A stretch of DNA of 64,000 nucleotides, taken from positions 44,485-108,484 of the forward strand of contig CAWIXI010000019.1 in assembly GCA_963840025.1 (NCBI GenBank). Direction: 5' to 3'. Made by a program: the position numbers and the translations under genes. The notes under the pieces are model-generated. The model was not told the DNA's origin, did not search any database, and saw only the letters and a program-made list of their open reading frames with translations. Origin of the DNA: an uncultured Planctomycetota bacterium. Lineage in GTDB: Bacteria; Planctomycetota; Planctomycetia; Pirellulales; Lacipirellulaceae. Shown here one piece after another: positions 1-64,000 of this stretch (positions within the stretch are counted from its first letter, which is position 1; the number at the start of each line of letters is the position of its first letter).

Positions 1-1
1 G

Positions 2-505
2 ACAGCCAGCGTTGCGGCGGACGGGTACACGGTACCCTCGTGCCGAGTCGGACGTGATACGCCTACGTGCCCTGCAGATCCGGCCCTTCCAGGGTACGGT
101 CTCAATGGCATTCGCACCGGTCAGGAAGCCGTTGTTGCTAATGATCCGCTGACGTTTCTGATCGACACCGACGCGTTTGAGGTGGCCAATGATTCAGCGC
201 ATTTCACTACGGAGGGCCAGCTGGCCCTGGGTGAGGCGTTTGCCGCGTCGTACTTCCGAAACGTAGCTGTGCCCGAACCCAGTTCGTTGTTTGTTGGCTT
301 GGGGCTGCTTGCGCTGGGCGCTCGTCGACAGCGGAGACACTCGTCAATACGATCCGCGCGTGTCCTGCCACACGTCAGGTGCCATCGCCCACCGATTTCG
401 GACAGTGGGGGGCCCAGAGTTTACGTCGCTAGGGATCTACGCGACCTGTTGAGTCAAACTTCAAATGCCGCCCATCAATGTGTGGTCATCAATCCGATGC
501 AGTGA
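2..505 (+). CDS. 3' fragment of a secreted SGNH/GDSL-type esterase-like protein ending in a PEP-CTERM sorting signal (5' end outside window)
   Basis: Frame 2 is open from nt 2 to the stop at 503-505. Translation contains FEVANDSAHFTTEGQLALGEAFAASY (D-x-x-H block typical of SGNH hydrolases), then VPEPSSLFVGLGLLALGARRQRR (PEP motif, hydrophobic helix, Arg cluster). ORF 182..505 is the M-started tail of this frame. Confidence 0.5.
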   Translation, partial: TASVAADGYTVPSCRVGRDTPTCPADPALPGYGLNGIRTGQEAVVANDPLTFLIDTDAFEVANDSAHFTTEGQLALGEAFAASYFRNVAVPEPSSLFVGLGLLALGARRQRRHSSIRSARVLPHVRCHRPPISDSGGPRVYVARDLRDLLSQTSNAAHQCVVINPMQ

Positions 506-835
506 ACGACCAGCCCCGTCGGCGGCTGCGTCGTCTCCCCATCCTTGACTTATGCAAAGTTGGAAAAGACGCTGGAGGCTGCGGCGTGACGAGGGCATCC
601 CGCCAGGATTTCGCTGGCGTCGTGCGAGCGACCAGGGTGCTCATTGGTGCCCCTAGACCCGGGCAAGCCCCTCCTCCTGTTCCCCAGAAGGACCCAGAAA
701 ATCTGATCGAACCCTCTCACAAAGTCAGCCCCAGCAATTCCGCTTGAGCACCGAGCCAAGACAGTTTCCTTATTCTTTTATGTACCAGACTTGATAGCAT
801 TCAGGTCGGAAGTTTGAACCTGAGGAGCACCATCC

Positions 836-2521
836 ATGAAAAGACAATACGTCGGAATCATCCCATTTTTGCTAGAAGCAGTTTCAAAGCCGCGGCGGAG
901 AGGGGGACAGTCCCGTTTTCCTCGCAAGCTCGGAAAATTGGGACAGTCCCCGGCGGTTTTGAAACTGCTTCTAATCGGATTTGTTGCATTTGGTAGCTCG
1001 CTTCTGTTCGGATCGCCTGATGCTCTAGCGGCTGGAACCAACAGCCGTCCGAACATCGTGTTCATCTTCTCCGACGACCACGGCTACCAGGCGATCAGCG
1101 CCTACAACAAACGCTGATCGAAACGCCGAACATCGATCGGATCGCCGAGGAAGGGATGCGGTTCGACCGCTGCTACGTCACCAACTCACTCTGCGGACCG
1201 AGCCGCGCGGTCGTGCAGACCGGGAAGTACAGCCACAAGAACGGATTCTACAAAAATGGCGACAAGTTCGACGGCTCCCAGCCCACCATGCCCAAAATGC
1301 TTCAAGCCGTCGGCTATCAGACCGCGATCGTCGGCAAGTGGCACTTGGAAAGCGACCCCACAGGCTTTAACTACTGGAACGTCTTGCCGGGGCAGGGCGA
1401 GTATTACAACCCCGTCCTGATCGACAACGGCACGAAGTTGAAACACACGGGCTACGTCACCGATATCATCACCGATTTGGCGCTCAACTGGCTCAAGAAG
1501 AAGCGCGACCCCAAAAAGCCTTTCTTGCTGATGTATCAGAACAAGGCACCGCATCGCAGTTGGTTGCCGCCGATTCGCAAACTGCATCAGTTTGACGACC
1601 AGACAATTCCGCAGCCCCCCACATATTTCGACGACTACTCGCACCGCGCCAGCACGGCCCGCAGTCAGCGGATGGAGATTGCCCGCGATTTGCTTCCAGG
1701 CTCCGATTTGCGGATGTGGTTTCCCATGGATGAAACGGACGTTAAGAAAGATCCTTGGTGGAACCACATATTCAGTCAGTTGACACCTGCCGAGCAGGAA
1801 GCTTTTATTGCGGCCTACACGCCCAAAAACGACCGCCTGCGCGAGGCCAACCTCAACAGCCAACAACTCGCCAGTTGGAAATATCAGCGATTCATCAAGG
1901 ATTATCTCCGTTGCGTCGACGCGGTCGACGAGGGCGTCGGCCGGATCCTCGACTACCTCGACCAGAGCGGCCTGGCCGACAACACGATCGTCGTCTACAC
2001 CAGCGACCAAGGCGTCTTCCTGGGCGAGCACGGCTGGCTCGACAAACGCTGGATGTATGAACCATCATTGCGGACGCCGCTCTTGGTCCGCTGGCCAGGC
2101 AAAGTCAAGCCCGGCAGCGCAAGCGGCGACATTGTTTCCAATGTCGACTTCGCAGAGACGTTCTTGGACGTCGCTGTGCGCCGACATTCCGTCGGACATG
2201 CAGGGTCGCAGTCTGGTGCCGGTCCTCACGGGCCACACGCCGTCCGACTGGCGGAAGGACTTCTACTATCAGTACTACGAAGGCCTCAACGGCCCTCACC
2301 ACGTCCCGCGGATGTACGGCATCACCGACGGCCGCATGAAGCTCATCCACTATATACCTACCGGTGAGCAGGAGTTCTTCAATCTGGACGTCGACCCACT
2401 CGAGCTCGGCAAGAACTCCGAAGAGTATCTCAAAGAGCACCCCGAGGTGGAGACGCGATTGAAGCAACAACTCGCGTCGCTGCAGAACAAGCTGGAAGTC
2501 CCACCGGACCAATTGAAGTGA
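836..2521 (+). pseudogene. Cys-type S1 sulfatase (N-acetylglucosamine-6-sulfatase-like), frame broken twice (pseudogene or assembly indels)
   Basis: Three fragments. ORF 836..1117 has a signal peptide and [19 protein letters not shown]. The frame of ORF 1156..2367 has [36 protein letters not shown] (C-x-P-x-R FGly motif) and GKWHL. The frame of ORF 1808..2521 has [14 protein letters not shown]...FFNLDVDPLEL. Frame changes lie near 1105-1115 and 2160-2175. Confidence 0.85.
873..973. repeat. MITE-like palindromic element, copy 1 (97-bp body GAAGCAGTTTCAAA...TTTGAAACTGCTTC flanked by TA on both sides)
   Basis: Terminal inverted repeats TAGAAGCAGTTTCAAA(G/A)CCGC and two internal GGGAC(A/T)GTCCC palindromes. 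Its reverse complement matches 52963..53063 with 3 mismatches over 101 nt (manual alignment). It lies inside the 5' coding region of the sulfatase ORF starting at 836 and is stop-free in that frame. Confidence 0.75.
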
Positions 2522-2704
2522 TTGCCTCGCGCACGCCGCTACCATCGAGGATTAATTTACGGTGGCGGCGGCACTGACTGAAACCTGATGGAGATTTTCC
2601 GACTCGTCGCCGCACGAACGTGGCGATTTGAGAAGCAACTGCGATGCCTTCCGGTCCATTGCTCCGCCGTCAACGCCATCAGGCCATTGAGGCGAAGGTC
2701 GTTC

Positions 2705-5082
2705 CTAAAATCTCACGGACCATGAGATTTCGCCGCTCGCCGCAGGCTGAATCCGAATCCGAATAAGTTCACCACTTTGGTCAACGGATGCGGGAAGCAC
2801 TTCACCGTTTGCATTCGTAACGGCGACTGACGCTGCAGACCAGCCAACAGGGACGACTACCCTGATTTCGTAGTCGTCGCCGCCAACTATTCGGCTCTTT
2901 CCGCGCAACGTGCGATCGGCTTCAACCCACACTTCTTCAAGTACGTCGACGATTCCTTGAGTCACGTGGCGCGACGTGCTCAATAGTTGGGGATGGTCGC
3001 TAACCGGTTTCAACGTTAGTATCTTGCAGGACTCGCGAGGAACAGGAACCGTGAGAGTACCTCGGACACCCTTGATGAGCACATCATGCCAGAAATCATA
3101 AGCAACATAAACCGAGTGTTCGTCCAACCCCAGATCCGATAGTTTGCAACTGATTGACTGAGTTTGATCATCCCAATTGAAGAGTCCCACGACGTTCCGG
3201 TGCGGTTGCCGGCGCGAGTCGATCAAGGACCATATCCGCGGTGGATCGTGTGCGAACAGATCGACAGGTCGCGCATGTAGTCCATGCGAGGGCATTGTCC
3301 GCTTTAAAATATTCAGCCGCTCGGCCGGCAATCCTGGCAACCAATCGCTGCAGACAAAAAGTTGACCGCTAATCGCTACCCATGAGCAGATCAGTTGAGC
3401 GTGATTGAGCGGCACCGATTCACGCACATAGACGGGATCCGGGTCGTTGTACCAGACGCGGCCGTTCAAGAAATAATGCCTTGATCCAAATGTCGGTCCC
3501 TTCAACAACTGCTTCCAGTCAGGGCCATTGTCTGGCCCGATCCGCATGGCATCCACCAACCCCATGGCAGCGCCATAGCTCCGCATATTTTGCGGGGCGT
3601 TGCAGCCCAGGATAAATACTTGTGGACCGGCTGTCTGTCTCAACAACTTCAAGCCGTCACGAAAGATTTCGATGTTCGTCTTGCTGCGATCGTGGAACAA
3701 CGCATCACCCATTCCATCGTCTCGATACCCACTATTGACATAGCGAAGCGGAGTGCCCGTAGCCATCCACAGGCCGTCGACTTTGAAGTATTGGAACCCC
3801 CATTCTTTGGAAATTCGTTTAACAATTGATCGCAGGTGCGCTGCGCCCCGGGCTCAGTCAGATCTAAACACGTGCCGCCCCATTTCGTTTCATAAGGGCT
3901 ACCGTCCAGGTGTTTCACAAACCAATCCTGGTGGTTTGCAAAATAGGGGTCGTAGTACGTGCCAGCAAACGGCATGAACCAGATCCCAGGAGTCAAGCCG
4001 AGGGACTTGATCTTCTTGGCAATCGCCTGCATGCCGCTGGGATATGGACCCGCTGGATCATGAGTTGAAAAGTTTCGCCTGGGGCCGTTCGACGAAATCC
4101 CGGCTTGCCATTTATCGTCGATTTGAACGAACGAGAAACCGAACGGCGCCAATTGATCGGCCGCAAAATGCGCCAGGTCCATAAGGTGTTCTTCGTCAGA
4201 CGCACCACCGTGCGGCTTGGAATACCAGGTGCAGTACCCGGTCGGCTGCTCAGGAAGGTGGATATTGTAGACTTTAGCCACGGCATCCGCCCAGTCTTCC
4301 AAGCCGAGTCGGGCGTCGTCGAAGAAGCCGATCGCCAGCGTTTCCAGCCGCGCAGCTTCACTTGGTGCGATTGTCAGTTGTCCGTAGTCGAGGCGAGCGT
4401 CGATGAAGAGCGTGTCATGGTCCACTCGACTGAAGAGGACCCCGCTGCCTTTGTCGTGAGTTAGCCACCCAACGACAATCCCATTTCGACCCTCAGGCTC
4501 TACGGCCGCGAGCCACGTATAGCTGCCTGGATTCTTGGCAGGGGCGAGCAGACCGCCGGTACCAAACGTCTTGAGTTGACTTGGCGAGACTCCCCAATCG
4601 ACTTCCAGTGTGGCGAACGGGAAGTGATTTATCTTGGACTGCGACGACTTGGAATTGTGCAACTCGCCGCTCACCAGGACAAACGGTAATCTTGGATAGA
4701 TTTGTACTTGCCAACAATCGTCACCGACTCGAAATTCAATCGCTTGGCCTTTGCCGAACGTAGCGTGTTGTATCGGGATACGTTTTGCTTCCTGGACCTC
4801 TTCTGGGAATGCTGCACTTCGAACGAACGTCTGATTCGAAGGCTGATGAACGATCGACAATCGGTGGGTATTCTCGTTCCAAGTCGCAGCGACAAGCTGG
4901 TTCTTGATCGTGAGGCCGGAGGATTGCTGGCCCTGCCAACCGAAGGTGGCTCCCAGGAAGACGATTAAATACTCAGCGCGAAAAAGCATGTTGTTCGATA
5001 ATTGCCAAATTGTCACTGCATTCAGGGCCACATCGACGGAAGGGAACGCTTGCAATTCGGAGGGACGAGCGAGTATTAGCAA
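2705..5082 (-). pseudogene. clan GH-D alpha-galactosidase-like glycoside hydrolase (GH36/GH27-type), one frame break
   Basis: ORF 3649..5082(-) has TGYCTWYS...FSFVQIDDKWQ...LTPGIWFMPF. The upstream extension of ORF 2705..3766(-) reads AHLRSIVKRISKEWGFQYFKVDGLWMATG...RVWYNDPDPVYV. The two frames join near 3842-3855 in a C/G run. An alternative start is ATG 4989. Confidence 0.65.
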
Positions 5083-5173
5083 CTCTTAAACCAAAGTCTC
5101 GTCATTGGAATTGAGATAGACGGCCTATGGGAGGAACAACCAGGAGAAATGCATTACTTAAGTTTCCGAACGA

Positions 5174-6685
5174 TCAATTGAGGTGTCGGAACGGCATTGC
5201 ACGAGTGACCATTTCCTCGAGTACTTCTGGATATTCGGCACTCACGTCGTAATGTTCCCCGGGGTCCTCTTCAAGCTGATACAAAAGTGGTGTCTTTAGC
5301 CATGGGCCGGGCTCACCCCCTCTTTCCGGCTGTACTCGGAAGTGAATCTTCCATTTTCCCAGACGGTATGCTTGTAGCTCATCCCTTCGGTAATATGCAA
5401 AGTCCATACGCGGTGATTTGCCACCGGCGAATAGGAGGTCGCTCAAATCGACGCCGTCAATCACACGATCTGCAGGGGGACTTGCCCCGGCCAAATGCAG
5501 ACAGGTCGTGAATAGATCGAGGGTCGAGGCCAACTCAGTGGTCACGGTCGGCCTAATTTTTCCGGGCCACCAGGCAATGGCAGGAACACGCAAGCCGCCT
5601 TCCCAGGTCGTGAATTTACCTCCTCGCAGAATGCCTTGGGAGCCACCGTCCCATTTGTAAGTGAGCCAAGGTCCGTTGTCGCTGGTAAAGAAAACGACCG
5701 TGTTTTTTTCCAGTCCATACTTTTTCAAATTAGAGAGAATCTCGCCAACGCTCCAGTCGATTTCTTCCACACAATCTCCGTAGAGCCCGCGCCGGCTCTG
5801 CCCCCGGAAAGGTTTCGATGCAAATAGGGGAACGTGCGGCATCGTGTACGCAAGATAGATAAAGAAGGGCTTCGCCCGATTCGCTTTCATAAAGGCGTGC
5901 GCTGCTTGGGTGTACCGCCATGTCAACAGTCTTTGGTCAGTAGGGTATTCAATGACTTCATCGTTTCGCATGAGTGGCACGAGTTCACGTTGGGGCTTGT
6001 TCGGTCCTGAGAAGCTCAGCGCCCGGACCTTTTCCAGGGTCCATCCGTTCCTGAAGACGGCGTCCGGCGCGAACGCCATTTCGGGATCAATCTGCATGTC
6101 GTTGCTGTAGGGGACACCGAGATACGAATCGAATCCTCTATTTTGCGGGAGGAACTTGGGAACGTGCCCCAGATGCCACTTGCCGATGCAGGTCGACACG
6201 TACCCTTGCTTGGCCAGCAACTGAGCCAGTGTGATCTCCTTGAGATCCATCCCAGTATGCAGACGATGCGTGTAGATGCCGAGGGTGCCGTGCCGGGGAG
6301 GATATCTACCTGTAAGTAAACTAGCGCGGGCAGGGGAACATACGGACGCGGCCGTATAGAATTGAGTGAACCTCACACCCTCGGCGGCCATTCGATCGAG
6401 TTGCGGCGTTCGAATGGTCGGATGCCCGTAGCAGCTCAGATCACCGTACCCTAGATCGTCGCAGAACAGAATGATGATATTGGGGTGCTGGGGCGCTGGA
6501 CCAGCCACGGCGGTCCGCGCGGCGAACATGCCGAGCGACGCCATCAGGACGAGTCCGCAGCGCGCAAGTCGGTTCCTCACTCCGACTGTGGCGTATTCGT
6601 TCGTTCTAGTTGGAAAGTGGACGGTGGGGCGGCAGGCGTCGCGATCGCGCCGGCTTGGAGCGTTGTCAATTGGTTGCCGAATCAT
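5174..6685 (-). CDS. Cys-type S1 arylsulfatase (arylsulfatase A / GalNAc-6-sulfatase-like)
   Basis: Intact 503-aa ORF with PNIIILFCDDLGYGDLSCYGHP, AASVCSPARASLLTGRYP (C-x-P-x-R) and GKWHLG. The N-terminus has a hydrophobic signal-like stretch LVLMASLGMFAARTAVAG. The true start may be internal. Confidence 0.9.
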   Translation of the reverse strand: MIRQPIDNAPSRRDRDACRPTVHFPTRTNEYATVGVRNRLARCGLVLMASLGMFAARTAVAGPAPQHPNIIILFCDDLGYGDLSCYGHPTIRTPQLDRMAAEGVRFTQFYTAASVCSPARASLLTGRYPPRHGTLGIYTHRLHTGMDLKEITLAQLLAKQGYVSTCIGKWHLGHVPKFLPQNRGFDSYLGVPYSNDMQIDPEMAFAPDAVFRNGWTLEKVRALSFSGPNKPQRELVPLMRNDEVIEYPTDQRLLTWRYTQAAHAFMKANRAKPFFIYLAYTMPHVPLFASKPFRGQSRRGLYGDCVEEIDWSVGEILSNLKKYGLEKNTVVFFTSDNGPWLTYKWDGGSQGILRGGKFTTWEGGLRVPAIAWWPGKIRPTVTTELASTLDLFTTCLHLAGASPPADRVIDGVDLSDLLFAGGKSPRMDFAYYRRDELQAYRLGKWKIHFRVQPERGGEPGPWLKTPLLYQLEEDPGEHYDVSAEYPEVLEEMVTRAMPFRHLN

Positions 6686-7138
6686 CGCGTGCTCGTTCTT
6701 TCGTAGGTTCGATCGATCGTTCCCAGGTACACATGAGACTAACGCGGATGCCCCGAATTATTGGCTCTATCGCGGCGCACCATCGTCTCGGGTCAATTAC
6801 CCGACCAACGGTGTCCGCTTCTGCAGTGTAGCCGACGCACGGGCAGTAGTTCCACTCTTCGAAGCAATTCAACCTTCGTAACGAAGAAGGCAGGTCGAAT
6901 GCCGACTTTATGTGGCACAGATGTGCGCCTAGCGACAAGTGCCTTTGGGTGGAGTTTTGCCAACAATCTCGCAACGAGTCTCTCCTCGGCAAAGAGGCTC
7001 GGCAACGCGTGCGGTCGTTGTGCGAATTCTCGGAGGATATTCGTATCGCCGGGCGCAAGCATGACCGTCGCAAGCGAACGAGCCGGCTTTTACAATTCGT
7101 AGAATACGCTCAAAATCCGTTCCGCGGATGACAACAAC

Positions 7139-8581
7139 ATGTGGTTCCAGTTTGTTCGCATTTCGATCTGCGCCGTGGCGATTCTTGCCGAAGGTGTTCT
7201 TGCCGTTGGCGCGAATGGAGCCGACGCGCGGCTCAACGTGCTCTTCATCGCGACCGACGACATGAACTGCGACCTGAGTGCGTACGGAAATCCGCAGGTC
7301 CAGACCCCGAACCTGGAACGTCTGGCGAGGATGGGGGTGAAGTTCGACAATGCGTACTGCCAGCAACCTCTCTGCGCCCCCAGCCGCGTGAGCATCATGA
7401 CCGGCTTGCGGCCCGATACGCTCGATATTCACACGCTGGCTAACGAGTTGCGCAAGAAGAATCCGGACGTCGTCACGCTGGCTCAAATGTTTCGAAAGAA
7501 CGGCTATTTCGTCGCCCGCGCCGGAAAGATTTTCCATTACGGGAATCCGGGCCAAATCGGCACCGACGGCAACGATGACATTATCTCCTGGGACGAGCGC
7601 TACAATCCTGCCGGAATTGACAAAATTGAAGAAAACAAGATCGTCCGTTACAGCAAGGGGGGGCTCGGATGTTCAATGGCCTGGTGGGATCCCGTGAGCA
7701 AGGACGAAGAACATACCGACGGGCAAGTGGCCTCGACCGTCGTCGCTTTGCTCGATGCGCACCAGGACGAGCCGTTCTTCCTGGCGTGCGGTTTTTTCAA
7801 TCCACACTGTCCGTACGTGGCTCCCAGACGATACTTCAATCAGTACCCGCTCGACGAGATTACGCTTCCTAACTTAGCCGAAGCCAAGGCGGATATGTTG
7901 GATGTGCCGCCGATGGCGACCTACTGGGACCGCGGACATTGGCCTTATCACTTTGGAAATATCACGGTGGACCAGGCCAGACGGTGCAAGCAGGCATACT
8001 ACGCCTGCATTTCTTTCGTCGATGCCCAGGTTGGGAGGCTTTTAGACGCCTTGCAGAAACATGGACTCCTTGACAAAACCTTAATCGTCTTTTGGTCGGA
8101 TCATGGATACTTCGTCGGCGAAAAGGGGCTCTGGTTTAAACGCAAAGCATTTGAACGAGCCGCGCGGGTGCCGCTGATCATCGCCGGCCCCGGCATCGCA
8201 AAGAATGGGTCGGTAAACAAGCCGGTGGAGCTGTTGGACCTTTATCCGACGCTTGCCGATTTGTGTGGATTGACGCCCCCTGATAACCTGGAGGGGAAAT
8301 CGCTACGTCCGCTACTCACGGATCCCACCACGGCCAAGTGGACTGAGCCCGCCGTGACGGAGGTTTGGTTCAACCCGAATAATTGGGGCTACTCGATCCG
8401 CACCGAGCGGTGGCGCTATACGGAATGGCTGGAAGGGCAAGCCGGTTGCGAATTATATGACCATGCCAAGGATCCAGAAGAGGTTACCAACCTCGCCGGC
8501 GACCCAGCATACGCAGCAGTTGTCGCGGATTTGTCAGGGAAGCTAAAATCTTACGTGAAACTCAAGCCTCACGCAAGGTGA
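7139..8581 (+). CDS. Cys-type S1 sulfatase (iduronate-2-sulfatase-like)
   Basis: Intact 480-aa ORF with signal peptide [73 protein letters not shown] and FWSDHGY. Confidence 0.9.
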
Positions 8582-8643
8582 CCTTAGTCAATTCGACGCG
8601 AACAAGTTGCTCGACGAAGTTGCAAAATACGCGGGCGCACCTG

Positions 8644-10237
8644 ATGCCAACATTGAGAAGATGCCTCATGCGAGTCGCCGCAGTTGCGATTGCTATTCTC
8701 GTTTCCGTGGCGAGTGGCGGCAGGAGTTGGGCCGCGGACCGGCCAAACATCGTCTTTCTGTTTGCCGATGACTGGGGCAGACAAGCGAGCAGCTACGCCG
8801 AGCTGGACGGACCGGGCGGGATCAGCGATGCAATCAACACCCCAAATTTCGACCGCCTTGCTGCTGAAGGCGTGTTGTTTCGCAATGCATTCGTGAACGC
8901 ACCTTCCTGCACGCCGTGCCGGAGCTCGCTGCTATCTGGACAGTATTTTTGCGCGCACCGGCCGCGGCGCCATTTTGCAGGGGGCGGTGTGGGATTTCAA
9001 AATCCCAAACTGGCCGGCCTTGCTCAGCGACAACGGCTATCAGCTCGGGAGGACGGGAAAGGTTTGGAGACCAGGAACGCCGCCCGATGCGTCGTACGGG
9101 CGGAAGGAATACACCTATGAGCAAGCTGGCGGGCACATCAACGGCTTCTCTCAAAACGCGACGAAGCTCGTGGCCGCTGGCAAATCGGTGCACGAGGCGA
9201 AGCAAGAGCTGTTGGACGAAGTCCGCGCCAACTTCAGCATGTTCCTCGCCGACCAAAAGGGCGACCAACCTTTCTGCTACTGGTTCGGTCCAACCAATGT
9301 CCATCGCCAGTGGGTGCAAGGGTCCGGTACGGCGTTGTGGGGGATCGACCCGGCCGAGCTCACGGGAAAGCTGCCGCCGTTTCTCCCCGACGTGCCTGTC
9401 GTCAGGCAGGACATGGCCGACTACCTGGGAGAAGCTCAAGCGTTCGACGCCTCCGTGGGAGTGCTGCTTGACGAATTGAAGGAATCCGGACAGTACGACA
9501 ACACGTTGATCGTTATCAGTGGCGACCACGGTCCGGCCGGCTTTGCACATGGCAAGTGCAACCTGTATGACTTTGGTACCCGTGTTCCGCTAGCCATTGC
9601 AGGGCCGGGTGTGCACGGTGGACGGATTGTGGACGATTTCGTATGCCTTCCCGACCTGGCACCGACGCTTCTCGAAGCCGCCGGTGTGAAGGTTCCCGTC
9701 GTGATGACGGCCAGGAGCCTCTGGCCGGTGCTCAAATCGGACCGCACGGGCCAGGTCGACCCGACCCGCGATGCGGTCTATGTCGGCCGCGAGCGGCATG
9801 TCGCAGGGGCGCGAGCCGACTACCGGCCGTATCCGCAACGTGCAATCCGTACGGCCGACTATTTGTTCATCATCAATTTTCATCCCGAACGTTATCCGCT
9901 CGGGGATCCCTATCGCTTGCAGGGAAATGACCCGCCAACCACCGAGGAACTACGGGAGAATCTATTTGTCACATTGCAGGACGAAGACGCCGGCCCGACC
10001 AAGGCATATATCGTCAGCCGCCGCGACGACCCCGAAGTGAAGCGTTACTATGATCGTGCGTACGGGAAACGTCCTCGTGAAGAGCTGTACGATTTGAAAA
10101 AGGATCCGCACCAGATGCACAACGTGGCTGCCGACCCGAAGTACGCTTTGGTGGCTGGCAAGCTCCGGAATCGCCTGCTCGACGAATTGAGCGCGAACCG
10201 ACGATCCGCGGTTGACAGAAAACGGCAAGTTCTTTGA
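8644..10237 (+). pseudogene. Cys-type S1 sulfatase, one frame break
   Basis: The frame of ORF 8578..9120 has a signal peptide, [15 protein letters not shown] and [18 protein letters not shown]. The frame of ORF 8975..10237 has [20 protein letters not shown]...VISGDHGP. The single frame change lies near 8945-8975 (T-run 8946-8950). Start taken at ATG 8644. Confidence 0.85.
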
Positions 10238-10357
10238 AACGCCGCCGATGGCGGGGCCGTTGCCTGGCGACAAGTCGCCAGCGGTGATGCAGATGAGTCC
10301 GTCGAGCTGTGTGCTTAACAATCCGAACCGATTAGTCCGACTACCAAGTTTAACAGA

Positions 10358-11926
10358 GTGACTTTCATGTTTTCCTACAACTTGACTCGAGGTGTACTGG
10401 CCACCCTGCTACTGGTTGGCAGTGCGGCCGCGGCGGATCGCCCCAATTTCTTGTTCATCCTCACCGACGACCAGTCACCCTATACACTCAGCGCCTACGG
10501 CAATCAGGTCTGCCAGACTCCGAATATCGACCGGATCGCGCGGGAGGGCATGGTGCTTGACGACGCCCATCACATGGGCTCCTGGTCGGGAGCGGTTTGC
10601 ACGCCGTCACGTACCATGATCATGACCGGGCGCTCCGTTTGGCACATCCCGGGTGCGCGCCACTTAGCTTCTCGAGAAGCACGGGAGGCGGAAGCGACAG
10701 AAGTCGCAAAGACGAGCATGCCCGCCCTGTTCCGAGCGGCGGGATATGAAACATTTCGAACGTGCAAGAAGAGCAACAGTTTTCAGGCCGCGAATCAACT
10801 TTTTGATGTCAATCAGGAAGGAGAAAAACGCGGTGCCACCGCCGAGGAAGGCAGCGCATGGCACGCCGAACGAGCGCTGGACTTCCTGAGAAAACGGGCA
10901 GCGTCCGGCGATCACGCTCCGTTTCTGATGTATTTCGGGTTTTCCCATCCGCATGATCCCCGCAATGGGACGCCCGAGTTGTTGAAGAAATATGGCGCCG
11001 TGAATTGCGAAACGCCTCCCGTGACCGTGAATCCCGCGGCGCCGCCGCTGCAAATCAATTATCTGCCGGCTCATCCGTTTCCGCTTGGCCATCCCCACTT
11101 GCGGGACGAGGTCGCCGTTTCCGGAGTATTGAGCAGTCGGTCTGAGGCCACGATTCGCAATGAACTAGGGCGCGAGTATGCGTGTATCGAGAACATCGAC
11201 ATCCAAATCGGTCGCGTCTTGAAGATGCTCGAAGACATGGGGGAGCTCGACAACACCTACGTATTCTTCACGGCGGACCACGGTATCGCCGTCGGACGGC
11301 ACGGGCTTACGGGCAAGCAAAACCTGTACGAGCACACGTGGCGTGTTCCGTTCTTGGTGCGTGGACCGGGGATCAGTCCGGGAAGCAGAGCATCAGGGTA
11401 CATCTATCTGATGGACGTTCTTCCCACGATGTGCGACCTGGCGGGAATTGAGATACCTGCCACGATCGACGGCAAGAGTTTCCGGCCGGTGCTGGAGGGA
11501 AAACAGGACCGCATCCGCGACGTCCTGTATGGCGTCTACTGCGGCGGCACGAAGCCGGGCATTCGAGCCGTCAAGAAGGACGGATGGAAATTGATCAAGT
11601 ACGACGCGTTGGACGGCATGGTGCACGAGACGCAATTGTTCAATCTTCGGGAGAACCCGAACGAATTGATTCTCGAACACCACACGCCCGCGGTAATCGC
11701 ATTGACGGGCAACGAGCCGCGAGCAAATCAAGTCGATCTGGCGGAAAATCCGAAGTACGCTGCCAAGAGACACGAGCTCGAACAATTGCTGCTTTCCGAG
11801 GAAAAACGATGGGACGATCCCTATCGCCTTTGGGACCAGCCTCCGCTTGAGAGCGATCATAACGGGGCTGGAGTTGTCGGCCACCAGGCAACGGGGACAC
11901 CCAACCCACTCACTTCGCGGCGCTAA
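10358..11926 (+). CDS. Cys-type S1 sulfatase
   Basis: Intact 522-aa ORF with signal peptide, RPNFLFILTDDQSPYTLSAYGNQ, GAVCTPSRTMIMTGRS and FTADHGIAVG. Confidence 0.9.
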   Translation: MTFMFSYNLTRGVLATLLLVGSAAAADRPNFLFILTDDQSPYTLSAYGNQVCQTPNIDRIAREGMVLDDAHHMGSWSGAVCTPSRTMIMTGRSVWHIPGARHLASREAREAEATEVAKTSMPALFRAAGYETFRTCKKSNSFQAANQLFDVNQEGEKRGATAEEGSAWHAERALDFLRKRAASGDHAPFLMYFGFSHPHDPRNGTPELLKKYGAVNCETPPVTVNPAAPPLQINYLPAHPFPLGHPHLRDEVAVSGVLSSRSEATIRNELGREYACIENIDIQIGRVLKMLEDMGELDNTYVFFTADHGIAVGRHGLTGKQNLYEHTWRVPFLVRGPGISPGSRASGYIYLMDVLPTMCDLAGIEIPATIDGKSFRPVLEGKQDRIRDVLYGVYCGGTKPGIRAVKKDGWKLIKYDALDGMVHETQLFNLRENPNELILEHHTPAVIALTGNEPRANQVDLAENPKYAAKRHELEQLLLSEEKRWDDPYRLWDQPPLESDHNGAGVVGHQATGTPNPLTSRR

Positions 11927-11993
11927 TATACTTTGCTCAATTCAAAGGCGGTGGCTGGGGTGTCAATCGTCGAAAAGTAGCGGCATTTGACCA

Positions 11994-13477
11994 ATGCAAA
12001 ACTCTGAGCCGGCTTACGCGATTGTCTTGGCCCTTGCTCTGGCGAGCTTCAGCTTTGCTGAGGAGGATCAGGCTGCGACAATTGCAGCGACGAATCACTC
12101 TGCCTCATGTCTTGATCCTGTTGGTCGACGATATGGGGTATGGAGACCCTGGTTGCTACAATCCCGAGTCGCGGATCTCGACGCCGAACATCGACTCTTT
12201 GGCACGAGACGGCATGCGGTTTGTCGACGCCCACGCGCCGGCTCCTCTCTGCCATACCTCGCGCTACGGCCTGTTGACGGGGCGATATCCCTTTCGGGCG
12301 GATGTTGGCCGGTGGCCCAAGCACGCCGCCATTGAATCGGGTCGAACCACAATCGCCTCGCTGCTGAAGTCACGCGGATACCACACGGCGATGGTCGGCA
12401 AATGGCACTTGGGCTTTGAAGAGGCCAGTTACGACGCTCCCTGGACCGGGGGGCCCGTAGACGTTGGCTTTGACTCCTTCTTTGGGATCCGCGCTTCGAC
12501 GGATATTCCTCCCTACTTTTATATTCGCGACAACCGAGTCGTTGCCCCGCCCACGCTGCCAATCGCGGCCCATCACAGTGCGGGCTGGTCGCCGATCCAG
12601 GGTGAATTCTGGCGGGGCGGGCTGATTGCCTCGGACATGAAGCTGGCGGATGCCTTGCCAACAATCACGGACGAAGCCGTTGCGGTGATACGCCAGCACG
12701 CCGCGAGCCTCCAAGAATGGCAAACGCCGCGTGCCGCTGATGCTGTACGTCGCATTGCCTGCGCCCACACCCCCTGGTTGCCGACGGCCAAATTCAACGG
12801 CGTAAGCAAAGTCGGCATGTACGGCGACTTCGTGATCGATGGTCGACGCCATGGTCGGTCGCGTGCTTGCCGCTCTGGAGGCCGCTAAGATGGCGGACGA
12901 CACGCTCGTGATCTTCACCTCCGACAACGGGCCTGTTTGGTATGACAGCGACGTGAAGCGGTTTGGCCATGATTCGGCCGGCGGATTGCGAGGCATGAAG
13001 GGCGATGCGTGGGAAGCCGGACATCGCATGCCCTTCATCGTGCGCTGGCCGCACAAGGTTGCTCCCGGTGCGGTCAGCCATCGGTTGGTTTGCTTCACCG
13101 ACGTGATGGCGACGCTGGCGAGCATCGTCGGCTACCGTCTGGCAGACGACGAAGGCCCGGACAGCATGGATTTTTCCGGAGCACTGCTAGGAAAGGAATC
13201 GCCCGTGGGAAGCGTCCGCACTTCGCTGGTGATGAAGTCGTCGGCCGGTCTGATGACCGTCCGCCACGGACAGTGGAAATTGATCGATGGACTAGGCTCG
13301 GGCGGGTTTTCCCAGCCCGCGAAGATCGAGCCGCAACCGGGTCAGCCCGCCGGTCAGTTGTACAACCTGGCGACCGATCTCGGTGAAACGAAGAACCTCT
13401 ACAGCGAACGCCCAGACATCGTCCGGCGTTTGAAAAAAATTCTTGCCTCGATCGAGCACGCCGAAAACGAGCGGTAG
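11994..13477 (+). pseudogene. S1 sulfatase with atypical C-H-T-S-R active-site motif, at least four frame breaks
   Basis: The signal peptide MQNSEPAYAIVLALALASFSFA is in the frame of ORF 11994..12335. LPHVLILLVDDMGYGDPGCYN...APLCHTSRYGLLTGRYP is in the frame of ORF 12022..12888. KNGKRRVPLMLYVALPAP is in a third frame, followed by HTPWLPTAKFNG. MVDAMVGRVLAALEAAKMADDTLVIFTSDNGP is in ORF 12839..13477. Breaks lie near 12095, 12705, 12768 and 12835. Confidence 0.8.
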
Positions 13478-13481
13478 CATC

Positions 13482-16054
13482 TCACTGTCCGCCGCCAGCG
13501 GTTCCATTTGCAGCTCCGGGGGCGGCGGCAGCTCTCTTATCTTGCCAGACGAATGAGCCATTCTCTATGGACCAGTTGTTCCCGAAGTAGCCGGCGGCTT
13601 CGATCCCATCCAATCCCTGAGAAAAAATCTCCGGCTTGACGACCATCAGATCGGGAAAGCCGGTTCCGGCAGCGAAATAGAGATTGGGATAGACAGCTAG
13701 GTTCCCAAGCTTGCCGGTGCCGGCGACGACGCCAACCGAGGCGATCGCGCTGTCCTTGCGAGGCCGAATCATGTAGAGGCCGAAATCCTCGCCCTTCAAC
13801 GTCCGATCGCCCACTTTCAACTCTCCTCGCCGGACTTGAACTGGACAATCGGCAAGCAGCGGCTCCCAGGCCGCATTCGTAGAGGCATTGCCGTAAATGA
13901 TGACAGACCGGTCTCGGTAATCGTCCAAAGTGAATTGGCTATCGGGGATGATTTCGATGGAGCCGTTGCCCCGGTAGTAGAACGTTTCCGCATCAAATCG
14001 TGATTTGTTGTAAGACCAGGCGTTCTCTTCATCGTCTCCTCGGGTGGAGTAAACGAATACGACATGATGACGAAACGCATCCTTGAAACCGCCGTATCGT
14101 TTAGGATTCTTCTCCGCAGGATCGTTAGGTTCGTCAATTACATGCCAAGTCTCATCTTGCTTCTTGAGCCACACTTGGTCTTCCTTCGGCCAGGGCAAGT
14201 CGGCGATCGGTTGCCCGTCGACTTCCATCGTAACTTTCTGCAAATCCTTACAGTGCGCAAGATCGACTTTGAACTCGCTTAGGTTTTCCGTAGTGATCTC
14301 AAATTCTCTTTGGCTGATGTGTTCACCCATTCGGCGTTGTCGGCGTGATCTGACCGTTTGTTTGGCGACGACGCCAGAAAACTCGAACGGCTGCTCCTGC
14401 TGGTAGAGCGTGAGGTAGTAGCTGTTAGCCGATATGCCGGGACAGGCGGTCCGAAACTCAAGCACCGGTAGGTCGCGTGGATCCTTCCGCTCGTGCCATT
14501 TGAAATAGCTGAAGATTTTTTCGAAATCGGCGCCATGCCAATGTGCTGCGCCCGGTTCCTCGAAATACGCGAAGTCTGGATGAAACGTGCCGAGAAGTTT
14601 GCATGGACCGCGCCTCCGTTACCGGTACGTTCTCATCCTTATCGCCGTGCTCGATGTAGACGCCCTGATGAATGTAGTTTCGGGCCAGCTCGAGCGTGCG
14701 ACTGGGATTGGCCGCTCGATTCATCATTTCCCGCATTGGGGTGCTATCCTCGGCCTGTTGTCTTCTTCCGTAGGAGAAAAACGACCGCCATCCGGCGAGT
14801 GGCGCGATGGCTGCCCAGCGCGACGGATACGTTGCCCCCAAAATCCATGTGCCGTGACCACCCATGGAATGACCTGTCAGGAACGTTCTGGCTGGGATCG
14901 GTATCGAGCCATGCTTCGGCGTCCGCCAGCACTTCCAGCGCATCCAGGCGCCCCCAGTCTTCCCAGTCAAATCCAAATTCACGTCGGTTCGTCGGTGCTA
15001 CGACGTGGCCCCAATCCTTCGATTGATATGAGCCCGCCTGGGCGATCGCCTTGACGCCGGCTCCATGCAACGACAGGAACAGAGCCGGCTTGCGCCCTGC
15101 CTCAGGCTTGCCCAGCCGCACCGCATAATACTGCACGCTTCCATCGATGTCGGAGAGGAATGTCCGGCGAAAATTCTTGGAAGGCTCTTTCGCTTCGATG
15201 GGCAAGTCAGCCTCGTCGATGAGCTCGTCACGCTGAAAGAGACCCACGTGAACCACCTGGTCGCCCGCGGCATCGGCAGCATCCTGGATCTTGAAAGGGA
15301 CCTTTCGCGTGGTCATCGGTGGGACCGTGCCGGTGAACGGCGTGGTGATTTCACGTCCGGCGACTTCCGCGCGAAGCTTAAGATTACCGAGTGTCGTGTC
15401 GGTGGCGTTGACGATACGGATGGCCGCCCACTTTTCATCACTCTCGGTAGTCAATAGGTCGGGGAGCGTCGGGTCGATCGTCGTCAAATAGATTGGCTTG
15501 CGAGGCGTCGAGACGCCCACGCTCTTCTCCTTGCCACGGGCTATTTTGCACCAAAGTTCGTGGCGGCCTTTGTTGAGCTTGACCGGCAGGAGGATGCGGT
15601 GCTTTCCGTAAACGTCCCCGGCGCGGGGAACGCCGTCGACGAACATTTCGGAGATGCCGTCCGGGGATAGAACGACGGTTTCGTCCTGATTGACAGTGCA
15701 AGTCAGATAAAGATATCCCCCTCGCAAATCGCCGCCGGTAATCGCACCGGAGTCGTCGATCGCAAGCTTTCTCCAATGCTGCTCCCCGCCGCGGAAGCCC
15801 TTGCCCGAAACATCTCCCTCATGCGGAGGTAGCAACTCGCTGGAAACCAGGCGCTGCAGCACTGGATCCGTGGACGACGGGGAACGCCGGAAGTACCCAC
15901 CGCCCACAGGCCCGGAGTACAATACCTCTTGAAACGTGAGCGGCTTCTCGTTCGCCGAGGCACTCGGCACGGCGACGACGAACAACGCCGAGAGGCACCC
16001 ACACGCTGCAACGGCAGACGAGATCGGTAAAGTTCGGAAGTAGCATATCTTCAT
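13482..16054 (-). pseudogene. large secreted alpha/beta-hydrolase (S9/esterase-type, GHSMGG nucleophile elbow) with N- and C-terminal accessory domains, two frame breaks
   Basis: ORF 14744..16054(-) has a signal peptide and ...ALFLSLHGAGV...DWGRLDALEVL. ORF 14458..14982(-) has FLTGHSMGGHGTWILG...EHGDKDENVPVTEAR. The upstream extension of ORF 13482..14465(-) reads LLGTFHPDFAYFEEPGAAHWHGADFEKIF. Joins lie near 14885-14895 and 14600-14612. Confidence 0.7.
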
Positions 16055-16138
16055 TGCTGGTTTGCTCCAGTTTGTCCTACGACAACGACGTCCGTGCGGC
16101 GCACGCTGCGCAATCTCGGTACTCCCTAATGGTGCCCC

Positions 16139-17094
16139 ATGACTTCAATATCAAGTTACCGCGCTCGCTTCCACTATGCGATTTGGCTGGCATTGGTGTT
16201 TTCTCACAGCCGTGCGCTGGCGCGGAGCCCGCCGGCGAATCGCAGCCGGGACCTGTTTTTCTTACCGGCGTTACCTATGGAATCGCCAACGGCGTTGAGC
16301 TCAAACTGAATATCGCACTGCCCCGCGACTCGGCTTCCATGGCGAAGCGGTATCCTTTGCTCATCTTTATCCATGGCGGCGGATGGCAGACGGGGAATCG
16401 CGCTGCTTACAACGGCCGGATCTGTGAGGCGGCAGAGCGCGGCTATGTCGCGGCTACGATCTCCCATCGCCTGACGGCCGACAAAGACGAAACCGGCCAT
16501 CCCCGCTATCCGTGGCCGGCGGCTATTCATGATTGTAAAGCCGCCGTCCGCTTCCTCAAGACTTATGCTGACCGGTTCCATATCGACCCTCAACGCATTG
16601 GCGTGACGGGCGCATTGTCCGGCGGTCATCTGGCACTGCTGTTGGGATTGACCGATGAATCCGATGGACTGGAGGGAGACGTGAAGATGCCCAACCAGGA
16701 GAACCTTGCGATTCCTGTCGTGACGAATACGAGAGTCCAGGCGGTGTTCAATAAGTCGGGCCCCACCGATTTGGTTTCCTGCCATGCCGACCGAATAGTC
16801 AAGCCGTTCCTGGAAGACTTGCTGGGAAGTTTTCACGATCATCGCGACCGTTACGTCGAAGCGAGTCCGATCAACTATATTTCCGCGGATGACCCCCCGG
16901 TAATGACCATTCATGGTGAACGAGACTCTGTGGTGTCGGTCGAACAAGCTCGTAAGCTCGACCAGAATCTGAGCCGGGCTGGGGTCTCACATCAATACCT
17001 TGAGCTCGCAGGCGAAAGACATGTGTTCACACGCGCAGGCGGCACGAAATACTGGGAAGCCTTTTACCAGTTTTTCGACAAACAATTCCGCTGA
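16139..17094 (+). pseudogene. secreted alpha/beta-hydrolase (esterase/lipase-type), one frame break in the signal-peptide region
   Basis: ATG 16139 opens MTSISSYRARFHYAIWLALVFSHSRALA, a good signal peptide in frame 2. The body is in the frame of ORF 16054..17094 and has LLIFIHGGGWQTG, GVTGALSGGHLALLLG (A-x-S-x-G elbow) and MTIHGERDSVV. The join lies near 16210-16225. Confidence 0.7.
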
Positions 17095-17404
17095 TGCCCC
17101 CGGGTCCCGGCCTCGGGGACAATGCAGCCGGTGGCACTTCCGCCGTGGGAAGCCCGCTTTCATCGTCGCAGCGGCCGGCCGCTGTTTGTTCGCCTTGCTG
17201 GCTTCGGGTAACCTTTAACCTTGTTGCGAGAGCCTTTATTCAACAATTGTCGGCGGGGTTCGTCCCGTGACAGGCGGTCAGGCAAAAGGTGCTATTTTTC
17301 TAAAAATAGTGCATTTTTTGGCACGAGCGGAGCCGGGCGACAAATCAGAATATGAGGCATCGTATACGAGTGTGACTGTGAAAAAGGAGCCCTCCATCGA
17401 TTTC

Positions 17405-17924
17405 ATGGACTTGTTTGTTGAGGACCAAGCGATGGTCTACGCCTTCGTGCGGAGCTTGGTCCCCAACTTTGCGGACGCGGAGGAGATCTTCCAACAGGTC
17501 GCGGTGACATTGTGGCGAAAAAGAGAGACGTATGATCCGGCGCGTAGGTACGTTTCGGGCTTGGGCAATCGGGATCGCCAGGAACCATATCCGCAATTTC
17601 AATCGGCATAAGGTCCGCGATCACCGGATACAGCTTTTCGCGCCGGATATTATGGAACGGATCGCGGAGAATTGGCAGGCGCTTGACGACAACTTGCGCG
17701 AACGGCAAGCGGTCTTGAAGTTGTGCATCGGCAAACTGGAACCATCGGATCGTCAGCGAATAGAGCGATTTTACGGCGGGGAGACGAGAGCAGCAGAAAT
17801 GGCCCAAACGGAAGGTATTCCGTTGCGCACCTTTTACCGCAAACTTCAAAAGATAAGGGAGTGTCTGCTCAATTGCATATCGAAAGCGATGGAAGCTAAA
17901 GGGGGTGTCAATGGACCGTACTGA
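17405..17924 (+). pseudogene. ECF-type RNA polymerase sigma-70 factor (Rhodopirellula/Verrucomicrobium-type), one frame break
   Basis: MDLFVEDQAMVYAFVRSLVPNFADAEEIFQQVAVTLWRKRETYDP is in the frame of ORF 17267..17611. GTFRAWAIGIARNHIRNFNR...LEPSDRQRIERFYGGETRAAEMAQTEGIPLRTFYRKLQKIRECL (region 4 HTH) is in ORF 17532..17924. The break lies near 17550. Confidence 0.85.
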
Positions 17925-19459
17925 TCAATCACCGGAAGCTCACGATTCTTGCGATTTGCGAGATTTCGTGAGCGTCGTGGCAACGATGCTCGACAGCGGA
18001 CAGCTAGCTCCGGAGCTATTCGATCGATTGGAGAGAACGCTTCGAGATGACGATGTCGCCATGCGTCAATACCTGGCGTTGTTAGACCTCGATGCCCACT
18101 TGCGGTGGGCGTATCGTGGCGGGATGCAACCGCAGGCTATTGCGGTACACGACTTGGAGGCCTCCGGCAGCAATCCGGTGGAGATCGGATCGGAACCGGC
18201 TGGAAACGGGGCGGCCGAAACGGAATCCAAGGTCGTGAGTTCGCGCATCGGAGACCAGCTGCCCGATCGGGCTCGTTGGTTGCCGCAGCCGATTGGCCTC
18301 GCTCTGCGCGACGGCTTCCGTCGGCACCGAGTTGCATCGTTGGCTGTTGCAGGCTCACTCGCAGCGGTGGCAACTATTGGATTGTTGCTCGCCGCTTGGT
18401 CGAGTTGGGGTGGCGTCGGAAGAATTACCCAGTCCGCGACCGCCCAGTGGGCGGCGCCACATGCTTTGCTCACGACCGGCATGTCCGTTGATCCGGGGAA
18501 ATACTATTTGCTGGGCGGCGTTGCCGAGATCACGCTCGCGCGATAACACGCGATTGATTGTCGAGGGGCCGTCATTGCTGGAGATTGTCTCGGCAAATGA
18601 GGCGCTCGTCAAAAAGGGAACAGTTTCCGTATTCGTGGGACCTCGGGCTTCGGGGTACACGGTTCATACTCCAGATGCGCAGTCGCCGATTTGGGGACGG
18701 CATTTCAGGTGCGGGTTGCCGATCGTGGTACCGAAGTACACGTCATCGACGGAGCCGTCGTCGCACACGGAACGCACCACGCCGCTGACAGAAAGGACGA
18801 CAGCCTACTCTACCTCACGGAACGAGAAGCGATCCGGTTTAACCGGGATGATGGAAGAATTGATGCGATCAATTTTGTGGGTGAGCAACTGAAGCTTCAC
18901 GGGAACAGCGGAACCAGCTCGCTGAGCGCGATCCCCATGGCAGTAACAGGCGACATCCGGTGTCTGGACCATCCCCCAAATTCGGTTGTCGTCGGGGATT
19001 TCGAGCATGACGGCCAAATGTACCTGTTCTTGGAGCAGAGTGATATTTCGGTCGGCCCGACGATCTATGCGGACCGGAATTCTTTCGGAGAAATCGCCAA
19101 GGTGCAGGGAAATATCAACATGAAGATTCCCGCCGGTGCGCGGGTTAACAGTTACCTGCTGCATTTTGACCCGACGACGAAGCGTAGTAACGATCGTCTG
19201 CATCGCGTTTCGGGCACGATCACGTTCCGTTCGCCAATCATCGGCGTGTATTTCGACAGCGGTCGGTTTGTACGCATCGGATAAGCAGTTCAAGAGCAAC
19301 GAAACTCGATACACGCGGGAGAAGGGTGTCGCACCGAGGGGATTGGAAAACCGCGATTTCGTGTCCTTCAGTCCTGATCATAGGACTCTGATCGTCAATC
19401 TCCAAGCAAATAAGACTGCTGACCAAATCCGCATTATCACCAAGAGCGAGCATCCCTGA
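17905..19459 (+). pseudogene. FecR-like anti-sigma factor with extended C-terminal domain, three frame breaks
   Basis: It overlaps the sigma-factor stop (ATG 17911). The N-terminal anti-sigma region and a TM helix (LAVAGSLAAVATIGLLLAAW) are in ORF 17905..18546. DNTRLIVEGPSLLEIV...TVHTPDAQ is in the frame of ORF 18293..18892. VADLGTAFQVRVADRGTEVHVIDG (FecR signature) is in ORF 18691..19284. The tail GLYASDKQF...[12 protein letters not shown] is in ORF 19136..19459. Breaks lie near 18535, 18680 and 19264. Confidence 0.8.
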
Positions 19460-19535
19460 CGGCACGGCATCGAGCGTGCCTTACAAGGGGAGACATCGCC
19501 AACGGGATCACGCCACATCTCGTGAGGGCAATCGT

Positions 19536-20536
19536 ATGCAGGCGAAATGGCGAGGCGTCAAGGCGTTTACGCTGATTGAACTGCTCGTGGTTATTGCCAT
19601 TATCGGCATTTTGGTGGCGCTCTTGCTGCCGGCAGTTCAAGCGGCGCGCGAGTCGGCGCGCCGGACGCAATGCACAAATCAGATTAGGCAGCTAGCCTCG
19701 GGGCGGCAAACTTCGAGTCCGCCAAAGGGCGTTTGCCCGGCGGTACGGGGTTTTCTGGAAGCCCGGACGACGACACAGGTACCTCCGGCGGACGACGCGG
19801 TGGAAGCTCGGGCCCGGCGTACTCGATCATCCCGCCCCATTACAATGGTCTAGGATGGATTGTAGAAATTCTACCGTACATCGAGCTCCAAGCGCTGAGC
19901 GACGTCTTTGCACCATTTCGTGATCTTGATTTCGATTCAAACGTGTATAAAAAACCGCCCGAGCTGTTGGAGGCGGTGAAGATTCAGCCCGACGGGTTTG
20001 TGTGCCCCTCCGATCCGACCGCGCGGGACCTGATCACGACGCAATATCAGTGGCCGAACATACCAGTGGCCACCACGAATTACCGCGGAGTGATGGGGTC
20101 GAATCAGATGGTCTCGGACACCCACAGCTTTCCGATCATTCTGCCCCTGCAAGAATTCTGCAACGATGGGCGGGCTCGCTGCAACGGCCTGATCTGGCGC
20201 ACCAGCGCTCAGTTTCCCGTAAGGCTTCGACAAGTCATCGATGGGACGAGCAAGACGATGATGGTTGGCGAAGACCTGCCTTCGCACGACTGGCACACCA
20301 TGTGGTCCTTTTCCAACGGTGACTCCAGCAGCACCTATGCCCCATTGAATTACACTCTGAACAATCCAGACCCAGAGCAATGGTGGGACATGCGGGGATT
20401 TCGCAGCCACCATCCTGGCGGTGCCAACTTTGCGATGGCCGATGGGTCGGTGCACTTCATCCAGGAAGACATTGATTTCGATTTGTACAAGGCACAGAGC
20501 ACCATCGCCCTACAGGAAGTACTGCCGGACAATTAG
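19536..20536 (+). pseudogene. DUF1559 / H-X9-DG protein with prepilin-type N-terminal cleavage/methylation domain, one frame break
   Basis: [54 protein letters not shown] is in ORF 19476..19853. [14 protein letters not shown]...GWIVEILPYIE...HHPGGANFAMADGSVHFI (H-x9-DG) is in ORF 19733..20536. The break lies near 19690-19700. Confidence 0.85.
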
Positions 20537-20608
20537 CTAGACTGGCCGCAGCCATCCTGTCGCCGGCTGCGAGTTGTGTTCTTGATTGCGATCAACTAAG
20601 GCTCAAAG

Positions 20609-21022
20609 ATGAAGAAATGGGTTGTCGCGCTTTGCGTTAGTGTCTCATTTGGTTTTTCGGGTTTGCTTGGTTGTGGATCGTCCGGGTTTTCGTCGACCGA
20701 GGGAGTCGTCACATTGGACGGCGAGCCCTTGGCGAACGCGACGGTCATGTTTCAATCGCCAAACATGCCGATGGCGACTGCCAAGACGAATCAGGACGGC
20801 AAGTACCGTGTCGAAACTGGCGGCACCAAGGGAATTAAGCCGGGGGAATACTCGGTCACTGTCGCGGCATATGCGAAAGGAAAGAATGGCGGCGAACGCG
20901 CACCGAATCTCATTATCCCCCAGCGATATCTTCAACCGGAGACTTCAGGTCTGAAGGCAGAAATCGGATCTGGGACGAACCGGGATGTCAATTTCGAGTT
21001 GGTTTCCACGCCGTCGAACTGA
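20609..21022 (+). CDS. small lipoprotein with carboxypeptidase-regulatory-like (transthyretin-like) domain; DUF1559 partner
   Basis: Intact 137-aa ORF with lipobox LLGC at the end of a signal peptide and [20 protein letters not shown]...[10 protein letters not shown]. It is a paralogue of 28525..28917 and 31648..32073. Confidence 0.75.
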
Positions 21023-21029
21023 GCATGCA

Positions 21030-22585
21030 ATGAATGCCTCGGGCCAATATTGCCGAAACGACCGTCCTTGCGAATCGCACCGAATCGTGCCGGCTTGGAA
21101 TTCAGTGATTGCGGCGCGTGTCGGTTTCGCGGTCGGCCTGTGCCTGTTTGCGTATCAGCCGGTGTTTGCCGCGGAGCAAGCCGGCCCGAGGCCGAACATT
21201 GTGTTCCTGATGACCGACGATCAGTGTTTCTATTCGCTAGGATGCTACGGCGTACGGGACGTGCAAACGCCCAATCTTGACCGATTGGCCGCGGACGGAG
21301 TGACGTTTGACAAGTATTATGTGACCACTGCTATTTGCATGGCCAGTCGTGCGACGGTCATGACAGGCCTAGTCGAGTATCGCACGGGTTGCAACTTCAC
21401 GCACGGTCCGTTGCTTCGCGAACACTGGAGCCGGTCGTACCCATTCCAACTGAGAAAGGCCGGCTATTTGACGGCATTCGCAGGCAAGTTCGGCTTTGAG
21501 GTTGCCGACAGTCCCCGGGGAACGGGCTCTCTGCCGAGCGAGGACTTTGATCACTGGGCTGGCGGTCCGGGACAGACGTCCTACAAAACCGCCGACAACC
21601 CGGCGCTGGCCAAGTATGCCGAGCAATTTCCTCACTCGACGTTGGCCTACGGTGCGTTCGGCAGCGATTTCATCCGCGATGCGGCGAAGCAGACATCGTC
21701 CCTTTTGCTTGTCCATCAGCTTCAAAGCCGCCCCATCGGCCAGCGACCCCGGACCCTCGCTTCGACGCGGTTTATGCGGGAAGCGTGTTCGCCAAGCCGG
21801 CCAACTTTGGCCGCCGAAACGGCGAACACTTTTCTCCGCAGAGTCGACAAGGCAGGCAGTACCAGCGCTTTGTGACGTGGCACTACAACGACGATTACAA
21901 CGGCGTCATGGCGACCTATTACCAGCAGGTCTACGGCGTCGATGTCGCGGTGGGAATGATTCGTCGTGCTCTGGAAGCGTCGGGCGCGGCGAAAAACACG
22001 GTGATCATATTCACGTCCGACAACGGATTTATGTGCGGTTCTCACGGGTATGGCTCGAAAGTGCTTCCTTATGAAGAGGCATCCCGCGTTCCGCTGATTG
22101 TCGTGGATCTTCGTAACTCGGAGAAGAACGTGGGGGGTCGTTGCGACGCTTTGTGCGGCAACGTCGACATAGCGCCCACCATTCTGGCCCTCGCGGGGAT
22201 CAAAGTGTCGGACGATTTGGATGGACAGAGCCTGTTGTCGCTAATCGACGATCCGACGTCATCGATTCATGAGTCGCTGCCGTTGATCAACGTGTGGGGG
22301 CCCGCGGCAGTTCATAGTCTGGCGGTCGTCACCAAGGACTGGAAGTACATCTACTGGCCGTACTCAGAGCGTGGTTTCGTCCCCTGTGAAGAACTATACA
22401 ACTTGGCGGACGATGCGCTGGAGCTTAAGGAACTTTCCCACGACCGGCGCTATGCCGACACCCTGCAACGGATGCACGCCATGTACGATCGAGAAGTGGA
22501 TCGGTGGAAGCAGATGACCGTTCACTACCACGGATATGAAAAGTACGGCACAGTTTTTGATCGTCGTTTGCGGTCGAGTGACTAG
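21030..22585 (+). pseudogene. Cys-type S1 sulfatase (C-M-A-S-R motif), two frame breaks
   Basis: [21 protein letters not shown]...[15 protein letters not shown] is in ORF 20985..21875. [12 protein letters not shown] is in the frame of ORF 21496..22074. [25 protein letters not shown]...IIFTSDNGFMCGSHG is in the frame of ORF 21785..22585. Breaks lie near 21690 and 21733 (C-run). Confidence 0.85.
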
Positions 22586-23135
22586 CAATCGAATTTGCAT
22601 GCACGCGTGCGGCGTCGAAGAACCAGATGGCGGGTTTCATGCAAGTTCCTCGGGCGGGTTTCGTGGACGACGAAATTCGAAATCTCACAATAGGCTATCC
22701 CGTTTGGTCCCGGACTTGCTTGGCTCATTTTGGGGGTAACAATCAGTGTCGGATCGCTTTTTTGGACAAATCAGGTGAATTTGTTGGCACTGCCTTGAGA
22801 TTCGGCGACAAATTACTTTTGATCAGGGGGTGCGCTGCCGCTGGCGGGGGGCGATGGGCGGCTGATGTTGTGACTTTAGCCGGATGCGCTATCGGTGAAA
22901 GGATTCGGTTAGCACCTCGATCCAACTTTTCAGCAAGTGCAGCTGCGGGAGGTCGGTTGCGTATCGTCGACGATGGCGGTCTTGCTTGCGCTGATCAGCG
23001 GAGCAATTTCCTTCGGCAGCGGTACAAAAAGGCGTTTTGCCGCAGCGCCCATCAGTTCAACGTCTGTGGCTTCTGTCTGGTACACGAAAGTACTTCACTC
23101 TTTTCTCGACGATCGACCGAAACTTTCAGTACTAA

Positions 23136-26100
23136 GTGAGGGCGGACATGCGATTCCTTGACTTGCGACTTGCGATTCTTCTCGGGTGCCTCCTGTTTGC
23201 GGCAAACAAGGCGGTGGCGCAGCCACTGATAGACGACAAATTTGACGACGGCGATGTGACCACCAACACCTTAGGCAACGGCTCGGGCTGGAATCGCCGG
23301 GGATTCGGCGGCAGCATCCTCACCGAATCCGGCGGCGTGCTCGACTTGAGCCTGAATAACAGTGCCAACGCAGGCGCACTGCTTTCGAAGGAGACGTTCA
23401 GTGCCAACGGCGCTCAAACCATGTACGGCGAATTCACGTTTACCGAGATGGTCCGTCCTGACGCTCGGCCGGAGCCTCCAACAACGCCGGCACGTCTCGG
23501 TGGTCGTCCGGGTTCTACGACAACAGTTCAGACCCCGACTCCGGACGGCTTTGACTCATTCGCGAACGCGGGCCAGCGATCGGGCTTGTATGTCTCCTTT
23601 AAAGTGCGCTCGGACGATTTCGGGATACCCATCAACGGTGATCAGGGGGCTTTGTATTACACTACGTATGACGGATCGACGTTTACGCCAAACTTGTTGG
23701 CGAGCTGGACCTGGGACCGCTCGGTTTTTCAATTATGCGGAGGATGAGCTCGCAGCCGGCTTGCGGAGCGATCGCGTCCCGCAGGACCTGATCGTTTCTG
23801 ATCTTCGGGCAGAACTCGGGGCAAATTCGACGGGCTATAGCCTCAAATTCTTCTCCAGTGACGATAGCGCCGTCCTGCCGGCAGACATTTCCGGTACTTG
23901 GGCCGACGCCGGGATCACGGACCTGTCGGCCTTGGACGTCGGTTCGCGCCGACGGATTTGATGGACAAAATGGACAAAACACAGATATCAAGATCGACCG
24001 CATCTACGTCGATGATGCGCCTCAGCGCGACGCCGACTACTCAGGCCAGCTGTTCACCTGGGGCCAGCGCACAAACAATAGCGGCAATTGGAGCGACACC
24101 GATGCCTGGAAGAAGGGCGGTGTCGATACGACAAGCCATCCGATCGTAGTCACGGCGGTTCGCAGCCGCCGATGCGGCGGAAGTGGTCGGCGGCACGGTC
24201 CACGTCAATGCCGACCAAGGGGCCTGGACGCTGCAAATCGACAACGGCGCCACGGCCAATATCGCCAGCGGCAAAACGCTCGAGATCATTGAAAACGAGT
24301 CCAATAGTGCCACGAATATCCTGGGCGGCGGCAATTTGGTGCTCGGCGGAACTCTCATCACGCCCACGATCGGCGGCGCCGGCAACGTCTCGTTTGCGAA
24401 CGGAACCTTGCGCGTTGATCACGGGTCGTTCGCGTCGCTGACCACTTCCAGCGACGCCACGGTGTCCAACGCCAGCGAAGTGAGCGTTGGACAAGCAACC
24501 CTCGGCGCAGGCGACACGCTGTTCAAGCAACGAGGCCGGGACGCTCATTCTGAGCCAGTCCGGCGGGGCCAACAGCTTGGCAGCCACTTCGGCGATCGAC
24601 GTGCAGAAGGGCACCGTCGCCGGCGTGAACGATGCGACCCACAACGCGTTCAGCTCGGCGAGCATCAGTCTCAACGGCGGCAATCTGACGCTCAGCGCCA
24701 GTGCGGGTAGTTCCGCGGCCTTCGACTCGGCGATTGCAGCCAACGAGTCGGGTGAGATCCACGCCGCGCAGGTGACCGGTGGGTTGGCCGGCCAAACCGT
24801 GACGCTCGGCGGTACCAAGAGCTTCACCATTGCGACCGACAAAACGGTTATCCTGCGGACTTTGGACGGCTACACCATGAACGTGGCGGGCCCCGCGTCT
24901 GGCGACGGCACACTCAGCATCGGCGACGGCGCCAAGGTCAACCTCACCGGGTCGGTGACGACCAAATACGTCGGTTTCAGAGGAGATATTAGCAACGTCG
25001 GTGTTGGAGGCGGCGTCGTGCCCGGCGAAGCGTTCCGATTCGTACCCGTCGCAACGACACCCGACATGAATGCGACCTTCGCGATGGGAGGCGGCGCCGG
25101 TGTGGTTCTCGAAGGCGAGGTGAACGGCTCGCTCAGGCTGTCTAACAGCTCGAATAGTTACACGGGCACCACGAGGATCTTGCGCAGGCGCTGATTCCCG
25201 ATTCCGCCCTACCCGGCGACTACAACGGTGATTCAGTCGTCAACTCGTCCGATTACGACGCCTGGAAAGCGAGCTTTGGCAGTTCCGTGGCCCCAGGGTC
25301 GGGTGCCGATGGCAACGGCAACGGCGTCGTGGACGCCGCCGATTACACCGTCTGGCGTGACCATCAGGGCAATTCCGGCGGCGGGAGCGGCTTGCCAGCG
25401 GCTTCTTTGCTGCAGTTCGAGGGCGGCGGCGTAACTGAAGTCGCGGTCCTGCAAACCAGTCACGATTTTGCGCGAAATATCGGTACCGCGGCGGGGGAGG
25501 TGAACTGGGTCGCGCGGGCGGCTTTGCCGCGGCGGGAGGCGGCACGGTGAATGTCACCCTCGAGGGGGTGCCGGCCTGGTTTGGGATAGCGCCACGGCTG
25601 GCTTCAACGGTCAAAACTTGAAGTTCGGATCCGGAACGGCCAATGGCCGAGTGGTGTTGACCAACAACATCGATTTGAACAACGCCCAGCGGTTTATCCA
25701 ACTTACCGACAACCCGGATGTAGATACGGACGTCGCCGAGATTTCCGGGGTGATATCTACCTCGACGGGCACGGACGATAACCTCACCATCCGCGGACAG
25801 GCGGATTTCCCAGTGGCAGGCTTACTAGTTTTGTCGGGTCACAACACCTTCCATACGCTGCAGATCGGCGAAAATACGGTGCAGGCCGTCGATAGCGTGG
25901 GTCTGCCATCCACGGCAAACCTGGTGTTGCGGGCCAGCACGACGAGCAGTTTGCCGGCGGTCTTCGCCACCAGCAACGCCGCCAACGGGCACGCGTTTAA
26001 TCGCAACATTGGCGCCGGCGCTGGTGAGGTACAGTGGGGCGCGAATGGGGCTGGCGGTTTCGCGGCCGTCGGTGGCGATTTGACCGTGACGCTCGAAGGA

Positions 26101-27207
26101 GGGGCCGATCTGACATGGGCCGACCCCGACACCGGCTTCAACGGCGCATCCTCAATCGTTCAACTCGGTTCCAACGTGGCCACCGGCGTGACGACGTTTA
26201 CCAACAACGTTTCTGCTAGCAACACCGTCGAGTATTTTGAAACCTTCGACAATCCACTGTCGAACGCCGACCGTGTGGTCATATCCGGCAATTACACGGG
26301 TGCAAGTAACTTCCGTGTTGACGGTGACGGCGTGGTGGAATTGAACGGCAATATAAGCATGAGCAACAACTTGGTCCTGGTGGACAATCCGTTTGACGGC
26401 GTCCTGAATGCTCAGATCAACGGAACCATGCTCGTTGGCAATAACATGAGCCTTGACATCTCTGGTGCTCGCGCCTTTGTCAACGGGACGGCTTCGGTGG
26501 ATAACCTACTCCAAGACCGAGTTGGCAACACGCTCGGCGGCAGCGGGACAATTAAGATGATCGACGACGAAGACACCGGCGGCGGCAGCCAGCAGGCCCA
26601 AATTCAGGGCACGCTCAACCCCGGTTCCGATTTCGACAAAGTTGGCAAGCTGACGTTCGACCTCACCGCCTCGCCGAACGACCCCAGCGCCGGCGAAGTT
26701 CGGTTCCAAAATGGCTCCTTCTACGAGATGGAGTTTGAAAACGATGGCGGGGTAAAGCATGACACGACTGACATCAAGTGCACCAACCAGATCGGTTTGA
26801 TTCAGTTGGGCCTCGCCACCGACGAAACGTGGAATCTCGTGCTCGACGCCCTCGATGACATGACAGGGCTGGTCAGCGGGTCTGATGAGTTTGACCTGCT
26901 GACCTGGGACGGCAACAATGATTTCGCAATTAACGGTACGGTCGAAGGCGCTAGCACGTCTGGATTGGTCGACAACGTCGTGCTCAGTTCCACTGGTGGG
27001 TTCGACGTGAACAGCGCAACAGTCCATTTTGAGGTTGCGGGTGATTTTTCCGGCCGCGTGTATGTTACCGGATTGGCTGCCGCTAGTGGCGCCGGTGCGT
27101 TGGCCGGAGGGCAGGTTCCGGAACCGGCAGGCTGCATGTTGGCAGTGGTTGCGGCAGTTGCGGTTCTGGTGGGGAGCCGCCGCTACGGAAGGCTCCTCGA
27201 AGCCTGA
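23136..27207 (+). pseudogene. giant (~1350 aa) secreted surface protein: LamG-like N-terminus, autotransporter-associated beta-strand (PATR) repeats, internal dockerin-like segment, PEP-CTERM anchor; about seven frame breaks
   Basis: The signal peptide MRFLDLRLAILLGCLLFAANKAVAQ is in ORF 23136..23747. Further fragments come from ORFs 23362..23961, 23858..24292, 24183..24710, 24487..25194 (...SNSYTGTTRI), 25287..25550 (GDYNGDSVVNSSDYDAWKASFG...DGNGNGVVDAADYTVWRDHQG) and 25618..27207. The last ends QVPEPAGCMLAVVAAVAVLVGSRRYGRLLEA. Frame changes lie near 23715, 23945, 24160, 24530, 25180, 25512 and 25566. Confidence 0.7.
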
Positions 27208-27368
27208 GATCGTGAGTCGGCAGCGGTTGGCTCGGGGGCGGTCGAAAGACGCATGGGGCAGCGCCCGAGCCAGTCGCGCCGGCTGCACGAAGCTGTCGCG
27301 ACCGGCGCGAATGGGGAACAGAGCGAGTTGTACCGGTTGATGACAGCTTGACGGCTGAGGGAGCGGTG

Positions 27369-28525
27369 ATGAAACGCAATTCGCTCACGGTTCGGGCTCC
27401 ACGTCGCTCATGCGGTTTCACGCTTATTGAGTTGTTGGTGGTGATCGCCATCATCGGCATCCTGGTCGCCTTGCTGCTGCCTGCGGTGCAGTCGGCGCGA
27501 GAAGCGGCACGCAGGACCCAGTGCGCGAACCAACTGCGGCAACTGGCGTTGGGATGCCTGACCTTCGAGTCGTCCCGCAAGTATCTCCCGCCCATCGCGG
27601 TCATGCGCCCCGGCATGAAGCCCTCGGAAAGTCATGCGGGCTACGACTTGATGTCGGAGGAAATCCTGGTCCGGAACGCCGAGAATAAGCGCGGCCACAG
27701 TTGGATCGTCGAGATTCTTCCTCAGATTGAAGAGCAGGGCCTCGCCGATCGCTACGACAAGACGGTCAGCCCGCTGCAGAACATTGTGGATAACCATTTC
27801 GAGATCGTGGACATTCCCGGACTCTATTGCCCGTCGCGGCGGCGGGGGGTCGAGTCACCGGATCAGCAATACATGCTGCTGACGTTCCAGGGGCCCGAAG
27901 AAGGGCCAAATCCTTTGTCCCAACTCAATCTGCCGCCTGTCGGCGGGACGGACTATGGGGCGGTGATCGGCGCCGGGAATTGCTACGACAATTTGGGTTA
28001 CAAGGGAATGTTCCTCGGGTACATCTGCGTGGGCGTAACCGGTGCGGCTGCGGGGCCGATGATGCCTGATCAGGAAGGAAGGGGAGCCAAGTTAAAGGCC
28101 ATCATCGACGGAGCGAGTCATACCATTCTGCTCGGCGAATTGCAGCGGCTTTGGGCCTCCAGCGACGACCCGCGTTTTCCTGGCAACGGGCGCGACGGGT
28201 ACCCCTCGGCGCGGAGTGTGGATGGCTGGCTCTTCGGCGGCAGCCCGACGAGTTTCGATGGTCAGATCTCCGTTACTTCGGACCTTGAAGAAAACCGATA
28301 TTTGGCCGGCGGCGTGAACTCGTGGTTCTTTGAGCACGCCGGCAGCGAGCACCCGGGCGGCGCCAATTCGCGTTCACTGATGGGTCGATACGCTTCCTCA
28401 GCGAGAATGCGGACCCACTGATCCTGATGGCGGAAACGACGCGAGGGGGTGGCGAATTGGAGGCCGGCGACCTTACAGCAACGCTCAGTTCGCTGTTCAC
28501 CACCGTAACGGGAGGGCGGCGATAG
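27369..28525 (+). pseudogene. DUF1559 / H-X9-DG pseudopilin-like protein, array copy 1, one frame break near the C-terminus
   Basis: [52 protein letters not shown]...[13 protein letters not shown]...EHPGGAN is in ORF 27348..28421. After a missing T near 28366-28372 the tail reads [31 protein letters not shown]...GGRR and stops at 28523-28525. Confidence 0.85.
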
Positions 28526-28917
28526 TGAATCGTCTCTGCGGTTGCTCGGCGATCCTGGCCGCTTGTCTAGTGGCTGGCGGCTGCAGCAAATCCGGCGACC
28601 GGCCGGACCTTGGCGAAGTCACCGGCGTGGTAACCCTCGATGGAGAGCCATTGGCGAATGCGAGTATCTCGTTTACCGAACCAGGCTTCCGTTCCTCTGT
28701 CGGCAAAACCGACAGTGAGGGACGGTATGAACTGATATACATCCGCGACATCAAGGGCGCCGCGGTCGGGACGCACACCGTAAGGATCAAGTGTTTCGCG
28801 GAACCAGGGCAGCACGTTAAACAAGTCCCAAGGAAATACAATGACGAGTCGGAGCTCACCCAAGAGGTGAAACCCGGCCAAAATGTCATCAATTTCAATT
28901 TGAAATCGAATTCGTGA
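28525..28917 (+). CDS. small lipoprotein with carboxypeptidase-regulatory-like domain; DUF1559 partner
   Basis: Intact 130-aa ORF. Its GTG start overlaps the upstream TAG by 1 nt. It has a signal peptide ending LVAGGC and [48 protein letters not shown]. Confidence 0.75.
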
Positions 28918-29048
28918 TGTCCGGGCCTGCTTTCGGGAATAATCGGTTCCAAGGACAGGGAGATGATATGATGTTTCAGCACCGTGGGGAGCTAATACAT
29001 CGGCAAGGCAATCGATGCTTCGCCGAATTGCCAACGGGTTATTGTTGT

Positions 29049-29160
29049 CCGTTCAGCGGTGAGGAGATGGCAAAAATGACCAGACTGCGAAATCCTCGAA
29101 GTGGCGGCGGTTTCACGCTTATTGAGCTGTTGGTGGTGATCGCCATCATCGGCATCTTGG
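29049..29160 (+). repeat. near-identical 112-nt duplicated segment (leader + 5' coding region of DUF1559 copies 2 and 3), copy A
   Basis: CCGTTCAGCGGTGAGGAGATGGCAAAAATGACCAGACTGCGAAATCCTCG...CATCGGCATCTTGG matches 30451..30562 with 2 mismatches (manual alignment). Weaker similarity extends about 30 nt upstream and through the whole gene. Confidence 0.8.
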
Positions 29161-30245
29161 TGGCCTTGCTGCTGCCGGCTGTGCAAGCGGCGCGCGAAGC
29201 GGCACGCAGAACCCAGTGCGCAAATCAGCTGCGGCAACTCGCGTTGGCGTGCATGAACTTCGAGTCGGGCCACAAGTACTTCCCGCCCTTCGCCGTGATG
29301 GGTTTCGGTTTAGGTTCCTAGCCACCGCCCGGAACACCCGAACTGCTGGCCGAGATGGTGTCCGTCGACCAAGAGGGGCGGCGTGGCCACAGCTGGATCG
29401 TCGAGATTCTCCCGGAGATGGAACATCAGGCCCTCGCCGACCGGTACGACAAAAGGTTCAGCCCGCTGCACAATATTATGCGGAACAACTTCGTGATCAC
29501 CGATCTCCCCGAGCTCTATTGCCCGTCGCGGCGGTCATCCGTCGAGACGCCGCAACAACAGTACATGCTGATGACCGTCGAGGCGCCCGACAAGAGTTCA
29601 GACCCCCTTACGAAGCTGAATATCGTGGTCGGCGGCACCGACTACGGGGCGGCGGTCGCCGCGGGGAACTGTTACGCCAATCAGGCTAAGACAAGCTTCC
29701 ACTTCGGGCGTAATAGCGTCGGGAATGGTGGTTTGGCGGCGAGCCCGATGACGCCGCTCGGGCCGGGCAATGGGGCGAGCATAAACAAAATTACCGACGG
29801 CACGAGCGAGACGTTGCTGCTCGGTGAGCTGCAAAGGATCTGGGCGGAAAAGAGACGACCCCCGTTTCTCGGGCGGGTCTGGTCCCGCGGGCTTCATTGC
29901 CGGGCGCAGTAGTGACGGTTGGGTCTTTGGCGGCGGCGGGACAACTTTTGGTGCCGAGGTATCGACCGTGATTAGTGGTCTTGGCGAAGAGAGATCCACA
30001 GCGGGTGGCCTCAACAGTTGGTTCTGGGAGCACGCGGGCAGTGAGCACCCGGGCGGTGCCCATCTCGCTTATGCGGATGGCTCGGTCCACTTCGTCAGCG
30101 AGAACCTGGACCCATTGATCTTGATGGCACAGGCGTCGCGCCCGGGGGCGAAGTTGTCTCCGGTGATTCGTCTGCTGGCCTTGAGAATGCCATCCAAGCG
30201 CTGTTCACACCCCCGAGCAGTGATCCAACTGGAGGGCGACGGTGA
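29067..30245 (+). pseudogene. DUF1559 / H-X9-DG pseudopilin-like protein, array copy 2: in-frame TAG plus two frame breaks; downstream lipoprotein gene missing
   Basis: [51 protein letters not shown] is followed by an in-frame TAG at 29319-29321 that separates ORF 28914..29321 from ORF 29355..29912, both in the same frame. Breaks lie near 29845 and at the G-run 30144-30148. The corrected tail EHPGGAHLAYADGSVHFVSENLDPLILMAQASRPGGEVVSG...TGGRR stops at 30243-30245. Confidence 0.8.
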
Positions 30246-30450
30246 TCTTGGCGAAAGTTCGATGGTGGTTGGTTGAAGTAGCGGACGCTTGGCGCAGCCT
30301 GTCCGGCTGGCTGCTAGATAGTGTCCGTGGACGGTTCGGTGCATATCATTTGCATAGGACGTGGCTGAGGCGATCTTCCGTAATTTTGGGCAATGGACAC
30401 AACGGCCAGTCGATCGATTCTTCGGCGAATTGCCAATGGGTCAATGTTAT

Positions 30451-30562
30451 CCGTTCAGCGGTGAGGAGATGGCAAAAATGACCAGACTGCGAAATCCTCG
30501 GAGCGGCGGCGGTTTCACGCTTATTGAGCTGTTGGTGGTGATCGCCATCATCGGCATCTTGG
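30451..30562 (+). repeat. near-identical 112-nt duplicated segment, copy B
   Basis: See 29049..29160: 110 of 112 nt are identical by manual alignment. Confidence 0.8.
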
Positions 30563-31648
30563 TTGCCTTGCTGCTGCCGGCGGTGCAGGCGGCAGCGCGA
30601 AGCCGCCCGCCGCTCCCAGTGCTCGAATCAGCTTCGACAGCTGGCATTAGGGTGCCTAAACTTCGAATCGGCCCACAAATACCTCCCGCCCGTGATGGTG
30701 ATGGACGCCGATTTCAATCTTAACGGGAAGACACCGGGCCACGGCTTGAAGAAAGAGATGATGACCTTGGACCAAGAGGGCAAGCGTGGCCACAGTTGGA
30801 TCGTCGAAATACTTCCTCAGATCGAGCAGCAGGGCCTCGCCGATCGCTACGACAAGAAGTTCAGCCCGTTGCACAACATTATGCGGAACAACTTCGAGAT
30901 CGTGGATATCCCTGGACTCTATTGCCCGTCGCGGCGGCACGGGGTCGAAACACCGGAGCAGCAATATATGTTGCTGACTTTCCGCGGGCCCGGCCAAGAC
31001 AACGACGACCTCGCGAAACTTAATATTACGGTCGGCGGAACCGATTACGGGGCGGCGATTGCCGCGGGGAATTGCGAGGGAAACACAAGCAAGGATCCCC
31101 TGATCGGATACGCGTGTGTCGGCGTGACCGGCGCTGCGGCAAGTCCGATGACTCCCCTTCGCCGGGGCGAAGGGTCAAGCCTGGCAAAGGTAACCGATGG
31201 GACGAGCCATACTCTTATGCTGGGGGAGCTGCAGAGGATTTGGGCGGCGGACGATGACCCCCGCTTCGCCGGCCAGAGCGGAGACGCGGGGGTTGTCTCG
31301 GGACGCAGTGATGATGGTTGGGTCTTCGGTGGGTCAACGACGATGTTCACGACGTCGGTCACAACGACGATCGACGGTGTTGGCGATACGAGAGACTCGC
31401 CCGGCGGCCTCAATGACTGGTTTTTCGAGCACCCTGGCAGCGACCACGTAGGAGGGGCCCATCTCGCTTACGCGGATGGCTCGGTTCACTTCGTCAGTGA
31501 GAACGTCGACCCGCTGATTTTGATGGCGGAAACGACGCGAGCCGGTGGCGAACTGGCGTCCGACGAGGGGGCCGTGGGGAACATCGCGGTCGATCTCGAA
31601 GCGTTGTTCACGCCCCCGAGTGATGGTCCAGGTGGAGGGCGACGCTAG
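30469..31648 (+). pseudogene. DUF1559 / H-X9-DG pseudopilin-like protein, array copy 3, one frame break
   Basis: [42 protein letters not shown] is in ORF 30361..30723. [25 protein letters not shown]...[13 protein letters not shown]...[38 protein letters not shown]...GGGRR is in ORF 30563..31648. An extra G lies near 30594. Confidence 0.85.
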
Positions 31649-32073
31649 TGGGTGCCGCGAAGAACAGCCGCGGTTGGCGACATTGCTGCGTCGCATTGGT
31701 GGTATTCGCCGGCTGTCTGACCGTCGGCGGTTGCCGTACCGGCGCGGGCGACAGGCCGGACCTCGGCGAAGTCACTGGCGTGGTAACTCTCGATGGCGCG
31801 CCACTCCCGGATGCGAGCGTTTCATTCACCCAGCCTGGTTTCCGCTCGTCCGTCGGCAAGACTGACAGCCAAGGACGGTACGAACTGATTTACATCCGCG
31901 ACGTCAAAGGCGCCGCCGTCGGGACGCACGTCGTAAAGATCAAATTATTTAAGCAGAATGGGGGACAAGCGGACCAGCTACTTCCGAGCCGGTACAACTC
32001 CAAATCGGAACTCTCCCGAGAAGTCAAGCCCGGCCCAAACGTGTTCAACTTCGATCTAAAATCAAGTCCCTGA
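31648..32073 (+). CDS. small lipoprotein with carboxypeptidase-regulatory-like domain; DUF1559 partner
   Basis: Intact 141-aa ORF. Its GTG start overlaps the upstream TAG by 1 nt. It has a signal peptide ending LTVGGC and [48 protein letters not shown]. Confidence 0.75.
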
Positions 32074-33235
32074 TGGCGGAGCACCACGGCACAACGACAC
32101 TTTGCGGGGAAGCGATGAAAGAGTGCAATTCCGATCGATTTCGAGATACCGGCCGTCGTGGTTTCACGTTGATCGAGCTGTTGGTGGTAATCGCCATCAT
32201 TGGCATTCTCGTGGCGCTGCTATTACCTGCTGTCCAAGCCGCACGCGAGGCGGCCCGTCGCGCTCAATGTAAAAACAATCTCAAACAGCTCGGCATCGGT
32301 GCTTTAAATCACGAAAGCGCCTTCAAATTTTTGCCCACGGGCGGGTGGGGTTGGAAGTGGACAGGCGATCCCGACCGGGGCTATGGCTTGGATCAACCCG
32401 GCGGATGGTACTACAACATTTTGAAGTTCATTGAGGAAGGACCCATCCGTGACTTGGGCAAGGACGGCCAACCAGATGTGCTGACCCAACAGCAGATTGA
32501 CGGCACCTACGAAGCAGTCCAAACGGGAGTCAGTTGGTTTATGTGCCCGAGCCGTCGCGGCGCGGCGGTCTATCCTTTGGATCCGGCGACAGGCGGTTAT
32601 CTCACGGTGGGCAACAAAAAGCCGCCCGTCGTCGGGCGGAACGATTACGCTGCGAACACCGGCGACCGGTACAATGCAAGCACCTTGGCCAATACGGGAC
32701 CGGGCCTCCAAGGGAATCAGATTGTTAATCCCGACATCAGCAATTACGGCGCTAACCAGCGCACTTTGACGCGCCAGGACTCGGAAGAACGGCGGGTGTC
32801 GAAGGGGGTACGGGTGTGGTTCATGCATTTAGTATCATTAAGCTGGCACAAATCACCGACGGCGCATCGCACACGATTTTTGCCGGCGAGAAGTATATTC
32901 CTGCAGACAAGTACGACACCGGGTATGGCGATTTGAACCAGGGCAACGATCAGGGCTGGGATGAAGGCTGGGACATTGACAACTGTCGATGGACATTTCT
33001 CGCGCCTCGTCCCGATTCGTTTCGTTGGGTCGACGCAAGTGGCAACGACATCCCCGACACCAACAGCGACGGCTGGCTCAGATACCGTGCGTTTGGCTCG
33101 GCCCACCCCACTGGTTGCCAATTCGTGTTTGTCGATGGATCGGTGCATACCATTTCCTATGACGTGGACGAAGTTTTGTTCAAAAATCTGGGAAATCGAC
33201 AAGACGGCGAGCCGATTAACGATTCCGATTTGTAA
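32073..33235 (+). pseudogene. DUF1559 / H-X9-DG pseudopilin-like protein, array copy 4 (divergent paralogue), one frame break
   Basis: ATG 32073 overlaps the upstream TGA by 1 nt (alternative start ATG 32115). [47 protein letters not shown] is in ORF 32073..32936. [28 protein letters not shown]...AHPTGCQFVFVDGSVHTI (H-x9-DG) is in ORF 32816..33235. The break lies near 32775-32810. Confidence 0.8.
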
Positions 33236-33312
33236 GCACCTGGTTTCGAGGGCCGCCGTCACGCTCCGCGAGTTGGGTTGGTCAGTCCGATCGCACATAC
33301 GTTAGGGCAACT

Positions 33313-34008
33313 ATGGCGACAAGACGGCAGTTCTTAGAGACCGGGGCGTTTTGTCTCGCGGCGGGATTTATTACGCGGGTGGCATCGGCAGATGAGTCCA
33401 CCGGGTTGCCAAGGGCATTGCTGCTCGGCGATTCCATCTCGATCGGCTACACAGACTTCGTGATCGGAATGTTGTGGGGAAAGGTGTCGGTTGCCCGGCC
33501 CTTGAACCCCAAAGGCAACTACGAGAATTGTGAAGGAACCACCAAGGGCATCGCCAAGATCGATGATTGGCTTGGCAACGGCGACTGGGATGTGATCCAT
33601 TTCAATTTCGGGCTCCACGATTTGAAGCATGTGGATGGGAAAACAGGCAGAAATAGCAGGAATCCTCAGGACCCTCAGCAAGCGACTTTAGACCAATACG
33701 AAAAGAATTTGCAGCAGATCGTAGCCAAGCTGGTCGCCACGAAGGCCAAGTTGATCTTTGCTACCACGACCCCTTTCCTCGCCAACCCCGGCGGACCGTG
33801 GCGTGACGCCGATCAGCCGCAGAAATACAACGAGGTTGCGATCCCAATCATGAAGCGCAACGGAGTCGCAATCGATGATCTGTATGGTTTCGCGCTGCCC
33901 CATATCAATGAGTTCTTCCCGCGTGGAGATGTGCATCCAACCAAAGCCGGTAGTCGGGAGCTTGCACAGCAGGTGGTTGCACATATTCGAACGGCACTCC
34001 AACTATGA
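33313..34008 (+). CDS. TAT-exported SGNH/GDSL hydrolase (carbohydrate esterase-like)
   Basis: Intact 231-aa ORF with twin-arginine signal MATRRQFLETGAF...ASA, LLLGDSISIGY (block I GDS), FNFGLHD, and GDVHPTKAGSRELAQQV (D-x-x-H). Confidence 0.8.
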   Translation: MATRRQFLETGAFCLAAGFITRVASADESTGLPRALLLGDSISIGYTDFVIGMLWGKVSVARPLNPKGNYENCEGTTKGIAKIDDWLGNGDWDVIHFNFGLHDLKHVDGKTGRNSRNPQDPQQATLDQYEKNLQQIVAKLVATKAKLIFATTTPFLANPGGPWRDADQPQKYNEVAIPIMKRNGVAIDDLYGFALPHINEFFPRGDVHPTKAGSRELAQQVVAHIRTALQL

Positions 34009-35138
34009 ATTTTCCTGCTGCAACGAGCGTACCATCGAGCTTTCAGCCAAGGGAAGCGATTTTTCCGGGGGACGATGACCTTGATGAATTTTTATCCGTG
34101 AATGCACCAGACCATTTGACCGTCCCGCCAGGTTTGCGAATTGCACGTCTGCTCCTCGTAATCGTCTTGGTCCATGCGCAACTCGGCCTTGCGGCCGAGC
34201 CGGCTGCGACAGGCGGCCGCGAGGACCTCACGTGGACCGACCCGAACCAGGCCGCCGCTGATGATCCTGATTTTCTCGTCCAGGGAGATTATGGCGACGA
34301 TCGCCCAAGCGCGGCATGGGGGCTCCAGGTGGTTGCGCTGGGAGGCGGCCAGTTCGATGCTTATCTGTTGGAGGGAGGGTTGCCTGGCGCCGGGTGGACT
34401 CGCCAGAAGAAGCGAATCAAACTGAGCGGCACTCTCCAAAACGGCATCGTCAAACTCGACTCGCCGGATGCGGCGTACGCGGCAACTATTCAAGACCATG
34501 CAGCGAAGGTTTTTGAAAAGGGTCGACTCCTCGTCGACTTGCCGAAGATTGAGCGCAAGAGTCCCACCTTGGGCACCGCGCCGCCTGAAGGCGCCGTGGT
34601 GCTCTTCGACGGGACCTCTGCCGATGCCTGGATCAATGGGCGCATGGCGAATGGTCTACTCGTCAACGATGACATCACGAGCAAGCAAACCTTCGGCGAC
34701 TTCTCGCTGCATCTCGAATTTCGCACGCCGTTCAAGCCATACGCACGCGGGCAGCGTCGTGGAAATAGCGGCGTTTACCTTCAGGGTCGTTACGAGGCTC
34801 AAGTGCTCGATTCGTTCGGCTTGGATGGCCGCAAGAACGAATGTGGTGGGATTTATTCAATCGCAGCTCCCGAAGTGAACGCCTGCTTCCCACCACTCAG
34901 CTGGCAGACTTACGACATTGACTTTACCGCCGCGCGGTTCGGCGGCGGTGGAAAGCTTCTTCACCCTGCGCAAATGACCGTGCGGCTCAACGGTGTTCTC
35001 GTGCAGAACGAGCAACCGCTGCCGCATACGACGACAGCTGCTCCGGTGAAGACGATCACGCCGGATCCAGGGCCGATTTTCATTCAACACCACCGCAACA
35101 TCGTTTATTATCGCAATATTTGGGTTGTGCCGAAGTGA
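34005..35138 (+). CDS. DUF1080 (3-keto-disaccharide hydrolase family) domain protein
   Basis: Intact 377-aa ORF whose ATG overlaps the upstream stop (ATGA). The C-terminal half has FGDFSLHLEFRTP...GNSGVYLQGRYEAQVLDSFG...ECGGIYSIAAP...WQTYDIDFTAARF...MTVRLNGVLVQNE...GPIFIQHHRNIVYYRNIWVVP, typical of DUF1080. Confidence 0.8.
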   Translation: MNFPAATSVPSSFQPREAIFPGDDDLDEFLSVNAPDHLTVPPGLRIARLLLVIVLVHAQLGLAAEPAATGGREDLTWTDPNQAAADDPDFLVQGDYGDDRPSAAWGLQVVALGGGQFDAYLLEGGLPGAGWTRQKKRIKLSGTLQNGIVKLDSPDAAYAATIQDHAAKVFEKGRLLVDLPKIERKSPTLGTAPPEGAVVLFDGTSADAWINGRMANGLLVNDDITSKQTFGDFSLHLEFRTPFKPYARGQRRGNSGVYLQGRYEAQVLDSFGLDGRKNECGGIYSIAAPEVNACFPPLSWQTYDIDFTAARFGGGGKLLHPAQMTVRLNGVLVQNEQPLPHTTTAAPVKTITPDPGPIFIQHHRNIVYYRNIWVVPK

Positions 35139-35218
35139 GACGCGATTGCTCGCGGACTTAAACGGCTTCTTCGTCGCCGGACTCGCGGCAAGCCACAAAA
35201 AGACGTACGAGGTAACCA

Positions 35219-36976
35219 TTGACTTTCTCGAACTTCCACCGATGTCTCCGGTCTGCAACGCCAGCACGACTTGCTCATCAACTGGTGCTGCTCACCTTTG
35301 CGCTAGGGCTATTGGCGGTCCGCGCGACCACGGCGGCGGAGCCCACGACTCCGACGAACGTGCTGCTGATTATGACCGACAATCAGGGCTACTTTGAGCT
35401 GGGCTGCAAAGGCGACCCATACTTGAAAACGCCTAACATCGACGACTTTGCGAAAGAAAGTGTCGATCTTTGCAACTTTCACGCCGAGAACTTCTGTTCT
35501 CCAAGTCGCGCAGCATTGCTCACCGGCCGGCAACCCATGCGATACGGCGTTCACGATACAATCGGCGGCGTTTCGCTTCTCGCAGCGAATGAGGTCACGA
35601 TTGCTGACCGGATGCGAGCTGCCGGGTACAAAACCGGGATCTTTGGGAAGTGGCATCTCGGCATGTCGTACCCGTTTCACCCCATGTACCGCGGCTTTGA
35701 TGAAGTCTTCATCAATGGTGGCGGCGGCATCGGGCAGCTGGAGGATTACCTTGGCAACAACCACATGAATGCACATTTCCAGCACAACGGGAAGTGGGTG
35801 CCGACGACCGGGTATTCGAGCGATGTACTCTTCGATCGTGCAGCGCAGTTTATTAAGTCGTGCGGAGATCAAGCATTCTTTTGTTACATTCCGACCCCCG
35901 CCGTTCACTTTCCCGTGCAGGCTGAACCCGTGGCGCTCGCCCGAATTCGCAAGCGCGGAGTCACGCCCAAGGAAGCCAGCCTGAGTCTGCTTTCAATGAT
36001 TGAAAACATCGACGACAACGTCGGACGATTGCTGAGAAAGCTCGACGAATGGAACTTGAGCGACAACACGCTGGTAATCTTCATGAGTGATCAGGGTGTT
36101 GGAGATGAGGGCTCGCCGAAACCGGTCTGGCCGGGCAAGGGCAGAAAGGACGTGGGCAATGCCGGCGAGGGCAAGCATCGCGTGTTCTGCATGATGCGTA
36201 AACCGGGGCTCACCGTCGCCGGCGAAAACCAGGCGCTGGTCTGCATCCGGGACGTGTGTCCAACGATCTTCGACGTCTGCGGTCTTGAAATCCCCGACAA
36301 TTTGGACGGTCGCAGCTTAGTGCCAATTCTCAAGGGCAACGCAGACTGGCAGGACGAGCGGGCGATCGTCATGCAATGTCCGCGAAATCGGAAACGCACC
36401 AAGTGGCGCAATGCCGTGGTCAAACAAGGTGATTGGCGATTGATCAACGGCGATCGGCTGTACGACATCGCCAGTGACTCGCTCGAAGAAAGAAACGTGG
36501 CCGCACTACACCCGGACGTGGTCGCCCGCCTGAACGCCGTCTACGACAAATTCTGGAATAGCCTTCCGCCCGAGGAAGAATTGCTTAACCGGCACATCCT
36601 GGGAGCGCCGGAATGTCCGACCACACAGCTGTGCGCAATGGATTGGTACAAAGGAGACGCACCTTGGACACAGGGACCGATCACCGCCAAACGCAGCCAG
36701 GGAGCGTGGGCCGTTCAGGTTCAGCGAGGCGGGCGATATCGATTTGAGCTGCGGCTCGCCCGAAAAGAAACCCCCGTACCGATTGGTGCAACGTCTGCAC
36801 GCATTCGCGTCGGACAGGTGGAAGCAGAGGCGCCGATGAAGCCCCAAGACGACGTGGCAATTCTCGAAGTTGATCTCCAGCCCGGAGAGTATGACCTCGA
36901 GACGTGGTTTCAGGGGACGGATGGCCGATCGTGGGGCGCCTTGTTCCTTGATGTGAAGTACGAATCCCGGTCTTAA
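35219..36976 (+). CDS. Cys-type S1 arylsulfatase with C-terminal beta-sandwich extension
   Basis: Intact 585-aa ORF with signal peptide, TNVLLIMTDNQGYFELGCKGDPYLKTPNIDDFA, ENFCSPSRAALLTGRQP, GKWHLG and FMSDQG. Confidence 0.9.
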   Translation: MTFSNFHRCLRSATPARLAHQLVLLTFALGLLAVRATTAAEPTTPTNVLLIMTDNQGYFELGCKGDPYLKTPNIDDFAKESVDLCNFHAENFCSPSRAALLTGRQPMRYGVHDTIGGVSLLAANEVTIADRMRAAGYKTGIFGKWHLGMSYPFHPMYRGFDEVFINGGGGIGQLEDYLGNNHMNAHFQHNGKWVPTTGYSSDVLFDRAAQFIKSCGDQAFFCYIPTPAVHFPVQAEPVALARIRKRGVTPKEASLSLLSMIENIDDNVGRLLRKLDEWNLSDNTLVIFMSDQGVGDEGSPKPVWPGKGRKDVGNAGEGKHRVFCMMRKPGLTVAGENQALVCIRDVCPTIFDVCGLEIPDNLDGRSLVPILKGNADWQDERAIVMQCPRNRKRTKWRNAVVKQGDWRLINGDRLYDIASDSLEERNVAALHPDVVARLNAVYDKFWNSLPPEEELLNRHILGAPECPTTQLCAMDWYKGDAPWTQGPITAKRSQGAWAVQVQRGGRYRFELRLARKETPVPIGATSARIRVGQVEAEAPMKPQDDVAILEVDLQPGEYDLETWFQGTDGRSWGALFLDVKYESRS

Positions 36977-37020
36977 CGTATCCAGTGTATATGATTTGTG
37001 TCCTGACAGGAGTGAGAGAA

Positions 37021-38407
37021 GTGTCGAAGAACAAACCAACCCGCCGCGGCTTCCTGAAGACGACCGTTTGCACGGGTATTGGCGTTACGGTTCCTTATTT
37101 CTTTAGTCCCCAATTGGCGACGGCGCAGGCCACTGGATCACTTAACGATCGCTTGAAGATCGGCTTGGTCGGAGCGGGTGGCATGGGCAAGGGCAATGCC
37201 GATGCTGCTCGAAAGTGGTGCGACGTGGTGGCGATCGCGGACGTCGACAGTGGACGCGCCGCAGAGGCCAATAAGAAGCTCAGCACGGGCAAGGCCGACA
37301 CTTATGGCGACTATCGCAAGGTTTTGGAACGAAACGATCTCGATGCGCTCTTAATTGCGACACCCGACCATTGGCACACCAAGGTGTTGATCGAGGGCTT
37401 GAAGGCGGGACACGACATCTATTGTGAGAAACCTCTCACTCTCACGATTGACGAAGGGAAGCTCGTTCGAAAGGCGGCCAAAGAGTCGGGCCAAATCGTT
37501 CAGGTCGGAACGCAGCAACGCAGCGACTTTCGACCTGTTTGTCAAAGCGATTGCAATGGTCGCCGCAGGTCGACTCGGTCATATCCACCGAGTGCAAGCG
37601 GCCATTGGCGGTGCCCCCACCAGCCCGACTATACCTACCGTACCGCCGCCTCAGGAACTCGATTGGGACCGGTGGCTTGGACCCGCGCCGTCTACGGACT
37701 ATCGCTGGAAAGCGGTCAAGCAGGAATCCGGACGCGACACTTATTACACCAATTGCCACTATGAATTTCGGTGGTGGTACCAGTATTCAGGAGGAAAGTT
37801 GACCGACTGGGGGGCTCACCATGTCGACATTGCGATGTGGGCGCTGCGGACGAACGGTCAAGACGGCGGCCTCATTTCGATCGATGGCAAGGCAACTCAC
37901 CCGGTGCCTTTTCGAGACGGCTATCCGTTGCAGAACGACCGATATAACACGGCCACGAACTTCTTGCTCAAGGCAGCATTCCCGGGCGGAACGGAATTGG
38001 TCATTCGCGACGATACGCAGAACGGCGTCCTGATCGAAGGCGACAAGGGCCGAATTTTCGTCAATCGCGGCAAACTGACTGGAAAACCCGTCAACGACTT
38101 AGCTGATGATCCACTTCCCGAAGGCGCAATTCAAAAGGCGTACAAAGGCTTCCCAGTGCCAGCCCATTTGAAGGGGAAAGAGGCGCATTGGGAAAACTTC
38201 GTGCGCTGTCTGCGTAAGCGCAAGCAACCTATTTCTGACGTGGAGTCACACATGGATGCCCTCAACGTTTGCCACCTGGCGGGCATCTCCGCTCGCCTGG
38301 GTCGCTCGATCAAATGGGACAGTCAGGCTGAACAGATTCTCGGCGACGAACAAGCGAACGAATTCCTGGCACGCGAGTACCGCAAGGGATTTGAGATCGA
38401 GGTGTAA
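37021..38407 (+). pseudogene. TAT-exported Gfo/Idh/MocA family oxidoreductase, one frame break
   Basis: GTG 37021 opens SKNKPTRRGFLKTTVCTG (twin-arginine signal). Then come LKIGLVGAGGMGKGN (Rossmann), IATPDHWH and YCEKPLT in the frame of ORF 36985..37764. [30 protein letters not shown]...[12 protein letters not shown] is in ORF 37424..38407. The break lies near 37515-37525. Confidence 0.85.
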
Positions 38408-38433
38408 GTGAACATGGGCGCGCTATATTCCCC

Positions 38434-39027
38434 ATGGCACAACTGCTTTTCGTGAGACAATACACAGTGATGTCGAACCTTTGTCGTCACATTTGTTGTA
38501 TCCTTGCCGCAGTCTGCTCACTCCAAACGTGCGCGGCGGCGGACAGGGCAGCTCGGCACGACGCAGTTCAACAGCATCTCAGAGATGAAATACGCTTGCT
38601 CGGCCATCGAAACTGGATCGTGATCGCCGACATGGCTTACCCCAAGCAGGTGAGTCCGGGTATCGAAACGGTGTACGTTGGCGGCGACCACCTGAGCGCA
38701 ATTCGTGAAGTGATCGACACGGTCAACGACTCCCCGCACGTCCGGCCAGTGGTCTACCTCGATAAGGAACTCAGCGCAGTTTCCGACACTGACGCGCCGG
38801 GTATCGGCGCTTTTCGCGAGGGATTGGCCAAAGTGTTGGATACGAACGAGACTACCAACCTACCGCACGAAGCCATGCTGGCCAAATTGGATAAGGCAGC
38901 CAAGACCTACACAGTAGTGATTCTCAAGACCGATTGCACCCTTCCTTACACAACCGTCTTTGTAAGACTTGAATGCGGTTATTGGTCCGACGCCGCAGAA
39001 AAACGCATGCGGAAATCGTTGCAGTAG
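38434..39027 (+). CDS. secreted hypothetical protein with remote RbsD/FucU (sugar mutarotase/pyranase)-like features
   Basis: Intact ORF, probable start ATG 38470 (MSNLCRHICCILAAVCSLQTCAA signal peptide). LLGHRNWIVIADMAYP and the C-terminal KTYTVVILKTDCTLPYTTVFVRLECG resemble the RbsD/FucU blocks (MGHGDEIV.ADA.FP ... ITGE...YGNI.L..G) by eye only. Confidence 0.4.
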   Translation: MAQLLFVRQYTVMSNLCRHICCILAAVCSLQTCAAADRAARHDAVQQHLRDEIRLLGHRNWIVIADMAYPKQVSPGIETVYVGGDHLSAIREVIDTVNDSPHVRPVVYLDKELSAVSDTDAPGIGAFREGLAKVLDTNETTNLPHEAMLAKLDKAAKTYTVVILKTDCTLPYTTVFVRLECGYWSDAAEKRMRKSLQ

Positions 39028-39100
39028 GTTTGCCCACCTTTGTATGTGGCGCGGTGAACAAATCACATTGCTCGCCGATGCCGTCAAGGAACTCGATAGA

Positions 39101-41899
39101 ATGTACCTCCTGCAGAACGCTCCGCGCAAGACCTGCTCGCCTATCGCCTTCCACTCGGGAATTGGCCGGCGGGTTGCGGCGCTCGCAGCTCTTGCGCTAG
39201 CGTGTGTAGTGCAATCGCGTTCGGCCGACGGCGAGCGGCTCCCGGAGTGTGCTCTACGAATGCCGCCTCAAGTGGTTGAGAAGTTGAGCGGCGATCAGGT
39301 GATGCGCCAATTGAGCGATGACTCGGACAAGACCCTTGCCGTGAAAAAATTCGACCCCGAGTGGGTGCAGTCCTTGGCTGACCGGGGAAAGCCGATTGTT
39401 TACACACGGGAAAACAGTGCTGATTTTGAATATATCGGCATGCCCATCGGAGGGATCGCGGCTGGGCAGGTGTACTTGGGTGGCGATGGCAAACTGTGGT
39501 ATTGGGATGTCTTTAATACCAAGAATACGCGAGACACGCATGGCGTTCGGAGCTACGCCCAGCCATACAGAAGATCGGATACCGACGATCCCGCTGTGAA
39601 TACGCTCAAACAGGGCTTTGCGATCCGCCTGCACTCAGCCAATAAGTCAATCACAAAGTCGCTTGACCGCAGTGGATTCACGCACATCACCTTTAAGGGA
39701 CAATATCCGATCGGTGAAGTAACGTATTCCGACGATAGCCTTCCCGTAGACATCAAGTTGCAGGCGTTCAGTCCGTTTGTCCCGTTGGACCTGGAAAGCT
39801 CCAATTACCCGGCGACAGTATTGGTCTATTCGGTCACCAACACGGGAGAAGGAGATGTAACTGGCGAAGTGTTCGGCTGGCTGGAAAACGCGGTCTGCCT
39901 TGAGAGCAAACGGTTGCGCAGTATTGCGCTGCGCAATCGAGTTGAACAAGAGCCCCGTCTCACGATGCTGCAGTGTGACGCACTGGAGCCCCAACGGTCG
40001 GACGATGATAAGAGAGAGACTCATCCGGTTCAACAGCTGCCCGACTACGGGTCGATGGCGCTGGCCGTCCTCGCCGAGAAACCCGCAGCCGTGGCGACGA
40101 CGGACTTCAGTCCCCCAGATGGCCCGTTGACTGCGAAACAGAATTCCGTTTCACGTTCGGAAGATTCTTCGCCGGTCGGAGCAGTCGGGGCCCGATTCCA
40201 CCTCAAGCCGGGCGAATCGAAACAAGTTCGCTTCGTGTTGGCTTGGTATTTTCCCAATACGAGCGGTTTCCCGATCAGCACCCCTCAAGGCCGCTATTAT
40301 GGTGCTCGATTCGATTCAGCTGCCGCAGTCGCTCGGGAGATCGCGGACAAATGGGATTACTTGACGACGGAAACTCGTCGGTGGCGAGACACTTGGTACG
40401 AATCGACGCTGCCCTATTGGTTTCTCGACCGTACATTCCTGAACACGTCCTGTTTGGCAACCAACACGTGCTATTTGTTCCGCGATGGGCGATTCTACGG
40501 CTACGAAGGCGTCTACCACGGTCACGGCACCTGCACTCACGTTTGGGGCTACGTGCAGGCACTTGGACGGCTGTTTCCCGTGCTCGAACAACGCCTGCGA
40601 GAAATGGTCGACTTCAAGCCCGGCGTCGGATTCGATCCGTCGACCGGAGAGATCTTTCACCGCGGTGAGAGCTGGAAGAAGGATTTCGTCGACGGTCAGT
40701 CGGGAGTCATCTTGCGCACGTACCTTGTGCACGAAATGCAGCCTGACGATGCCTTTTTAAATCGCGTTTATCCGGCCCTTAAGAAGGCGATGAATTTTTT
40801 GACCAACGAGTATGATGCCGACCGAGACGGCATTTTGACCGGCGCCCAATTCAACACGCTTGACGCGGCGTGGTACGGCAAAATTACGTGGCTCAGCCTG
40901 CATTACACAGCGGCTCTGCGCGCGGCTGCGGCGATGGCGGATGAAGTCGGCGACAACGTCTACGCCGAGGACTGTCGGCGACTTGCCGATCGTGGCAGAG
41001 AGTACATCGAATCGAATCTCTTTAACGGCGAGTACTTTTTTCACGAGGCCGATCCGGAACACCCGGAATCGCCCGGCAGTTACAACGGTTTGGAATATAG
41101 CCAGCTCCTCGGCCAAAGCTGGGCGTACCAAGTGGGCCTGGGTCCGATTCTCGATCCGGCGAAAGTGAGTACGCACCTCCGGTCGCTCTGGAAATACAAT
41201 TTTACGACAGACGTGGGACCCTTTCGCGAAAAATATTCTAACGGTCGTTGGTTTGCGCTGCCGGGCGAGGGGGGGATCATTGCTTGCACCTGGCCCCACG
41301 GTGGCGACGAAGCACTCCAACTCGGCAAACCGGGCCTTGCCGGCTATCTCAATGAGTGCCAACCCGGCTACGAATGGGCCGTGACGTCGCTGATGATGTG
41401 GCACGGCATGCCGTACCACGCCCTCGCGCACACGCGGACCATGCACGAGCGTTACGATGGTTCCAAGCGCAACCCTTGGAACGAGGTCGAGTGGGGCGAT
41501 CACTATTCGCGTTCCATGGCCAGTTACGGCGTATTCACTGCGGTTTGTGGCTTCGAATACAACGGGCCGCACGGCTACATCGCTTTTTCTCCCCGGATTA
41601 CTCCGGAGCGATTTAAGGCGGCGTTCACGGCCGCCCAAGGTTGGGGAACCTTTTCCCAACAACGTGACGGCTCGACGCAGAACGAGACCCTCTCAATCCG
41701 CTGGGGAAAATTGCGGTTAATCTGTCTGGCGTTTGACCTGCCCGCCGGAAGAAAGCCGACGTCGGTGCGAGTTGTCGCGTCCGGAAATGAAATCGCCACC
41801 GACTACACCACCCGCGACAATCGCATCATGCTGAGCCTGCGGGAGCCTGTGAACATCACGAAGGGAGAATCGCTGTCGGCCGAGATCTCCTACGAATGA
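39101..41899 (+). CDS. GH116-family glycoside hydrolase (GBA2-type beta-glucosidase/glucosylceramidase-like)
   Basis: Long intact ORF. Start taken at ATG 39101 to avoid overlap with 38434..39027. It has a signal peptide, IGMPIGGIAAGQVYLGGDGKLWYWDVFN (GH116 N-terminal signature) and YHGHGTCTHVWGYVQALGRLFPVLE (catalytic-domain signature). Confidence 0.85.
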   Translation: MYLLQNAPRKTCSPIAFHSGIGRRVAALAALALACVVQSRSADGERLPECALRMPPQVVEKLSGDQVMRQLSDDSDKTLAVKKFDPEWVQSLADRGKPIVYTRENSADFEYIGMPIGGIAAGQVYLGGDGKLWYWDVFNTKNTRDTHGVRSYAQPYRRSDTDDPAVNTLKQGFAIRLHSANKSITKSLDRSGFTHITFKGQYPIGEVTYSDDSLPVDIKLQAFSPFVPLDLESSNYPATVLVYSVTNTGEGDVTGEVFGWLENAVCLESKRLRSIALRNRVEQEPRLTMLQCDALEPQRSDDDKRETHPVQQLPDYGSMALAVLAEKPAAVATTDFSPPDGPLTAKQNSVSRSEDSSPVGAVGARFHLKPGESKQVRFVLAWYFPNTSGFPISTPQGRYYGARFDSAAAVAREIADKWDYLTTETRRWRDTWYESTLPYWFLDRTFLNTSCLATNTCYLFRDGRFYGYEGVYHGHGTCTHVWGYVQALGRLFPVLEQRLREMVDFKPGVGFDPSTGEIFHRGESWKKDFVDGQSGVILRTYLVHEMQPDDAFLNRVYPALKKAMNFLTNEYDADRDGILTGAQFNTLDAAWYGKITWLSLHYTAALRAAAAMADEVGDNVYAEDCRRLADRGREYIESNLFNGEYFFHEADPEHPESPGSYNGLEYSQLLGQSWAYQVGLGPILDPAKVSTHLRSLWKYNFTTDVGPFREKYSNGRWFALPGEGGIIACTWPHGGDEALQLGKPGLAGYLNECQPGYEWAVTSLMMWHGMPYHALAHTRTMHERYDGSKRNPWNEVEWGDHYSRSMASYGVFTAVCGFEYNGPHGYIAFSPRITPERFKAAFTAAQGWGTFSQQRDGSTQNETLSIRWGKLRLICLAFDLPAGRKPTSVRVVASGNEIATDYTTRDNRIMLSLREPVNITKGESLSAEISYE

Positions 41900-41958
41900 A
41901 TGGGCACTCTAAATCATGTTCAAGTAGCTTTATCGAAATTCAAGACTGAGGAGTCATC

Positions 41959-43538
41959 ATGCGAAGCGGTTTCTCGCCTAAAACGTTACGTCGACTCGCG
42001 CTGCCCCTGCTTGCTGGCGTGTTTGCTGTGTCGGCTCTGCTCGTGCCGGCGACGCGACTTTACGCCGACGAGGTGAAAACCGCCCCGCCCGAATTTCAAC
42101 CGACTTGGAAGTCGCTAGCCAAGCATCAGGCGGCACCAGAGTGGTTTCGAGACGCCAAGTTCGGCATTTATTTCCATTGGGGCGTCTATTCCGTACCGGC
42201 CTTTGGCAACGAGTGGTATCCGCGATGGATGTATTTCAAAGGCAGTGACGACTACGAACATCACGTGAAGACCTACGGTGACCCGAACAAATTCGGCTAC
42301 CAGGACTTTGTGCCAATGTTTAAGGCCGAGAATTTTGACGCGGACCAGTGGGCAGAGTTGTTCAAGAAGGCGGGCTCGCTTTGCCGGACCGGTCGCCGAA
42401 CACCACGACGGTTTTGCCATGTGGAAAAGCAAAGCCACTCCCTGGAACGCCTATGACATGGGGCCGCATCGCGACATCGTCGGCGAACTCGAGAAATCGA
42501 TTCGCGGTCAAGGGATGAAGTTTATCACCACGTTTCACCATGCCCGCAATCTTCAGCGTCCGATCACTTCGGGCAAACCGTATCCGGACCGCTCTTACGG
42601 GCACGACAGCCATTATCCGCCAATTCCCGGAATGCCCACGTCGACGAACGACCCTCAGCTGTCCCTGCTCTTCGGCCGCCTGCCGGAAGCAGTATGGCTG
42701 GATCGAATTTGGTTCGGCGAGCTGAAGGAAGTCATCGACGCCTACCACCCGGACATGATTTGGTTCGACGGCTGGCTGGATCGGATACCCGAGCAGAAGC
42801 GGCTCGAATTCGCCGCGTACTACCTCAACGAGGCTGCCAAGCGCAGGCAAGACGTTGTCATCACGCACAAGGATAAGGACTTGCCGGACGACATGTCGGT
42901 CCCCGACTACGAGAAAGGCCGCATGAAAGACCTGACCGATTTCTGGTGGTTGACCGACGACACGATCAGCAAGGGTAGCTGGTGCTATACGGAGGACTTG
43001 CAGATCAAACCCGTGTCCGACGTGCTCCACGTCCTGATCGACATCGTGAGCAAGCGCGGCGTGCTATTGCTGAACATTTCGCCCAAAGCAGACGGAACGA
43101 TACCAGACAACCAGCGTGCGGTACTGCTGACGATGGGAGACTGGCTCGGCAAATACGGCGAGGCGATCTACGACACTCGTCCGTGGATTATTTACGGCGA
43201 AGGTCCCACGAAGATGGATCAGGGGTGGACACTTTGTCAAGTCGCTCACTTACAGCGCAAATGACGTGCGTTATACGCGGTCCAAGGACGGATCCATCAT
43301 TTACGCAACCGTGCTGGGGCGCCCTGAGATCGGCAAGCAATTGCTGCTCAAGTCCTTTGCGGACACGCGGATCGACGGCGACTTGTCGGTCGATAAGGTT
43401 TCCCTCCTCGGCTCCACCGATGACGTCACGTTTTCCAAGACAAAGGACGGCTTGAGCATCACGGTACCGCAGCATGTGCCCGACAACCTGGCAAACGTTT
43501 TCAAGCTCGATGTTACAGGCTCGGCAACGGTCCGTTGA
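41959..43538 (+). pseudogene. GH29 alpha-L-fucosidase, two frame breaks
   Basis: A signal peptide and WFRDAKFGIYFHWGVYSVPAFGNEWYPRWMY are in ORF 41959..42456. RFAGPVAEHHDGFAMWKS...GVLLLNISPKADGTIP is in ORF 42278..43264. GHFVKSLTYSANDVRYTRSKDGSIIYATVLG... is in the frame of ORF 43266..43538. Breaks lie near 42373 and at the G-run near 43222-43228. Confidence 0.85.
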
Positions 43539-43621
43539 CGCGGAAAGTATAGTATGCGAGGTGATTCGATATGTCGGCCGACGGTTCATCATGGCAGAGC
43601 TATTCATAAGAAAGGTTTGAG

Positions 43622-45035
43622 ATGCGTCGAATATTTTCAGGCGTCGTCTGCAGTATTCTGCTGGCGACGGCGGTGGGAATTGGTGCGTTCGCGGCGTCGC
43701 TTCCTGTCGCCGCGGCCGACGCGGCGCGGCCGAACATTGTGGTCATTCTCACCGACGACCAAGGCTACCAGGATCTCGGCTGCTACGGTTCGCCCAATAT
43801 CGTGACGCCTCATATCGACCAACTCGCGGCAGAAGGAATCCGCTTTACCGATTACTATTCGCCATTTCCGGTCTGTTCCGCATCACGAGCCGGGTTGATG
43901 ACCGGCTGTTACCAACCGCGAATTAGCATGCCGGGAGTCCTGGGACCGCATTCGCGCGTTGCTCTGAACCCCAACGAGGTGACGATTGCCGAAGTTGTGA
44001 AGCCACTCGGGTACGCCACGTGCTTTATCGGCAAGTGGCACCTAGGCGATTCTCCAGCGACCCTGCCAACGTCACAGGGCTTCGACCGCTATTATGGGCT
44101 CCCCTATAGCAACGACATGGCGCGACAGAAGGGATGGGGAAACGACCCCGACTCTCTCGATCGCATTTGGAAAGAAAAACGCTGGGACATCTACAACAAT
44201 CAGCTTTATCGCGATCGAGACGTTATCGAATCGCCCGTGAACCAGGTAACGCTGACTGATCGGTACACTGCCGAAGCGCTCCGTTTCATCCGGGAAAACC
44301 GCAACGGTCACTTCTATTTGCAGCTGGCCACCAGTATGCCCCATGTCCCACTGTTTGTTTCGGACGAGCGCTACACGCCAAACCCGCACCTAGCCTACAA
44401 AGCGGCGATCGAGCATGTTGATTGGGCGGTGGGCCAAATCATGGCCACGTTGGACGAGCTGGGACTGACGGACAACACGTTGGTCGTTTACACGAGCGAC
44501 AATGGCCCGTGGCTGGTCAAGAAGCATCACGCCGGTTTAGCACTCCCCTTGCGCGACGGCAAGGCCACAACGTATGAAGGAGGCATGCGCGTGCCCGGTA
44601 TCTTTCGGTGGCCCGCCCGCATTGAGGCCGGCGGCGTGAGCCGGCAGGTGGCTTCCTCGGTCGATTTGCTGCCGACAATCGCTGCAATTGTCGGTGCGCA
44701 GCCGAAGTTGAGTGGACCGATCGACGGACTCGACATTTCGGAGCTTTTGACGGATCCCAAGGCACGCTCGCCTCACGATACCAAAGGCTTCTATTACTGT
44801 TGGCGTGATCGAGTGTCGGCAATCCGGTTAGGAAAATGGAAGCTCCGACGTGGCGACGCGCCGCAACTTTACGACCTGCGCGCACGACATCGGCGAATCG
44901 AACAATCTCGCCGTCGAACATCCCGAAGAGGTCGTCCGGCTCGAGCAGATTGCCGCAAAGTACGAGCAGGACATGTTGCGCCAAGCCCGACCGGCCTGGC
45001 ACAAGCCGGAGAAGAACGTGAGCGGTACGAATTGA
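43622..45035 (+). pseudogene. Cys-type S1 arylsulfatase (C-S-A-S-R motif), one frame break near the C-terminus
   Basis: RPNIVVILTDDQGYQDLGCYGSPNIVTPHIDQLA, PFPVCSASRAGLMTGCY and GKWHLG are in ORF 43622..45055. The tail HDIGESNNLAVEHPEEVVRLEQIAAKYEQDM is in the frame of ORF 44850..45035. The break lies near 44878-44884. Confidence 0.85.
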
Positions 45036-45346
45036 TCGCGGTTTGGTGCCGTTGACGGTTTCGGCCACGACGCCACCGACTACATAGCCGACTGCGAACG
45101 GTGGGATTGCAGCACGATGGACATTATTTCACGCAATGCACAACTTGGTCGGGAAATCGTTCCCATGTCGCTATCCACAATAACCAGCAGGGGAGCGAAG
45201 CAGATGCCATCGGCATCAGGCTACTGCGCGGCGTCTAAGGTCATTGGCGTCTCGCGGGGACGCGGATCCCGTGTCGACACATCGTTTTGCGATTCAGACG
45301 GCGCGACCTCCGAGAACCAACCGGCACTTCACTTGATCTGACTAGA

Positions 45347-46826
45347 ATGCAATCGAAATCACACTGCCGGCTTCTGGTCGCTTGCTTGCTAATGGGTTGG
45401 GGTTTCCAATCGCTGTTGCCGAGCACGTTCGAATGCGGCGGAAGCGGCTAAAGTCCGTCAGCCGAACGTCATCATCCTGTTTGTCGACGATTGGGGATGG
45501 ACCGACGCCAAATGCCTGGGCAGTGATTTTTATGAGACGCCCAACATCGATCAATTCTTCGCGGACAGCGTGGGTTTTGACAACGCCTATTCAGCCTGCA
45601 CCGTTTGTTCTCCTACCCGGGCTGCCTTGATGACGGGCATGTACCCCGCCCGCCTGCACCTGACCGATTATATTCCGGGCTCCCGCCAACCTCCCGGCCC
45701 TTTGAAAGAACCGAAATGGACGGAGCGACTGGAGCTCCGCTACGTGACGATTGCCGAGGCGCTGCACGACGCCGGTTATCGCACGGCTCACATCGGCAAA
45801 TGGCACCTCACCCCGTTTCAGGACGACCTGGTAGCGGATTATCTGCCAGAGCACCAGGGCTTCGACGTAAACATCGGCGGCAACAAGTGGGGGCAGCCTG
45901 GCAGCTACTATTATCCGTACAAGCACAACGAACGAACCATCGGAAAACTCCCGCCCGGCGGTAAAAAGGGAGAATACCTGACGGACCGGCTGACGGACGA
46001 AGCAGTCAAGCTCGTCCGACAGTGGGCCGACCAGGCCGTTCTTCATCTACTTCGCTTATTATCCGTGCACACGCCGATCGAGCCCAGGCCAGATTTACGC
46101 GACGAGTTCGCAAAGCGTTTGAAACCTGGGTTACGCCACCACAATCCGGGGTATGCGGCCATGGTGAAGTCGGTGGACCAGAGCGTCGGACGCGTGAGAG
46201 CGACGCTCAAGGAATTGGGCATTGACGACCGCACGATCATCATTCTGGCAAGCGACAATGGCGGACTGGCACGCCGCAGCGGGATTACCGACAATACGCC
46301 GCTGCGAGCAGGCAAAGGCAGTGTCTACGAAGGAGGTGTGCGCGTTCCAACGGCGGTCTATTGGCCCGGCGTTACGAAAGGTGGTCCCGTCTGCGACGAC
46401 CCCATCATTACCATGGATTTCTATCCCACGATCCTTGAAATGACAAACACCGCTGGCGATGCGACGCACAATGCCAACGTCGACGGTTTGAGTCTCGTGC
46501 CGTTGCTCCGTGATCCCAAAGCTACTCTCGGACGGAAGGCGATCTACTGGCACTTCCCTCACTACCACCCCGGCGGGGCGACTCCCTACGGGGCGGTTCG
46601 GGCAGGTCCATGGCGACTGGTCGAGTTCTACGACGACGATCGCGCGGAACTTTACAATTTGAGCGATGACTTGGGCGAAACACAAAACGTTGCGGCTCAG
46701 CATCCTGACCAGGTCGCGCGGCTGCGCAACATGTTGCACACCTGGCGCAAACAAGTCGGCGCCCAGATGCCGACGCACGTTCCGGGTTATTCAACCACAC
46801 GCGTTTCCAAGACGAGCACCCGATGA
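45347..46826 (+). pseudogene. Cys-type S1 sulfatase, three frame breaks (one compensating pair)
   Basis: The signal peptide MQSKSHCRLLVACLLMGWGFQSLL starts at ATG 45347 (frame 2). The frame of ORF 45570..46826 has KVRQPNVIILFVDDWGWTDAKC...CTVCSPTRAALMTGMYP...GKWHL. Within it, QWADQAVLHLLRLLSVHTP should read QWADQPFFIYFAYYSVHTP. Indels lie near 45430, 46035 and 46065. Confidence 0.85.
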
Positions 46827-48147
46827 AATCAATCATCCGCGTTCTTTCCGTAGTCTGTGTGCTGAGCTGTTCGGCGGCGAATTGCTTTTCAGCCCAGCCG
46901 AATATCGTGTTGATCATGGCGGACGACCTCGGTTATGAAACAGTCGGTGCGGACGGCGGCACGAGCTACAGCACGCCGGTGCTCGATCGACTCGCCGCAA
47001 CCGGGCGCGCTTCACCAATAGTTTCGCCCAGCCCCTTTGTACGCCGACCCGCTGCCAGTTAATGACCGGCCGGTCCAACTCGCGGAATTACGTCAAGTTC
47101 GGCAAGCTCGATCGAAACGAAGTGACTTTCGGCAATTTGCTGCAACAGGCGGGGTACAAGACCTGCGTGGCGGGGAAGTGGCAGCTTGGTCAGGAAGTGG
47201 ACTCGCCGCAACATTTTGGATTCGACGAGTCGTGTCTTTGGCAGCACACGCGCCGACCACCTCGATATGCGAACCCCGGCTTGGAAATAAACGGCAAAGA
47301 GAAGAATTACTCGCAAGGTGAATATGGTCCTGACCTGGTCGCCGATTTCGGCATCGACTTCATCACCCGGCACCAATCCGAGCCGTTTTTTCTCTACTAT
47401 CCCATGATCCTGACTCACGCGCCCTACCAACCGACGCCGGATAGCGTCGACTGGGATCCGCGGATTGCCGACGCGCGGCAGGGCCACAACCGGCGACATT
47501 TCGGCGATATGGTCGAATATATGGACAAGTTGGTCGGACGCGTGGTTTCTCAATTGGACAAACTGAATCTGCGTGGCAAGACGCTCATCATTTTCCTGGG
47601 TGACAACGGCACTGGTCGAGGCGTTCGTTCGAAGCTCGGCGACCAGGAGATCCTAGGTGGCAAGGGGCGGACGACAGCCGCCGGGATGCACGTACCGATG
47701 GTCGTCAATTGGCCCGGTCACATTGACCCACAGGTTTGCTCAGACCTGGTCGATACCACGGACATTTTGCCGACGTTGCTCGACGCTGCCGGCGTCGCGA
47801 AACCTACGTCGATTGAGTTGGACGGCGTCAGCTTCCTACCGCAACTTCTCGGTGAAACTGGCCAACCCCGAGCATGGATTTTCACCTGGTATTGCCCGAG
47901 GCCGGACCGAGATCCCACGGTTTGCAGATTCGCATTCGATCATCAGTTCAAACTGTATGGTTCCGGAGAGTTCTTTGATATCGAACAGGACCCATTGGAG
48001 CAACGGCCGCGCCGCGTCGCCGACCTGAAAGGAGACGAGGCGCGGGCAGCCCAGGTTTTGCAGGCGGCGCTTGATAAGTATCGAGGAGTGAGGCCACCCA
48101 ATCTCGCCATTGGCAATAGCCATGCAAAACGAGTGAAGTCAAGATAA
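46823..48147 (+). pseudogene. Cys-type S1 sulfatase, one frame break
   Basis: The ATG overlaps the upstream stop (ATGA). A signal peptide and [22 protein letters not shown] are in ORF 46823..47062. [25 protein letters not shown]...GKWQLG...FLGDNGT is in the frame of ORF 47062..48147. The break lies near 46990-47000. Confidence 0.85.
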
Positions 48148-48168
48148 GCACAAGACTGGAGAAGTTGC

Positions 48169-50551
48169 ATGGTTCACAGCCGTCGATTCTGCGTTGAAGT
48201 AGGCGTCTTGATAGTGGCCGCGTTCAGCCTCTGGGGTGAGTTGGCGTATGGGGAGGCGGATTCAACGCCCGAGCTGTGCTACGATCGCCCGGCCAAGCAG
48301 TGGACCGAAGCGCTGCCGGTCGGCAACGGGCGGCTCGGTTGTATGGTGTTCGGCGGCGTCGACGAAGCCCGTTACCAGTTCAACGAAGACACGCTCTGGA
48401 CCGGCGCACCGCATGACTACGCTCACCCGGGCGCCGCAAAATATCTGCCACGAATCCGACAGTTGCTATTTGAAGGCCGACAACATGATGCCGAGGAGCT
48501 TGCACAACAAGAGTTCATGTCGATACCTCTCCATCAATGCGCCTACCAGCCCTTCGGGGACGTCACGTTACGTTTTCAGAACCACGGCCAGGCAAAAGGT
48601 TATCAGCGCTGTCTTGACCTAAGAACGGCTACCGCGGTCACGAGTTATCGGATCGGCGACGTGCAATTCACCCGCCAGACAATCGCCAGCTACCCGGATC
48701 AGGTCCTAGTCATTCACTTGGCCTGTAGTCGGCCTAGTCACTTGAACTTCGACGCCACACTCACCAGTCCCCATCCTGATTCGCAGGTTTCGCCCCATGA
48801 CTCGACAACCCTGGTCCTGACAGGCAAAGTGGGAAACACGAAGACACATGAAGGCGATCTGGTCAAAGGAAAGATGCGCTTCGCGGCGTATCTTCGAATA
48901 TCGTCACCCGACGGCACGATTGAGGCGTCGCAGAAAGGAATCTCGGTCTCCGGCGCCAGCCAGGCAACTCTACTGCTTACTGCGGCGACAAATTTTGTCA
49001 ACTTTCGTGACCTGTCGGGCGACGCGGTGGCGCGCAGCCGGAAGCAAATGGAGAGCATTCACAAATCGTGGGAGGCGATTCATCGCGATCAGGTCAAGGA
49101 TCATCAAAACTTGTACAACCGGATCAGTTTGCGGCCTCGGCCCATCCGCTTCGCCAGCGCTGCCGACGGACAAACGAATTCTTCAGTACGCGGACCAGAA
49201 CGATCCGGGGCTCGAGACGCTGCTATTCAACTACGGTAGATACCTGATGATCTGCTCAAGTCGCCCGGGCAGCCAGCCCGCGAATTTACAAGGGGTGTGG
49301 AACGATAGTCTCAAGCCGCCGTGGGAAAGCAAATACACCACGAACATCAATCTGGAAATGAATTACTGGCTCGTCGAGCCGTGCGACTTGCCGGAGTGCG
49401 CCGAGCCATTGTTCCAAGCATTGAAGGAAGTCGCCGAATCCGGCCGGATCACTGCCCGCGAGCAGTATGGCGTCCCCGGCTGGGTGCTGCATCATAACTT
49501 CGACATCTGGCGAGGCGCCGCGCCGATCAATGCTTCCAACCACGGTATTTGGCCGAGCGGCGGGGCCTGGCTGTGCCAACAACTCTGGGAGCACTACCTC
49601 TATTCCGGCGATGAGGAATTCTTACGCGACACGGCTTATCCATTGATGAAAGGCGCCGCCAAGTTCTTTGCCAACTATCTTGTCGAGGATCCACGCGACG
49701 ATCGGCAATGGCTGATCAGCGGTCCCAGCAATTCGCCGGAAATCGGCGGGCTGGTCATGGGGCCGACCATGGACCACCAGATCATTCGCAGCCTGTTCGC
49801 CAATACGATTGAAGCGGCGCAAATTCTCGACGTCGATCCCAAACTGCGAAATCAACTTGAAGCCCTCCGCCCGCGAATCGCCCCAAATCAAATTGGGAAA
49901 TATGGTCAGCTCCAGGAGTGGTTAGAGGATATCGACGATCCGGCGCTCAAGCATCGTCATGTTTCGCACTTGTGGGGCCTGTTCCCGGGACATGAGATTA
50001 CGTCGGACACACCGGACTTGCTTGCGGCCGCGCAGAAGTCGCTCGAATTTCGCGGCGACGAAGGTACCGGCTGGTCTCGAGCATGGAAAATTAACTTCTG
50101 GGCCCGGCTCGGCGACGGCGATCACGCCCACAAAGTACTTCAAGGTTTGCTCACGCTTACCGGATCCAGCCTCACCGACTATCGGGGTGGCGGTGTCTAT
50201 CCGAATCTCTTCGATGCTCATCCGCCGTTTCAAATTGACGGAAATTTTGGGGCGGCCAACGGAATCTGCGAAATGTTGGTCCAATCCCATCGCCGGACGA
50301 AGGACGGAACGCGCCTGATCGAGCTGCTCCCCGCCTTGCCCCACGCGTGGCCCAATGGAGAGCTGACGGGCGTGCGAACCCGGTCCGGGTTTCAAGTCGA
50401 CCTGCGGTGGTCAGCGGGGCGACTTGCAAATTGCCGTGTCCGATCGCTGCTAGGCAAGCCCGCTGTGCTCAAATATGGCGATCAAGAGACCAAGCTGACA
50501 CTCGCAGCGGGAGAAGTTGCGAACTTTGACGAACAGCTGAAAGGGCACTGA
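48169..50551 (+). pseudogene. GH95 alpha-L-fucosidase (1,2-alpha-L-fucosidase-type), one frame break
   Basis: WTEALPVGNGRLGCMVFGGVDEARYQFNEDTLWTGAP is in ORF 48169..49239. [18 protein letters not shown]...[34 protein letters not shown] is in ORF 48848..50551. The break lies near 49127-49132. Confidence 0.85.
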
Positions 50552-50578
50552 CGCGCTCGCCATGCGCAGGAAATTACC

Positions 50579-52896
50579 ATGAACTCGTTATCGCGACGGT
50601 TGGTATTGAAACTGCTGGGAACTTACGCTGCCTGGTTTGGAATAGGTCCAGCGGTACGCACGTCGAACGCGGCGCCTGCGCCACAACGCGGCGCACCCCT
50701 GTGCGATTGGCGCAACATGCACGAGCGCGTCTGGCTCGGAGAGCAGTTTTGGGCGAATCCGATGGAAGATTGGCGCGTGGTTCAAGACGGTGCGGAGTGC
50801 CAGTCGCAAGGCGGCAATCGTTCCATTCACGTGCTGACGCATCAATTTGCAAATACCGGCGGCAGAATGGAAATGTCAGTCCGCATCAAAGAAGTCGAAA
50901 GGGGCCCGGCCCCCAGTGGCGCCGGCTTCCGCCTGGGAATTCGCAGCGACATCGACGAATACCGGAGCAATTGCTTTGCTAAGGGCGGCATCAATTGTGG
51001 AATTGTCGACGGCGCCCTTGTGATCGGTGAGGGCGGTAAACGATCACGCCTGGGACGTGACATAAATGAGTGCACGCTTCGCCTCGACGGCAAACCGACT
51101 GGCCAACCGTATGCGCTCGCACTCACGGCTGCTGATGCGTCCGGCAACAAGATTGGCGAAGTCAAAGATCTCGTACCCAGGGATGCGCTGCTCGGCAACG
51201 TCGCGCTGGTGAGCAACTTCAACCGAAAAACGAAAAGCGATGAAGGCTCACGGTATAGATTCAGCGATTGGACGATCGCCGGAGACGCTTTCGAGGTGAC
51301 CCCCTCGAACAAATTCGGCCCGCTCCTGTGGTCAATGTATTCGCTCAGCGACTCGCGCAGTGGCGAAGGCTTTGTCTTGAAGATGAGCGCACTGACGGGA
51401 CCATTGGGTGCGAAAGATAACAAGTCGATAGAACTCAGAATCAAACGCGACGGCAAATGGCACTCTCTCGGCGACGCCACGCTTGATGAGGACTGCTGGA
51501 CGGCTGTGTTTCGCATTCCTAATTGGGATGAGAGGGTCGAGACCCCTTACAAACTCATCTATTACCAGGCACATCGTGACGGGACGACGACCGTCTCGGA
51601 ACGTACCGGAACGATCAAGGCCAATCCGTCTGGACGCCCGTTTCGTTTGGCGCAATGACCTGCCAGAACGATTACGCCTTTCCGTACGAGCCCGTTGCCA
51701 AGAATTTACTGCGGCTCGATCCCGACATGCTCTACTTTTCCGGCGATCAGATCTATGAAACGCACGGCGGTTTTGGAATCATTCGCAAGCCGGCCGACCG
51801 AGCGATCCTCAACTACCTGCGAAAGTTTTATGAATTCGGCTGGGCGTTCGGAGAGGCGATGCGCAGTAGGCCCACGTTGTGCATTCCCGACGACCACGAC
51901 GTCTTTCAAGGCAATTTGTGGGGTGAAAGCGGCGAAAAAATTGGTCCGGGTCCAAAGGACGCAACTGGCGGCTATGAGGAGCCGGCGAAAATGGTCAATG
52001 TCGTGCATAAGACATGCGCCGGCCACCACCCCGACTACTATGACCCGATGCCATGCAAGCAAGGCATCAGTGTTTACTACGGAGAGGTCGTCTACGGGGG
52101 CGTCGGATTTGCAATCGTCGCGGATCGGCAGTTCAAGAGTGGTCCGGAGCACGTGCACACCGGTAGCGGTCGCCCCGACCACGTGATTGACGCCGACATC
52201 GATTGTTCCAAGCTCGACAAACCAGGCCTTAGCTTATTGGGCAAGCGCCAGGAGAACTTTCTGGATCATTGGGTAAACGACTGGCGCGGCCACAACATGA
52301 AGGTGCTGCTGAGCCAGACCGTGTTTGCGGGCGTGGCCACCCACCACGGCACTTACGACGGCTTCCTGCGTGCCGACCTCGATTCGGGTGGTTGGCCCCA
52401 GACCCCGCGGAACAAAGTCATCCGCATCGTCCGCCAGGGATTGCCTTTACACATCAACGGCGACCAGCATCTCGCTTCGCTCGTCCAATACGGCGTAGAC
52501 AAGCAGCGCGACAGTTGTTGGTCGTTTTGCACGCCGGCGATCGCCGTGGGCTACCCACGTTGGTGGCGGCCCGACGAAGTCGGCATCCAGTTCAAAGGAC
52601 GCCCGAAGCACGGGCTGCCGAATACCGGCGAGTATCTCGATACCTTTGGCAACAAAGCCTACGTGTATGCGGTAGGAAACCCCGAAGTCGGTACGAAGCA
52701 CAATCGTTACCAGTTAGCGCATCAAAAGGGAAGCGGATTTGGACTGGTGACGATCGACACTCGCGCAAAGACCTACACGTGCGAGGCCTTCCGATTCCTC
52801 GTCGATGCTACCGACGGTGATTTGAGCAATCAATTTCCCGGTTGGCCTTTGACGATCCGCCAGCAAGAAAATGCCGGTCATAATGTGATCGGATAA
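50579..52896 (+). pseudogene. TAT-exported PhoD-like metallophosphatase (alkaline phosphatase D family) with jelly-roll N-terminal domain; split at 51655 by a probable 1-nt deletion
   Basis: ORF 50579..51658 has an SRRLVLK signal and a PhoD_N-like end ...[20 protein letters not shown] 51655..52896 begins [11 protein letters not shown]...FSGDQIYE...[11 protein letters not shown]. The stop falls inside the conserved RFA-x-SCQ strand that links PhoD_N to the metallophosphatase domain. Confidence 0.7.
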
Positions 52897-52943
52897 GGGA
52901 ATCTACCGACGAGACCTACCAAATACCAACTCAGGAACATGTA

Positions 52944-54548
52944 ATGAAGTACCTTGTGCAACTAGAAGCAGTTTCAAAACCGCCGGGGACTGTCCCCATT
53001 TTCCGAGCTTGCGAGGAAAATGGGACTGTCCCCCTCTCCGCCGCGGTTTTGAAACTGCTTCTAATTGTCGCCACCGTTTTGAGCTTTGCTGAAACGCTGT
53101 GGGCGGATTCGCTTGCCGGCAGCCGCCCGAACATCATCGTCGTCATGACGGATGATCAGGGCTACCCTCCGGTCGGCCGACTGGGGCATCCGTGGATACA
53201 CACGCCAAACCTGGACGCGCTCTACGACAAGAGCACGCGCTTTACCCACTTTTTTGTCAGTCCCACGTGTGCGCCGACACGATCCGCCCTGATGACCGGC
53301 CGCTATCCGTTTGAGAACGGCGTCACGCACACGATCCTGGAGCGAGAGCGTCTGGCGTTAGACGCAGTCACGTTGCCGCAAATCTTAAAGTCGGCCGGCT
53401 ATACAACCGCCATTTTCGGCAAATGGCATTTGGGCGATGAGGATGCTTACCAGCCTGGCAACCGCGGCTTCGACGAATCATTTATTCATGGCGCGGGAGG
53501 TATCGGCCAGAGTTACGATTGTTCCTGTGCGGATGCACCCAACAATACATACTTTGATCCGGTGATTCGACACAATGGGACGTTCGTAAAGACCCACGGA
53601 TACTGCACCGATATCTTCTTTGATGCAGCTTTGGGATGGATTAAACAACATCGGCAGACGAAGGACGGAGATTCCCCCCAGCCGTTTTTCGTTTACATCC
53701 CCACAAATGCACCGCACAATCCGTTCATCGCTCCGAAGAAAAATGCGGACCGCTTCAAAAAGCTCGGATTCGACGAAGAGACCGCTGGCTTCTACGGCAT
53801 GATCGAGAATATCGATGAAAACATGGGACGGCTGCTTGCCAAGCTCGACGAATGGCAGCTCTTCGACAACACGATTGTCATTTTCATGTCCGACAATGGG
53901 ATGAGCCGTGGAGCGATGGCCGATCGGGGGCAACCGTTGGGTCAGCTGGCGGACGGCACGCCGTTGATGTTCTATAATGCCCACATGAAAGGACTCAAAG
54001 GGTCGGTTGACGAGGGAGGGGTTCGCGTTCCATTCTTCATCCGTTGGGACGGGCGACTCGCGGCCAATCGAGATATCGATCAAATTGCAGCTCATATCGA
54101 CCTGTTGCCGACTCTCGCAGAACTCGCGGGTGCGGAGATGCCCAAAGCGCGGGTCGATGGACGCAGCCTGGTCCCGTTACTGCAAAATCTCGCTAGTCCG
54201 TGGAAGGACCGATTTTTGTTCACCCATCGAGGCCGCTGGCCGTTGCATGCAAATCCAGACGATTTCAAATGGACCGGGTTTTCCGTGCGCAATCAGCGCT
54301 TTCGATTGGCGGGAACCGATCAGCTGTACGACATGCTGCGGGACCCGGGACAAACAGTGAACGTGATTGGCCATCATCCTGAGGTCGTCGACGACATGAA
54401 GTCCGCCTACGAGAGGTTTTGGGACGAAGCACGGCCTCTGATGGTTAACGAAAACGTCCCTTTGTCCACCACACGGCCATATCACGTCGCGTACCGCAAG
54501 CAAGAGAAAACGAGCGGAATCCCCGATTGGAAGAAACCGAGTCTGTAG
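52944..54548 (+). CDS. Cys-type S1 arylsulfatase; N-terminal region contains MITE-like element copy 2
   Basis: Intact 534-aa ORF with SRPNIIVVMTDDQGYPPVG, VSPTCAPTRSALMTGRYP, GKWHLG and FMSDNG. The signal-peptide h-region AAVLKLLLIVATVLSFAETLWA starts inside the repeat at 52963..53063. Confidence 0.9.
   Translation: MKYLVQLEAVSKPPGTVPIFRACEENGTVPLSAAVLKLLLIVATVLSFAETLWADSLAGSRPNIIVVMTDDQGYPPVGRLGHPWIHTPNLDALYDKSTRFTHFFVSPTCAPTRSALMTGRYPFENGVTHTILERERLALDAVTLPQILKSAGYTTAIFGKWHLGDEDAYQPGNRGFDESFIHGAGGIGQSYDCSCADAPNNTYFDPVIRHNGTFVKTHGYCTDIFFDAALGWIKQHRQTKDGDSPQPFFVYIPTNAPHNPFIAPKKNADRFKKLGFDEETAGFYGMIENIDENMGRLLAKLDEWQLFDNTIVIFMSDNGMSRGAMADRGQPLGQLADGTPLMFYNAHMKGLKGSVDEGGVRVPFFIRWDGRLAANRDIDQIAAHIDLLPTLAELAGAEMPKARVDGRSLVPLLQNLASPWKDRFLFTHRGRWPLHANPDDFKWTGFSVRNQRFRLAGTDQLYDMLRDPGQTVNVIGHHPEVVDDMKSAYERFWDEARPLMVNENVPLSTTRPYHVAYRKQEKTSGIPDWKKPSL
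52963..53063. repeat. MITE-like palindromic element, copy 2 (inverted relative to copy 1)
   Basis: TAGAAGCAGTTTCAAAACCGCCGGGGACTGTCCCCATTTTCCGAGCTTGCGAGGAAAATGGGACTGTCCCCCTCTCCGCCGCGGTTTTGAAACTGCTTCTA equals the reverse complement of 873..973 apart from 3 substitutions. It is TA-flanked and stop-free in the sulfatase frame. Confidence 0.75.
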
Positions 54549-54672
54549 GATTTCTGTAATTGACCAAAGGCGTAAGCCAGGACGAAGAGCTGAGGAGTTT
54601 TGCCACCTCTCAGTTTTGGGTCCGGCCGGCTTGCTGTATCGTGAACTAACAGCATTTTAAGGAGCTTCAACA

Positions 54673-55965
54673 ATGGCGATGAAAGTGGATCGGCGCAGTT
54701 TCTTAAGGCAATCAATCGGTAGTGCGGCCCTGGCATCGACCGCTTCGTGGACCGCCGCCAGCTACGCGCAAGTCATTGGCGCGAACGAGCGAATCCGCGT
54801 GGGCCTGATTGGAGCTGGCGGCATGGGGTCGAATCACGCGCAATGTTTGAGCGACCTGCGCAAGCCGGACAATATCGAGGTGGTCGCCGCTGCCGACTGT
54901 TGGCTCACTCGCGCCAAGCAGGCCGCCCAGACCATGGAATGCGCCTCACGCCTATCAGGATTACCACCGTGTGCTGGACAGCGACATCGACTACGTAACG
55001 ATAGCCACACCCGAACACTGGCACAAAGAGATGACCTGCGCCGCGCTGGACGCGGGCAAGGCGGTCTATTGCGAAAAGCCGATGACGCACACTATCGAGG
55101 AGGGCCTCGAGGTGGCGAAGAAGCAGAAGGCAACCGGGCTCCCCGTACAAATCGGCGTCCAGGCTACGTCGGACGACATCTATCGCCGAGCTGGAAAAGC
55201 GGTGCGAGATGGTGTGTTAGGAAGGGTCGTGCAGGCACAGATCGAGTACGTTCGACGGTACAACCATCAAGGCCCTTGCGCGACCCGGGCCCTGTAGATA
55301 AGTACCGGCAAAAGCCCGCCGATCTGGACTGGAAAGCGTGGCTGGGAAATGCCCCAGAATGCGATTGGAATCCGCATCACTATTTCGAATGGCGGTGCTA
55401 TTCGCCGTACTCGGGAGGCATCGCCACGGATCTTTTCATCCACCGGATCACGCGCCTGATGATCGCCTGCGACCTGCAATTCCCCAGACGGGTCGTTGGC
55501 ATGGGCGGTATCTGGCAATGGCCCGACGGTCGCGACCTTCCCGACAACTTCGAAATGATCTGCGAGTACCCCCGCGGAATGACCGTCTATGTGCTGGGAA
55601 CCCAGAGCAATCGCGTCGGCGTCGACCATCTCATTCGCGGTTATCGCGCTACCTTGCAATTTGTCGGCAACAAATGGGTTGCCAAAGACAAGGGCGGCAA
55701 GCAGTTGGCCGAAGAGAGCGGCGACGTGCAGGAAAGCATTTACAAGCACCACACGAACTTCCACCATCACCTTCGCAACGGTGAACCCCTGAATTGCCCA
55801 ATCTCACTCGCCCTGCCGGGTCTCGCCGCCGTCTGCATGGCCAACGAGTCCTGGCGCACCGGCCAGATGATGGCCTGGGATAAGGAATACCAACGGATGA
55901 TCCCGGCGCACGAACTCAAGGAACAAGACTATTTTCCGGAAGACCAGGGCAAGGCGAAAGCTTAA
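54673..55965 (+). pseudogene. TAT-exported Gfo/Idh/MocA family oxidoreductase, compensating pair of frame breaks
   Basis: MAMKVDRRSFLRQS (twin-arginine signal) and IRVGLIGAGGMGSNH are in frame 1. The central part AYQDYHRVLDSDIDYVTIATPEHWHKEMTCAALDAGKAVYCEKPMTH...VQIGVQ lies in the frame of ORF 54971..55297. Frame 1 resumes at DLDWKAWLGNAP...IATDLFIHRITR. Breaks lie near 54945 and 55280. Frame 1 stays open by chance, giving ORF 54673..55965. Confidence 0.8.
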
Positions 55966-56003
55966 TATTTGCGCGCATCTGTAACACTTTGGAGGACTGA
56001 ACC

Positions 56004-56948
56004 ATGCAAGTGAACCGTAGAGATTTTGCCAAGGCTGCCGCAGTTGGCGGCGCAGCAGCTCTATCGGCCAGTCAGGCGTCCGCGGAAAGGAATTCAAAAG
56101 GCACGGATCGTGTGCCACGCGGCAATCCAATTGCCGTGTCCACGTACTCGTTCTGGCGCTTTAAGGACGATTCGAAGTTGCCTATCGAAAAATGCATCGA
56201 CGAGGCGGCGCGGATGGGGTTCGACGCGGTCGAAATTCTGCACATGCAGATGGAAAATGAGGATCCTGGCTATCTGCAACAGCTCAAACGGCGTGCGTTT
56301 GTCAATGGCATGAGTCTTTGTGGCTTTAGTACACATCAAGGGTTCCTTTCGCCCGATGCCGATGAGCGGCAGAAGAATATCGACCACACGATCCACACGA
56401 TCGAAATGGCCTATCAGCTTGGAATTCCAACGATGCGCGTGAATACCGGTCGCTGGGGCACGAGCAAGGACTTCGACGATCTCATGGCACATCGAGGTAT
56501 CGAACCACGCCTTCCCGGTTATACCGACGACGACGGCTTCCGTTGGGTCATCGATTCATTCGAAAAGTGTCTCCCCGCCGCAGAAAAGTGTGGCGTTACA
56601 ATGGGACTGGAAAACCATTGGGGACTTGGTCGAACGCCCGAAGGTGTGCTCCGGATTGTGAAAGCAATCGATTCTCCTTGGTTAAAAGTGACGATGGACA
56701 CGGGAAACTTCTTGGAAGATCCCTACGATCGATTGGAACAACTGGTTCCCGAGACAGTCTTCGTGCAGGCCAAGACATACTACGGTGGCGGCCTGTGGTA
56801 CACGCTCGATCTGGATTACCCACGGATTGCAGCCATGCTCCGGCACCATCAATATCGCGGATACATCTCCTTGGAATACGAAGGGAATGAAGCCTACCAA
56901 ACGGCGATTCCGAAAAGTCTGGCACTGCTCAGGAAAGCGTTTGCGTAG
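56004..56948 (+). CDS. TAT-exported sugar phosphate isomerase/epimerase-type protein (xylose isomerase-like TIM barrel)
   Basis: Intact 314-aa ORF with MQVNRRDFAKAAAVGGAAALSASQASA (twin-arginine signal), FDAVEI, MRVNTGRWG, GLENHWG, and a TIM-barrel-like repeat pattern ending ISLEYEG. Confidence 0.75.
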   Translation: MQVNRRDFAKAAAVGGAAALSASQASAERNSKGTDRVPRGNPIAVSTYSFWRFKDDSKLPIEKCIDEAARMGFDAVEILHMQMENEDPGYLQQLKRRAFVNGMSLCGFSTHQGFLSPDADERQKNIDHTIHTIEMAYQLGIPTMRVNTGRWGTSKDFDDLMAHRGIEPRLPGYTDDDGFRWVIDSFEKCLPAAEKCGVTMGLENHWGLGRTPEGVLRIVKAIDSPWLKVTMDTGNFLEDPYDRLEQLVPETVFVQAKTYYGGGLWYTLDLDYPRIAAMLRHHQYRGYISLEYEGNEAYQTAIPKSLALLRKAFA

Positions 56949-57361
56949 CGACTGTCGACCCGGTAAATCGTTCCACGCGCAAGCTGCATTGCGGCTTTGC
57001 ACGCGAATTATGGCACATCGTTGCGCATCACAACTCGTCGTCCGCCAAAGACTAAGTCACTACAACAACAAGCGAAGTAAATCTTGCCTAAATCGTGCCG
57101 ATGAAGCAACGTGTCAAAGCATCGCAACTAGTTTTCTGGCAAGGACTTATGTCTGCCGCAGATCGTGTTCGGCGCGAGCGGTCTGGGAACCTATGCGAGG
57201 CAGGTTTTGATCAGACGAAACGTAGAGTCTCGCGCACATCAAGGCGGAGTTGGCGATCGAATCCGACGAGGATTCAGAACTGGCCATGGCGCCGATCCGA
57301 AAAAGTGCGGCCAAGACATCGTCAGGACAAACACTCAACGAGAAGCAAGTCGTCGAAGCTT

Positions 57362-57389
57362 TGAGGTGGACCCCAAAAACTGGACAGCC
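57362..57389 (+). repeat. IS3-family element left inverted repeat
   Basis: It starts with TG. 22 of 28 positions match the reverse complement of 58847-58874. Confidence 0.8.
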
Positions 57390-57442
57390 TGATAAGATGG
57401 ACGTTCCCCCTGGAGGCAGGGGTCGATCAGGAGGTCTGGAGG

Positions 57443-57730
57443 ATGTCGAGGAAGCGACGGGCGTTTGGCTCGGCGTTCAAGGCGAAGGTGGCCTTGGCGG
57501 CGTGCCGTGGCGAGAAGACGACGGCCCAACTGGCGTCGGAGTACGGGGTCCATGCCAGCCAGGTGACGGCCTGGAAGAAGCAACTCCTGGCGGGGGCCGT
57601 CGGTCTGTTCGAGGATGGCCGCGGCAAGCGTGCCGAGCAATCCACGAACGAAGAAGAGCTCTACGAGCAGATCGGCCGGCTGAAAATGGAAGTCGAGTGG
57701 TTGAAAAAAAAATCTGCCGAGCTCACCTGA
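57443..57730 (+). CDS. IS3-family transposase OrfA (HTH DNA-binding subunit)
   Basis: 95-aa ORF MSRKRRAFGSAFKAKVALAACRGEKTTAQLASEYGVHASQVTAWKKQLL...LYEQIGRLKMEVEWLKKK, with an HTH plus leucine-zipper-like end typical of IS3 OrfA. Confidence 0.85.
   Translation: MSRKRRAFGSAFKAKVALAACRGEKTTAQLASEYGVHASQVTAWKKQLLAGAVGLFEDGRGKRAEQSTNEEELYEQIGRLKMEVEWLKKKSAELT
57704..57712 (+). other. A9 run = candidate programmed ribosomal frameshift (slippery) site of the IS3 transposase
   Basis: AAAAAAAAA sits at the 3' end of orfA (codons L-KKK-S). The DDE-domain ORF continues in the -1 frame. This is the established IS3-family OrfAB mechanism. Confidence 0.6.
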
Positions 57731-58560
57731 AGGAATGCGACGATGGATCGAACCGGAACACCCCGAGTTCTCGATCGCTCAACAGTGCGCTGGTGGGACT
57801 GCCGCGGTCGACGTGGTACTACCGCCCGGCCGGCGAATCGGCGGAGAATCTCGCGTTGATGCGCTCGATCGACGAGCAGTATTTGCGTACTCCGTTTTAC
57901 GGCAGCCGCAAGCTCGCGGAACTCTTGGGCGTCAATCGCAAGCGGGTGCAGCGGCTGATGCGGCGGATGGGGATCGAGGCCATTTATCCCCAGCGACGCA
58001 CTACCTGGCCCGCCGCCGGCCACCAGATTTACCCGTATTTGCTGCGGAATGTGGCGGTCCTGCGGCCCGACCAGGTGTGGGCCAGCGACATCACGTACGT
58101 GCCGCTACGGCACGGGTTTTTGTACCTCGTGGCAGTGATGGACTGGTACAGCCGCTACGTCGTCTCGTGGCGATTGTCCAACACGCTCAGCGGCAGTTTC
58201 TGCAGCGAGGCGCTCGACGCAGCGCTCTGGTTGGCGACGCCGGAGATCTTCAACAGCGATCAAGGGAGCCAATTCACGGCCACGGCGTTCACGTCGCGGC
58301 TCGAATCGCGTGGCGTGGCGATCAGCATGGATGGCCGCGGTCGGGCGATCGACAACGTGCTGGTCGAGCGGCTCTGGCGGAGCATGAAGTACGAGGAAGT
58401 GTACCTCAAGGACTATGCCGACGGCTGGGAGGCGGAAGCGTCGCTCTCGGCGTATTTCCACTTTTACAATCACCAGCGGATTCACCAAGCGCTCGGCTAT
58501 CGCACGCCGGCCGACGTATACGCCGAGCGTCGCACGACGCAAAACACGACCGCTTGTTGA
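57705..58560 (+). CDS. IS3-family transposase OrfB (DDE integrase domain); N-terminal conserved block is out of frame with the catalytic part
   Basis: The catalytic part is in the frame of ORF 57250..58560: LVGLPRSTWYYRP...YGSRKLAELLGVNRKRVQRLMRRMGI...WASDITYV...LVAVMDWYSRYVV...NSDQGSQFT...NVLVERLWRSMKYEEVY. The expected preceding block NLPSSPEGMRRWIEPEHPEFSIAQQCA lies in the frame of ORF 57735..58835, so there is an extra indel near 57790. Confidence 0.75.
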
Positions 58561-58846
58561 GACGAGAAGCGTGTGGCGAGAAAATCGAGCCCCTGGCTTG
58601 CCCCAGGACGAGCGCCGCCGGGTCGCGACGACCCTCGACACCTCCAAAAACGGTCGCTCGGACGGCGCGAGTCTCAATAAGCCGAAGCCGCTCCGTGGCG
58701 AATGCCGATGAACATCATCAAGAAATCGTCGGGCTCAATGTGGAACGCTGGTTAGTACCTCAAGAACTTACCCAGCTTCAGCGGCCGCGCGGGACCTGGG
58801 AAGAGTCCCGCGGGCCGCCAGCCCCACTACCTTAATCAACCCTGTT

Positions 58847-58874
58847 GGCTGTCCAACCAATGGGGTCCACCCCA
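58847..58874 (-). repeat. IS3-family element right inverted repeat
   Basis: GGCTGTCCAACCAATGGGGTCCACCCCA, ending in CA. See the IRL entry. Confidence 0.8.
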
Positions 58875-58976
58875 CTTGAAGAAGAACGTCAACTGCAGGA
58901 CGATACACTTATCATAACGGCCGGTTTTAATTCATGTACGCGAATGGCCGGGCTTCAAATGCACGGTGACATTGGA

Positions 58977-59900
58977 CTACGAGAATTCGTTCCTCTCGGC
59001 CCAGCGTAGTGCCGAGACAAGTCTAGCAATGCCGTCTTTCAGTGGCACCTGCGCACGATAGCCCATTGCCAGGACCCGAGCATAGCTTACCGCGTAATTG
59101 CGTTGGTCGGCGTCCTCGCCCTCATGACACTCATCAATCCTAACGGCGGGAACATAGCTGGCGATCAACTTGCCGATTTCCATTTTGGAAAAGTTCTGGC
59201 CTTCGTCGCCTAGGTTCCACACTTGACCGGCCATGTCGTCAAACCGCTCGATCGCGAACTCGAATCCCCGTGCGACATCGTCCACGTGAATGAAGCTACG
59301 CCGAAAGTGCCCTTGGTAAATGGAAAGCTGCCGCTCATGCAGTGCGCGGTGTACGAAGTCGTTGATCAACAGATCAAGCCGCATCCGTGGCGAAACGCCG
59401 TAAGCCGTCGCAATGCGATATACAATGGCATTGCACTGATCCAGCAGAATTTGTTCGCACTCCACCTTCGTCTTTGCGTAAAGACTCACCGGGCGCAATG
59501 GCGTCTCCTCTGTGCACAACAGACCTTCGACGGCGCCGTAGCAGCTGCTAGTAGATGCAAAGACCACGGGACATTGTCGCTTCGCCACCTTGGCGACAAC
59601 TCTCGTGCCTTCGACATTGGTCGATCTGGCCTCCTCCGGATCTTGCTTGCAAGCTGGATATCCCGAGACGGCCGCAAGGTGAATCAGAGTCTCGGCCTCT
59701 CGGCATGCGACCGAGAGCTCACGTACACTGCGAATATCGCCATGCTCAAAAGCGAAATTATCCCGTTTGAAGAATGGGAGCATTGGAGCGATGCCGTGCT
59801 TCAGCGAGTCGAAAACGGTGACGTGGTGGCCTTGCTCCAACAAGCACGGAACCAGTGTAGTTCCCAGGTATCCAGCCCCGCCTGTGACCACCACTTTCAT
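58977..59900 (-). CDS. NAD-dependent epimerase/dehydratase (extended SDR)
   Basis: Intact 307-aa ORF with MKVVVTGGAGYLGTTLV (G-x-x-G-x-x-G), ASTSSCYG and SLYAKTKVECE (Y-x-x-x-K). Confidence 0.85.
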   Translation of the reverse strand: MKVVVTGGAGYLGTTLVPCLLEQGHHVTVFDSLKHGIAPMLPFFKRDNFAFEHGDIRSVRELSVACREAETLIHLAAVSGYPACKQDPEEARSTNVEGTRVVAKVAKRQCPVVFASTSSCYGAVEGLLCTEETPLRPVSLYAKTKVECEQILLDQCNAIVYRIATAYGVSPRMRLDLLINDFVHRALHERQLSIYQGHFRRSFIHVDDVARGFEFAIERFDDMAGQVWNLGDEGQNFSKMEIGKLIASYVPAVRIDECHEGEDADQRNYAVSYARVLAMGYRAQVPLKDGIARLVSALRWAERNEFS

Positions 59901-60127
59901 GCTGATTTGTCCTCCGGCGATTGAATGCCAGGAGTGCGGGACTCAAGTTACGTGCACCGTCCCTCGAAGTTGCGCTCCGCAGGCTGCCGCAACGCGTTGA
60001 TCTGCTGGGCCCGGGCGAATTGGCAGACGAGCGTCGCCGTCCGCGTGTGAATCACTGTCGGGCATTCACAACCGAGCCGCCCGCTGAGATCTCTGCGTAT
60101 TGCACTGTCGATGCTATTGTCTGAGGA

Positions 60128-60949
60128 TCAGAAACCGCGCAAGTCGGTGCTTTGACGCTTCGGCAAGCCTGCTTTAGGGGTTCGCTTGAGCACCCGATAT
60201 TCGATCCCATGTGTCTCACAGTACTTGCGTTTTTCGGGTACGTCGCCATCTTCGTTAACAGCGTAAATACTTGGCTTGATTCGTGCGATTTCAGGCTCCG
60301 CGTCCAGCCAACCTTTGCCCGTGGATACATAGGCACGCTTGACAAAGCGAATCGATCCGGCCATATAGCGGCGCTGATCCTCTTTGTACATTGGGTGTCC
60401 GTCGCCCTTGAGAAGTTGAATATTGGCGTCGCTCCCGACCACGACATGCAGATCGCCGAGTTCTGAGACAACTTCAAAGAACCGGACATGTCCTGAGTGG
60501 AACCAGTCATAGCACCCGGTAACAAGCACCTTCATTTGCCTCGCCGGCTGGGACTGATCGCCGACGTCGTAAGGTTCAGGGTAGCCTTGAAGCTGCAGTT
60601 CCGGGATCACGAGATACTCAAGGCCATGTTCACCACAAAAGGTCTCCTTGCCCGCATTCGCTTGGGACTCTTCCACTGCCCAGATTGCTCCCATTTCGAC
60701 CTGGTCGAGCGGCAGGCTGTCTCGTGAAGGAACTTTGCTTAGCGACGCGCGTTCGACATAGCGAATCGCGTTGACAAGATAATGCCGCTCTTCCTGTGAA
60801 AACCTTGGCTCTGATCCTTCGATTGCACTCACGGATTCGTCCGACCACAGCAGCACATGAACTTCGCCAATCCTGCTCGCTTCTTGAAGCAATCGCATGT
60901 GGCGGGATCGCAGATCATCAAAAGCGGCACTTACTACCACCTGTCTCAT
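60128..60949 (-). CDS. protein with two tandem cytidylyl/adenylyltransferase-fold (HIGH-motif) domains; N-terminal domain degenerate
   Basis: Intact 273-aa ORF. Domain 2 has VLVTGCYDWFHSGHVRFF (canonical G-x-F/Y-D-x-x-H-x-G-H). Domain 1 has VVVSAAFDDLRSRHMRLL (H-x-G-H degraded to R-S-R-H). The start overlaps the upstream gene's stop by 4 nt. Confidence 0.7.
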   Translation of the reverse strand: MRQVVVSAAFDDLRSRHMRLLQEASRIGEVHVLLWSDESVSAIEGSEPRFSQEERHYLVNAIRYVERASLSKVPSRDSLPLDQVEMGAIWAVEESQANAGKETFCGEHGLEYLVIPELQLQGYPEPYDVGDQSQPARQMKVLVTGCYDWFHSGHVRFFEVVSELGDLHVVVGSDANIQLLKGDGHPMYKEDQRRYMAGSIRFVKRAYVSTGKGWLDAEPEIARIKPSIYAVNEDGDVPEKRKYCETHGIEYRVLKRTPKAGLPKRQSTDLRGF

Positions 60950-61755
60950 GCTGTTTTCCCACTACAGCGCACCTGGACGGAGATTCCGCCGGGCACCGGC
61001 TCTTCGCTGACGACGTACAGGTACCCGCCGCCACAGCCAGAGTACATCGCGCCTGGATAGCGTGACTGGTAGTAGCCGAGTATCCTTGTCAGATCGACTT
61101 CAATTTTCGGATGCCGGACGATATGGGGCATGAGCCGCTCCCAGCACTCCATACACTCGTTCATGGACCTGCCCAGACCATGGGCATCTTGGGCCAAGAT
61201 GCTGTCGTAGCAATCCTTGCCTGTTTGACCTAGCCGACGAACCCATTCCGGTTCCAAATGCTTTTCGGCCAGCGGGCTGTAGCCCGGTGGTCGCGGCGAT
61301 ATCGGAACCATGTGGATTATCCTTTCCAGCCAATGCGCGATGTCGGGGTCGTTATTCGACTCGATGTGACACGGGAACACGCCGCCCTCATACTCAAAGT
61401 CAAAGTCCAGTCGATTGATCCCTGGGTAGATCAAGCCGATCATATCTTGCGACCCGGATGGTTCCGCTAAGTCTCGGTTCTCCTCAGCGTATAACTGCCT
61501 GACTAATGCCGTCGGCTCGCCCGCGGGCAGCCTTCCGTCCCATAGTCGCATGGCAACCTTGCGCGTGCCGGTGGCCATACCCGCCCGCTCCAGGTACATG
61601 AACGTGGGCTCCAAACCCACGACGACCATCGAGCCAGGCGGCTCGGGATTGTGTTTGGATACGAACGGCTGGTCAATCCAGCCACCAGCAAATGCCATGC
61701 GGCCCGGAATGGCTCCAATCACCTCAGTGATGTCGTGCTTCGTGGGAAGGCTCAT
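60946..61755 (-). CDS. GHMP-kinase-like sugar kinase (short, atypical motif II)
   Basis: Intact 269-aa ORF. IPGRMAFAGGWIDQPF resembles GHMP motif I as in HddA/fucokinase-type anomeric kinases. GAMYSGCGGGYLYVV resembles motif III. The motif II position reads EPSGSQD instead of P-x-G-S-G-L-G-S-S. Confidence 0.5.
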   Translation of the reverse strand: MSLPTKHDITEVIGAIPGRMAFAGGWIDQPFVSKHNPEPPGSMVVVGLEPTFMYLERAGMATGTRKVAMRLWDGRLPAGEPTALVRQLYAEENRDLAEPSGSQDMIGLIYPGINRLDFDFEYEGGVFPCHIESNNDPDIAHWLERIIHMVPISPRPPGYSPLAEKHLEPEWVRRLGQTGKDCYDSILAQDAHGLGRSMNECMECWERLMPHIVRHPKIEVDLTRILGYYQSRYPGAMYSGCGGGYLYVVSEEPVPGGISVQVRCSGKTA

Positions 61756-61760
61756 TGTCC

Positions 61761-62150
61761 CTACGCCGATTCCAGAATGATATTGCCGTACTGAGTTGTG
61801 TCGCCGGTCCGAATCAGACCCACGGCTTGTGGCACGCGACGCTTGAATTCGACATGCGGCTCAAAGCGTATCTCAACAGGCGCCAGCAACTCGGCATATC
61901 CCTGTTGGATAGCCTCGTCGTTCTCGCGCCGAAACTCCTCGGCCATGAATGCGCTGCCGACGACAAAGCATGCGTGGATTGCCGCCAATACTTGCCGTAC
62001 GGTGGGGACATCATCGACTAGCGACAAATCGACGGTCTCCAATTGTCGCCAGTAGGGAAAGCCGCGATCGGCGACTACGATCGTGTTTGTGTGACGCACT
62101 CGCGCGATCAGGCTCAAGACGTGGGGGTTGAGGATTCCTTGTCGAAGCAT
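61761..62150 (-). CDS. RbsD/FucU family sugar pyranase/mutarotase (closest by eye to D-ribose pyranase RbsD)
   Basis: Intact 129-aa ORF. GILNPHVLSLIARVRHTNTIVVADRGFPYW...VDLSL..DVPTVRQVLAAI...FMAEE...EIRFEPHVEFK...AVGLIRTGDTTQYGNIILES aligns block by block with E. coli RbsD as recalled. Confidence 0.8.
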   Translation of the reverse strand: MLRQGILNPHVLSLIARVRHTNTIVVADRGFPYWRQLETVDLSLVDDVPTVRQVLAAIHACFVVGSAFMAEEFRRENDEAIQQGYAELLAPVEIRFEPHVEFKRRVPQAVGLIRTGDTTQYGNIILESA

Positions 62151-62162
62151 CGTCGTGGCTCC

Positions 62163-63188
62163 TTAACTCACCGTCCTTTTGCCGGCCTTGCGATCGTTGT
62201 ACTGCTGCTCGATCCAAGCATAAGTCTTCGACAGACCTTCACGGAATGGCGTGCTTGGCTCCCAGCCTAAGATGCGTTTGATCATCGCGTTGTCGCTATT
62301 GCGGCCGGCGACGCCCCGGGGCGCATCGAGCTGGTAGTCGCGCTCCAGCTTCACGTCGCCAATTTCTTCCGCCAAGCTTACCAATTGGTTGACGGAGATT
62401 AGCTCACTGGAACCGAGATTGATCGGCGTGGCGACGAGCTCGTCACAGTGCGTAATACGATCGACGCCATTGACACAGTCATCAACAAACATAAAGCTCC
62501 GGGTCTGCGTGCCATCGCCCCAGACTTCAATCCGTCGCGAGCCGGTTGCCTTTGCATCAATCACCTTCCGGCAGATGGCCGCCGGCGCTTTCTCACGCCC
62601 GCCGTCCCAGGTGCCGTACGGCCCGTAAACGTTATGGAAGCGAGCAATGAAGGTCTTCATGCCGCGTTCATGCCAGTACTCCTGACAGAACATTTCAGAA
62701 ATAAGCTTTTCCCAACCATAACCGCGTTCTGCCATCGCCGGGTACGCATCCGATTCCTTCAAGGCCCGGACATTTGGGTCTTTCTGAAGCTCCGTGTTGT
62801 ATGCACAGGCTGACGACGAAAAGAAATATCGTTGGGCACCGGCTCGGTAGGAGGCTTCCAGCATATGCGTGTTGATCAAGATGCTGCGTAGGCATTGGAT
62901 GCGATTCCGCTCGATGAATCCCATGCCGCCCATGTCGGCAGCCAGATTGTAGACTTCGACAGCGCCTGCGCATGCTTGCCCGCAGTTACCCGGACTGCTG
63001 AGATCAAGGCACAGGCTCTCGACATTGGGCAGGTGCTGGTACCACTCGGGCAGCGGCTTCTTGTCGATGGCTCGAATCCGAGTGAATCCGGCATCCTGAA
63101 AATACTTGACCAAAGCACCGGCAATAAACCCGCCGGCTCCTGCGACGACAATCAAATCGTCTTTTCCAGCTCGATCCTGCTCAGACAT
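62163..63188 (-). CDS. GDP-mannose 3,5-epimerase (GME) homologue, extended SDR
   Basis: Start taken at ATG 63188, preceded by GAGGGAAG. The 342-aa product has VAGAGGFIAG, VYNLAADMGGMGFI, FFSSSACAY, LKESDAYPA..RGYGWEKL, ARFHNVYGPYGTWDGGREKAPAAICRK, EVWGDGTQTRSFMFVDDCV and GVAGRNSDNAMIKRILGWEP. These are near-collinear with plant GME as recalled. Confidence 0.85.
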   Translation of the reverse strand: MSEQDRAGKDDLIVVAGAGGFIAGALVKYFQDAGFTRIRAIDKKPLPEWYQHLPNVESLCLDLSSPGNCGQACAGAVEVYNLAADMGGMGFIERNRIQCLRSILINTHMLEASYRAGAQRYFFSSSACAYNTELQKDPNVRALKESDAYPAMAERGYGWEKLISEMFCQEYWHERGMKTFIARFHNVYGPYGTWDGGREKAPAAICRKVIDAKATGSRRIEVWGDGTQTRSFMFVDDCVNGVDRITHCDELVATPINLGSSELISVNQLVSLAEEIGDVKLERDYQLDAPRGVAGRNSDNAMIKRILGWEPSTPFREGLSKTYAWIEQQYNDRKAGKRTVS

Positions 63189-63355
63189 TCTTCCCTCGGA
63201 TTGCGAGTGTTTCCCGGTGAACACGATCACCTGTTTCCAGCCCGCGATAGACTTGGGACACTTGTGATTTCGTCTAATTAGACGCTTGACCACTCGTCGG
63301 GTCCATGTATATCGTTGATGTATACCTAGATAATATTGACCTACTGCAGTGGCGA

Positions 63356-64000
63356 ATGTGTGGGAGCTTTCCTGCCCGTGCAGCCAAAATTCTTCTCACG
63401 TCATGTCAAGAAGGCGCGGCGTTCTACTTAGAATTGTCGCCGGACAAAAATTGCAAGTTTGCCGTCGTTTGCGGCGGTCGAGAAGAGTGCACGGGAGACT
63501 TCATCATCGACCGTTGCACCTTTCCCTACATGTCAATTGAGTTTGTGAGTCGCGGGCGCGGCACACTATGGCTCAAAGGGCAGGAGTATCCCCTCGCAGC
63601 AGGAAGCGTATTTACCTATGGTCCGGACATTGCCCACAAGATTGTCGCGGATCAAGCAGACCCATTCAGCAAGTATTTTGTCGATTTCCTTGGCAGCGGT
63701 GCACGACGGTTCATGGAGGAAAACGGCTTGCAACTCGGCACGGTCCGAAAAGTGAGCCTGCCGTTGGAACTAGAGCGGTCGCTTGACGATCTCATTTCAC
63801 ATGGCTTACGCGAAAGCGGCGCTGGCTCCAAGTTGTGCGACACACTCATGCGGTATGTCCTGTTGCTCGTAGCATCTTCGTCGTCTCCAGCCACTACAAG
63901 CCTCTCGCTGGCGCACAGTACTTACCTGCGCTGTCGTGAGCAGATTGAGAAGCAATACTTAAGCCTGCAATCTCTCGATGAAGTAGCGAAGGTTTCCTAT
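63356..64000 (+). CDS. AraC-family transcriptional regulator (cupin sensor domain + start of HTH), 3' end outside window
   Basis: Frame 2 is open from ATG 63356 to the window end, so it is absent from the ORF track. It reads ...FAVVCGGREECTGDFIIDRCTFPYMSIEFVSRGRGTLWLKGQEYPLAAGSVFTYGPDIAHKI (AraC-type cupin) ...YLRCREQIEKQYLSLQSLDEVAKVSY (start of the AraC HTH region). It is divergent from the GME operon. Confidence 0.75.
   Translation, partial: MCGSFPARAAKILLTSCQEGAAFYLELSPDKNCKFAVVCGGREECTGDFIIDRCTFPYMSIEFVSRGRGTLWLKGQEYPLAAGSVFTYGPDIAHKIVADQADPFSKYFVDFLGSGARRFMEENGLQLGTVRKVSLPLELERSLDDLISHGLRESGAGSKLCDTLMRYVLLLVASSSSPATTSLSLAHSTYLRCREQIEKQYLSLQSLDEVAKVSY

Follow-up and report, generated by a model that had tools for sequence, protein, structure and literature searches.

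The 64-kb stretch of planctomycete DNA analysed here (hereafter the window) carries two nearly identical palindromic segments, each lodged in the signal-peptide region of a sulfatase gene shortly after the start codon. This raises the question of what the segments are, how they arrived, and how genes interrupted at this point could still give rise to exported proteins. The explanation we favour, with moderate confidence, is that they are MITEs mobilised by an IS5-type transposase, that translation reads through them from the native ATG, and that the signal peptide is rebuilt in the process. The planctomycete host also carries an array of DUF1559 genes in the window.

Architecture of the two copies

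Copy 1 (873–973, forward strand) and the reverse complement of positions 52963–53063 are the same at 98 of 101 aligned nt, with three mismatches (97% in the repeat search), and the two copies lie in opposite orientations. Each has a 97-nt body (875–971, forward strand, and 52965–53061, reverse strand; nhmmer E = 8.7e-27 and 3.8e-28, respectively) flanked on both sides by TA, and body plus one TA comes to 99 nt. We read these dinucleotides as the duplicated target. For the left TA of copy 1 (873–874) this reading relies on the TA-flank statistics of the family, and for the left and right TAs of copy 2 (52963–52964 and 53062–53063) on comparison with an orthologous locus, L071, which lacks the element. 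At the right end of copy 1 (972–973), C971 and the TA form the Leu codon CTA.

Both copies end in 19-nt inverted repeats, GAAGCAGTTTCAAARCCGC, which are likewise terminal in the 115 family elements described below. The window contains four exact matches to this 19-mer, one for every end of the two copies, compared with 0.04 in the shuffled window when up to three mismatches are permitted. In copy 1, the left repeat GAAGCAGTTTCAAAGCCGC (875–893, forward strand) reads (L)EAVSKP in the gene frame and the right repeat (953–971, reverse strand) reads AVLKLL. The palindrome GGGGACWGTCCC has four sites in the window, all internal to the two copies; those of copy 1 are GGGGACAGTCCCG (903–915) and TGGGACAGTCCCC (939–951). 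A 9-nt bulge, GGCGGAGAG, comes first in copy 1. A profile built from 57 family members detected no further copy in the window.

In folding calculations both copies form strong hairpins, with energies between −55 and −62 kcal/mol and z-scores between −8 and −10.6. The covariation term across 59 copies was −0.15 kcal/mol; sequence identity and palindromy account for the conservation of the hairpin, with no independent sign of selection on RNA structure. There was no Rfam match at the gathering score anywhere in the window, no sigma-70-like promoter in scans around both copies, and no IHF site or promoter boxes at either. The one terminator-like site near the copies is the repeat's own small stem. 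The layout put forward in the original prediction was thus reproduced by alignment and folding, from the 101-nt match with three mismatches and the opposite orientations to the terminal repeats (about 20 nt in that account), the two internal palindromes per copy, the TA flanks and the long hairpin after the start codon.

A family of TA-duplicating elements in Planctomycetota

We examined 191 loci, comprising 70 in GTDB genomes and more than 120 in metagenomes. About 25 loci lie in one Pirellulales MAG and eight in a Lacipirellulaceae MAG, and the flanks differ from locus to locus throughout the set, metagenomes included. The non-redundant elements with paired terminal repeats number 115 and come from Pirellulales, other Planctomycetota MAGs and metagenomes. 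They range from 59 to 194 nt, and copies of 98 and 99 nt dominate. TA was present at 160 of 229 element ends (70%) compared with a background of 2.6%, in a YTAR context in which the next base outward of the TA is G at 63% and A at 22% of ends. The two window copies are 97% identical.

An exact empty site was found in L071, which encodes an orthologue of sulfatase 2, the host of copy 2 (P0001; 93% protein and ~92% DNA identity). This protein has 501 aa, which is 534 minus 33, and its DNA lacks exactly 97 nt plus one TA relative to sulfatase 2; the insertion therefore consists of 97 nt and a duplicated TA. For copy 1 we found no orthologous empty site, the closest homologue being just 65% identical. 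Because of the 115 copies, the TA-flank statistics and the exact empty site, we conclude that this is a real family of mobile elements, palindromic non-autonomous MITEs that duplicate TA. The original prediction had proposed such a non-autonomous, TA-targeting element and had suggested counting copies, TA flanks and empty sites; these counts bear it out. Its assignment to the Correia or Rickettsia palindromic elements (RPE) holds as analogy only, and to our knowledge the ends of Correia/NEMIS elements are unrelated in sequence to those of the window element.

Three other readings of the family data were rejected. A 4-bp CTAG duplication is incompatible with the terminal G and C of the element, which stay constant beside TTA, GTA and TAA flanks. 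The 1.67-kb repeat pairs in L048 and L010, considered as an autonomous element, are MITEs split by a nested IS4-family element. Outside the planctomycetes, in Flavobacterium, Pedobacter and others, the 19-mer was matched only singly, with no paired repeat and within a conserved gene, and we regard these matches as unrelated or due to chance. We found no literature on MITEs in Planctomycetota. The family is so far undescribed in this phylum; the kind of element is already known.

Host sulfatase genes

The TA of the copies begins 37 nt past the ATG at 836 and 19 nt past the ATG at 52944, and the two host sulfatases share only 33% identity. In the gene frame neither copy contains a stop, and the residues encoded are LEAVSKP...AVLKLLL. 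On these points, including the clear difference between the hosts and the residues acquired by both proteins, the earlier description was accurate.

Its picture of the genes themselves needs correcting, in that sulfatase 1 is broken by two frameshifts downstream of the element. This gene (836–2521, forward strand) has a Shine-Dalgarno-like GAGGAG (822–827) ahead of its native ATG (836–838) and is spread over three frames (836–1117, 1156–2367 and 1808–2521). The frameshifts lie near 1110 and 2175, one of them outside a homopolymer run, and are either assembly errors or pseudogene decay. The annotated protein P0121 is a 403-aa piece of this sulfatase. At least one other gene in the window, PhoD, is also split, at a G-run (position 51649), which suggests assembly indel errors rather than decay. 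Sulfatase 2 (52944–54548, forward strand) is intact and encodes 534 aa. Its Shine-Dalgarno-like AGGAA (52933–52937) and native ATG (52944–52946) are identical in the empty allele L071, and the source annotation, P0241, begins at this ATG upstream of the element. The dN/dS between sulfatase 2 and its empty-site orthologue is 0.11, a value that reflects mostly the time before the insertion. The window contains many sulfatase paralogues (repeat families D4, D8, D10, D12 and D13).

In-frame insertions in signal peptides

The window copies are not isolated cases. At least five copies lie in frame in the signal peptides of real secreted proteins, and one more lies in an Lhr helicase. Among the hosts are a protein of 875 aa that combines Golvesin_C, Amidase_3 and fn3 domains (L022) and one whose signal peptide reads MIRLANRSTRLLLGLFL[..]VLAAVGAAVSAWPSPARA, cleaved before I (L087); L013 and L043 provide two further insertions of this type. 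In the helicase (L061) the element sits mid-gene with Pfam domains on either side. Leaving these in-frame cases aside, we saw no element, whatever its length, in clearly identifiable coding sequence. Together with the upstream start of P0241, these cases agree with the earlier proposal that the element is tolerated in frame within genes.

The five signal-peptide insertions that use the LEAVSKP frame (classified by eye) all measure 97 or 100 nt and so keep the reading frame. Frame-preserving lengths make up only ~31% of the long-class copies, and the probability of this outcome if length were irrelevant is ~0.003, calculated on five cases. The right-hand TA has been mutated synonymously in L087 (CTA to CTG) and L022 (CTA to CTC). 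The element can be read without a stop in four of its six frames.

When copy 1 was excised in silico, a classical signal peptide with cleavage before A was recovered. Excision of copy 2 gave MKYLVQLIVATVLSFAETLWA, cleaved before DS, in agreement with the empty allele (MKYRVLLIVATVLSFAETLWA, also cleaved before DS). When the element is in place, its far repeat contributes AVLKLLL, and these residues re-create the junction of the charged and hydrophobic regions. The Lys-Leu-Leu-Leu that the element end happens to encode probably keeps the export signal functional. Protein databases contain very few translated copies: the 40-aa copy 1 peptide had no candidate among 5.8 billion proteins, and the copy 2 peptide had three weak matches among 1.84 billion representatives.

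Translation of the interrupted genes

We propose that the MITE, with its 19-nt terminal inverted repeats, hairpin interior and no transposase of its own, would be moved in trans by an IS5-family transposase (IS427-group-like, encoded by an element of ~920 bp with two overlapping frames; see below). This enzyme would recognise the common ends, insert the element at a TA within YTAR/CTAG and duplicate that TA. In each of the two sulfatases the target would have been the TA within a CTA (Leu) codon that lies in the hydrophobic core of the signal peptide, and the gene would stay open because body plus TA is 99 nt and the frame has no stop. Initiation would most likely still take place at the native ATG, which is unpaired and has kept its Shine-Dalgarno-like motif, and the ribosome would then unwind the hairpin and read 33 additional residues. 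In the A-V-L-K-L-L-L of the far repeat, a positive charge and three leucines would be added to what is left of the hydrophobic stretch (LLLIGFVAFGSSLLF or LLLIVATVLSFA). The result would be a signal peptide that is functional again although its N-terminus is much longer, and cleavage would stay at its original position (between ALA and A, or between LWA and D).

We infer that translation through the element is the better-supported reading. The native ATGs have Shine-Dalgarno-like motifs and the TTG codons within the far repeats have none; in the centroid fold of sulfatase 2, the native AUG is unpaired and the TTG lies within the stem. These features and the frame-preserving lengths favour the native-ATG reading, and they point towards, rather than demonstrate, the translation that the original prediction had proposed. 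Three observations count against this explanation: a hairpin of −60 kcal/mol located 19–37 nt past the start could strongly depress translation; sulfatase 1, with its two frameshifts, may be a pseudogene; and translated copies are scarce in protein databases.

The earlier argument that no downstream ATG or GTG could supply a signal peptide is not supported, since it overlooked an in-frame TTG-AAA-CTG-CTT-CTA in the far repeat. The symmetry of the ends places this sequence in every copy, and it defines the main rival to read-through from the native ATG, one that we consider unlikely. The MITE would be the same, with the start moved to the stem-paired TTG at 959–961 (M-K-L-L-L-I-G-F-V-A-F) or 53049–53051 (M-K-L-L-L-I-V-A-T-V-L-S-F-A), both on the forward strand. 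The element would then donate a start codon, a charged N-terminal region and the beginning of the hydrophobic core, and the old ATG and the rest of the element would become an untranslated leader or upstream ORF. The predicted products are textbook signal peptides (cleaved before A for copy 1; MKLLLIVATVLSFAETLWA, cleaved before DS, for copy 2) and look more canonical than the versions that are 37–43 residues longer. Two further observations fit a start in the repeat. The 12 nt directly upstream of copy 2 differ from L071 at 5–6 positions compared with ~8% elsewhere, as a relaxed old N-terminus might, and the sequence ahead of the element in L013 contains no ATG but just a TTG, at a distance of 9 nt. 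Against these stand the pairing of the TTG in a −60 kcal/mol stem and the lack of a Shine-Dalgarno-like motif ahead of it, unlike the native ATGs. A start in the repeat also predicts that element length is irrelevant, yet all five insertions are 97 or 100 nt despite the predominance of 98- and 99-nt copies, and we saw no copy of non-preserving length feeding KLLL to an obvious signal peptide.

It is unlikely, in our view, that the insertions are simply damaging, or neutral in dispensable genes, with proteins that are not made or not exported. On this account the genome has dozens of sulfatases, so that one copy more or less would be unselected, and the open frame would reflect chance (two of three frames open) and a recent insertion. 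The frameshifts of sulfatase 1, one of them outside a homopolymer run, are compatible with it, as are the many sulfatase paralogues in the window, the 97% identity of the copies, from which a recent insertion follows, and the open frames through the element. Sulfatase 2, however, is intact, with the dN/dS given above, and the split PhoD gene points to assembly indels instead of decay. In addition, in-frame signal-peptide insertions recur in other genomes in unrelated large secreted proteins, alongside the Lhr helicase, and beyond the in-frame cases no element was seen in clearly identifiable coding sequence.

Candidate source of the transposase

Three longer elements of 917–927 bp carry the same ends as the MITEs (L073, 220–1143; L110, 202–1118; L130, 102–1028) and were recovered from short metagenome contigs. 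L073 and L110 are flanked by TA, and L130 lacks the TA on the left. All three encode DUF4096 and DDE_Tnp_1 in different, overlapping frames. The partner matched the IS5-family model NF033580 at E = 1e-64 and 218.6 bits (cut-off 110) over model positions 2–258 of 258. The NCBIfam scan listed only IS5-, IS982- and IS1182-type models, with no score for an IS630-family model. A tblastn search with the partner transposase matched only the full-length L073, L110 and L130, and the MITEs therefore contain no transposase gene. We found no IS5-type partner in the window or in the MITE-bearing GTDB loci, an observation that counts against the favoured explanation.

IS630 elements likewise duplicate TA at CTAG-like targets. 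The original prediction had attributed the element to an IS630/mariner-like source, which is unsupported because the only transposase-encoding elements found with these ends are IS5-family. Derivation from an IS630/Tc1/mariner-type insertion sequence, with kinship to Correia or RPEs, is extremely improbable: the TA duplication, the preference for CTAG-like targets, and a palindromic build and size resembling Correia, RUP and RPE (PMC2229807) speak for it, but all three transposase-bearing elements encode an IS5-family DDE transposase, no IS630-type element with the MITE ends (GAAGCAGTTTCAAAACC) was present among the 191 loci, and 2-bp duplications are also normal in the IS427 group (PMC3281130).

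Elements of the IS427 group measure 832–865 bp, generate direct repeats of 2 bp and have two ORFs that overlap (PMC3281130). The partners resemble members such as IS1248 and ISPpa2 (PMC3281130) in their length of 917–927 bp, 17–19-bp inverted repeats, 2-bp duplication, two overlapping ORFs that need a frameshift, and full-length NF033580 match; the window elements differ in being non-autonomous derivatives and not the insertion sequence itself. From these traits we place the partner transposase as a putative IS5-family, IS427-group-like enzyme, and we regard such elements as the candidate source of transposase for the MITE.

Implications

A Planctomycetota MITE family is now documented, for which both an exact empty site and a candidate transposase are available. 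It serves as a reminder that TA duplication does not imply an IS630/mariner origin, the partner here being IS5-type. The insertions also constitute a natural experiment on signal-peptide plasticity, in which the hydrophobic core appears to survive being split by 33 inserted residues if the Lys-Leu-Leu-Leu boundary is re-created. For annotation, secreted proteins encoded in these genomes can have 33–34 foreign residues at the N-terminus, and start-codon calls (ATG or internal TTG) are uncertain there.

A broader possibility, which we rate as decidedly unlikely, is that the family acts as a portable cassette compatible with signal peptides, combining a TA target that, in the open frame, is always part of an NTA codon (Leu, Ile or Val) with the A-V-L-K-L-L-L/TTG of the far repeat. 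It would survive preferentially in export signals and could create or re-start them, with the hairpin adding translational control. If so, it would act across the very large planctomycete secretome, on sulfatases and other secreted enzymes.

Comparison with known systems

The closest parallels in origin are the IS5-derived type II MITEs, namely BrickBuilt and MITE293/700 of Porphyromonas gingivalis and ATR of Neisseria meningitidis with ISNme1 (PMC4596501). Like the window family, they share only terminal inverted repeats with a full-length IS5-family element, have no transposase remnant, measure ~60–200 bp and occur in tens of copies per genome (PMC4596501). The window family differs in its occurrence in Planctomycetota, in ends that are unrelated in sequence, and in an interior that forms a long near-perfect hairpin with GGGGACWGTCCCC palindromes. 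Several of its copies lie in frame in signal peptides, and its TA duplication is clean and in a YTAR context, whereas BrickBuilt duplications are variable.

The REP/REPIN pattern was not found. The flanks are TA after C or T (CTA followed by G...), they are symmetric and show no GTAG/CGTC tag pattern, a target duplication is present, and the partner encodes a DDE transposase, not a RAYT tyrosine transposase.

Correia/NEMIS elements of Neisseria and RUP of pneumococcus are similar in their length of ~100 nt, terminal inverted repeats, end TAs and RNA stem-loop, and the 107-bp form of Correia provides open frames fused to genes (PMC2229807). RUP has been attributed to IS630-Spn1 (PMC2229807), in contrast to the IS5-type partner found here. 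Neither Correia/NEMIS nor RUP is known to be related in sequence to the window family.

The RPEs (Ogata 2000, reviewed in PMC2229807) are palindromic, in frame and tolerated in conserved protein genes, and the Lhr helicase insertion is their direct analogue. They are Rickettsia-specific, with no clear target duplication and no known transposase (PMC2229807), whereas the window family has a duplication, an empty site and a candidate transposase, and its in-frame cases are mostly in signal peptides and not in surface loops.

The nearest functional precedent is YPAL/RU-2, in which a MITE encodes hydrophobic residues of a predicted signal peptide in Yersinia YPO1552 (Delihas 2007, reviewed in PMC2229807). 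The Yersinia fusion creates a hypothetical new exported protein, whereas the family described here interrupts and appears to re-form signal peptides that well-defined enzymes already had, and has done so more than once and across several genomes.

Two copies of one element in sulfatase genes

Nucleotides 873-973 align gap-free with the reverse complement of 52963-53063 over 101 nt with 3 mismatches (97% identity), and our realignment confirmed the inverted pair of the original prediction. The element bodies, at 875-971 (+; copy 1) and 52965-53061 (-; copy 2), are both 97 nt long, and each GAAGC...GCTTC body has TA on each side. The terminal inverted repeats consist of a 19-mer, GAAGCAGTTTCAAARCCGC, which occurs four times in the window, at exactly both ends of each copy (shuffled control: 0.04 matches, ≤3 mismatches permitted). 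The internal palindrome GGGGACWGTCCC is confined in the window to the two copies, and each copy folds into a single long hairpin (-55 to -62 kcal/mol, z = -8 to -10.6). The TA flanks, terminal repeats, palindromes and long hairpin near the start codon were all as predicted. A profile from 57 family members detected no further copy in the window, even a degenerate one, and an Rfam scan of the whole window returned no match.

Copy 1 starts 37 nt past the ATG at 836 (sulfatase 1) and copy 2 starts 19 nt past the ATG at 52944 (sulfatase 2). These predicted distances hold, as does the assignment of the hosts to two different sulfatases (33% protein identity); the window, which comes from a planctomycete, contains many sulfatases. 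The gene frame, as anticipated, is stop-free through both copies and reads LEAVSKP...AVLKLLL. Because the elements are oppositely oriented, their translated interiors differ: very basic PRRRGGQSRFPRKLGKLGQSP in copy 1 and PPGTVPIFRACEENGTVPLSA in copy 2. Elsewhere in the window, a tandem array at 19500-33000 repeats every ~1.4-1.7 kb and comprises at least five paralogues (families D1-D3, D5-D7, D9, D11, D14 and D15). Their products are DUF1559 proteins whose N-terminal methylation motif is of prepilin type, and some members are seemingly truncated. Such DUF1559/prepilin-type gene arrays are typical of Planctomycetes.

The hairpin is real, but identity of sequence together with palindromy is what maintains it, and selection on RNA therefore leaves no independent sign. 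The RNAalifold covariation term across 59 copies is only -0.15 kcal/mol. An effect of the hairpin on translation or mRNA stability would be plausible, ERIC and Correia elements serving as the analogy (PMC2229807).

An empty site for copy 2

The best homologue of sulfatase 2 (P0001; 93% identity) has 501 aa, exactly 534 - 33. Its contig, L071, is syntenic with the window (PhoD, then sulfatase; DNA ~92% identical) and provides the empty site in an orthologue that had been sought. At the insertion point (slash), L071 reads ATGAAGTACCGTGTTCTATTA/ATTGTCGCC and the window reads ATGAAGTACCTTGTGCAACTA[GAAGC...97 nt...GCTTC TA]ATTGTCGCC; what the window has in addition is exactly the element and a single TA. 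Translated, the empty allele begins with a Sec signal peptide of classical form, MKYRVLLIVATVLSFAETLWA/DSLAGSRPN. With the element left out, filled and empty alleles give dN/dS = 0.11 (dS = 0.32). The 12 nt directly upstream of copy 2 (52953-52964 vs L071 4278-4289; CTTGTGCAACTA vs CGTGTTCTATTA) carry 5-6 differences, against ~8% in the surroundings, and the peptides are MKYLVQL in the window and MKYRVLL in the empty allele. Insertion-linked sequence change, or a loosened constraint on the N-terminus now displaced, could account for this divergence. We found no close orthologue for the host of copy 1; the best homologue is 65% identical.

Family, target site and candidate transposase

The element belongs to a mobile-element family. 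Searching one genome per GTDB species for the exact 19-mer yielded 70 loci, about 25 of them in a single Pirellulales MAG (MFD06714.bin.2.12), 8 in a Lacipirellulaceae MAG and others in further Planctomycetota MAGs. Matches in Flavobacterium and other non-planctomycetes were rejected as unrelated, being single, unpaired and inside a conserved gene. The same search of metagenomes gave at least 120 loci. Among the matches listed, pairing of terminal repeats defined 115 non-redundant elements, including a long class of 97-102 nt (99, 98, 100 and 97 nt in 31, 17, 14 and 8 elements). A short class (59-62 nt) has one palindrome only. Several other subfamilies combine the same 19-nt ends with unrelated but again palindromic interiors of 73-194 nt (L058 1718-1847, L059 748-876, L063 4408-4505, L046 1335-1528, and loci L145, L160, L184, L189, L148 and L123/L126/L133/L181). 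These many interiors behind common ends suggest a single transposase lineage acting on a range of hairpin cassettes that are unrelated to one another. One foreign-interior subfamily was found in an Armatimonadota MAG. The palindrome may also be an independent repeat in planctomycete genomes: residues ~30-125 of P0244 (423 aa), at the beginning of the predicted protein, form several tandem GTVP/GLSP-type units that resemble translated GGGACWGTCCC repeats upstream of a real gene.

Among the matches listed, TA adjoins 160 of 229 element ends (70%, vs a 2.6% dinucleotide background), and the next base outward is G at 63% and A at 22% of ends. Because G and A dominate there, the target is YTAR/CTAG, and it is the TA at its centre that becomes duplicated. 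A 4-bp CTAG duplication was ruled out, as the element's terminal G and C are unchanged with flanks TTA, GTA and TAA. Two metagenome records (L119 3385-3482 and L170 1225-1322) agree fully in element and flanks, and therefore sample the same insertion twice; its two flanks are TG instead of TA.

Three short metagenome contigs carry 917-927-bp elements bounded by the MITE ends (L073 220-1143, L110 202-1118 and L130 102-1028). Their left ends match the 19-mer at 19/19 positions (L073, L110) or 18/19 (L130) and their right ends at 16/19 or 15/19, respectively; L073 and L110 have TA flanks, and L130 lacks TA on the left. Each encodes DUF4096 and DDE_Tnp_1 domains in two overlapping frames, and the fused protein matches the whole NCBIfam model NF033580, 'IS5 family transposase' (E = 1e-64, 218.6 bits, cut-off 110). 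The transposase predicted for the MITE ends is accordingly of IS5 type, and the earlier IS630/mariner-like assignment is not supported. Their architecture is that of the IS5-family IS427 group, whose members are 832-865 bp long and have inverted repeats of 13-21 bp, direct repeats of 2 bp and a pair of ORFs linked by programmed frameshift (PMC3281130). Only the ends are common to the three elements and the MITE, which is therefore a 'type II' MITE, a kind known for other IS5-family elements (BrickBuilt, ATR; PMC4596501). No copy of this transposase was detected in the window or the MITE-bearing GTDB loci.

Two different MITE copies (L048 3589-5255 and L010 758-2423) are each interrupted by the same ~1.57-kb IS, located at the first GGGACAGTCCC palindrome, with ends AATACTGTTCGGCACG and an apparent 11-bp palindrome duplication. 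The ORFs of this IS, which are frameshifted, score 120 bits against the IS4-family model NF033592. The MITE palindrome may be the target of the IS4 element, or else the composite was itself re-mobilised by way of the MITE ends.

Insertion frames and signal peptides

When TA occupies codon positions 1-2, the frame is closed by TAG at once and by TGA at the far end. A TA spanning two codons leaves RSSFKTA...GFETAS open, and TA at positions 2-3 leaves LEAVSKP...AVLKLLL open. In the latter case the target codon is NTA, always Leu, Ile or Val, so these insertions necessarily lie in hydrophobic contexts; they end by adding K-L-L-L. Excised in silico, both copies leave good signal peptides, cleaved before A in copy 1 and as MKYLVQLIVATVLSFAETLWA/D in copy 2. 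We infer all that is said here of function in the MITE-bearing sulfatases. In the element-bearing proteins, the hydrophobic cores would become LLLIGFVAFGSSLLF (copy 1) and LLLIVATVLSFA (copy 2), with Lys before and the original cleavage motif after, and a long N-terminal extension would arise from the former N-terminus and the 33 added residues.

Other loci carry comparable insertions: a 100-nt element in a protein of 875 aa that contains Golvesin_C, Amidase_3 and fn3 domains (L022), a 97-nt element in MIRLANRSTRLLLGLFL[...]VLAAVGAAVSAWPSPARA/ITPE (L087) and a 100-nt element with a similar signal-peptide pattern (L013). The 100-nt element of L043 uses the other open frame, in a charged N-terminal region. 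In L053, a 99-nt element (6952-7050, -) lies just upstream of the G/MTLIELLVV prepilin motif of a DUF1559/N_methyl protein. An ATG 23 nt upstream opens a frame that continues across the element; since 99 + 2 is not divisible by three, this present start is not the ancestral one.

Translation start

Translation probably reads through the element from the native ATG, judging from sequence features. The original prediction, which saw no suitable ATG or GTG further downstream, overlooked an in-frame TTG in the far repeat, the terminal repeat at the element's downstream end (959-961 in copy 1, 53049-53051 in copy 2). Restart at this TTG would yield MKLLLIGFVAF... and MKLLLIVATVL..., respectively, both ideal signal peptides, but we consider it unlikely. 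Shine-Dalgarno-like motifs precede the native ATGs (GAGGAG 8 nt upstream for copy 1, AGGAA 6 nt upstream for copy 2, GGAG in L022, AAGGA in L087), and none precedes the TTG. In the centroid fold of the 5' region of sulfatase 2, the native AUG is unpaired, as is the sequence ahead of it, and the TTG is locked in the stem; the copy 1 5' fold is less clear, since its MFE structure pairs the flanks. All five LEAVSKP-frame signal-peptide insertions have a frame-preserving length (97 or 100 nt), compared with 22 of ~70 long-class copies among the matches listed (P ~0.31^5, or 0.003, for a small sample sorted by eye), whereas initiation inside the repeat would make length irrelevant. No copy of another length was observed to put KLLL into an obvious signal peptide. 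The right-hand TA is mutated in L087 and L022, where the codon is CTG and CTC, respectively; both changes are synonymous for Leu, which is what one would expect of translated sequence.

That the insertions inactivate their host genes is improbable overall, but likelier for copy 1 taken alone. Sulfatase 2 is intact (534 aa), and the depositors' gene call, P0241, begins at the upstream ATG. Sulfatase 1 is spread over three frames, with shifts near 1110 (AAA run; 1105-1117) and near 2175 (~2170-2180; non-homopolymer). Window genes with single-base frameshifts represent either long-read assembly indel errors or real pseudogenes. The PhoD gene is broken at a G-run (51649) relative to the 92.7%-identical L071, which makes assembly errors plausible for sulfatase 1 too; its decay into a pseudogene is possible. 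A Gfo/Idh/MocA-like ORF (54673-55965) is apparently also spread over several frames.

Relation to known elements

We found no description of MITEs in Planctomycetes in the literature, nor is the element represented by an Rfam model. It represents a new family of an already known kind: bacterial MITEs with TA ends, long stem-loops and open frames that form in-frame fusions with genes have been reviewed, including one case, YPAL in YPO1552, in which the MITE forms part of a predicted signal peptide (PMC2229807). Of interest here is that insertions into the cores of signal peptides recur and preserve the frame; their tolerance would be explained by the repeat-encoded KLLL (or TTG-KLLL). The in-frame, mid-gene placement of a 100-nt element between Lhr helicase domains (L061) is similar to that of RPEs in Rickettsia genes. 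The IS630, Correia and RPE labels are better used as analogies for the planctomycete MITE than as statements of membership.

Follow-up and report, generated by a model that had tools for sequence, protein, structure and literature searches.

The locus and the state of its reading frames

The stretch of DNA analysed here (the window, 64,000 nucleotides) carries a locus for the degradation of sulfated-fucose sugars, which harbours five DUF1559/H-X9-DG prepilin-type genes starting at 19536, 27369, 29067, 30469 and 32073, all on the plus strand. With at least 12 sulfatases, GH29, GH95 and GH116 in this 64-kb window, next to BD-FAE, GDSL and a 3-keto-disaccharide hydrolase, the array does lie inside a glycan-degradation locus, as a sequence-only reading had claimed. 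The features under study are, in order:

17267..17924, plus strand: ECF sigma factor of the Rhodopirellula/Verrucomicrobium type (TIGR02989 on both halves, E 9e-12 and 2e-21)
17905..19459, plus strand: FecR-like anti-sigma factor (syntenic genes in loci L002 and L128 have PF04773 FecR)
19536..20536, plus strand: DUF1559 gene A, about 333 aa when frame-corrected (PF07596, E 9e-28; TIGR04294, E 1e-11)
20609..21022, plus strand: lipoprotein A, 137 aa (lipobox LLGC; PF13620 at 32.1 bits, cut-off 32.3)
20985..22585, plus strand: sulfatase (PF00884 and PF16347 on its two halves)
23136..27207, plus strand: giant surface-type protein, about 1350 aa (ORFs fragmented in the window)
27369..28525, plus strand: DUF1559 copy 1, 385 aa when frame-corrected (PF07596, E 4e-31; PF07963)
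28525..28917, plus strand: lipoprotein 1, 130 aa (lipobox AGGC and conserved core; weak PF13620)
29003..29185, plus strand: homogenised stretch of copy 2, covering the 5' leader and the N-terminal coding part (pairs with 30405-30587 of copy 3)
29067..30255, plus strand: DUF1559 copy 2, about 392 aa (PF07596; no lipoprotein after it)
30469..31648, plus strand: DUF1559 copy 3, 392 aa when frame-corrected (PF07596, E 7e-44; TIGR04294)
31648..32073, plus strand: lipoprotein 3, 141 aa (168 homologues; AF2 beta-sandwich)
32073..33235, plus strand: DUF1559 copy 4, about 387 aa when frame-corrected (PF07596 on both halves; TIGR04294)

The giant protein displays autotransporter-type beta-strand repeats (a weak TIGR02601 match) and a C-terminus that is PEP-CTERM-like in a motif scan, VPEPAGCMLAVVAAVAVLVGSRR; its orthologues of 1338-1397 aa occupy the equivalent position in L001-L005. 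The order sigma factor, FecR, DUF1559, lipoprotein, sulfatase, giant protein, DUF1559 array and esterase/sulfatases recurs in Bythopirellula MAGs and one ENA contig, at least four loci of other genomes, with 55-69% protein identity. This DUF1559 subfamily is the only one for which synteny with sulfatases, a giant PEP-CTERM protein and an ECF sigma/anti-sigma pair was found, and the data support its stable residence, behind such a pair, in sulfatase-rich loci of related genomes.

All five DUF1559 frames are interrupted in the window, a feature absent from the sequence-only reading. One-nucleotide indels lie near 19696, 28363, 29852, 30141, 30593 and 32763. Soil-metagenome short-read contigs from independent runs, 96-100% identical to the window (mostly at least 99%), mend the frame at five of these six sites, as well as seven frameshifts in genes nearby. 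The G missing from gene A after 19696, where tblastn shows a frame switch at 19694-19697, is present in contigs X1, X3 and X4; the base missing from copy 1 after 28363 is found in X1, X3 and X5; in copy 2 the extra base at 29852 is mended in X1 and X16 and the missing base after 30141 in X4 and X8; and the base missing from copy 4 after 32763 is present in X1 and X5. For the extra base near 30593 in copy 3, a tblastn-type comparison shows a frame switch at 30594-30614. Among the neighbours, the sigma gene is split by one extra base at 17544, missing from contigs of four runs; the anti-sigma gene is fragmented by indels at 18537 and 18680, both mended in short-read contigs, and its fragments had no match in the Pfam search; the sulfatase is split by extra bases at 21692 and 21728 relative to such contigs.

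Five of five frames interrupted, one of them also by an in-frame TAG (copy 2, 29319-29321), could be taken for an array of decaying pseudogenes. This reading is extremely improbable in view of the independent contigs, which restore the frame at five DUF1559 sites and at seven sites in unrelated neighbours, of the TCG that stands in place of the TAG in the 96%-identical contig X1, and of indels spread over many genes along the whole window. Errors in the assembly of the window most likely account for the breaks, and since short-read contigs mend five of the six frameshifts, the DUF1559 genes are probably intact.

Copies 2 and 3 are strikingly alike at their 5' ends: 29050-29161 and 30452-30563 agree at 110 of 112 positions in an ungapped alignment, as had been seen from the sequence. 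Sliding identity is 88-97% in the homogenised stretch and 42-85% over the remainder of the genes, and outside the 5' ends the proteins are 70% identical. Because the rest has diverged this far and the array is kept in other genomes, gene conversion is the better reading, and the recent duplication that had also been proposed is limited to the 5' ends of these two copies.

A pilin-like protein and its partner lipoprotein

All five paralogues, found at the starts claimed for them, are full members of the DUF1559/SBP_bac_10 and TIGR04294 family, in which a tandem multi-copy layout is typical. PF07596 (DUF1559) matches all five genes or their fragments with 34.8-151.3 bits (E 1e-12 to 7e-44; Pfam gathering score 23.3), PF07963 with 35.6-37 bits (cut-off 21.2) and TIGR02532 with 29.5 bits (cut-off 16.3), while TIGR04294, the H-X9-DG model, scores 28.4 bits in copy 3, 32.2 in copy 4 and 44 in gene A (cut-off 19). 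By inspection, H-X9-DG also ends copy 2, HPGGAHLAYADG, and frame-corrected copy 1, HPGGAQFAFTDG. The LYCPSRR block and a second conserved block reported for copies 1-3 are present in their translations; copy 4 is a diverged paralogue with 37-42% identity to the other copies, and its orthologue in L128 shares 64-69%. Each of the five has a prepilin signal with a G|F cleavage site, Glu at +5 and a hydrophobic alpha-1N, and an alignment of 106 homologues revealed G-1, F+1, L, V and E+5 to be nearly invariant.

Outside this signal, likeness to known proteins ends quickly. The match to GspG (TIGR01710; 36.2 bits, below the equivalog cut-off of 88.85) covers residues 16-61, the N-terminal helix only, and sequence and profile matches in the PDB are likewise confined to the pilin alpha-1 helix (pilins, GspG). 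The predicted structure of copy 3 has a pilin helix and an alpha/beta head; the AF2 model of its soluble part reaches pLDDT 93.2 and pTM 0.92, and a structure search of the PDB with it matched no fold (best E 4.4, TM 0.09). We are therefore highly confident that the five are large modular type IV pilin- or pseudopilin-like proteins, in which a prepilin-peptidase signal and a long N-terminal helix precede a globular domain, about 330 aa in size, whose model matches no PDB fold.

In the bindosome of Sulfolobus, sugar-binding proteins carry class III signal peptides and the subunits are true ABC-type binding proteins. The DUF1559 family resembles it in placing a prepilin-type signal on putative substrate-handling envelope proteins with many paralogues. 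The class III signal, the Pfam label SBP_bac_10 and the term 'solute-binding' in older papers (PMC2754498, PMC4807772) would suit a periplasmic binding protein on a prepilin-type anchor that, assisted by the lipoprotein, supplies an inner-membrane transporter with small sugars. We consider this very unlikely: unlike the bindosome subunits, the confidently modelled head has no ABC-type binding-protein fold, sequence searches match the pilin helix only, neither ABC nor other transporter genes recur beside the pairs at 51 other loci, and the conserved Glu+5 points toward filament assembly. A periplasmic solute-binding fold as such was rejected, as a model of this quality found no two-lobed binding protein in the PDB.

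Lipoproteins of 130-141 aa, with the core ascribed to them and an invariant lipobox G-C, indeed follow gene A and copies 1 and 3. Lipoproteins 1 and 3 are 66% identical, and the diverged lipoprotein A shares 33-38% with them; their PF13620 scores (21.4, 23.1 and 32.1 bits) each fall under the cut-off of 32.3. The lipobox residues G28-C29 are invariant over 51 aligned family members, and 106 of 132 short representatives of the family have a lipobox-like motif. The AF2 model of lipoprotein 3 is a beta-sandwich of about 100 residues (pLDDT 85), for which Foldseek gives probabilities up to 1.0, but weak generic matches (TM about 0.4, E about 1e-4) of DUF3823, transthyretin-like, CnaB and CBM types; the best in the PDB are Bacteroides DUF3823 proteins, with CBM20 and CBM41 modules lower in the list. 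From this model the lipoprotein is probably a single transthyretin-like beta-sandwich on a short tether.

Pairing had been described as fixed and translationally coupled. The former does not hold, since copies 2 and 4 have no lipoprotein, and the latter applies to copies 1 and 3, whose stop codons overlap the starts of their lipoproteins (TAGTG at 28523-28527 and 31646-31650), but not to gene A, which is separated from its lipoprotein by a 72-nt gap. The stop TGA of lipoprotein 3 in turn overlaps the ATG of copy 4. Three DUF1559 genes are predicted, with high confidence, to be co-transcribed with their cognate lipoprotein, two of them being translationally coupled as well. Family-wide, 40 of 48 lipoprotein homologues (83%) lie directly downstream of a DUF1559 gene, and of 71 DUF1559 genes in an independent sample, 25 have the lipoprotein gene behind them. 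Within pairs the gap has a median of 44 nt, with 19 of 45 showing an overlap or a distance of at most 10 nt, and the partners co-diverge (Mantel r 0.72, a value reached by 0 of 999 permutations). Adjacency, short or overlapping gaps and co-divergence support the view that the two genes form a genuine conserved two-gene unit, apparently unreported so far.

Neighbourhoods across the family

While the two-component character of the proposed module stands as a gene unit, a family-wide dedication to polysaccharides largely failed the comparison of distances to CAZymes and sulfatases. Flanking genes of pairs at the 51 other loci are heterogeneous, including a beta-lactamase fold, M28 and M55 peptidases and DUF2961. 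Sulfatases and CAZymes are nearly absent among them (a sulfatase in 1 of 138 neighbours), and a sulfatase lies near 3 of 25 paired against 3 of 46 unpaired DUF1559 genes. As pairs elsewhere in the family stand away from such enzymes, the glycan link rests on the synteny of a single clade.

Heterogeneous neighbours, together with 68-74 DUF1559 paralogues per planctomycete genome (PMC10632474, PMC2754498) and two paralogues that P. limnophila cannot do without on laboratory medium (PMC10632474), would fit general structural subunits of the envelope or of a pilus, brought here by family size and tandem duplication and functionally unconnected to the locus. This explanation is unlikely in our view: unless linkage were under selection, one would hardly expect the gene order, with its sigma/anti-sigma pair and sulfatases, to be kept at 55-69% protein identity in four or more loci from other genomes.

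The only clearly enriched neighbours of DUF1559 genes are PEP-CTERM proteins, which account for 11 of the 50 genes immediately upstream of a DUF1559 gene but for just 16 of the 786 remaining genes (odds ratio 13.6, p 7e-8), as judged by a regex motif at loci chosen for containing DUF1559, three of them related. Pilus or type II secretion machinery genes were found neither in the window nor among the listed neighbour families, and the window contains no prepilin peptidase gene.

This enrichment speaks for regarding DUF1559 proteins as specialised, cargo-specific pseudopilins of a type II secretion-like system, whose heads, with the lipoprotein, would recruit what the adjacent genes encode and bring it across the outer membrane. 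At this locus they would export the giant PEP-CTERM protein, perhaps also sulfatases and fucosidases, and would not capture substrate. Several of the heterogeneous neighbours come from families with exported hydrolases among their members, the N-terminus finds its best partial NCBIfam matches in GspG and GspH, and fucoidan induces secretion-system proteins in a planctomycete, the type II secretion system included (PMC11685898). The homologue alignment also shows numerous invariant polar residues (C, R, D, E, H) common to all paralogues, which suggests that they share one core function and have not diversified to bind different ligands; this would fit a shared contact with a machine and counts against glycan capture. 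However, known type II pseudopilins are neither cargo-specific nor paired with lipoproteins, genes for a secretin, GspE or GspF are absent from the surroundings, an exported neighbour is not obvious for many pairs, and the enrichment carries the limits of its motif and sampling. We regard secretion adaptors as possible, if somewhat doubtful.

A tentative role and known systems

Taken together, we infer a modular pseudopilin with a partner lipoprotein that may serve here in sulfated-glycan capture or cargo export. As the best explanation of the whole we tentatively put forward, at less than an even chance, pseudopilin-lipoprotein modules that bind and hand over sulfated fucan at this locus. Once exported by Sec and cleaved, the DUF1559 protein would be anchored in the cytoplasmic membrane through its alpha-1 helix. 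The cell's type II secretion or type IV pilus-like machinery would then incorporate it in a short filament spanning the wide planctomycete periplasm, or add it at the filament's tip. Its globular head would form a heterodimer with the lipoprotein encoded beside it, and the ECF sigma/FecR pair would turn the array on jointly with the sulfatases and fucosidases. Sulfated fucan bound by the giant PEP-CTERM surface protein could next be picked up by the modules and passed to the periplasm, where the enzymes would act, in a SusD/E/F-like role of binding and hand-over and not as a SusC-type channel; paralogous pairs elsewhere in the genome may serve other substrates or cargo.

In favour of this role count the dextran-binding pili-like fibres of planctomycetes (PMC5394234) and the fucoidan response of secretion-system proteins noted above (PMC11685898); the players in planctomycete uptake were described as still unknown (PMC12673574). 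A bolder and rather improbable version is that the pairs, often with an upstream PEP-CTERM gene, are substrate-specific subunits of a polymer-capture and uptake apparatus, i.e., the pili-like fibres of the crateriform structures, with one polymer per pair and sulfated fucans here. If true, it would be a Sus-independent 'selfish' route of glycan uptake built on a type IV filament.

Binding and hand-over by the modules, our preferred reading, invites comparison with Sus-like systems, in which SusC/SusD are joined by lipoproteins of the SusE/F type. These often stand behind ECF sigma/anti-sigma genes in Bacteroidota, as the array does among its degradative enzymes, and the small beta-sandwich lipoprotein finds its best PDB matches in Bacteroides DUF3823 proteins. 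Unlike them, the array has neither a TonB-dependent barrel nor a SusD fold, its anchor is a pilin helix, and DUF1559 pairs show no CAZyme association family-wide. A SusC/SusD pair proper was rejected, with no such Pfam matches on the eight proteins and neither a beta-barrel nor a TPR-like, SusD-type fold predicted; the functional analogue of SusC/D-type components suggested by the sequence-only reading is therefore not borne out.

Akkermansia, also a PVC bacterium, needs a pilin-related locus for mucin uptake according to PMC13174399, citing Davey et al. 2023. As described there, the proteins of its mucin utilisation loci, MUL (the pilin-like Amuc_1102 and the PilM-like Amuc_1101), are likewise pilus-related envelope proteins for the uptake of a complex glycan. 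Amuc_1102 resembles an archaeal-type pilin, the MUL proteins are presumably unrelated to DUF1559, and they have no lipoprotein pairing.

Modular pilins are widespread, PF13620 fusions among them (PMC8179133). Like the modular pilins and minor pseudopilins PilB of S. sanguinis, CofB/CofJ of ETEC, TcpB/TcpF of V. cholerae and GspK of type II secretion, DUF1559 proteins combine an alpha-1 helix bearing Glu+5 with a bulky domain, and as in the CofB/CofJ and TcpB/TcpF type, a partner protein is encoded next door. In contrast, the DUF1559 head is unrelated to vWA, lectin or the GspK alpha-domain, its partner is a lipoprotein where theirs is secreted, and its dozens of paralogues per genome are scattered from pilus machinery genes. 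To the picture of the DUF1559 family, our analysis adds a cognate lipoprotein, co-divergence of the partners, a link to PEP-CTERM proteins and a confident structural model with no PDB-like fold, that of solute-binding proteins included.

Five DUF1559 genes and their reading frames

Five genes of the DUF1559 family lie on the + strand between 19.5 and 33.2 kb of the window. The first is called gene A here and the other four copies 1-4; together with their lipoproteins, the latter form an array.

19536 (start), + strand, gene A (DUF1559)
20609-21022, + strand, lipoprotein A gene, behind gene A
23136-27207, giant protein of ~1350 aa, directly upstream of the DUF1559 array
27369 (start), + strand, copy 1 (DUF1559)
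28525-28917, + strand, lipoprotein 1 gene, behind copy 1
29067 (start), + strand, copy 2 (DUF1559)
30469 (start), + strand, copy 3 (DUF1559)
31648-32073, + strand, lipoprotein 3 gene, behind copy 3
32073 (start), + strand, copy 4 (DUF1559)

A prepilin-type signal of the form G|[25 protein letters not shown] stands at the start of all five genes, which are matched by PF07596 (E down to 7e-44), PF07963, TIGR04294 (the H-X9-DG model) and TIGR02532 (N-terminal methylation); the blocks [10 protein letters not shown] and LYCPSRR are common to copies 1-3. The family itself is known but uncharacterised, and these five belong to it as ordinary members. A gene for a small lipoprotein comes next after three of them; in two of the three pairs the DUF1559 stop codon shares bases with the lipoprotein start (TAGTG), as does the stop codon of lipoprotein 3 with the ATG at which copy 4 begins. 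A remnant lipoprotein gene behind copy 2 was ruled out, since the local alignment score of 30200-30468 against the three lipoprotein genes did not exceed that of shuffled sequences, the sole aligning part being the DUF1559 C-terminal tail. A scan of 17000-35500 for promoters and terminators gave counts no higher than background.

The sequence-only reading of five such genes, three with a lipoprotein, is thus confirmed, with the caveat that all five are interrupted in the window. Comparison with intact relatives by tblastn located single-base frame switches at about 19696, 28363, 29852, 30141, 30593 and 32763, and overlapping same-strand ORFs occur window-wide, among others in sulfatases, the sigma and anti-sigma genes, the giant protein, GH116 and GH95. 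Independent metagenome runs from soil and salt marsh supplied assembled contigs that were aligned to the region; most of them have 99% or more identity with the window, a few 96-98%. They differ from the window by one-base indels at DUF1559 sites 19696, 28363, 29852, 30141 and 32763 and at sites 17544, 18537, 18680, 21692, 21728 and 22603 in neighbouring genes, each frame-repairing indel being supported by up to four runs. This support covers five of the six DUF1559 switches; the stretch at 30593 is common to hundreds of paralogues, and the contigs are chimeric there. Because the frames are repaired in contigs of independent runs, an array of pseudogenes was rejected, and the simplest and most likely reading is intact DUF1559 genes in an error-prone assembly, the window being part of a 112,931-bp contig. 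As the single-base indels of the window are absent from the short-read contigs of other runs, it is most likely an unpolished long-read assembly, and ORF-based annotation of it will under-call genes. Copy 2 additionally carries an in-frame TAG at 29319-29321, which is TCG (Ser) in a metagenome contig of 96% identity; in this copy, which lacks a lipoprotein, the TAG is due either to an erroneous substitution or to a nonsense mutation peculiar to the strain.

The DUF1559-lipoprotein pair

Pairing of a DUF1559 gene with a lipoprotein gene directly downstream is general. With the lipoprotein as bait in 45 loci of species-representative genomes, the lipoprotein gene stood directly behind a same-strand DUF1559 gene in 40 of 48 assessable cases; with DUF1559 as bait in 80 metagenome loci, 25 of 71 assessable DUF1559 genes (35%) were followed by a lipoprotein. 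The gap has a median of 44 nt, with an overlap or at most 10 nt in 19 of 45 pairs, and the partners co-diverge, their pairwise identities being correlated with a Mantel r of 0.72 that was reached in none of 999 permutations. The lipoprotein family comprises 13,849 cluster representatives at E <= 1e-10 and has no dedicated Pfam or NCBIfam model. The literature searched contained neither a mention of the pairing nor a functional study of DUF1559/H-X9-DG proteins. A fusion of both partners (Rosetta-stone link) was sought among 120 DUF1559 homologues and 150 lipoprotein-family representatives and found in none; long apparent "fusions" proved to be upstream PEP-CTERM genes run together with DUF1559. 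About one sixth of the lipoprotein homologues are not located behind a DUF1559 gene (for example, in related loci from other genomes or metagenomes, L006:8151-9974, L011:4177-6021 and L015:2945-4360); two of the unpaired homologues follow a conserved gene pair of ~610 aa and ~430-460 aa, and one stands behind an apparent MacB/FtsX-type permease gene.

Within the window, protein identity amounts to 60-70% among copies 1-3 and to 37-44% between gene A or copy 4 and any other copy, while lipoproteins 1 and 3 are 66% identical to each other and 33-38% identical to lipoprotein A, so that the pairs diverge in step. Copies 2 and 3, which had been read as recently duplicated or gene-converted, indeed show 110 identities over 112 nt (29050-29161 vs 30452-30563). 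Their nucleotide identity reaches 88-97% only between about 45 nt 5' of the ATG and about codon 32 and is 42-85% outside this tract, which argues for local gene conversion and against a recent duplication of the whole gene.

The soluble part of copy 3 (30596-31645, model mbcfedceeb4c0) was modelled with a pLDDT of 93 and a pTM of 0.92, with a long helix at the N-terminus, a small sheet at the centre and extensive loops that are ordered. Foldseek revealed no neighbour of this model in the PDB (best E 4.4, TM <0.1), and matches in sequence and profile searches were confined to alpha-1 helices, those of pilins and GspG, which leaves the Pfam label "SBP_bac_10" without support. Judging from the model, the fold of the globular domain may be novel or that of a pilin with heavy elaboration, and a bindosome-like binding of solutes, against which this predicted fold speaks, is disfavoured. 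Over 106 homologues, 22 positions are invariant, including two Cys, several Arg/Asp/Glu and the His of H-X9-DG, which suggests a shared core site; Cys9 and Cys110, both invariant, may form a disulfide. The lipoprotein was modelled as a single beta-sandwich on a short tether (pLDDT 85), its best matches, all weak, being Bacteroides proteins of the DUF3823 family, followed by generic transthyretin-like, CnaB and CBM20/41 domains. P0278, a protein of 870 aa from the representative search, is a fusion of an ECF sigma factor with a transmembrane and periplasmic part resembling an anti-sigma factor, and carries two copies of the lipoprotein beta-sandwich domain at its periplasmic end. Accordingly, a regulator can have this domain as the part that faces outward, an architecture that hints at ligand sensing.

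The sulfatase-rich locus and its relatives

The window forms one long co-directional degradative cluster with at least 12 sulfatases, GH29 and GH95 fucosidases, one GH116, BD-FAE and GDSL esterases, a 3-keto-disaccharide hydrolase and a GFO/IDH oxidoreductase, and seems to be directed at a sulfated polymer rich in fucose. Directly upstream of gene A are the genes of an ECF sigma factor (TIGR02989) and of an anti-sigma factor of the FecR type, and a sulfatase and the giant protein lie between the first pair and the array. The latter protein, for which no Pfam match was found, carries the dockerin-like motif DAADYTVWRD and, besides weak beta-strand repeats of the autotransporter type, has a C-terminus resembling PEP-CTERM; counterparts stand directly upstream of arrays at L003:3335-7408, L004:4612-8736, L005:4536-8726 and L128:4775-8775. 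The + strand cluster ends at 57.2 kb with an IS3-family transposase (57250-58835), itself frameshifted, beyond which the - strand encodes sugar-nucleotide epimerases/dehydratases.

The order sigma, FecR, DUF1559, lipoprotein, sulfatase, giant protein, DUF1559 (+ lipoprotein) array, esterase or oxidoreductase, and sulfatases is conserved, recurring in two loci of a 7.5-Mb Bythopirellula MAG, in a second Bythopirellula MAG and in a 33-kb ENA contig. Since it is kept at 55-69% protein identity to the window, the array is old and maintained, with copy number and the identity of the lipoprotein-bearing copies varying across loci. That the DUF1559 genes have no link to the locus is disfavoured by this synteny; one DUF1559 clade is, on solid grounds, firmly bound to loci that are rich in sulfatases and stand under a pair of ECF sigma and anti-sigma factors.

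Neighbours of the pairs and possible function

Two genes on each side of the pair were surveyed in 51 loci, close relatives of the window being left out. The neighbours are scattered, ranging from aconitase, beta-lactamase fold proteins, peptidases and AraC/LacI regulators to GT2, MoxR ATPases, kinases and response regulators. The enrichment near CAZymes or sulfatases expected of a polysaccharide module was not seen: only one of 138 neighbours is a sulfatase, no glycoside hydrolases are among the neighbour families listed, and a sulfatase lies within 10 kb of 3/25 paired vs 3/46 unpaired DUF1559 genes. As a family, the pair is not tied to glycan degradation. Just upstream of the pair, on the opposite strand, an aconitase gene was observed in four Pirellulales/Planctomycetaceae loci (L019, L022, L023 and L031), a further conserved setting that has no relation to glycan degradation.

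The one neighbour class standing out is PEP-CTERM, detected by a regex motif in loci chosen for containing DUF1559, with 11/50 genes directly upstream of DUF1559 vs 16/786 others (odds ratio 13.6, p 7e-8). PEP-CTERM protein, DUF1559 and lipoprotein may thus form a cassette that recurs. The upstream PEP-CTERM-type genes come from loci L003-L127 and lie, for instance, at L013:149-850, L079:8923-9831, L040:7655-8677 and L038:7985-8635. The enrichment and the heterogeneous neighbours would be better accounted for by cargo-specific secretion adaptors than by glycan capture, and such adaptors would also be in keeping with the induction of 28 secretion-system proteins on fucoidan (PMC11685898); overall, we hold them to be only slightly less probable than glycan capture, both readings being tentative.

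DUF1559 is the largest paralogous family of planctomycete genomes, with 68 copies in P. limnophila, of which two are essential (PMC10632474). The binding and uptake of intact polysaccharides by planctomycetes is acknowledged to be an open question (PMC12673574). Judged by sequence, the anatomy is solid: intact modular pseudopilin-like proteins, predicted to be expressed, in many cases, together with a beta-sandwich lipoprotein of their own. What appears new and testable is the conserved lipoprotein partner, the link to PEP-CTERM and the lack of a PDB-like fold; partner, recurrent PEP-CTERM neighbour and sulfatase-tied clade provide concrete handles on DUF1559 function, and two likely misreadings are corrected, namely the "solute-binding" label, which is without structural support, and the apparent pseudogenes, most likely assembly errors.

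Of the polysaccharide-dedicated module proposed earlier, the conserved DUF1559-lipoprotein unit stands, whereas dedication of the whole family is not supported, its neighbours being heterogeneous. For the window, we tentatively consider capture and hand-over by the pseudopilin-lipoprotein module, in which a filament-borne or membrane-anchored binding module would hand sulfated glycan from the PEP-CTERM surface protein to periplasmic enzymes. Such capture fits the synteny of the locus and the position behind the sigma/anti-sigma pair. The suggested analogy to SusC/D holds for this position and perhaps for a binding role, not for the channel, as no channel component is present. Glycan capture would also agree with dextran-binding fibres (PMC5394234) and with the pilus-dependent glycan uptake of Akkermansia (PMC13174399).

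What the first reader, a model, noticed from the sequence alone, without database searches (positions are those of the whole stretch)
52963..53063. Second, inverted copy of the palindromic MITE, again in-frame at a sulfatase N-terminus
Seen: this copy is the reverse complement of copy 1 (3 substitutions), yet it is again stop-free in the host frame. It contributes LEAVSKPPGTVPIFRACEENGTVPLSAAVLKLLLI to an otherwise intact 534-aa sulfatase. The internal peptide differs completely from copy 1 (basic PRRRGGQSRFPRKLGKLGQSP versus acidic/neutral PPGTVPIFRACEENGTVPLS), while both termini are identical. Inference: this reflects insertion-site or selection bias toward the n-region of signal peptides, where sequence is weakly constrained. 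The element end may even donate a usable hydrophobic segment. Two independent in-frame insertions in the same gene family and the same position class are unlikely to be coincidence if copy number is low.
Basis: partly seen in the sequence, partly recalled or inferred. Interest (0 to 1): 0.65.

Follow-up and report, generated by a model that had tools for sequence, protein, structure and literature searches.

The report
Mobile mini-element inserted in sulfatase signal peptide
A 97-base mobile DNA element of soil Pirellulales bacteria has recently jumped into the export signal of a sulfatase gene without breaking the reading frame. Export signals and stop codons are the only places in genes where this mostly between-gene element persists.

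Summary
Window 52965-53061 is a 97-nt palindromic element flanked by TA/TA. It is the reverse complement of the copy at 875-971, with 3 substitutions. It sits at codon 7 of an intact 534-aa sulfatase.

Two relatives lack exactly these 99 nt. One is a 501-aa orthologue that starts MKYRVLLIVATVLSFAETLWA. So this is a real, recent insertion into the signal-peptide coding region.

The element is a MITE. It has 19-nt terminal inverted repeats and a TA duplication, and it prefers CTAG targets. About 920-bp IS5-family insertion sequences, which look like the IS427 group, carry the same ends.

"In frame" follows automatically from 97+2 = 99 nt, and 4 of the 6 frames are stop-free.

I classified 110 copies from Pirellulales MAGs and metagenomes:
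- 75 are intergenic.
- 18 lie exactly on a stop codon, where TA plus the element's G rebuilds TAG.
- 7 are in frame in signal or leader peptides of unrelated secreted proteins; an eighth turned up in a protein search.
- At most 2 lie deep inside genes.

It is not sulfatase-specific: the window holds about 12 sulfatase genes.

Whether the altered protein is still exported is inferred, not shown. This is a new MITE family of a known kind.

The parts
52965..53061 (-). MITE copy 2, 97 nt. It is in the orientation opposite to copy 1.
   Evidence: Two empty-site alleles lack exactly this element plus one TA.
52963..52964 (.). Left copy of the TA target-site duplication. It forms positions 2-3 of Leu codon CTA, codon 7 of the sulfatase.
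   Evidence: TA flanks 78 of 110 family copies on the left and 74 of 110 on the right.
53062..53063 (.). Right copy of the TA target-site duplication.
   Evidence: The skipped stretch in the empty allele is 99 nt, which is 97 + 2.
52965..52983 (+). Left terminal inverted repeat, GAAGCAGTTTCAAAACCGC. It encodes EAVSKP in the host frame.
   Evidence: The ends of the IS5-family elements L109, L072 and L129 are identical over 17-21 nt.
53043..53061 (+). Right terminal inverted repeat, GCGGTTTTGAAACTGCTTC. It encodes AVLKLLL in the host frame.
53049..53051 (+). In-frame TTG inside the right repeat. It is a possible alternative start that would give MKLLLIVATVLSFAETLWA.
   Evidence: It lies inside the 19-bp terminal stem of the predicted hairpin, so independent initiation there is disfavoured (inference).
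52986..52997 (.). Internal palindrome GGGACTGTCCCC, first copy.
   Evidence: In loci L010 and L048, an IS4-family element is inserted at this motif in other copies.
53022..53033 (.). Internal palindrome GGGACTGTCCCC, second copy.
52944..54548 (+). Host gene, a 534-aa sulfatase. It is 501 aa without the insert.
   Evidence: The orthologue P0003 is 501 aa and 93% identical.
52944..52964 (+). Original start codon and first 7 codons (MKYLVQL), now separated from the rest of the signal peptide.
53064..53105 (+). Remainder of the original signal peptide (IVATVLSFAETLWA), up to the inferred cleavage site before DSLAGSRPN.
   Evidence: Homologues have signal peptides of 20-28 aa before (D/E)SLAGS(R/K)PNI. 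The cleavage site is inferred.
875..971 (+). MITE copy 1, 97 nt, flanked by TA at 873-874 and 972-973. It lies in the signal peptide of a second sulfatase (MKRQYVGIIPFLL|element|[20 protein letters not shown]).
   Evidence: Sulfatase domains lie downstream. The left junction is present in a 100%-identical contig of run X2.
836..2521 (+). Host sulfatase of copy 1, split into three ORFs in the window by frameshifts.
   Evidence: An extra T after position 1111 in contigs from X1, X2 and X3 restores the frame.

Best explanation
What it is. The feature is a copy of a non-autonomous transposable element (a MITE). It is 97 bp long, with 19-bp terminal inverted repeats around a hairpin-rich core. The family is abundant in soil and sediment Pirellulales.

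How it moves. A DDE transposase supplied in trans mobilises it. The best candidate is an IS5-family insertion sequence of about 920 bp with two overlapping ORFs, which looks like the IS427 group and has the same ends. Insertion is at TA, preferably C-TA-G, and duplicates the TA.

What happened here. The element landed in the Leu codon CTA at position 7 of a sulfatase signal peptide. It added 99 nt, or 33 codons, in one of its four stop-free frames.

Why copies sit where they do. The element inserts wherever CTAG/TA occurs, but copies survive only where they do little harm:
- between genes;
- exactly on a stop codon, where TA plus the element's first G rebuilds TAG;
- in cleavable N-terminal signal or leader peptides.

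Why signal peptides tolerate it. In coding DNA, CTAG is read mostly as CTA|Gnn, which is a hydrophobic codon. This places such hits in hydrophobic cores and in the frame that reads EAVSKP...AVLKLLL. In that frame the outgoing repeat supplies K-LLL, which restores a positive n-region and a hydrophobic core ahead of the untouched cleavage site.

What is inferred. The preprotein is probably translated from the original ATG with a 37-residue n-region, exported and cleaved to the normal mature enzyme.

Shown: the identity of the element, the TA duplication, the empty sites, the census, and the rule that coding copies add a multiple of 3 nt. Inferred: which transposase moves it, that the protein is still exported, and which start codon is used.
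For: Element anatomy
- Terminal repeats, TA flanks and hairpin are seen.

Family
- I found 110 unique full copies, mostly 97-100 nt or 60 nt.
- TA flanks 78 of 110 copies on the left and 74 of 110 on the right. The commonest context is cTA..TAg.

Empty sites
- A contig of run X3 joins 52965 to 53065 and skips exactly 99 nt.
- The JGI contig L191 has the same PhoD-sulfatase gene order. It encodes the 501-aa protein P0003 (93% identity), which starts MKYRVLLIVATVLSFAETLWA.

Candidate partner
- L109:202-1118, L072:220-1143 and L129:102-1028 share 17-21 nt of the terminal repeat; L109 and L072 are flanked by TA on both sides, L129 only on the right (left flank GA).
- They carry a DUF4096 ORF and a DDE_Tnp_1 ORF, and hit NCBIfam transpos_IS5_3.
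- L129 has a MITE directly next to the insertion sequence.
- Published IS427-group elements are 830-865 bp, make 2-bp repeats and have two frameshifted ORFs (PMC3281130).

Census
- Of 110 copies, 75 are intergenic, 18 lie on a stop codon, 7 are in frame in signal or leader peptides, and 2 are deep internal.
- Target availability is 49-66% in gene bodies and 6.5-6.8% in the first 30 codons.
- The binomial test of N-terminal against gene-body copies gives p about 3e-4.

Frame preservation
- All 7 coding copies add 99 or 102 nt. Only 38 of 110 copies overall add a multiple of 3 ((0.345)^7 about 6e-4).
- An eighth case is the lipoprotein P0002 on L192.

Hosts and signal-peptide features
- Host proteins are unrelated: two sulfatases, a DUF1559 protein with an N_methyl prepilin motif, a Golvesin_C/Amidase_3/fn3 protein, a HEAT-like pair, an unknown protein and a lipoprotein.
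- All 8 inserts have net charge of 0 or more.
- In 7 of the 8, the longest hydrophobic run after the insert is still the original core next to the cleavage site, at least 12 residues long. The exception is the lipoprotein P0002/L192: read from its original start the longest run lies upstream of the insert, and the 12-residue run ending at the lipobox appears only in the TTG-start reading.

Start codon
- The TTG in the repeat lies inside a 19-bp stem.
Against: - No signal-peptide predictor, transcript data or proteome data were available (one search found no RNA runs). Export and start-codon use are therefore untested.
- The candidate partner shares only the terminal repeat with the MITE, not internal sequence.
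- The partner was found on metagenome contigs, not shown in the window's genome or in the MITE-rich MAG.
- The census rests on a home-made codon-usage gene finder. Signal peptides were recognised by eye and by hydropathy.
- A hairpin of -59 kcal/mol starting 21 nt after the ATG could depress expression.
- The insertion is polymorphic and young. Its persistence could reflect too little time for selection among about 12 paralogous sulfatases, rather than tolerance.
Confidence: 0.75

Rival explanations
1. The insertion has impaired or inactivated the sulfatase, for example through failed export or a translation block by the hairpin. It persists only because it is recent and the genome has many redundant sulfatases. 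On this view it is a nearly neutral loss, not a tolerated insertion.
For: - The insertion is polymorphic among close relatives.
- About 12 sulfatase genes lie in 64 kb.
- The hairpin is very stable.
- The host of copy 1 has frameshifts in the window.
Against: - All 7 to 8 copies in signal peptides add a multiple of 3 nt and are stop-free from the original start. The family-wide rate of such lengths is about 35%. That pattern is not expected if these genes were already dead.
- The rest of ORF 52944-54548 is intact.
- One copy-1 frameshift (the missing T after 1111) is absent from three short-read contigs. Other window genes show homopolymer indels typical of assembly error.
Confidence: 0.15
2. 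After insertion, translation starts at the TTG inside the outgoing terminal repeat. This gives a new compact signal peptide (MKLLLIVATVLSFAETLWA). The upstream 35 codons are then just 5' leader.
For: - The TTG-AAA-CTG-CTT frame yields M-K-LLL followed by the host hydrophobic core in all 6 frame-A cases.
- In L013, the N-terminus without the element lacks a charged n-region, while the TTG form has one.
Against: - The TTG is buried in the 19-bp terminal stem, and no Shine-Dalgarno-like motif precedes it.
- If this start were used, nothing would require a multiple-of-3 length or an open frame back to the old ATG, yet all cases have both.
- No out-of-frame copy in a signal peptide rescued by the TTG was seen among 110 copies.
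- The frame-C case (L043) and the prepilin case (L053) cannot use this TTG.
Confidence: 0.12
3. The transposase actively targets signal-peptide DNA or 5' gene ends, for example through transcription-coupled or structure-dependent targeting. The bias would then be an insertion-site bias rather than survivorship.
For: - 37 of 110 copies lie within 100 nt upstream of a predicted start, and 7 to 11 lie within the first codons.
- Independent insertions in opposite orientations occur in signal peptides of homologous proteins: the two window sulfatases, and L013 with L086.
Against: - Insertions in the first 30 codons (6.4%) match CTAG/TA availability (6.5-6.8%). Only gene bodies are depleted.
- Stop-codon hits (16% observed against 2-5% available) and 3'-proximal intergenic hits are equally prominent.
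- CTAG preference together with NTA codons being Leu, Ile or Val explains the hydrophobic-core location.
- Intergenic spacers are short, so any intergenic copy lies near a gene end.
Confidence: 0.08
4. This is an annotation artefact. The true start of the sulfatase lies downstream of the element, so the MITE is in the 5' untranslated region and the in-frame peptide is never made.
For: - Many family copies do lie 10-100 nt upstream of true starts, with spurious upstream ORF extensions.
- 4 of 6 frames are open.
Against: - The empty-site orthologue P0003 starts at the same ATG and runs straight into IVATVLSFAETLWA.
- Downstream of the element there is no start codon that would leave a signal peptide.
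- All close homologues have signal peptides of 20-28 aa before SLAGS(R/K)PNI.
Confidence: 0.02

Closest known systems
MITEs mobilised by IS5-family, IS427-group insertion sequences
   Same: - Short (97 nt), non-coding, with terminal repeats of 19 nt and a 2-bp (TA) target duplication.
- Candidate partner elements of about 920 bp have the same ends and two overlapping ORFs (DUF4096 and DDE_Tnp_1; NCBIfam transpos_IS5_3).
- Published IS427-group elements are 830-865 bp, with inverted repeats of 13-21 bp, 2-bp direct repeats and a programmed frameshift (PMC3281130).
   Different: - Only the terminal repeat is shared with the insertion sequence. The hairpin-rich core is unrelated, so this is not a simple deletion derivative.
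- The partners are somewhat longer, at 917-927 bp.
- The host clade (Pirellulales) and this repeat sequence did not turn up in the literature I searched.
Rickettsia palindromic elements (RPEs) and other in-frame intragenic MITEs (ERIC, BOX, QMITE1, Anabaena MITEs)
   Same: Palindromic repeats that insert into ORFs in frame and without stops, adding a peptide segment to an otherwise intact protein (review PMC10969869).
   Different: - RPEs lie mostly inside ORFs of varied metabolic genes, with no clear repeat ends, target duplication or transposase partner.
- Here about 68% of copies are intergenic and 16% lie on stop codons.
- Surviving coding copies are confined to cleavable signal or leader peptides, so the mature protein is probably unchanged.
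Correia elements of Neisseria (from my own knowledge, not tested here)
   Same: Elements of about 100-150 bp with terminal inverted repeats and a TA duplication. They are high in copy number, mostly close to gene ends, and form RNA hairpins.
   Different: - The sequence and host are unrelated.
- Functions documented for Correia elements (promoters, IHF site, RNase III processing) were not found or not testable here. There was no sigma-70-like hit and no significant orientation bias (23:13).
IS630 / Tc1-mariner-type elements (CTAG target, TA duplication)
   Same: Same target logic: a preference for CTAG with duplication of the central TA.
   Different: No IS630-type (DDE_3) element with these ends was found. 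The only full-length elements with matching repeats encode IS5-family transposases.
REP / REPIN elements mobilised by RAYT transposases
   Same: Short, abundant, mostly extragenic palindromes.
   Different: There is no GTAG or CGTC head and no tyrosine-transposase association. This element has true terminal repeats and a TA duplication (PMC3733652).

Membership tests
MITE (non-autonomous DNA transposon) | Terminal inverted repeats | tested here: met
   Both window copies have perfect 19-nt repeats. The pattern matches 4 times against 0.06 expected by chance.
MITE (non-autonomous DNA transposon) | Target-site duplication, confirmed by an empty site | tested here: met
   TA lies on both sides. 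Two empty alleles lack exactly 97+2 = 99 nt. TA flanks about 70% of 110 copies.
MITE (non-autonomous DNA transposon) | Small size with no transposase gene | tested here: met
   The element is 97 nt. Family members are 55-131 nt.
MITE (non-autonomous DNA transposon) | Many dispersed copies, polymorphic between strains | tested here: met
   - 110 unique copies in the sampled loci.
- At least 23 copies in one MAG.
- Depth of 100-200x over the element against 3-5x for the flanks.
- Presence/absence polymorphism at 52965.
MITE (non-autonomous DNA transposon) | An autonomous element with the same ends in the same genome | tested here: inconclusive
   IS5-family elements with matching repeats were found on metagenome contigs (L072, L109, L129), and one lies next to a MITE (L129). 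None was found in the window or in the MITE-rich MAG MFD06714.bin.2.12.
IS5 family, IS427-group-type element or derivative | 2-bp direct repeat and inverted repeats of 13-21 bp | tested here: met
   TA duplication and 19-nt repeats. Reference values come from PMC3281130.
IS5 family, IS427-group-type element or derivative | Partner transposase belongs to the IS5 family, as two overlapping ORFs | tested here: met
   L109 orfA has DUF4096 (98 bits) and orfB has DDE_Tnp_1. Each half scores about 104 bits against NCBIfam transpos_IS5_3, whose whole-protein cut-off is 110. The two halves cover model positions 2-110 and 132-258.
IS5 family, IS427-group-type element or derivative | That transposase actually mobilises the MITE | not testable with these tools
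   This needs a transposition assay. Only the terminal repeat is shared.
IS630 / Tc1-mariner-derived MITE | Cognate IS630-type (DDE_3) transposase element with the same repeats | tested here: not met
   All repeat pairs 141-4000 nt apart in 1.04 Mb of loci enclose either IS5-family elements or an IS4-family element nested in a MITE.
RPE-like coding palindromic element | In-frame, stop-free insertion in ORFs | tested here: met
   Eight copies are open from the host start, through the element, into the host protein.
RPE-like coding palindromic element | Most copies reside inside ORFs | tested here: not met
   75 of 110 copies are intergenic and 18 lie on stop codons.
REP / REPIN | GTAG or CGTC head and a RAYT partner | tested here: not met
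   The ends read GAAGCAG, there is a TA duplication, and the candidate partner is a DDE insertion sequence.
Functional Sec-type signal peptide after insertion | Positive n-region, hydrophobic core of at least about 10 residues, intact cleavage region | tested here: inconclusive
   Only hydropathy and charge were computed. The n-region is 37 aa with net charge +1, the core is LLLIVATVLSFA (12 aa), and the cleavage region ETLWA|DS is unchanged. No SignalP run or experiment was possible.
Described Rfam RNA family | A match at the family's gathering score | tested here: not met
   Only sub-threshold hits to generic hairpin (miRNA) models, 19-22 bits against cut-offs of 47-98.

The most novel reading that the evidence does not exclude
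The ends of the element may have been shaped by selection to be compatible with coding sequence.
- TA plus G rebuilds a TAG stop codon.
- The repeat reads K-LLL in the frame that CTA|G targets impose.

This would let the MITE colonise the very large secretome of Planctomycetes (sulfatases, DUF1559 proteins). Occasionally it could donate a new start codon, n-region and hydrophobic core, turning downstream ORFs into secreted proteins or changing how they are exported.

Candidates are L013, where the N-terminus without the element has no charged n-region, and the independent hits in opposite orientations in homologous proteins.
Probability: 0.15. Interest if true: 0.65.

Novelty: new member of a known kind. 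Interest (0 to 1): 0.4.

Why it matters
- It documents an apparently undescribed, abundant MITE family in soil and sediment Pirellulales, with a plausible IS5-family partner.
- It gives a simple rule for where such an element can live inside genes: on stop codons that it regenerates, and in cleavable signal or leader peptides whose hydrophobic core it rebuilds.
- For annotation, 33-residue EAVSKP...AVLKLLL or RSSFKTA...GFETAS segments at N-termini, and ORFs that run upstream through the element, should be recognised as element-derived. They break assemblies and mislead start-codon calling and signal-peptide prediction in Planctomycetes MAGs.
- It offers natural pairs of alleles with and without the element, for testing how much n-region extension a Sec signal peptide tolerates.
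- It is not a new kind of system.

Tried and rejected
1. IS630-type origin. I suspected this first because of the CTAG/TA target. I dropped it because the only full-length elements with these ends are IS5-family.
2. The 1666-bp repeat-bounded units in L010 and L048 as the parent. These are an IS4-family element (transpos_IS4_1) with its own repeats, nested in the GGGACTGTCCC palindrome of a MITE with an 11-bp duplication. They are not the parent.
3. A protein-database census using the four element-encoded peptides joined together. It gave only 2 hits at E of 1e-3 or better, one of them the window's own product. The other, P0002, proved to be an eighth signal-peptide case.
4. An exact look-up of the 534-aa product found no contig. 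The window's genome is not in the genome collection.
5. RNA evidence for the start site: no RNA runs were found.
6. Rfam: only sub-threshold miRNA-like hairpin hits.
7. Sigma-70 promoter scan: none. There was one weak terminator-like hit inside the repeat, within chance expectation.
8. Frame bias of long ORFs read outward from the repeats: frames A and C were similar (about 14 against 10), which is uninformative because of spurious ORFs in 57% GC DNA.
9. Orientation bias relative to the downstream gene: 23:13, not significant.
10. A close orthologue of the copy-1 sulfatase, to show its empty site: the best hit is only 65% identical. Homologues merely confirm signal peptides of 22-35 aa.
11. 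Sulfatase specificity: rejected.
Full report
**1. Checking the observation**

Window 52965-53061 is a 97-nt element bounded by perfect 19-nt inverted repeats, GAAGCAGTTTCAAAACCGC and GCGGTTTTGAAACTGCTTC. It contains two copies of the palindrome GGGACTGTCCCC and an inner A/T-rich stem. TA flanks it on both sides.

The repeat pattern occurs four times in the window, twice at each copy, against 0.06 expected by chance. An alignment shows that the copy at 875-971 is the reverse complement with three substitutions. Either strand folds into one long hairpin (-57 to -59 kcal/mol, z -7.6 to -9.2).

ORF 52944-54548 runs through the element. It encodes a 534-aa protein with Sulfatase and SGSH_C domains. 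So is the contrast between the two copies' inserts: net charge +8 for copy 1 and 0 for copy 2.

**2. It is a true insertion into the signal peptide**

Removing the element and one TA gives MKYLVQL-IVATVLSFAETLWA|DSLAGSRPN, a classical signal peptide. Two independent empty sites confirm this reconstruction.

- A 705-nt contig in soil-metagenome run X3 is about 98% identical to 53065-53698. It joins 52965 directly to 53065, skipping exactly 99 nt. Its junction reads CAACTAG|TTGTCG, which is a CTAG target.
- The closest database homologue, P0003, is 93% identical and 501 aa long, which is 534 minus 33. It begins MKYRVLLIVATVLSFAETLWADSLAGSRPN.
- Its JGI contig (L191) has the same PhoD-sulfatase gene order. 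It aligns base for base with the window except for the missing element.

More distant homologues all have signal peptides of 20-28 aa before (D/E)SLAGS(R/K)PNI. The idea that the element lies in a 5' untranslated region is therefore rejected.

Copy 1 sits in the same way in MKRQYVGIIPFLL|element|[20 protein letters not shown]|[10 protein letters not shown]. Its homologues have signal peptides of 22-35 aa before RPNI, but no close orthologue exists to show an empty site.

**3. What the element is**

Scanning one genome per species with the repeat found the family almost only in Pirellulales and Planctomycetota MAGs. One MAG, MFD06714.bin.2.12, holds at least 23 copies. The window's own genome is not in that collection.

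I extracted 110 unique full copies.

- Lengths: 99 nt (31 copies), 98 (17), 60 (15), 100 (14), 97 (8). A few are about 130 nt, with a different core between the same repeats.
- TA flanks 78 of 110 copies on the left and 74 of 110 on the right.
- The commonest flanking context is cTA...TAg (20 copies), then cTA...TAa (11, including both window copies).

So the duplication is TA and the preferred target is CTAG. Depth over the element in runs X3 and X4 is 100-200x, against 3-5x for the flanks.

Three elements of about 920 bp have ends identical to the MITE over 17-21 nt; two of them (L109, L072) are flanked by TA on both sides, while L129 has GA on its left: L109:202-1118, L072:220-1143 and L129:102-1028. 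They carry two overlapping ORFs, DUF4096 and DDE_Tnp_1, and hit NCBIfam transpos_IS5_3 over both halves. L129 has a MITE immediately beside the insertion sequence.

These properties match the IS427 group of the IS5 family as tabulated in PMC3281130: 830-865 bp, inverted repeats of 13-21 bp, 2-bp direct repeats and a frameshifted transposase. Only the terminal repeat is shared with the MITE, so mobilisation by this transposase is inferred.

The 1666-bp repeat-bounded units in L010 and L048 are a different thing. They are an IS4-family element nested in the MITE's GGGACTGTCCC palindrome, with an 11-bp duplication. Rfam has no family for the hairpin.

**4. Why "in frame and stop-free" needs no special explanation**

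The element plus one TA is 99 nt, so this 97-nt variant can never shift the frame.

With TA flanks, four of its six frames are open. The closed frame on each strand is the one in which TA plus the element's G reads TAG.

Both window copies use the phase in which TA forms codon positions 2-3. I call this frame A; it reads EAVSKP...AVLKLLL. NTA codons encode only Leu, Ile or Val.

In my crude gene calls, CTAG inside ORFs is read as CTA|Gnn in 108 of 136 cases. The target preference alone therefore steers coding hits into hydrophobic stretches and into frame A.

**5. Census of where copies lie**

I trained a codon-usage score on long ORFs from the same loci. It separates the sulfatase frame cleanly (+0.17 against about -0.5). 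I then restored each empty site in silico and classified the 110 copies.

| Class | Copies |
|---|---|
| Intergenic, within 100 nt upstream of a predicted start | 37 |
| Intergenic, within 100 nt downstream of a stop | 18 |
| Intergenic, other or at a contig end | 20 |
| Exactly on a stop codon | 18 |
| In frame in a signal or leader peptide | 7 |
| Within 15 codons of a predicted start, but probably 5' UTR on inspection | 4 |
| Within 30 codons of a 3' end | 4 |
| Deep internal, in weakly supported ORFs | 2 |

For the stop-codon class, the native TAG or TAA supplies the TA, and the element's G rebuilds TAG. The protein is unchanged.

Target availability in the same DNA looks very different.

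| Site type | Intergenic | Stop codon | First 30 codons | Gene body |
|---|---|---|---|---|
| CTAG | 39% | 5% | 6.5% | 49% |
| TA | 25% | 2% | 7% | 66% |

Gene bodies are therefore depleted at least ten-fold and stop codons are enriched three- to seven-fold. The first 30 codons carry about the expected share. Comparing N-terminal with gene-body copies gives a binomial p of about 3e-4.

**6. The signal-peptide class**

The seven in-frame copies from the census, plus one more, are these.

- The two window sulfatases.
- L086: MIRLANRSTRLLLGLFL|element|VLAAVGAAVSAWPSPARA.
- L013: a homologue of the L086 protein, with the element in the opposite orientation, so an independent hit.
- L022: MMQCFPRAVRVLL|element|VSSVSLIA..., in a Golvesin_C/Amidase_3/fn3 protein.
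- L043: MNSPDFL|element|SNQIGRILLAIFISASFVL, in frame C.
- L053: MFPSNLA|element|[14 protein letters not shown], in a DUF1559 protein. The element sits in the prepilin-type leader just before the N_methyl motif.
- P0002 on L192, found by the peptide search: a lipoprotein, MHTSRNIALGYLSGLL|element|LTVVAGC.

All of these add 99 or 102 nt and are open from the host's start codon. Only 38 of 110 copies overall add a multiple of three.

All eight inserted peptides have net charge of 0 or more. In seven of them the longest hydrophobic run after the insert is still the original core next to the cleavage site, at least 12 residues long. The exception is the lipoprotein, where that holds only if translation starts at the TTG. 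In frame A the repeat's K-LLL replaces the displaced N-terminal part of the core.

These hosts are unrelated families, and none of about 240 homologues of the two sulfatases carries an element-derived peptide. The window contains about 12 sulfatase genes among roughly 50. Two sulfatase hosts in one window is therefore unremarkable.

**7. Mechanism, with its status**

Shown:
- It is a MITE with a TA duplication.
- It inserted recently and is polymorphic between related strains.
- Surviving copies are confined to intergenic DNA, stop codons and leader peptides.
- Copies in coding sequence preserve the frame.

Inferred:
- The IS5-family transposase moves the element.
- Purifying selection, rather than targeting, produces the distribution.
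- The sulfatase is still made and exported.

On the start codon, I favour the original ATG at 52944, for three reasons.
- The hairpin begins 21 nt downstream of that ATG.
- The alternative TTG (53049-53051) is buried in the 19-bp terminal stem.
- A TTG start would not require the open frame and the multiple-of-3 length seen in every case.

No RNA data exist to test this. No signal-peptide predictor was available.

**8. Comparison with known systems, and novelty**

In-frame, stop-free intragenic MITEs are well known. Examples are the Rickettsia palindromic elements, ERIC, BOX, QMITE1 and the Anabaena MITEs (review PMC10969869). TA-duplicating MITEs close to gene ends are also known, for example Correia elements (from my own knowledge).

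The papers I searched describe no MITE in Planctomycetes with these ends. They also do not mention recurrent insertion into signal peptides, but that search was limited.

I therefore classify this as a new member of a known kind. Its mildly novel points are the regeneration of stop codons and the rebuilding of signal peptides.

**9. Caveats**

- Gene calls come from a home-made scorer, and signal peptides were judged by eye and by hydropathy.
- Copies were sampled by requiring one perfect repeat, and the metagenome scan was truncated.
- Several window genes are split by single-base indels, which look like assembly errors. One is a missing G in a GGG run at 51649, seen by comparison with L191. 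Another is a missing T after 1111, seen by comparison with three short-read contigs. The apparent decay of the copy-1 host gene should therefore not be over-interpreted.

Noticed in passing
window 1111; 51649; 12022-13477; 20985-22585: Several genes are split by single-base indels.
- A T after 1111 is present in contigs from three runs but missing in the window.
- A G is missing from a GGG run at 51649, which splits a PhoD gene that is a single 772-aa ORF in L191.
- Two more sulfatases are in two pieces each.

This looks like homopolymer or indel error in a long-read assembly, rather than true pseudogenes.
   Followed up: partly
L010:758-2423 and L048:3589-5255: A roughly 1.59-kb IS4-family element (NCBIfam transpos_IS4_1, 188 bits) with its own repeats (AATACTGTTCGGCACGC...) is inserted in the GGGACTGTCCC palindrome of a MITE copy, with an 11-bp duplication. 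It does this at two different genomic sites in one MAG, and the two copies are 99% identical. Either it targets that palindrome specifically, or the composite moves on the MITE's ends.
   Followed up: partly
18 loci, for example L051:2995, L083:4313, L168:1813, L170:3470: 16% of family copies sit exactly on the TA of a host stop codon. The element's first G regenerates TAG, so the host protein is unchanged. This is a three- to seven-fold excess over target availability.
   Followed up: yes
L058:1718-1847, L059:748-876, L147, L129:1031-1160; 15 copies of 60 nt, for example L009:566-625: The same 19-nt repeats bound at least three unrelated cores. One is the 97-100-nt form, one is a 60-nt form with a single hairpin, and one is a roughly 130-nt form with a different GC-rich palindrome. 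This suggests repeated capture or creation of MITEs on one transposase's ends.
   Followed up: no
window 57250-58560: An IS3-family insertion sequence: an HTH_Tnp_1 orfA at 57443-57730, and rve integrase-core domains in the overlapping long ORF. It is unrelated to the MITE.
   Followed up: partly
window 836-54548: The window is a sulfatase-rich island. About 12 sulfatase genes give phmmer hits to the 534-aa query. It also holds DUF1559/N_methyl prepilin-like genes (27348-28421, 32073-32936). This is typical of Pirellulales polysaccharide-degradation loci.
   Followed up: partly
L013:443-542 and L086:1001-1097: Homologous secreted proteins in two different organisms each carry the MITE at the same position of the signal peptide, but in opposite orientations. 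The hits are therefore independent. This parallels the window's sulfatase pair and hints at a recurrent CTA-G hotspot in hydrophobic cores.
   Followed up: partly

Follow-up and report, generated by a model that had tools for sequence, protein, structure and literature searches.

Described routes of comparable logic

The Leloir/Isselbacher pathway of D-galactose uses a mutarotase (GalM), a GHMP anomeric kinase (GalK), nucleotidyl transfer and an SDR epimerase (GalE) in this order. It turns a rare epimer into a common one, which is then released as hexose-1-phosphate, and its sugar-regulated operon is tied to glycosidases and transporters. In Bacteroides, the FKP protein serves glycan fucosylation and joins an L-fucokinase to a pyrophosphorylase; in vitro it also makes GDP-L-galactose from L-galactose. 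FKP itself phosphorylates L-galactose, with a roughly 100-fold preference for fucose (PMC11982464). In its kinase, R592 binds the anomeric O1, W599 stacks on C4-C6 and D601 binds the C3/C4 hydroxyls, and the C5 substituent sits in a roomy pocket without specific protein contact (PMC11982464). The heptose activation systems HldE/RfaE and HddA-HddC, in which a kinase of GHMP or ribokinase type works with a nucleotidyltransferase, act on heptose phosphates in a purely biosynthetic role. RfaE domain II is a precedent for a HIGH-fold transferase acting on a sugar-1-phosphate from an adjacent or fused kinase; RfaE uses ATP, and HddC, which has another fold, uses GTP. The published roles of GDP-mannose 3,5-epimerases (GM35E/GME), such as plant AtGME (2c59) and MfGM35E of Methylacidiphilum fumariolicum, are anabolic, namely ascorbate and the cell wall in plants and, as proposed, LPS or antibiotics in bacteria. 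At equilibrium, a characterised bacterial GM35E gives a ratio of 80:15:5, with GDP-Man predominating (PMC6678494).

We analysed a window of DNA (the whole stretch of 64,000 nt) from an uncultured Planctomycetota bacterium, in which an earlier note had proposed an AraC-controlled operon for a nucleotide-sugar route matching no known pathway. Our literature search agreed with the note, as it found no published description of this route or cassette. The order of functions resembles that of the Leloir/Isselbacher pathway, and the operon likewise appears to be sugar-regulated and tied to glycosidases and transporters. However, no protein here is orthologous to the Gal enzymes, and the resemblance is one of logic, not of family membership. 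The substrate would be an L-sugar, the carrier GDP instead of UDP and the epimerisation a 3,5-double one instead of a 4-epimerisation, and the transferase has a HIGH fold, not the fold of GalT (HIT) or UGPase.

The predicted operon and its proteins

Table 1. Features of the predicted operon (positions in the window).
Feature	Position	Strand	Remarks
Cj1427-like extended SDR, 307 aa	58977..59900	-	Accessory; 227 nt downstream of the transferase
Tandem HIGH-signature nucleotidyltransferase, 273 aa	60128..60949	-	Internally duplicated; ORF listing and translation
Compact GHMP-fold sugar kinase, fucokinase/HddA clade, 269 aa	60946..61755	-	Predicted from profile and fold
RbsD/FucU-family sugar mutarotase or pyranase, 129 aa	61761..62150	-	Accessory; PF05025
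GDP-mannose 3,5-epimerase (GM35E/GME) orthologue, 341 aa	62163..63188	-	Cassette-linked clade
Divergent intergenic region GME/AraC	63189..63355	.	Presumed promoter/operator; sequence reading
AraC-family regulator, cupin sugar-binding domain and HTH	63356..64000	+	Runs 237 nt past the window end

The ORF listing and translations reproduced exactly the spacings claimed before (12 nt, 5 nt, a 4-nt overlap and 227 nt). The GME gene starts with the ATG at 63188, and GAGGGAAG lies just before it. The AraC gene is divergent, and the 167-nt gap holds if its start is the ATG at 63356 (293 aa; homologues have 290-291 aa); an alternative in-frame ATG at 63305 would leave 116 nt. A promoter consensus scan of this intergenic region found sites no more frequently than in shuffled sequence. 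None of the six genes is frame-broken, since their lengths equal those of their orthologues. Several neighbouring genes in the window are split or truncated, unlike these six, and IS elements flank the operon. The window also has GH95, GH29 and many sulfatase genes. The family assignments were checked by Pfam, NCBIfam and PDB searches, and for the kinase by a profile and a structure model; the earlier guesses held for all members.

The GME protein matched the plant GME structures 8sg0 and 2c59 in a PDB sequence search (E 7e-80 to 1e-79; about 50% full-length identity to plant GME). It keeps all five GM35E catalytic signatures listed in PMC8787198: GAGGFIA, SSAC-Y with the catalytic Cys, YG-EK with Tyr and Lys, GGREKAP with the catalytic Lys, and GRNSDN with the Arg. 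Identity with AtGME and MfGM35E is complete at the Gly motif, the catalytic Cys, Tyr-x3-Lys, the catalytic Lys and the Arg. The protein is 58-81% identical to cassette orthologues of other phyla. Cassette GMEs from seven phyla formed one clade in the tree (SH-aLRT 100), apart from non-cassette GMEs. With identities of only some 50% to characterised GMEs, they could have a shifted substrate. Unlike AtGME and MfGM35E, the GME studied here stands in a regulated glycan-harvesting context and in a clade of its own with members in several phyla.

The 269-aa kinase had no Pfam or NCBIfam match; therefore, a family profile and a structure model were needed to place it. By profile, its nearest solved relative is Bacteroides FKP, through its L-fucokinase domain (E 6e-16), followed by the HddA/WcbL heptose kinases. 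Its AF2 model (pLDDT 92) matched GHMP kinases in Foldseek, with TMq of 0.64-0.66 to WcbL and the FKP kinase. R19, W26 and D28, all invariant, occupy the alignment positions of the FKP fucose contacts R592, W599 and D601, and a G-x-Q-D motif (G101-D104) corresponds to FKP G759-x-Q761-D762 by motif and spacing only. Profile and fold thus bear out a fucokinase/HddA-type enzyme where the note had a GHMP-like protein, and sequence and model together describe a GHMP sugar kinase of compact size. Its homologues fill more than 7,500 clusters at 90% identity. Both systems couple the kinase to nucleotidyl transfer: FKP does so in one polypeptide, the present one through adjacent or fused genes. The differences are that the FKP kinase part whose structure was solved separately (9iip) has about 360-420 residues, that the FKP pyrophosphorylase is an NTP_transferase with a beta-helix whereas the transferase here is a HIGH/cytidylyltransferase-like tandem, and that the present cassette adds GME and AraC or LacI control.

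PF01467 and TIGR00125 matched residues 141-208 of the transferase. Its PDB matches are ethanolamine-phosphate, glycerol-3-phosphate and choline-phosphate cytidylyltransferases, the closest solved relatives using CTP, and NCBIfam also matched RfaE domain II, an adenylyltransferase. The N- and C-terminal halves are 30% identical (E 1e-20). The internal duplication behind the proposed tandem HIGH-fold transferase is therefore real; however, HxGH is kept only in the C-terminal half. There the orthologues keep TGC-DWFHSGH at 90% conservation or more, with H151, G153 and H154 invariant in the alignment, whereas the N-terminal half has VSGSFDD in its place. The C-terminal half looks catalytic and the N-terminal half degenerate. 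No HIGH-fold nucleotidyltransferase with GTP as its substrate is known to us.

The RbsD-like assignment is supported by PF05025 (E 1e-29). The protein scores as a ribose pyranase, with 93.3 bits against the NCBIfam D-ribose pyranase model (cut-off 93) and 22.8 against the L-fucose mutarotase model (cut-off 141). The SDR matched 6vo6/6vo8 in the PDB sequence search (E 8.6e-76). In Foldseek, its AF2 model (pLDDT 92) superposed with a TM of 0.94 and 40% identity on Cj1427 bound to NADH and GDP-D-glycero-D-manno-heptose, and the next matches were 23-28% identical. Cj1427, a GDP-heptose C4-dehydrogenase, is thus far closer to it than any other solved SDR, although heptose genes are absent here. The SDR is a probable GDP-sugar C4 dehydrogenase or epimerase. 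The part of the regulator in the window matched PF02311 (AraC_binding), and the full ORF from the contig (L087:790-1722) adds HTH_18 and HTH_AraC, which makes it a complete AraC-family protein.

Conservation of a three-gene core

At least eight phyla are represented among the 80 species-level loci that we compared. The kinase gene is immediately followed by the transferase gene in 71 of them and immediately preceded by GME in 58; of the 75 loci whose sequence reaches far enough upstream, 63 carry GME. Dozens of species share this core order, far beyond what chance would give. The co-occurrence survey suggested for the five genes thus upheld GME, kinase and transferase, but the RbsD/FucU gene (11/80) and the extended SDR gene (3/80, packed inside the operon in one of the three) proved accessory. 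The conserved core is these three genes only. AraC or LacI regulators occur in 28 of the 80 loci, and AraC homologues of 41-48% identity are divergent to GME in 15. ManC was found in 20 loci, in 15 of which, all in other species, it directly follows the transferase. GH29 is present in six loci, and ABC or SSF transporter genes in a few.

Natural fusions of the kinase and the nucleotidyltransferase exist in other lineages. In one distant homologue the fusion partner is a GT2 glycosyltransferase, and in others it is RhaM or a nucleoside phosphorylase. Kinase-transferase pairs without an adjacent GME were found at 12 loci, mostly of Terriglobia and Thermoguttaceae; four of them lie near a GT21-like glycosyltransferase and look anabolic. 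In a sample of 301 genomes of the phylum, 28 have GME homologues and only one other has the cassette, in the order AraC / GME-kinase-transferase-GH29-MFS. Among four scanned non-cassette GMEs, which are 55-58% identical, two adjoin GT4, WecA-like or WecG glycosyltransferases.

A putative L-galactose route and its alternatives

We consider an inducible, catabolic Leloir/Isselbacher-like route for L-galactose, made of the three-gene core plus accessories, somewhat more probable than not. GH95 is a family that includes alpha-L-galactosidases. The neighbouring GH95, GH29 and sulfatase genes would free L-galactose from sulfated or fucosylated glycans, and the RbsD/FucU protein would anomerise it. 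The fucokinase-like kinase would phosphorylate it at C1 to L-Gal-1-P, the C-terminal HxGH domain of the transferase would make GDP-beta-L-galactose, and GME would epimerise C3 and C5 to give GDP-D-mannose. ManC, whose gene lies elsewhere in this genome, outside the operon, may then act in reverse to yield mannose-1-phosphate and GTP, and phosphomannomutase and phosphomannose isomerase would pass the former into glycolysis. The divergent AraC protein may be the sugar sensor and the Cj1427-like SDR a lineage-specific extra GDP-sugar enzyme. The earlier idea of salvage and activation of an L-fucose/L-galactose-type sugar with a link to the mannose pool fits the gene order, the fusions, ManC, GH29, the transporters and the sugar regulators. 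The L-galactose route is further favoured by the sugar contacts shared with FKP and the action of FKP on L-galactose, by the intact GM35E signatures and the GM35E equilibrium on the side of GDP-Man, by ManC and the SDR as GDP-sugar enzymes, and by the glycosyltransferase neighbours of non-cassette GMEs, which contrast with the cassette setting. While families and folds, catalytic signatures, gene order and conservation, fusions and the contrast in genomic context are established here, we infer which sugar is used, that the nucleotide is GTP, which way the flux runs and what the AraC effector is.

Several observations stand against this route. ManC accompanies only a quarter of the loci, and 12 pairs have no adjacent GME. 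The closest solved relatives of the transferase use CTP, and the score of the RbsD/FucU protein is that of a ribose pyranase, not of a fucose mutarotase. L-fucose would be equally compatible with the GH29 genes nearby, the FucU-type gene and the retained fucose contacts, and sequence does not discriminate at C6.

The main alternative, which we regard as possible but rather unlikely, is an FKP-analogous, anabolic salvage of L-fucose, or of L-fucose and L-galactose together, for glycan synthesis. Kinase and transferase would make GDP-L-fucose from scavenged fucose for fucosyltransferases, and GME would separately balance GDP-Man and GDP-L-Gal, or convert GDP-L-Fuc to GDP-D-rhamnose, for surface glycans. 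Besides GH29 alpha-L-fucosidases within or beside the cassette and the FucU-family gene, the conserved fucose-binding residues, together with the fucose preference of FKP, are consistent with this, as are the Terriglobia pairs near GT21-like genes and the GT2 fusion. However, among the commoner neighbours of GME-containing cassette loci, which were the ones annotated, there is no glycosyltransferase but there are AraC/LacI regulators, transporters and ManC, and the glycosyltransferase-adjacent GMEs belong to a different clade. No role of GDP-D-rhamnose that could account for the adjacency of ManC is known to us. Because a weak L-fucose-isomerase-like gene lies elsewhere in the genome, fucose may have its own route.

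The same sequence of steps with another carrier or sugar is improbable. Here the product would be a CDP- or ADP-linked L-sugar, with the cassette GME shifted to that nucleotide or to another L-galacto, L-gulo or talo hexose. The CTP-using relatives and the RfaE domain II match of the transferase point this way, as do the separate and divergent GME clade and the RbsD-like score, a possible sign of a ribo-type instead of an arabino-type configuration at C2. The fusions to RhaM or nucleoside phosphorylase do so too, as the family therefore spans several substrates. On the other hand, the active-site motifs of GME are near-identical to those of plant GME, the kinase retains the L-galacto-specific contacts of FKP, and ManC and the Cj1427-like SDR, which recur with the cassette, are both GDP-sugar enzymes. 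A chance juxtaposition, with kinase and transferase acting on a non-sugar phosphate such as a polyol phosphate, is very unlikely: the flanking IS elements and the resemblance of the transferase to glycerol-3-phosphate and ethanolamine-phosphate cytidylyltransferases are outweighed by a gene order repeated in at least eight phyla, the kinase-transferase fusions, and a kinase that groups with anomeric sugar kinases and keeps the sugar-ring contacts.

In conclusion, the operon most likely turns L-galactose (or L-fucose) into GDP-sugars and leads them on to mannose.

Organization and setting of the operon

The earlier note had described tightly packed minus-strand genes for a homologue of GDP-mannose 3,5-epimerase (GM35E; the homologue is called GME here), an RbsD/FucU protein, a GHMP-like kinase and a tandem nucleotidyltransferase, followed by an extended SDR gene. 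The spacings of 12 nt, 5 nt, a 4-nt overlap and 227 nt were confirmed, and the 167-nt gap to the divergent AraC-type gene is correct with its ATG at 63356. From this ATG the AraC product has 293 aa and its homologues have 290-291 aa; another in-frame ATG, at 63305, could also be the start. Past the window end the gene continues for 237 nt, and on the contig it is whole. GME starts with the ATG at 63188, which is preceded by GAGGGAAG. In a promoter/terminator scan of 58600-63450, sites were no more numerous than in shuffled sequence, and no terminator was found in the 227-nt spacer before the SDR gene.

Genes of the operon, flanking mobile elements and other features of the locus (window positions unless L087, the window's own contig read past the window end, is given)
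Feature	Position	Strand	Remark
Extended SDR, 307 aa	58977-59900	minus	ORF listing and translation
Tandem nucleotidyltransferase, 273 aa	60128-60949	minus	ORF listing and translation
GHMP-like kinase, 269 aa	60946-61755	minus	ORF listing and translation
RbsD/FucU protein, 129 aa	61761-62150	minus	ORF listing and translation
GME homologue, 341 aa	62163-63188	minus	ORF listing and translation
rve-type integrase (IS)	57250-58560	plus	one flank of the operon
DDE transposases (two)	L087:2539-3624 (+), L087:4578-5375 (-)		beyond the window end, up to the contig end
GH95	48169-49239, 48848-50551		two overlapping frames
GFO/IDH/MocA oxidoreductase	36985-37764, 37424-38407		two overlapping frames
Sulfatases (two)	45570-46826, 47062-48147		split or N-terminal part missing
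GH29	42278-43264		split or N-terminal part missing
DUF1559/N-terminal-methylation gene run	27348-32936	plus	type IV pilin-like
Weaker RbsD/FucU-family ORF	38434-39027	plus	PF05025, 26.6 bits
GH116-like gene, 976 aa	38969-41899

The operon genes had also been described as free of frame breaks, and all six have orthologue-like lengths. The neighbouring genes for GH95, a GFO/IDH/MocA oxidoreductase, two sulfatases and GH29 are split or truncated; in GH95 the N-domain and the catalytic domain lie in separate frames. A homologue of ManC, the GDP-mannose enzyme that we propose to run in reverse, is found on another contig of the genome (C3) and reads in two frames. The broken neighbours and the two-frame ManC reflect either indel errors in the assembly (6.3 Mb, 25 contigs, 86% complete) or decay of the locus.

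Mobile-element genes lie on both sides of the operon and its regulator, making this an IS-flanked copy. The window encodes many sulfatases, GH95, GH29 and GH116-like enzymes as well as DUF1559/N-methyl proteins; taken with the nearest relatives at the protein level, these genes point to a planctomycete of Pirellulales type and to a glycan-harvesting locus. The DUF1559 gene run, which is characteristic of Planctomycetota, is found upstream of the genes for glycan degradation. The second, weaker RbsD/FucU-family ORF is directly upstream of the GH116-like gene and overlaps its start, and GH29 comes next. Among sequencing runs, only DNA contigs from soil, salt-marsh and sediment metagenomes shared parts of the sequence, and no RNA run was among them.

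Conservation of the cassette

A scan with one genome per species identified close kinases in at least 535 species, and the best 80 loci (63-74% identity) were analyzed. They belong to Planctomycetota, Verrucomicrobiota, Chloroflexota, Acidobacteriota, Latescibacterota, Lentisphaerota, Spirochaetota and Hydrogenedentes. The transferase gene is immediately 3' of the kinase gene in 71 of the 80 loci, and GME is immediately 5' of it on the same strand in 58; GME is present in 63 of the 75 loci with at least 1.2 kb of upstream sequence. ManC occurs in 20/80 loci, immediately after the transferase in 15 of the 80. Regulators are of the AraC (15/80) or LacI (13/80) type, and a few loci have sugar ABC or SSF transporter genes. 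RbsD/FucU (11/80), GH29 (6/80) and the second SDR (3/80) are less frequent. Metagenomic contigs gave the same gene picture. From these counts, the co-occurrence that was to be surveyed for five genes holds for GME, kinase and transferase, which form the core, whereas RbsD/FucU and the SDR are accessory.

In several Latescibacterota genomes (L032, L039 and L066, about 8800-10650), kinase and transferase are separated by an inserted gene for a C5 cytosine DNA methyltransferase and one for a 236-aa protein. Six Terriglobia/Acidobacteriota loci (L060, L069, L071, L076, L079 and L085) have kinase-transferase pairs without adjacent GME; each pair is followed by one or two TldD/PmbA-like genes, and a GT21-like glycosyltransferase gene is near the pair in four of the six (L071, L076, L079 and L085). 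Their gene context sets these pairs apart from the main cassette and could be biosynthetic.

An exhaustive HMMER search turned up many proteins with a single or double cytidylyltransferase-like domain fused N-terminally to the kinase. Distant kinase homologues (P0184, P0221 and P0187) show further fusions, with the architectures RhaM (L-rhamnose mutarotase)-transferase-kinase, nucleoside phosphorylase (PNP_UDP_1)-transferase-kinase and GT2 glycosyltransferase-kinase. Since it is fused to such varied partners, the kinase-transferase module may serve several sugars.

Predicted functions of the enzymes

Pfam, NCBIfam and single-sequence PDB searches with the 269-aa kinase gave no significant match, including none to GHMP_kinases_N or GHMP_kinases_C in Pfam; PF08544 was reached by one distant fused homologue only. 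Because the window protein matches no Pfam or NCBIfam model, its family lies outside current curated models, and none of its homologous clusters, which number more than 7,500 at 90% identity, bears a name. A profile of 32 diverse homologues, however, matched the L-fucokinase domain of Bacteroides fragilis FKP, the bifunctional fucokinase/GDP-fucose pyrophosphorylase, with an E-value of 6e-16, followed by the HddA/WcbL heptose kinases and mevalonate kinases. The AlphaFold (AF2) model (pLDDT 92) has the GHMP two-domain fold; its top Foldseek matches were GHMP enzymes only (probability 1.00), with TMq of 0.64-0.66 to WcbL and the FKP kinase.

The N-terminal sugar-binding motif R-x-D-x-x-G-G-W-x-D reads PGRMAFAGGWIDQP in the kinase and PVRIDMAGGWTDTP in FKP. 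R19, G24, W26 and D28 are invariant among the 32 homologues, and R19, W26 and D28 fall on R592, W599 and D601 of FKP in the HMM alignment. In FKP, R592 is near the anomeric O1 of fucose and W599 stacks against C4-C6, while the hydroxyls at C3 and C4 are bound by D601 and T602 and those at C4 and C2 by Q761 and D762 (PMC11982464). G101-S-Q-D104 of the kinase agrees with G759-x-Q761-D762 of FKP in motif and spacing only. A possible counterpart of Motif II, the phosphate-binding loop (P-x-G-S-G-L-G-S-S-A), is the variant SGMATSTR, which reads AGMATGTR in the window protein and is located by its position in the model at the N-terminus of helix 62-71, and Motif III (G-A-G-G-G-G) reads SGCGGGYLYVV against GAGGGGYLYMV of FKP in the profile alignment. 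Since the FKP contacts align and are invariant, the protein is predicted to be a minimal anomeric kinase that acts on an L-galacto-configured sugar. L-Galactose is also a substrate of FKP, in which the pocket around the C5 substituent is roomy and forms no specific protein contact (PMC11982464), so L-fucose and L-galactose are not separable by sequence.

In the transferase, residues 141-208 match PF01467 and TIGR00125, and its solved relatives in the PDB are ethanolamine-phosphate, glycerol-3-phosphate and choline-phosphate cytidylyltransferases. Its two halves are 30% identical to one another (E 1e-20). The C-terminal half has TGC-DWFHSGH, at least 90% conserved in orthologues, and H151, G153 and H154 are invariant in the orthologue alignment (A4); the N-terminal half lacks HxGH and has SAAFDDLRSRH in its place (the orthologue consensus, VSGSFDD, is conserved). 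Thus, from its sequence, the protein looks like a catalytic domain with a degenerate duplicate. The conserved tail, LKR-PK-GLPRR-ST-LRGF, resembles a C-terminal nucleotide-binding motif of the RTEGISTT or ISSTxIR type with an insertion and lies outside the alignments to solved enzymes. GTP is proposed as the nucleotide solely from the GDP-sugar enzymes of the same cassette.

A PDB sequence search with GME matched plant GM35E structures at E about 1e-79. Aligned with plant GME, it has the N-terminal Gly-rich NAD-binding motif (GAGGFIAG vs GAGGFIAS), the SDR Tyr-x3-Lys (YGWEKL vs YGLEKL), the catalytic acid Cys (C145 of AtGME; SSACAY vs SSACIY), the catalytic base Lys (K217 of AtGME; GTWDGGREKAPAA vs GTWKGGREKAPAA) and the Cys-acidifying Arg (GVAGRNSDN vs GVRGRNSDN). 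GMER differs from GM35E in having His for the catalytic base Lys and Lys for the Cys-acidifying Arg, and the review of GM35E uses the signatures to tell it from GalE and GDP-fucose synthase (PMC8787198). By every signature in that review the window epimerase is a predicted GM35E.

Among 301 sampled genomes of the phylum, used solely for contrasting the gene contexts of GME because the cassette is too rare in them (3 of 301) for co-occurrence statistics, 28 had GME homologues and three had the kinase. In the single other sampled genome with a 77%-identical GME, the gene order is AraC / GME-kinase-transferase-GH29-MFS transporter on one strand. The remaining GMEs are 43-58% identical. The neighbours of four of 55-58% identity were scanned: two adjoin GT4, WecA-type or WecG glycosyltransferase genes and a methyltransferase gene, the third is beside a porin-like gene and the neighbours of the fourth had no Pfam match. 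A further non-cassette homologue of this phylum, G104 (L099:5532-7994, minus strand), has an open frame of about 820 aa and may be fused to a further domain. In a maximum-likelihood tree, 64 cassette GMEs from seven phyla were separated from 12 non-cassette GMEs by a branch with SH-aLRT of 100, with both groups sampled by way of the kinase and with long branches in the outgroup. Within the cassette clade, clustering by phylum is predominant but incomplete (12 label changes, minimum 6), which is compatible with, but short of proof of, some lateral spread.

The RbsD/FucU protein scored 104 bits against PF05025 (cut-off 25), 93.3 against the D-ribose pyranase equivalog RbsD (cut-off 93) and 22.8 against the L-fucose mutarotase equivalog FucU (cut-off 141). 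The second SDR shares 40% identity with Campylobacter jejuni Cj1427 (E 8.6e-76), and its model has a TM of 0.94 to Cj1427 (6vo6/6vo8, identified from Foldseek entry titles); the next solved SDRs are 23-28% identical only. Besides GME, and independently of it, the SDR is a predicted GDP-sugar enzyme of the locus. In a Phycisphaerae locus (L053), the SDR gene is packed tightly between those for the transferase and RbsD.

A proposed route for L-galactose

L-Galactose is a constituent of red-algal galactans, pectin RG-II and invertebrate glycans. In the route that we propose, glycosidases would free L-galactose, RbsD/FucU would anomerize it, the kinase would phosphorylate it to beta-L-Gal-1-P and the transferase would activate this to GDP-L-Gal, which GME would epimerize to GDP-Man. 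Reversed ManC would then convert GDP-Man to Man-1-P and GTP, using up the pyrophosphate made one step earlier, and the net cost would be one ATP. The direction from L-Gal to Man would be downhill because the GM35E equilibrium favours GDP-Man.

The proposed route shares the logic of the pyrophosphorylase form of the Leloir pathway. The operon would also work like FKP without being an FKP member: in FKP an N-terminal NTP_transferase-type pyrophosphorylase is fused to the kinase, whereas the transferase of the operon has the HIGH fold and is encoded by a separate gene. We hold it about evenly balanced whether bacteria widely catabolize L-galactose via GDP-L-galactose and GDP-mannose, with the plant vitamin-C epimerase run backwards, a minimal GHMP L-galactokinase and a HIGH-fold GDP-sugar pyrophosphorylase with a degenerate duplicate domain. 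Such a pyrophosphorylase would, to our knowledge, be the first of the HIGH fold. As to the salvage and conversion route that the earlier note had put forward, its core is supported by the families, their conservation and their coupling, while which sugar and nucleotide are used, and in which direction the flux runs, is what we infer.

The cassette might instead salvage L-fucose for glycans in the manner of FKP. GH29, FucU, the conserved fucose contacts of the kinase and those Terriglobia pairs that lack GME and have a GT21-like gene nearby would fit, but the regulators, the transporters, ManC and the split of the GME clade argue against it, and we consider it unlikely. L-fucose may have its own route, because a weak L-fucose-isomerase-like gene is present elsewhere in the genome. 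A different nucleotide or sugar is more improbable still; in its favour, the enzymes of known structure nearest to the transferase use CTP, the model for RfaE domain II, an adenylyltransferase, is a further match to it, and RbsD/FucU has the score of a ribose pyranase. Chance juxtaposition of the genes is hardly credible, being excluded by the conserved arrangement. Heptose and polyol-phosphate pathways were both rejected, given the absence of heptose genes and the hexopyranose contacts kept in the kinase.

A full-text literature search found no description of a bacterial pathway via GDP-L-galactose, papers on GM35E suggest nothing beyond LPS or antibiotic roles for the bacterial enzyme, and the paper on FKP evolution does not mention the cassette architecture. 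If true, the L-galactose route would give a physiological role to bacterial GME, so far guessed to act in LPS or antibiotic synthesis, and a function to two large unannotated families, of which the kinase family of more than 7,500 clusters (90% identity) has no Pfam model. The compact kinase and transferase would be usable in one-pot synthesis of GDP-L-sugars. It would also be a third bacterial way of consuming L-galactose and would improve the metabolic annotation of Planctomycetota, Verrucomicrobiota, Chloroflexota, Acidobacteriota, Latescibacterota and other phyla.
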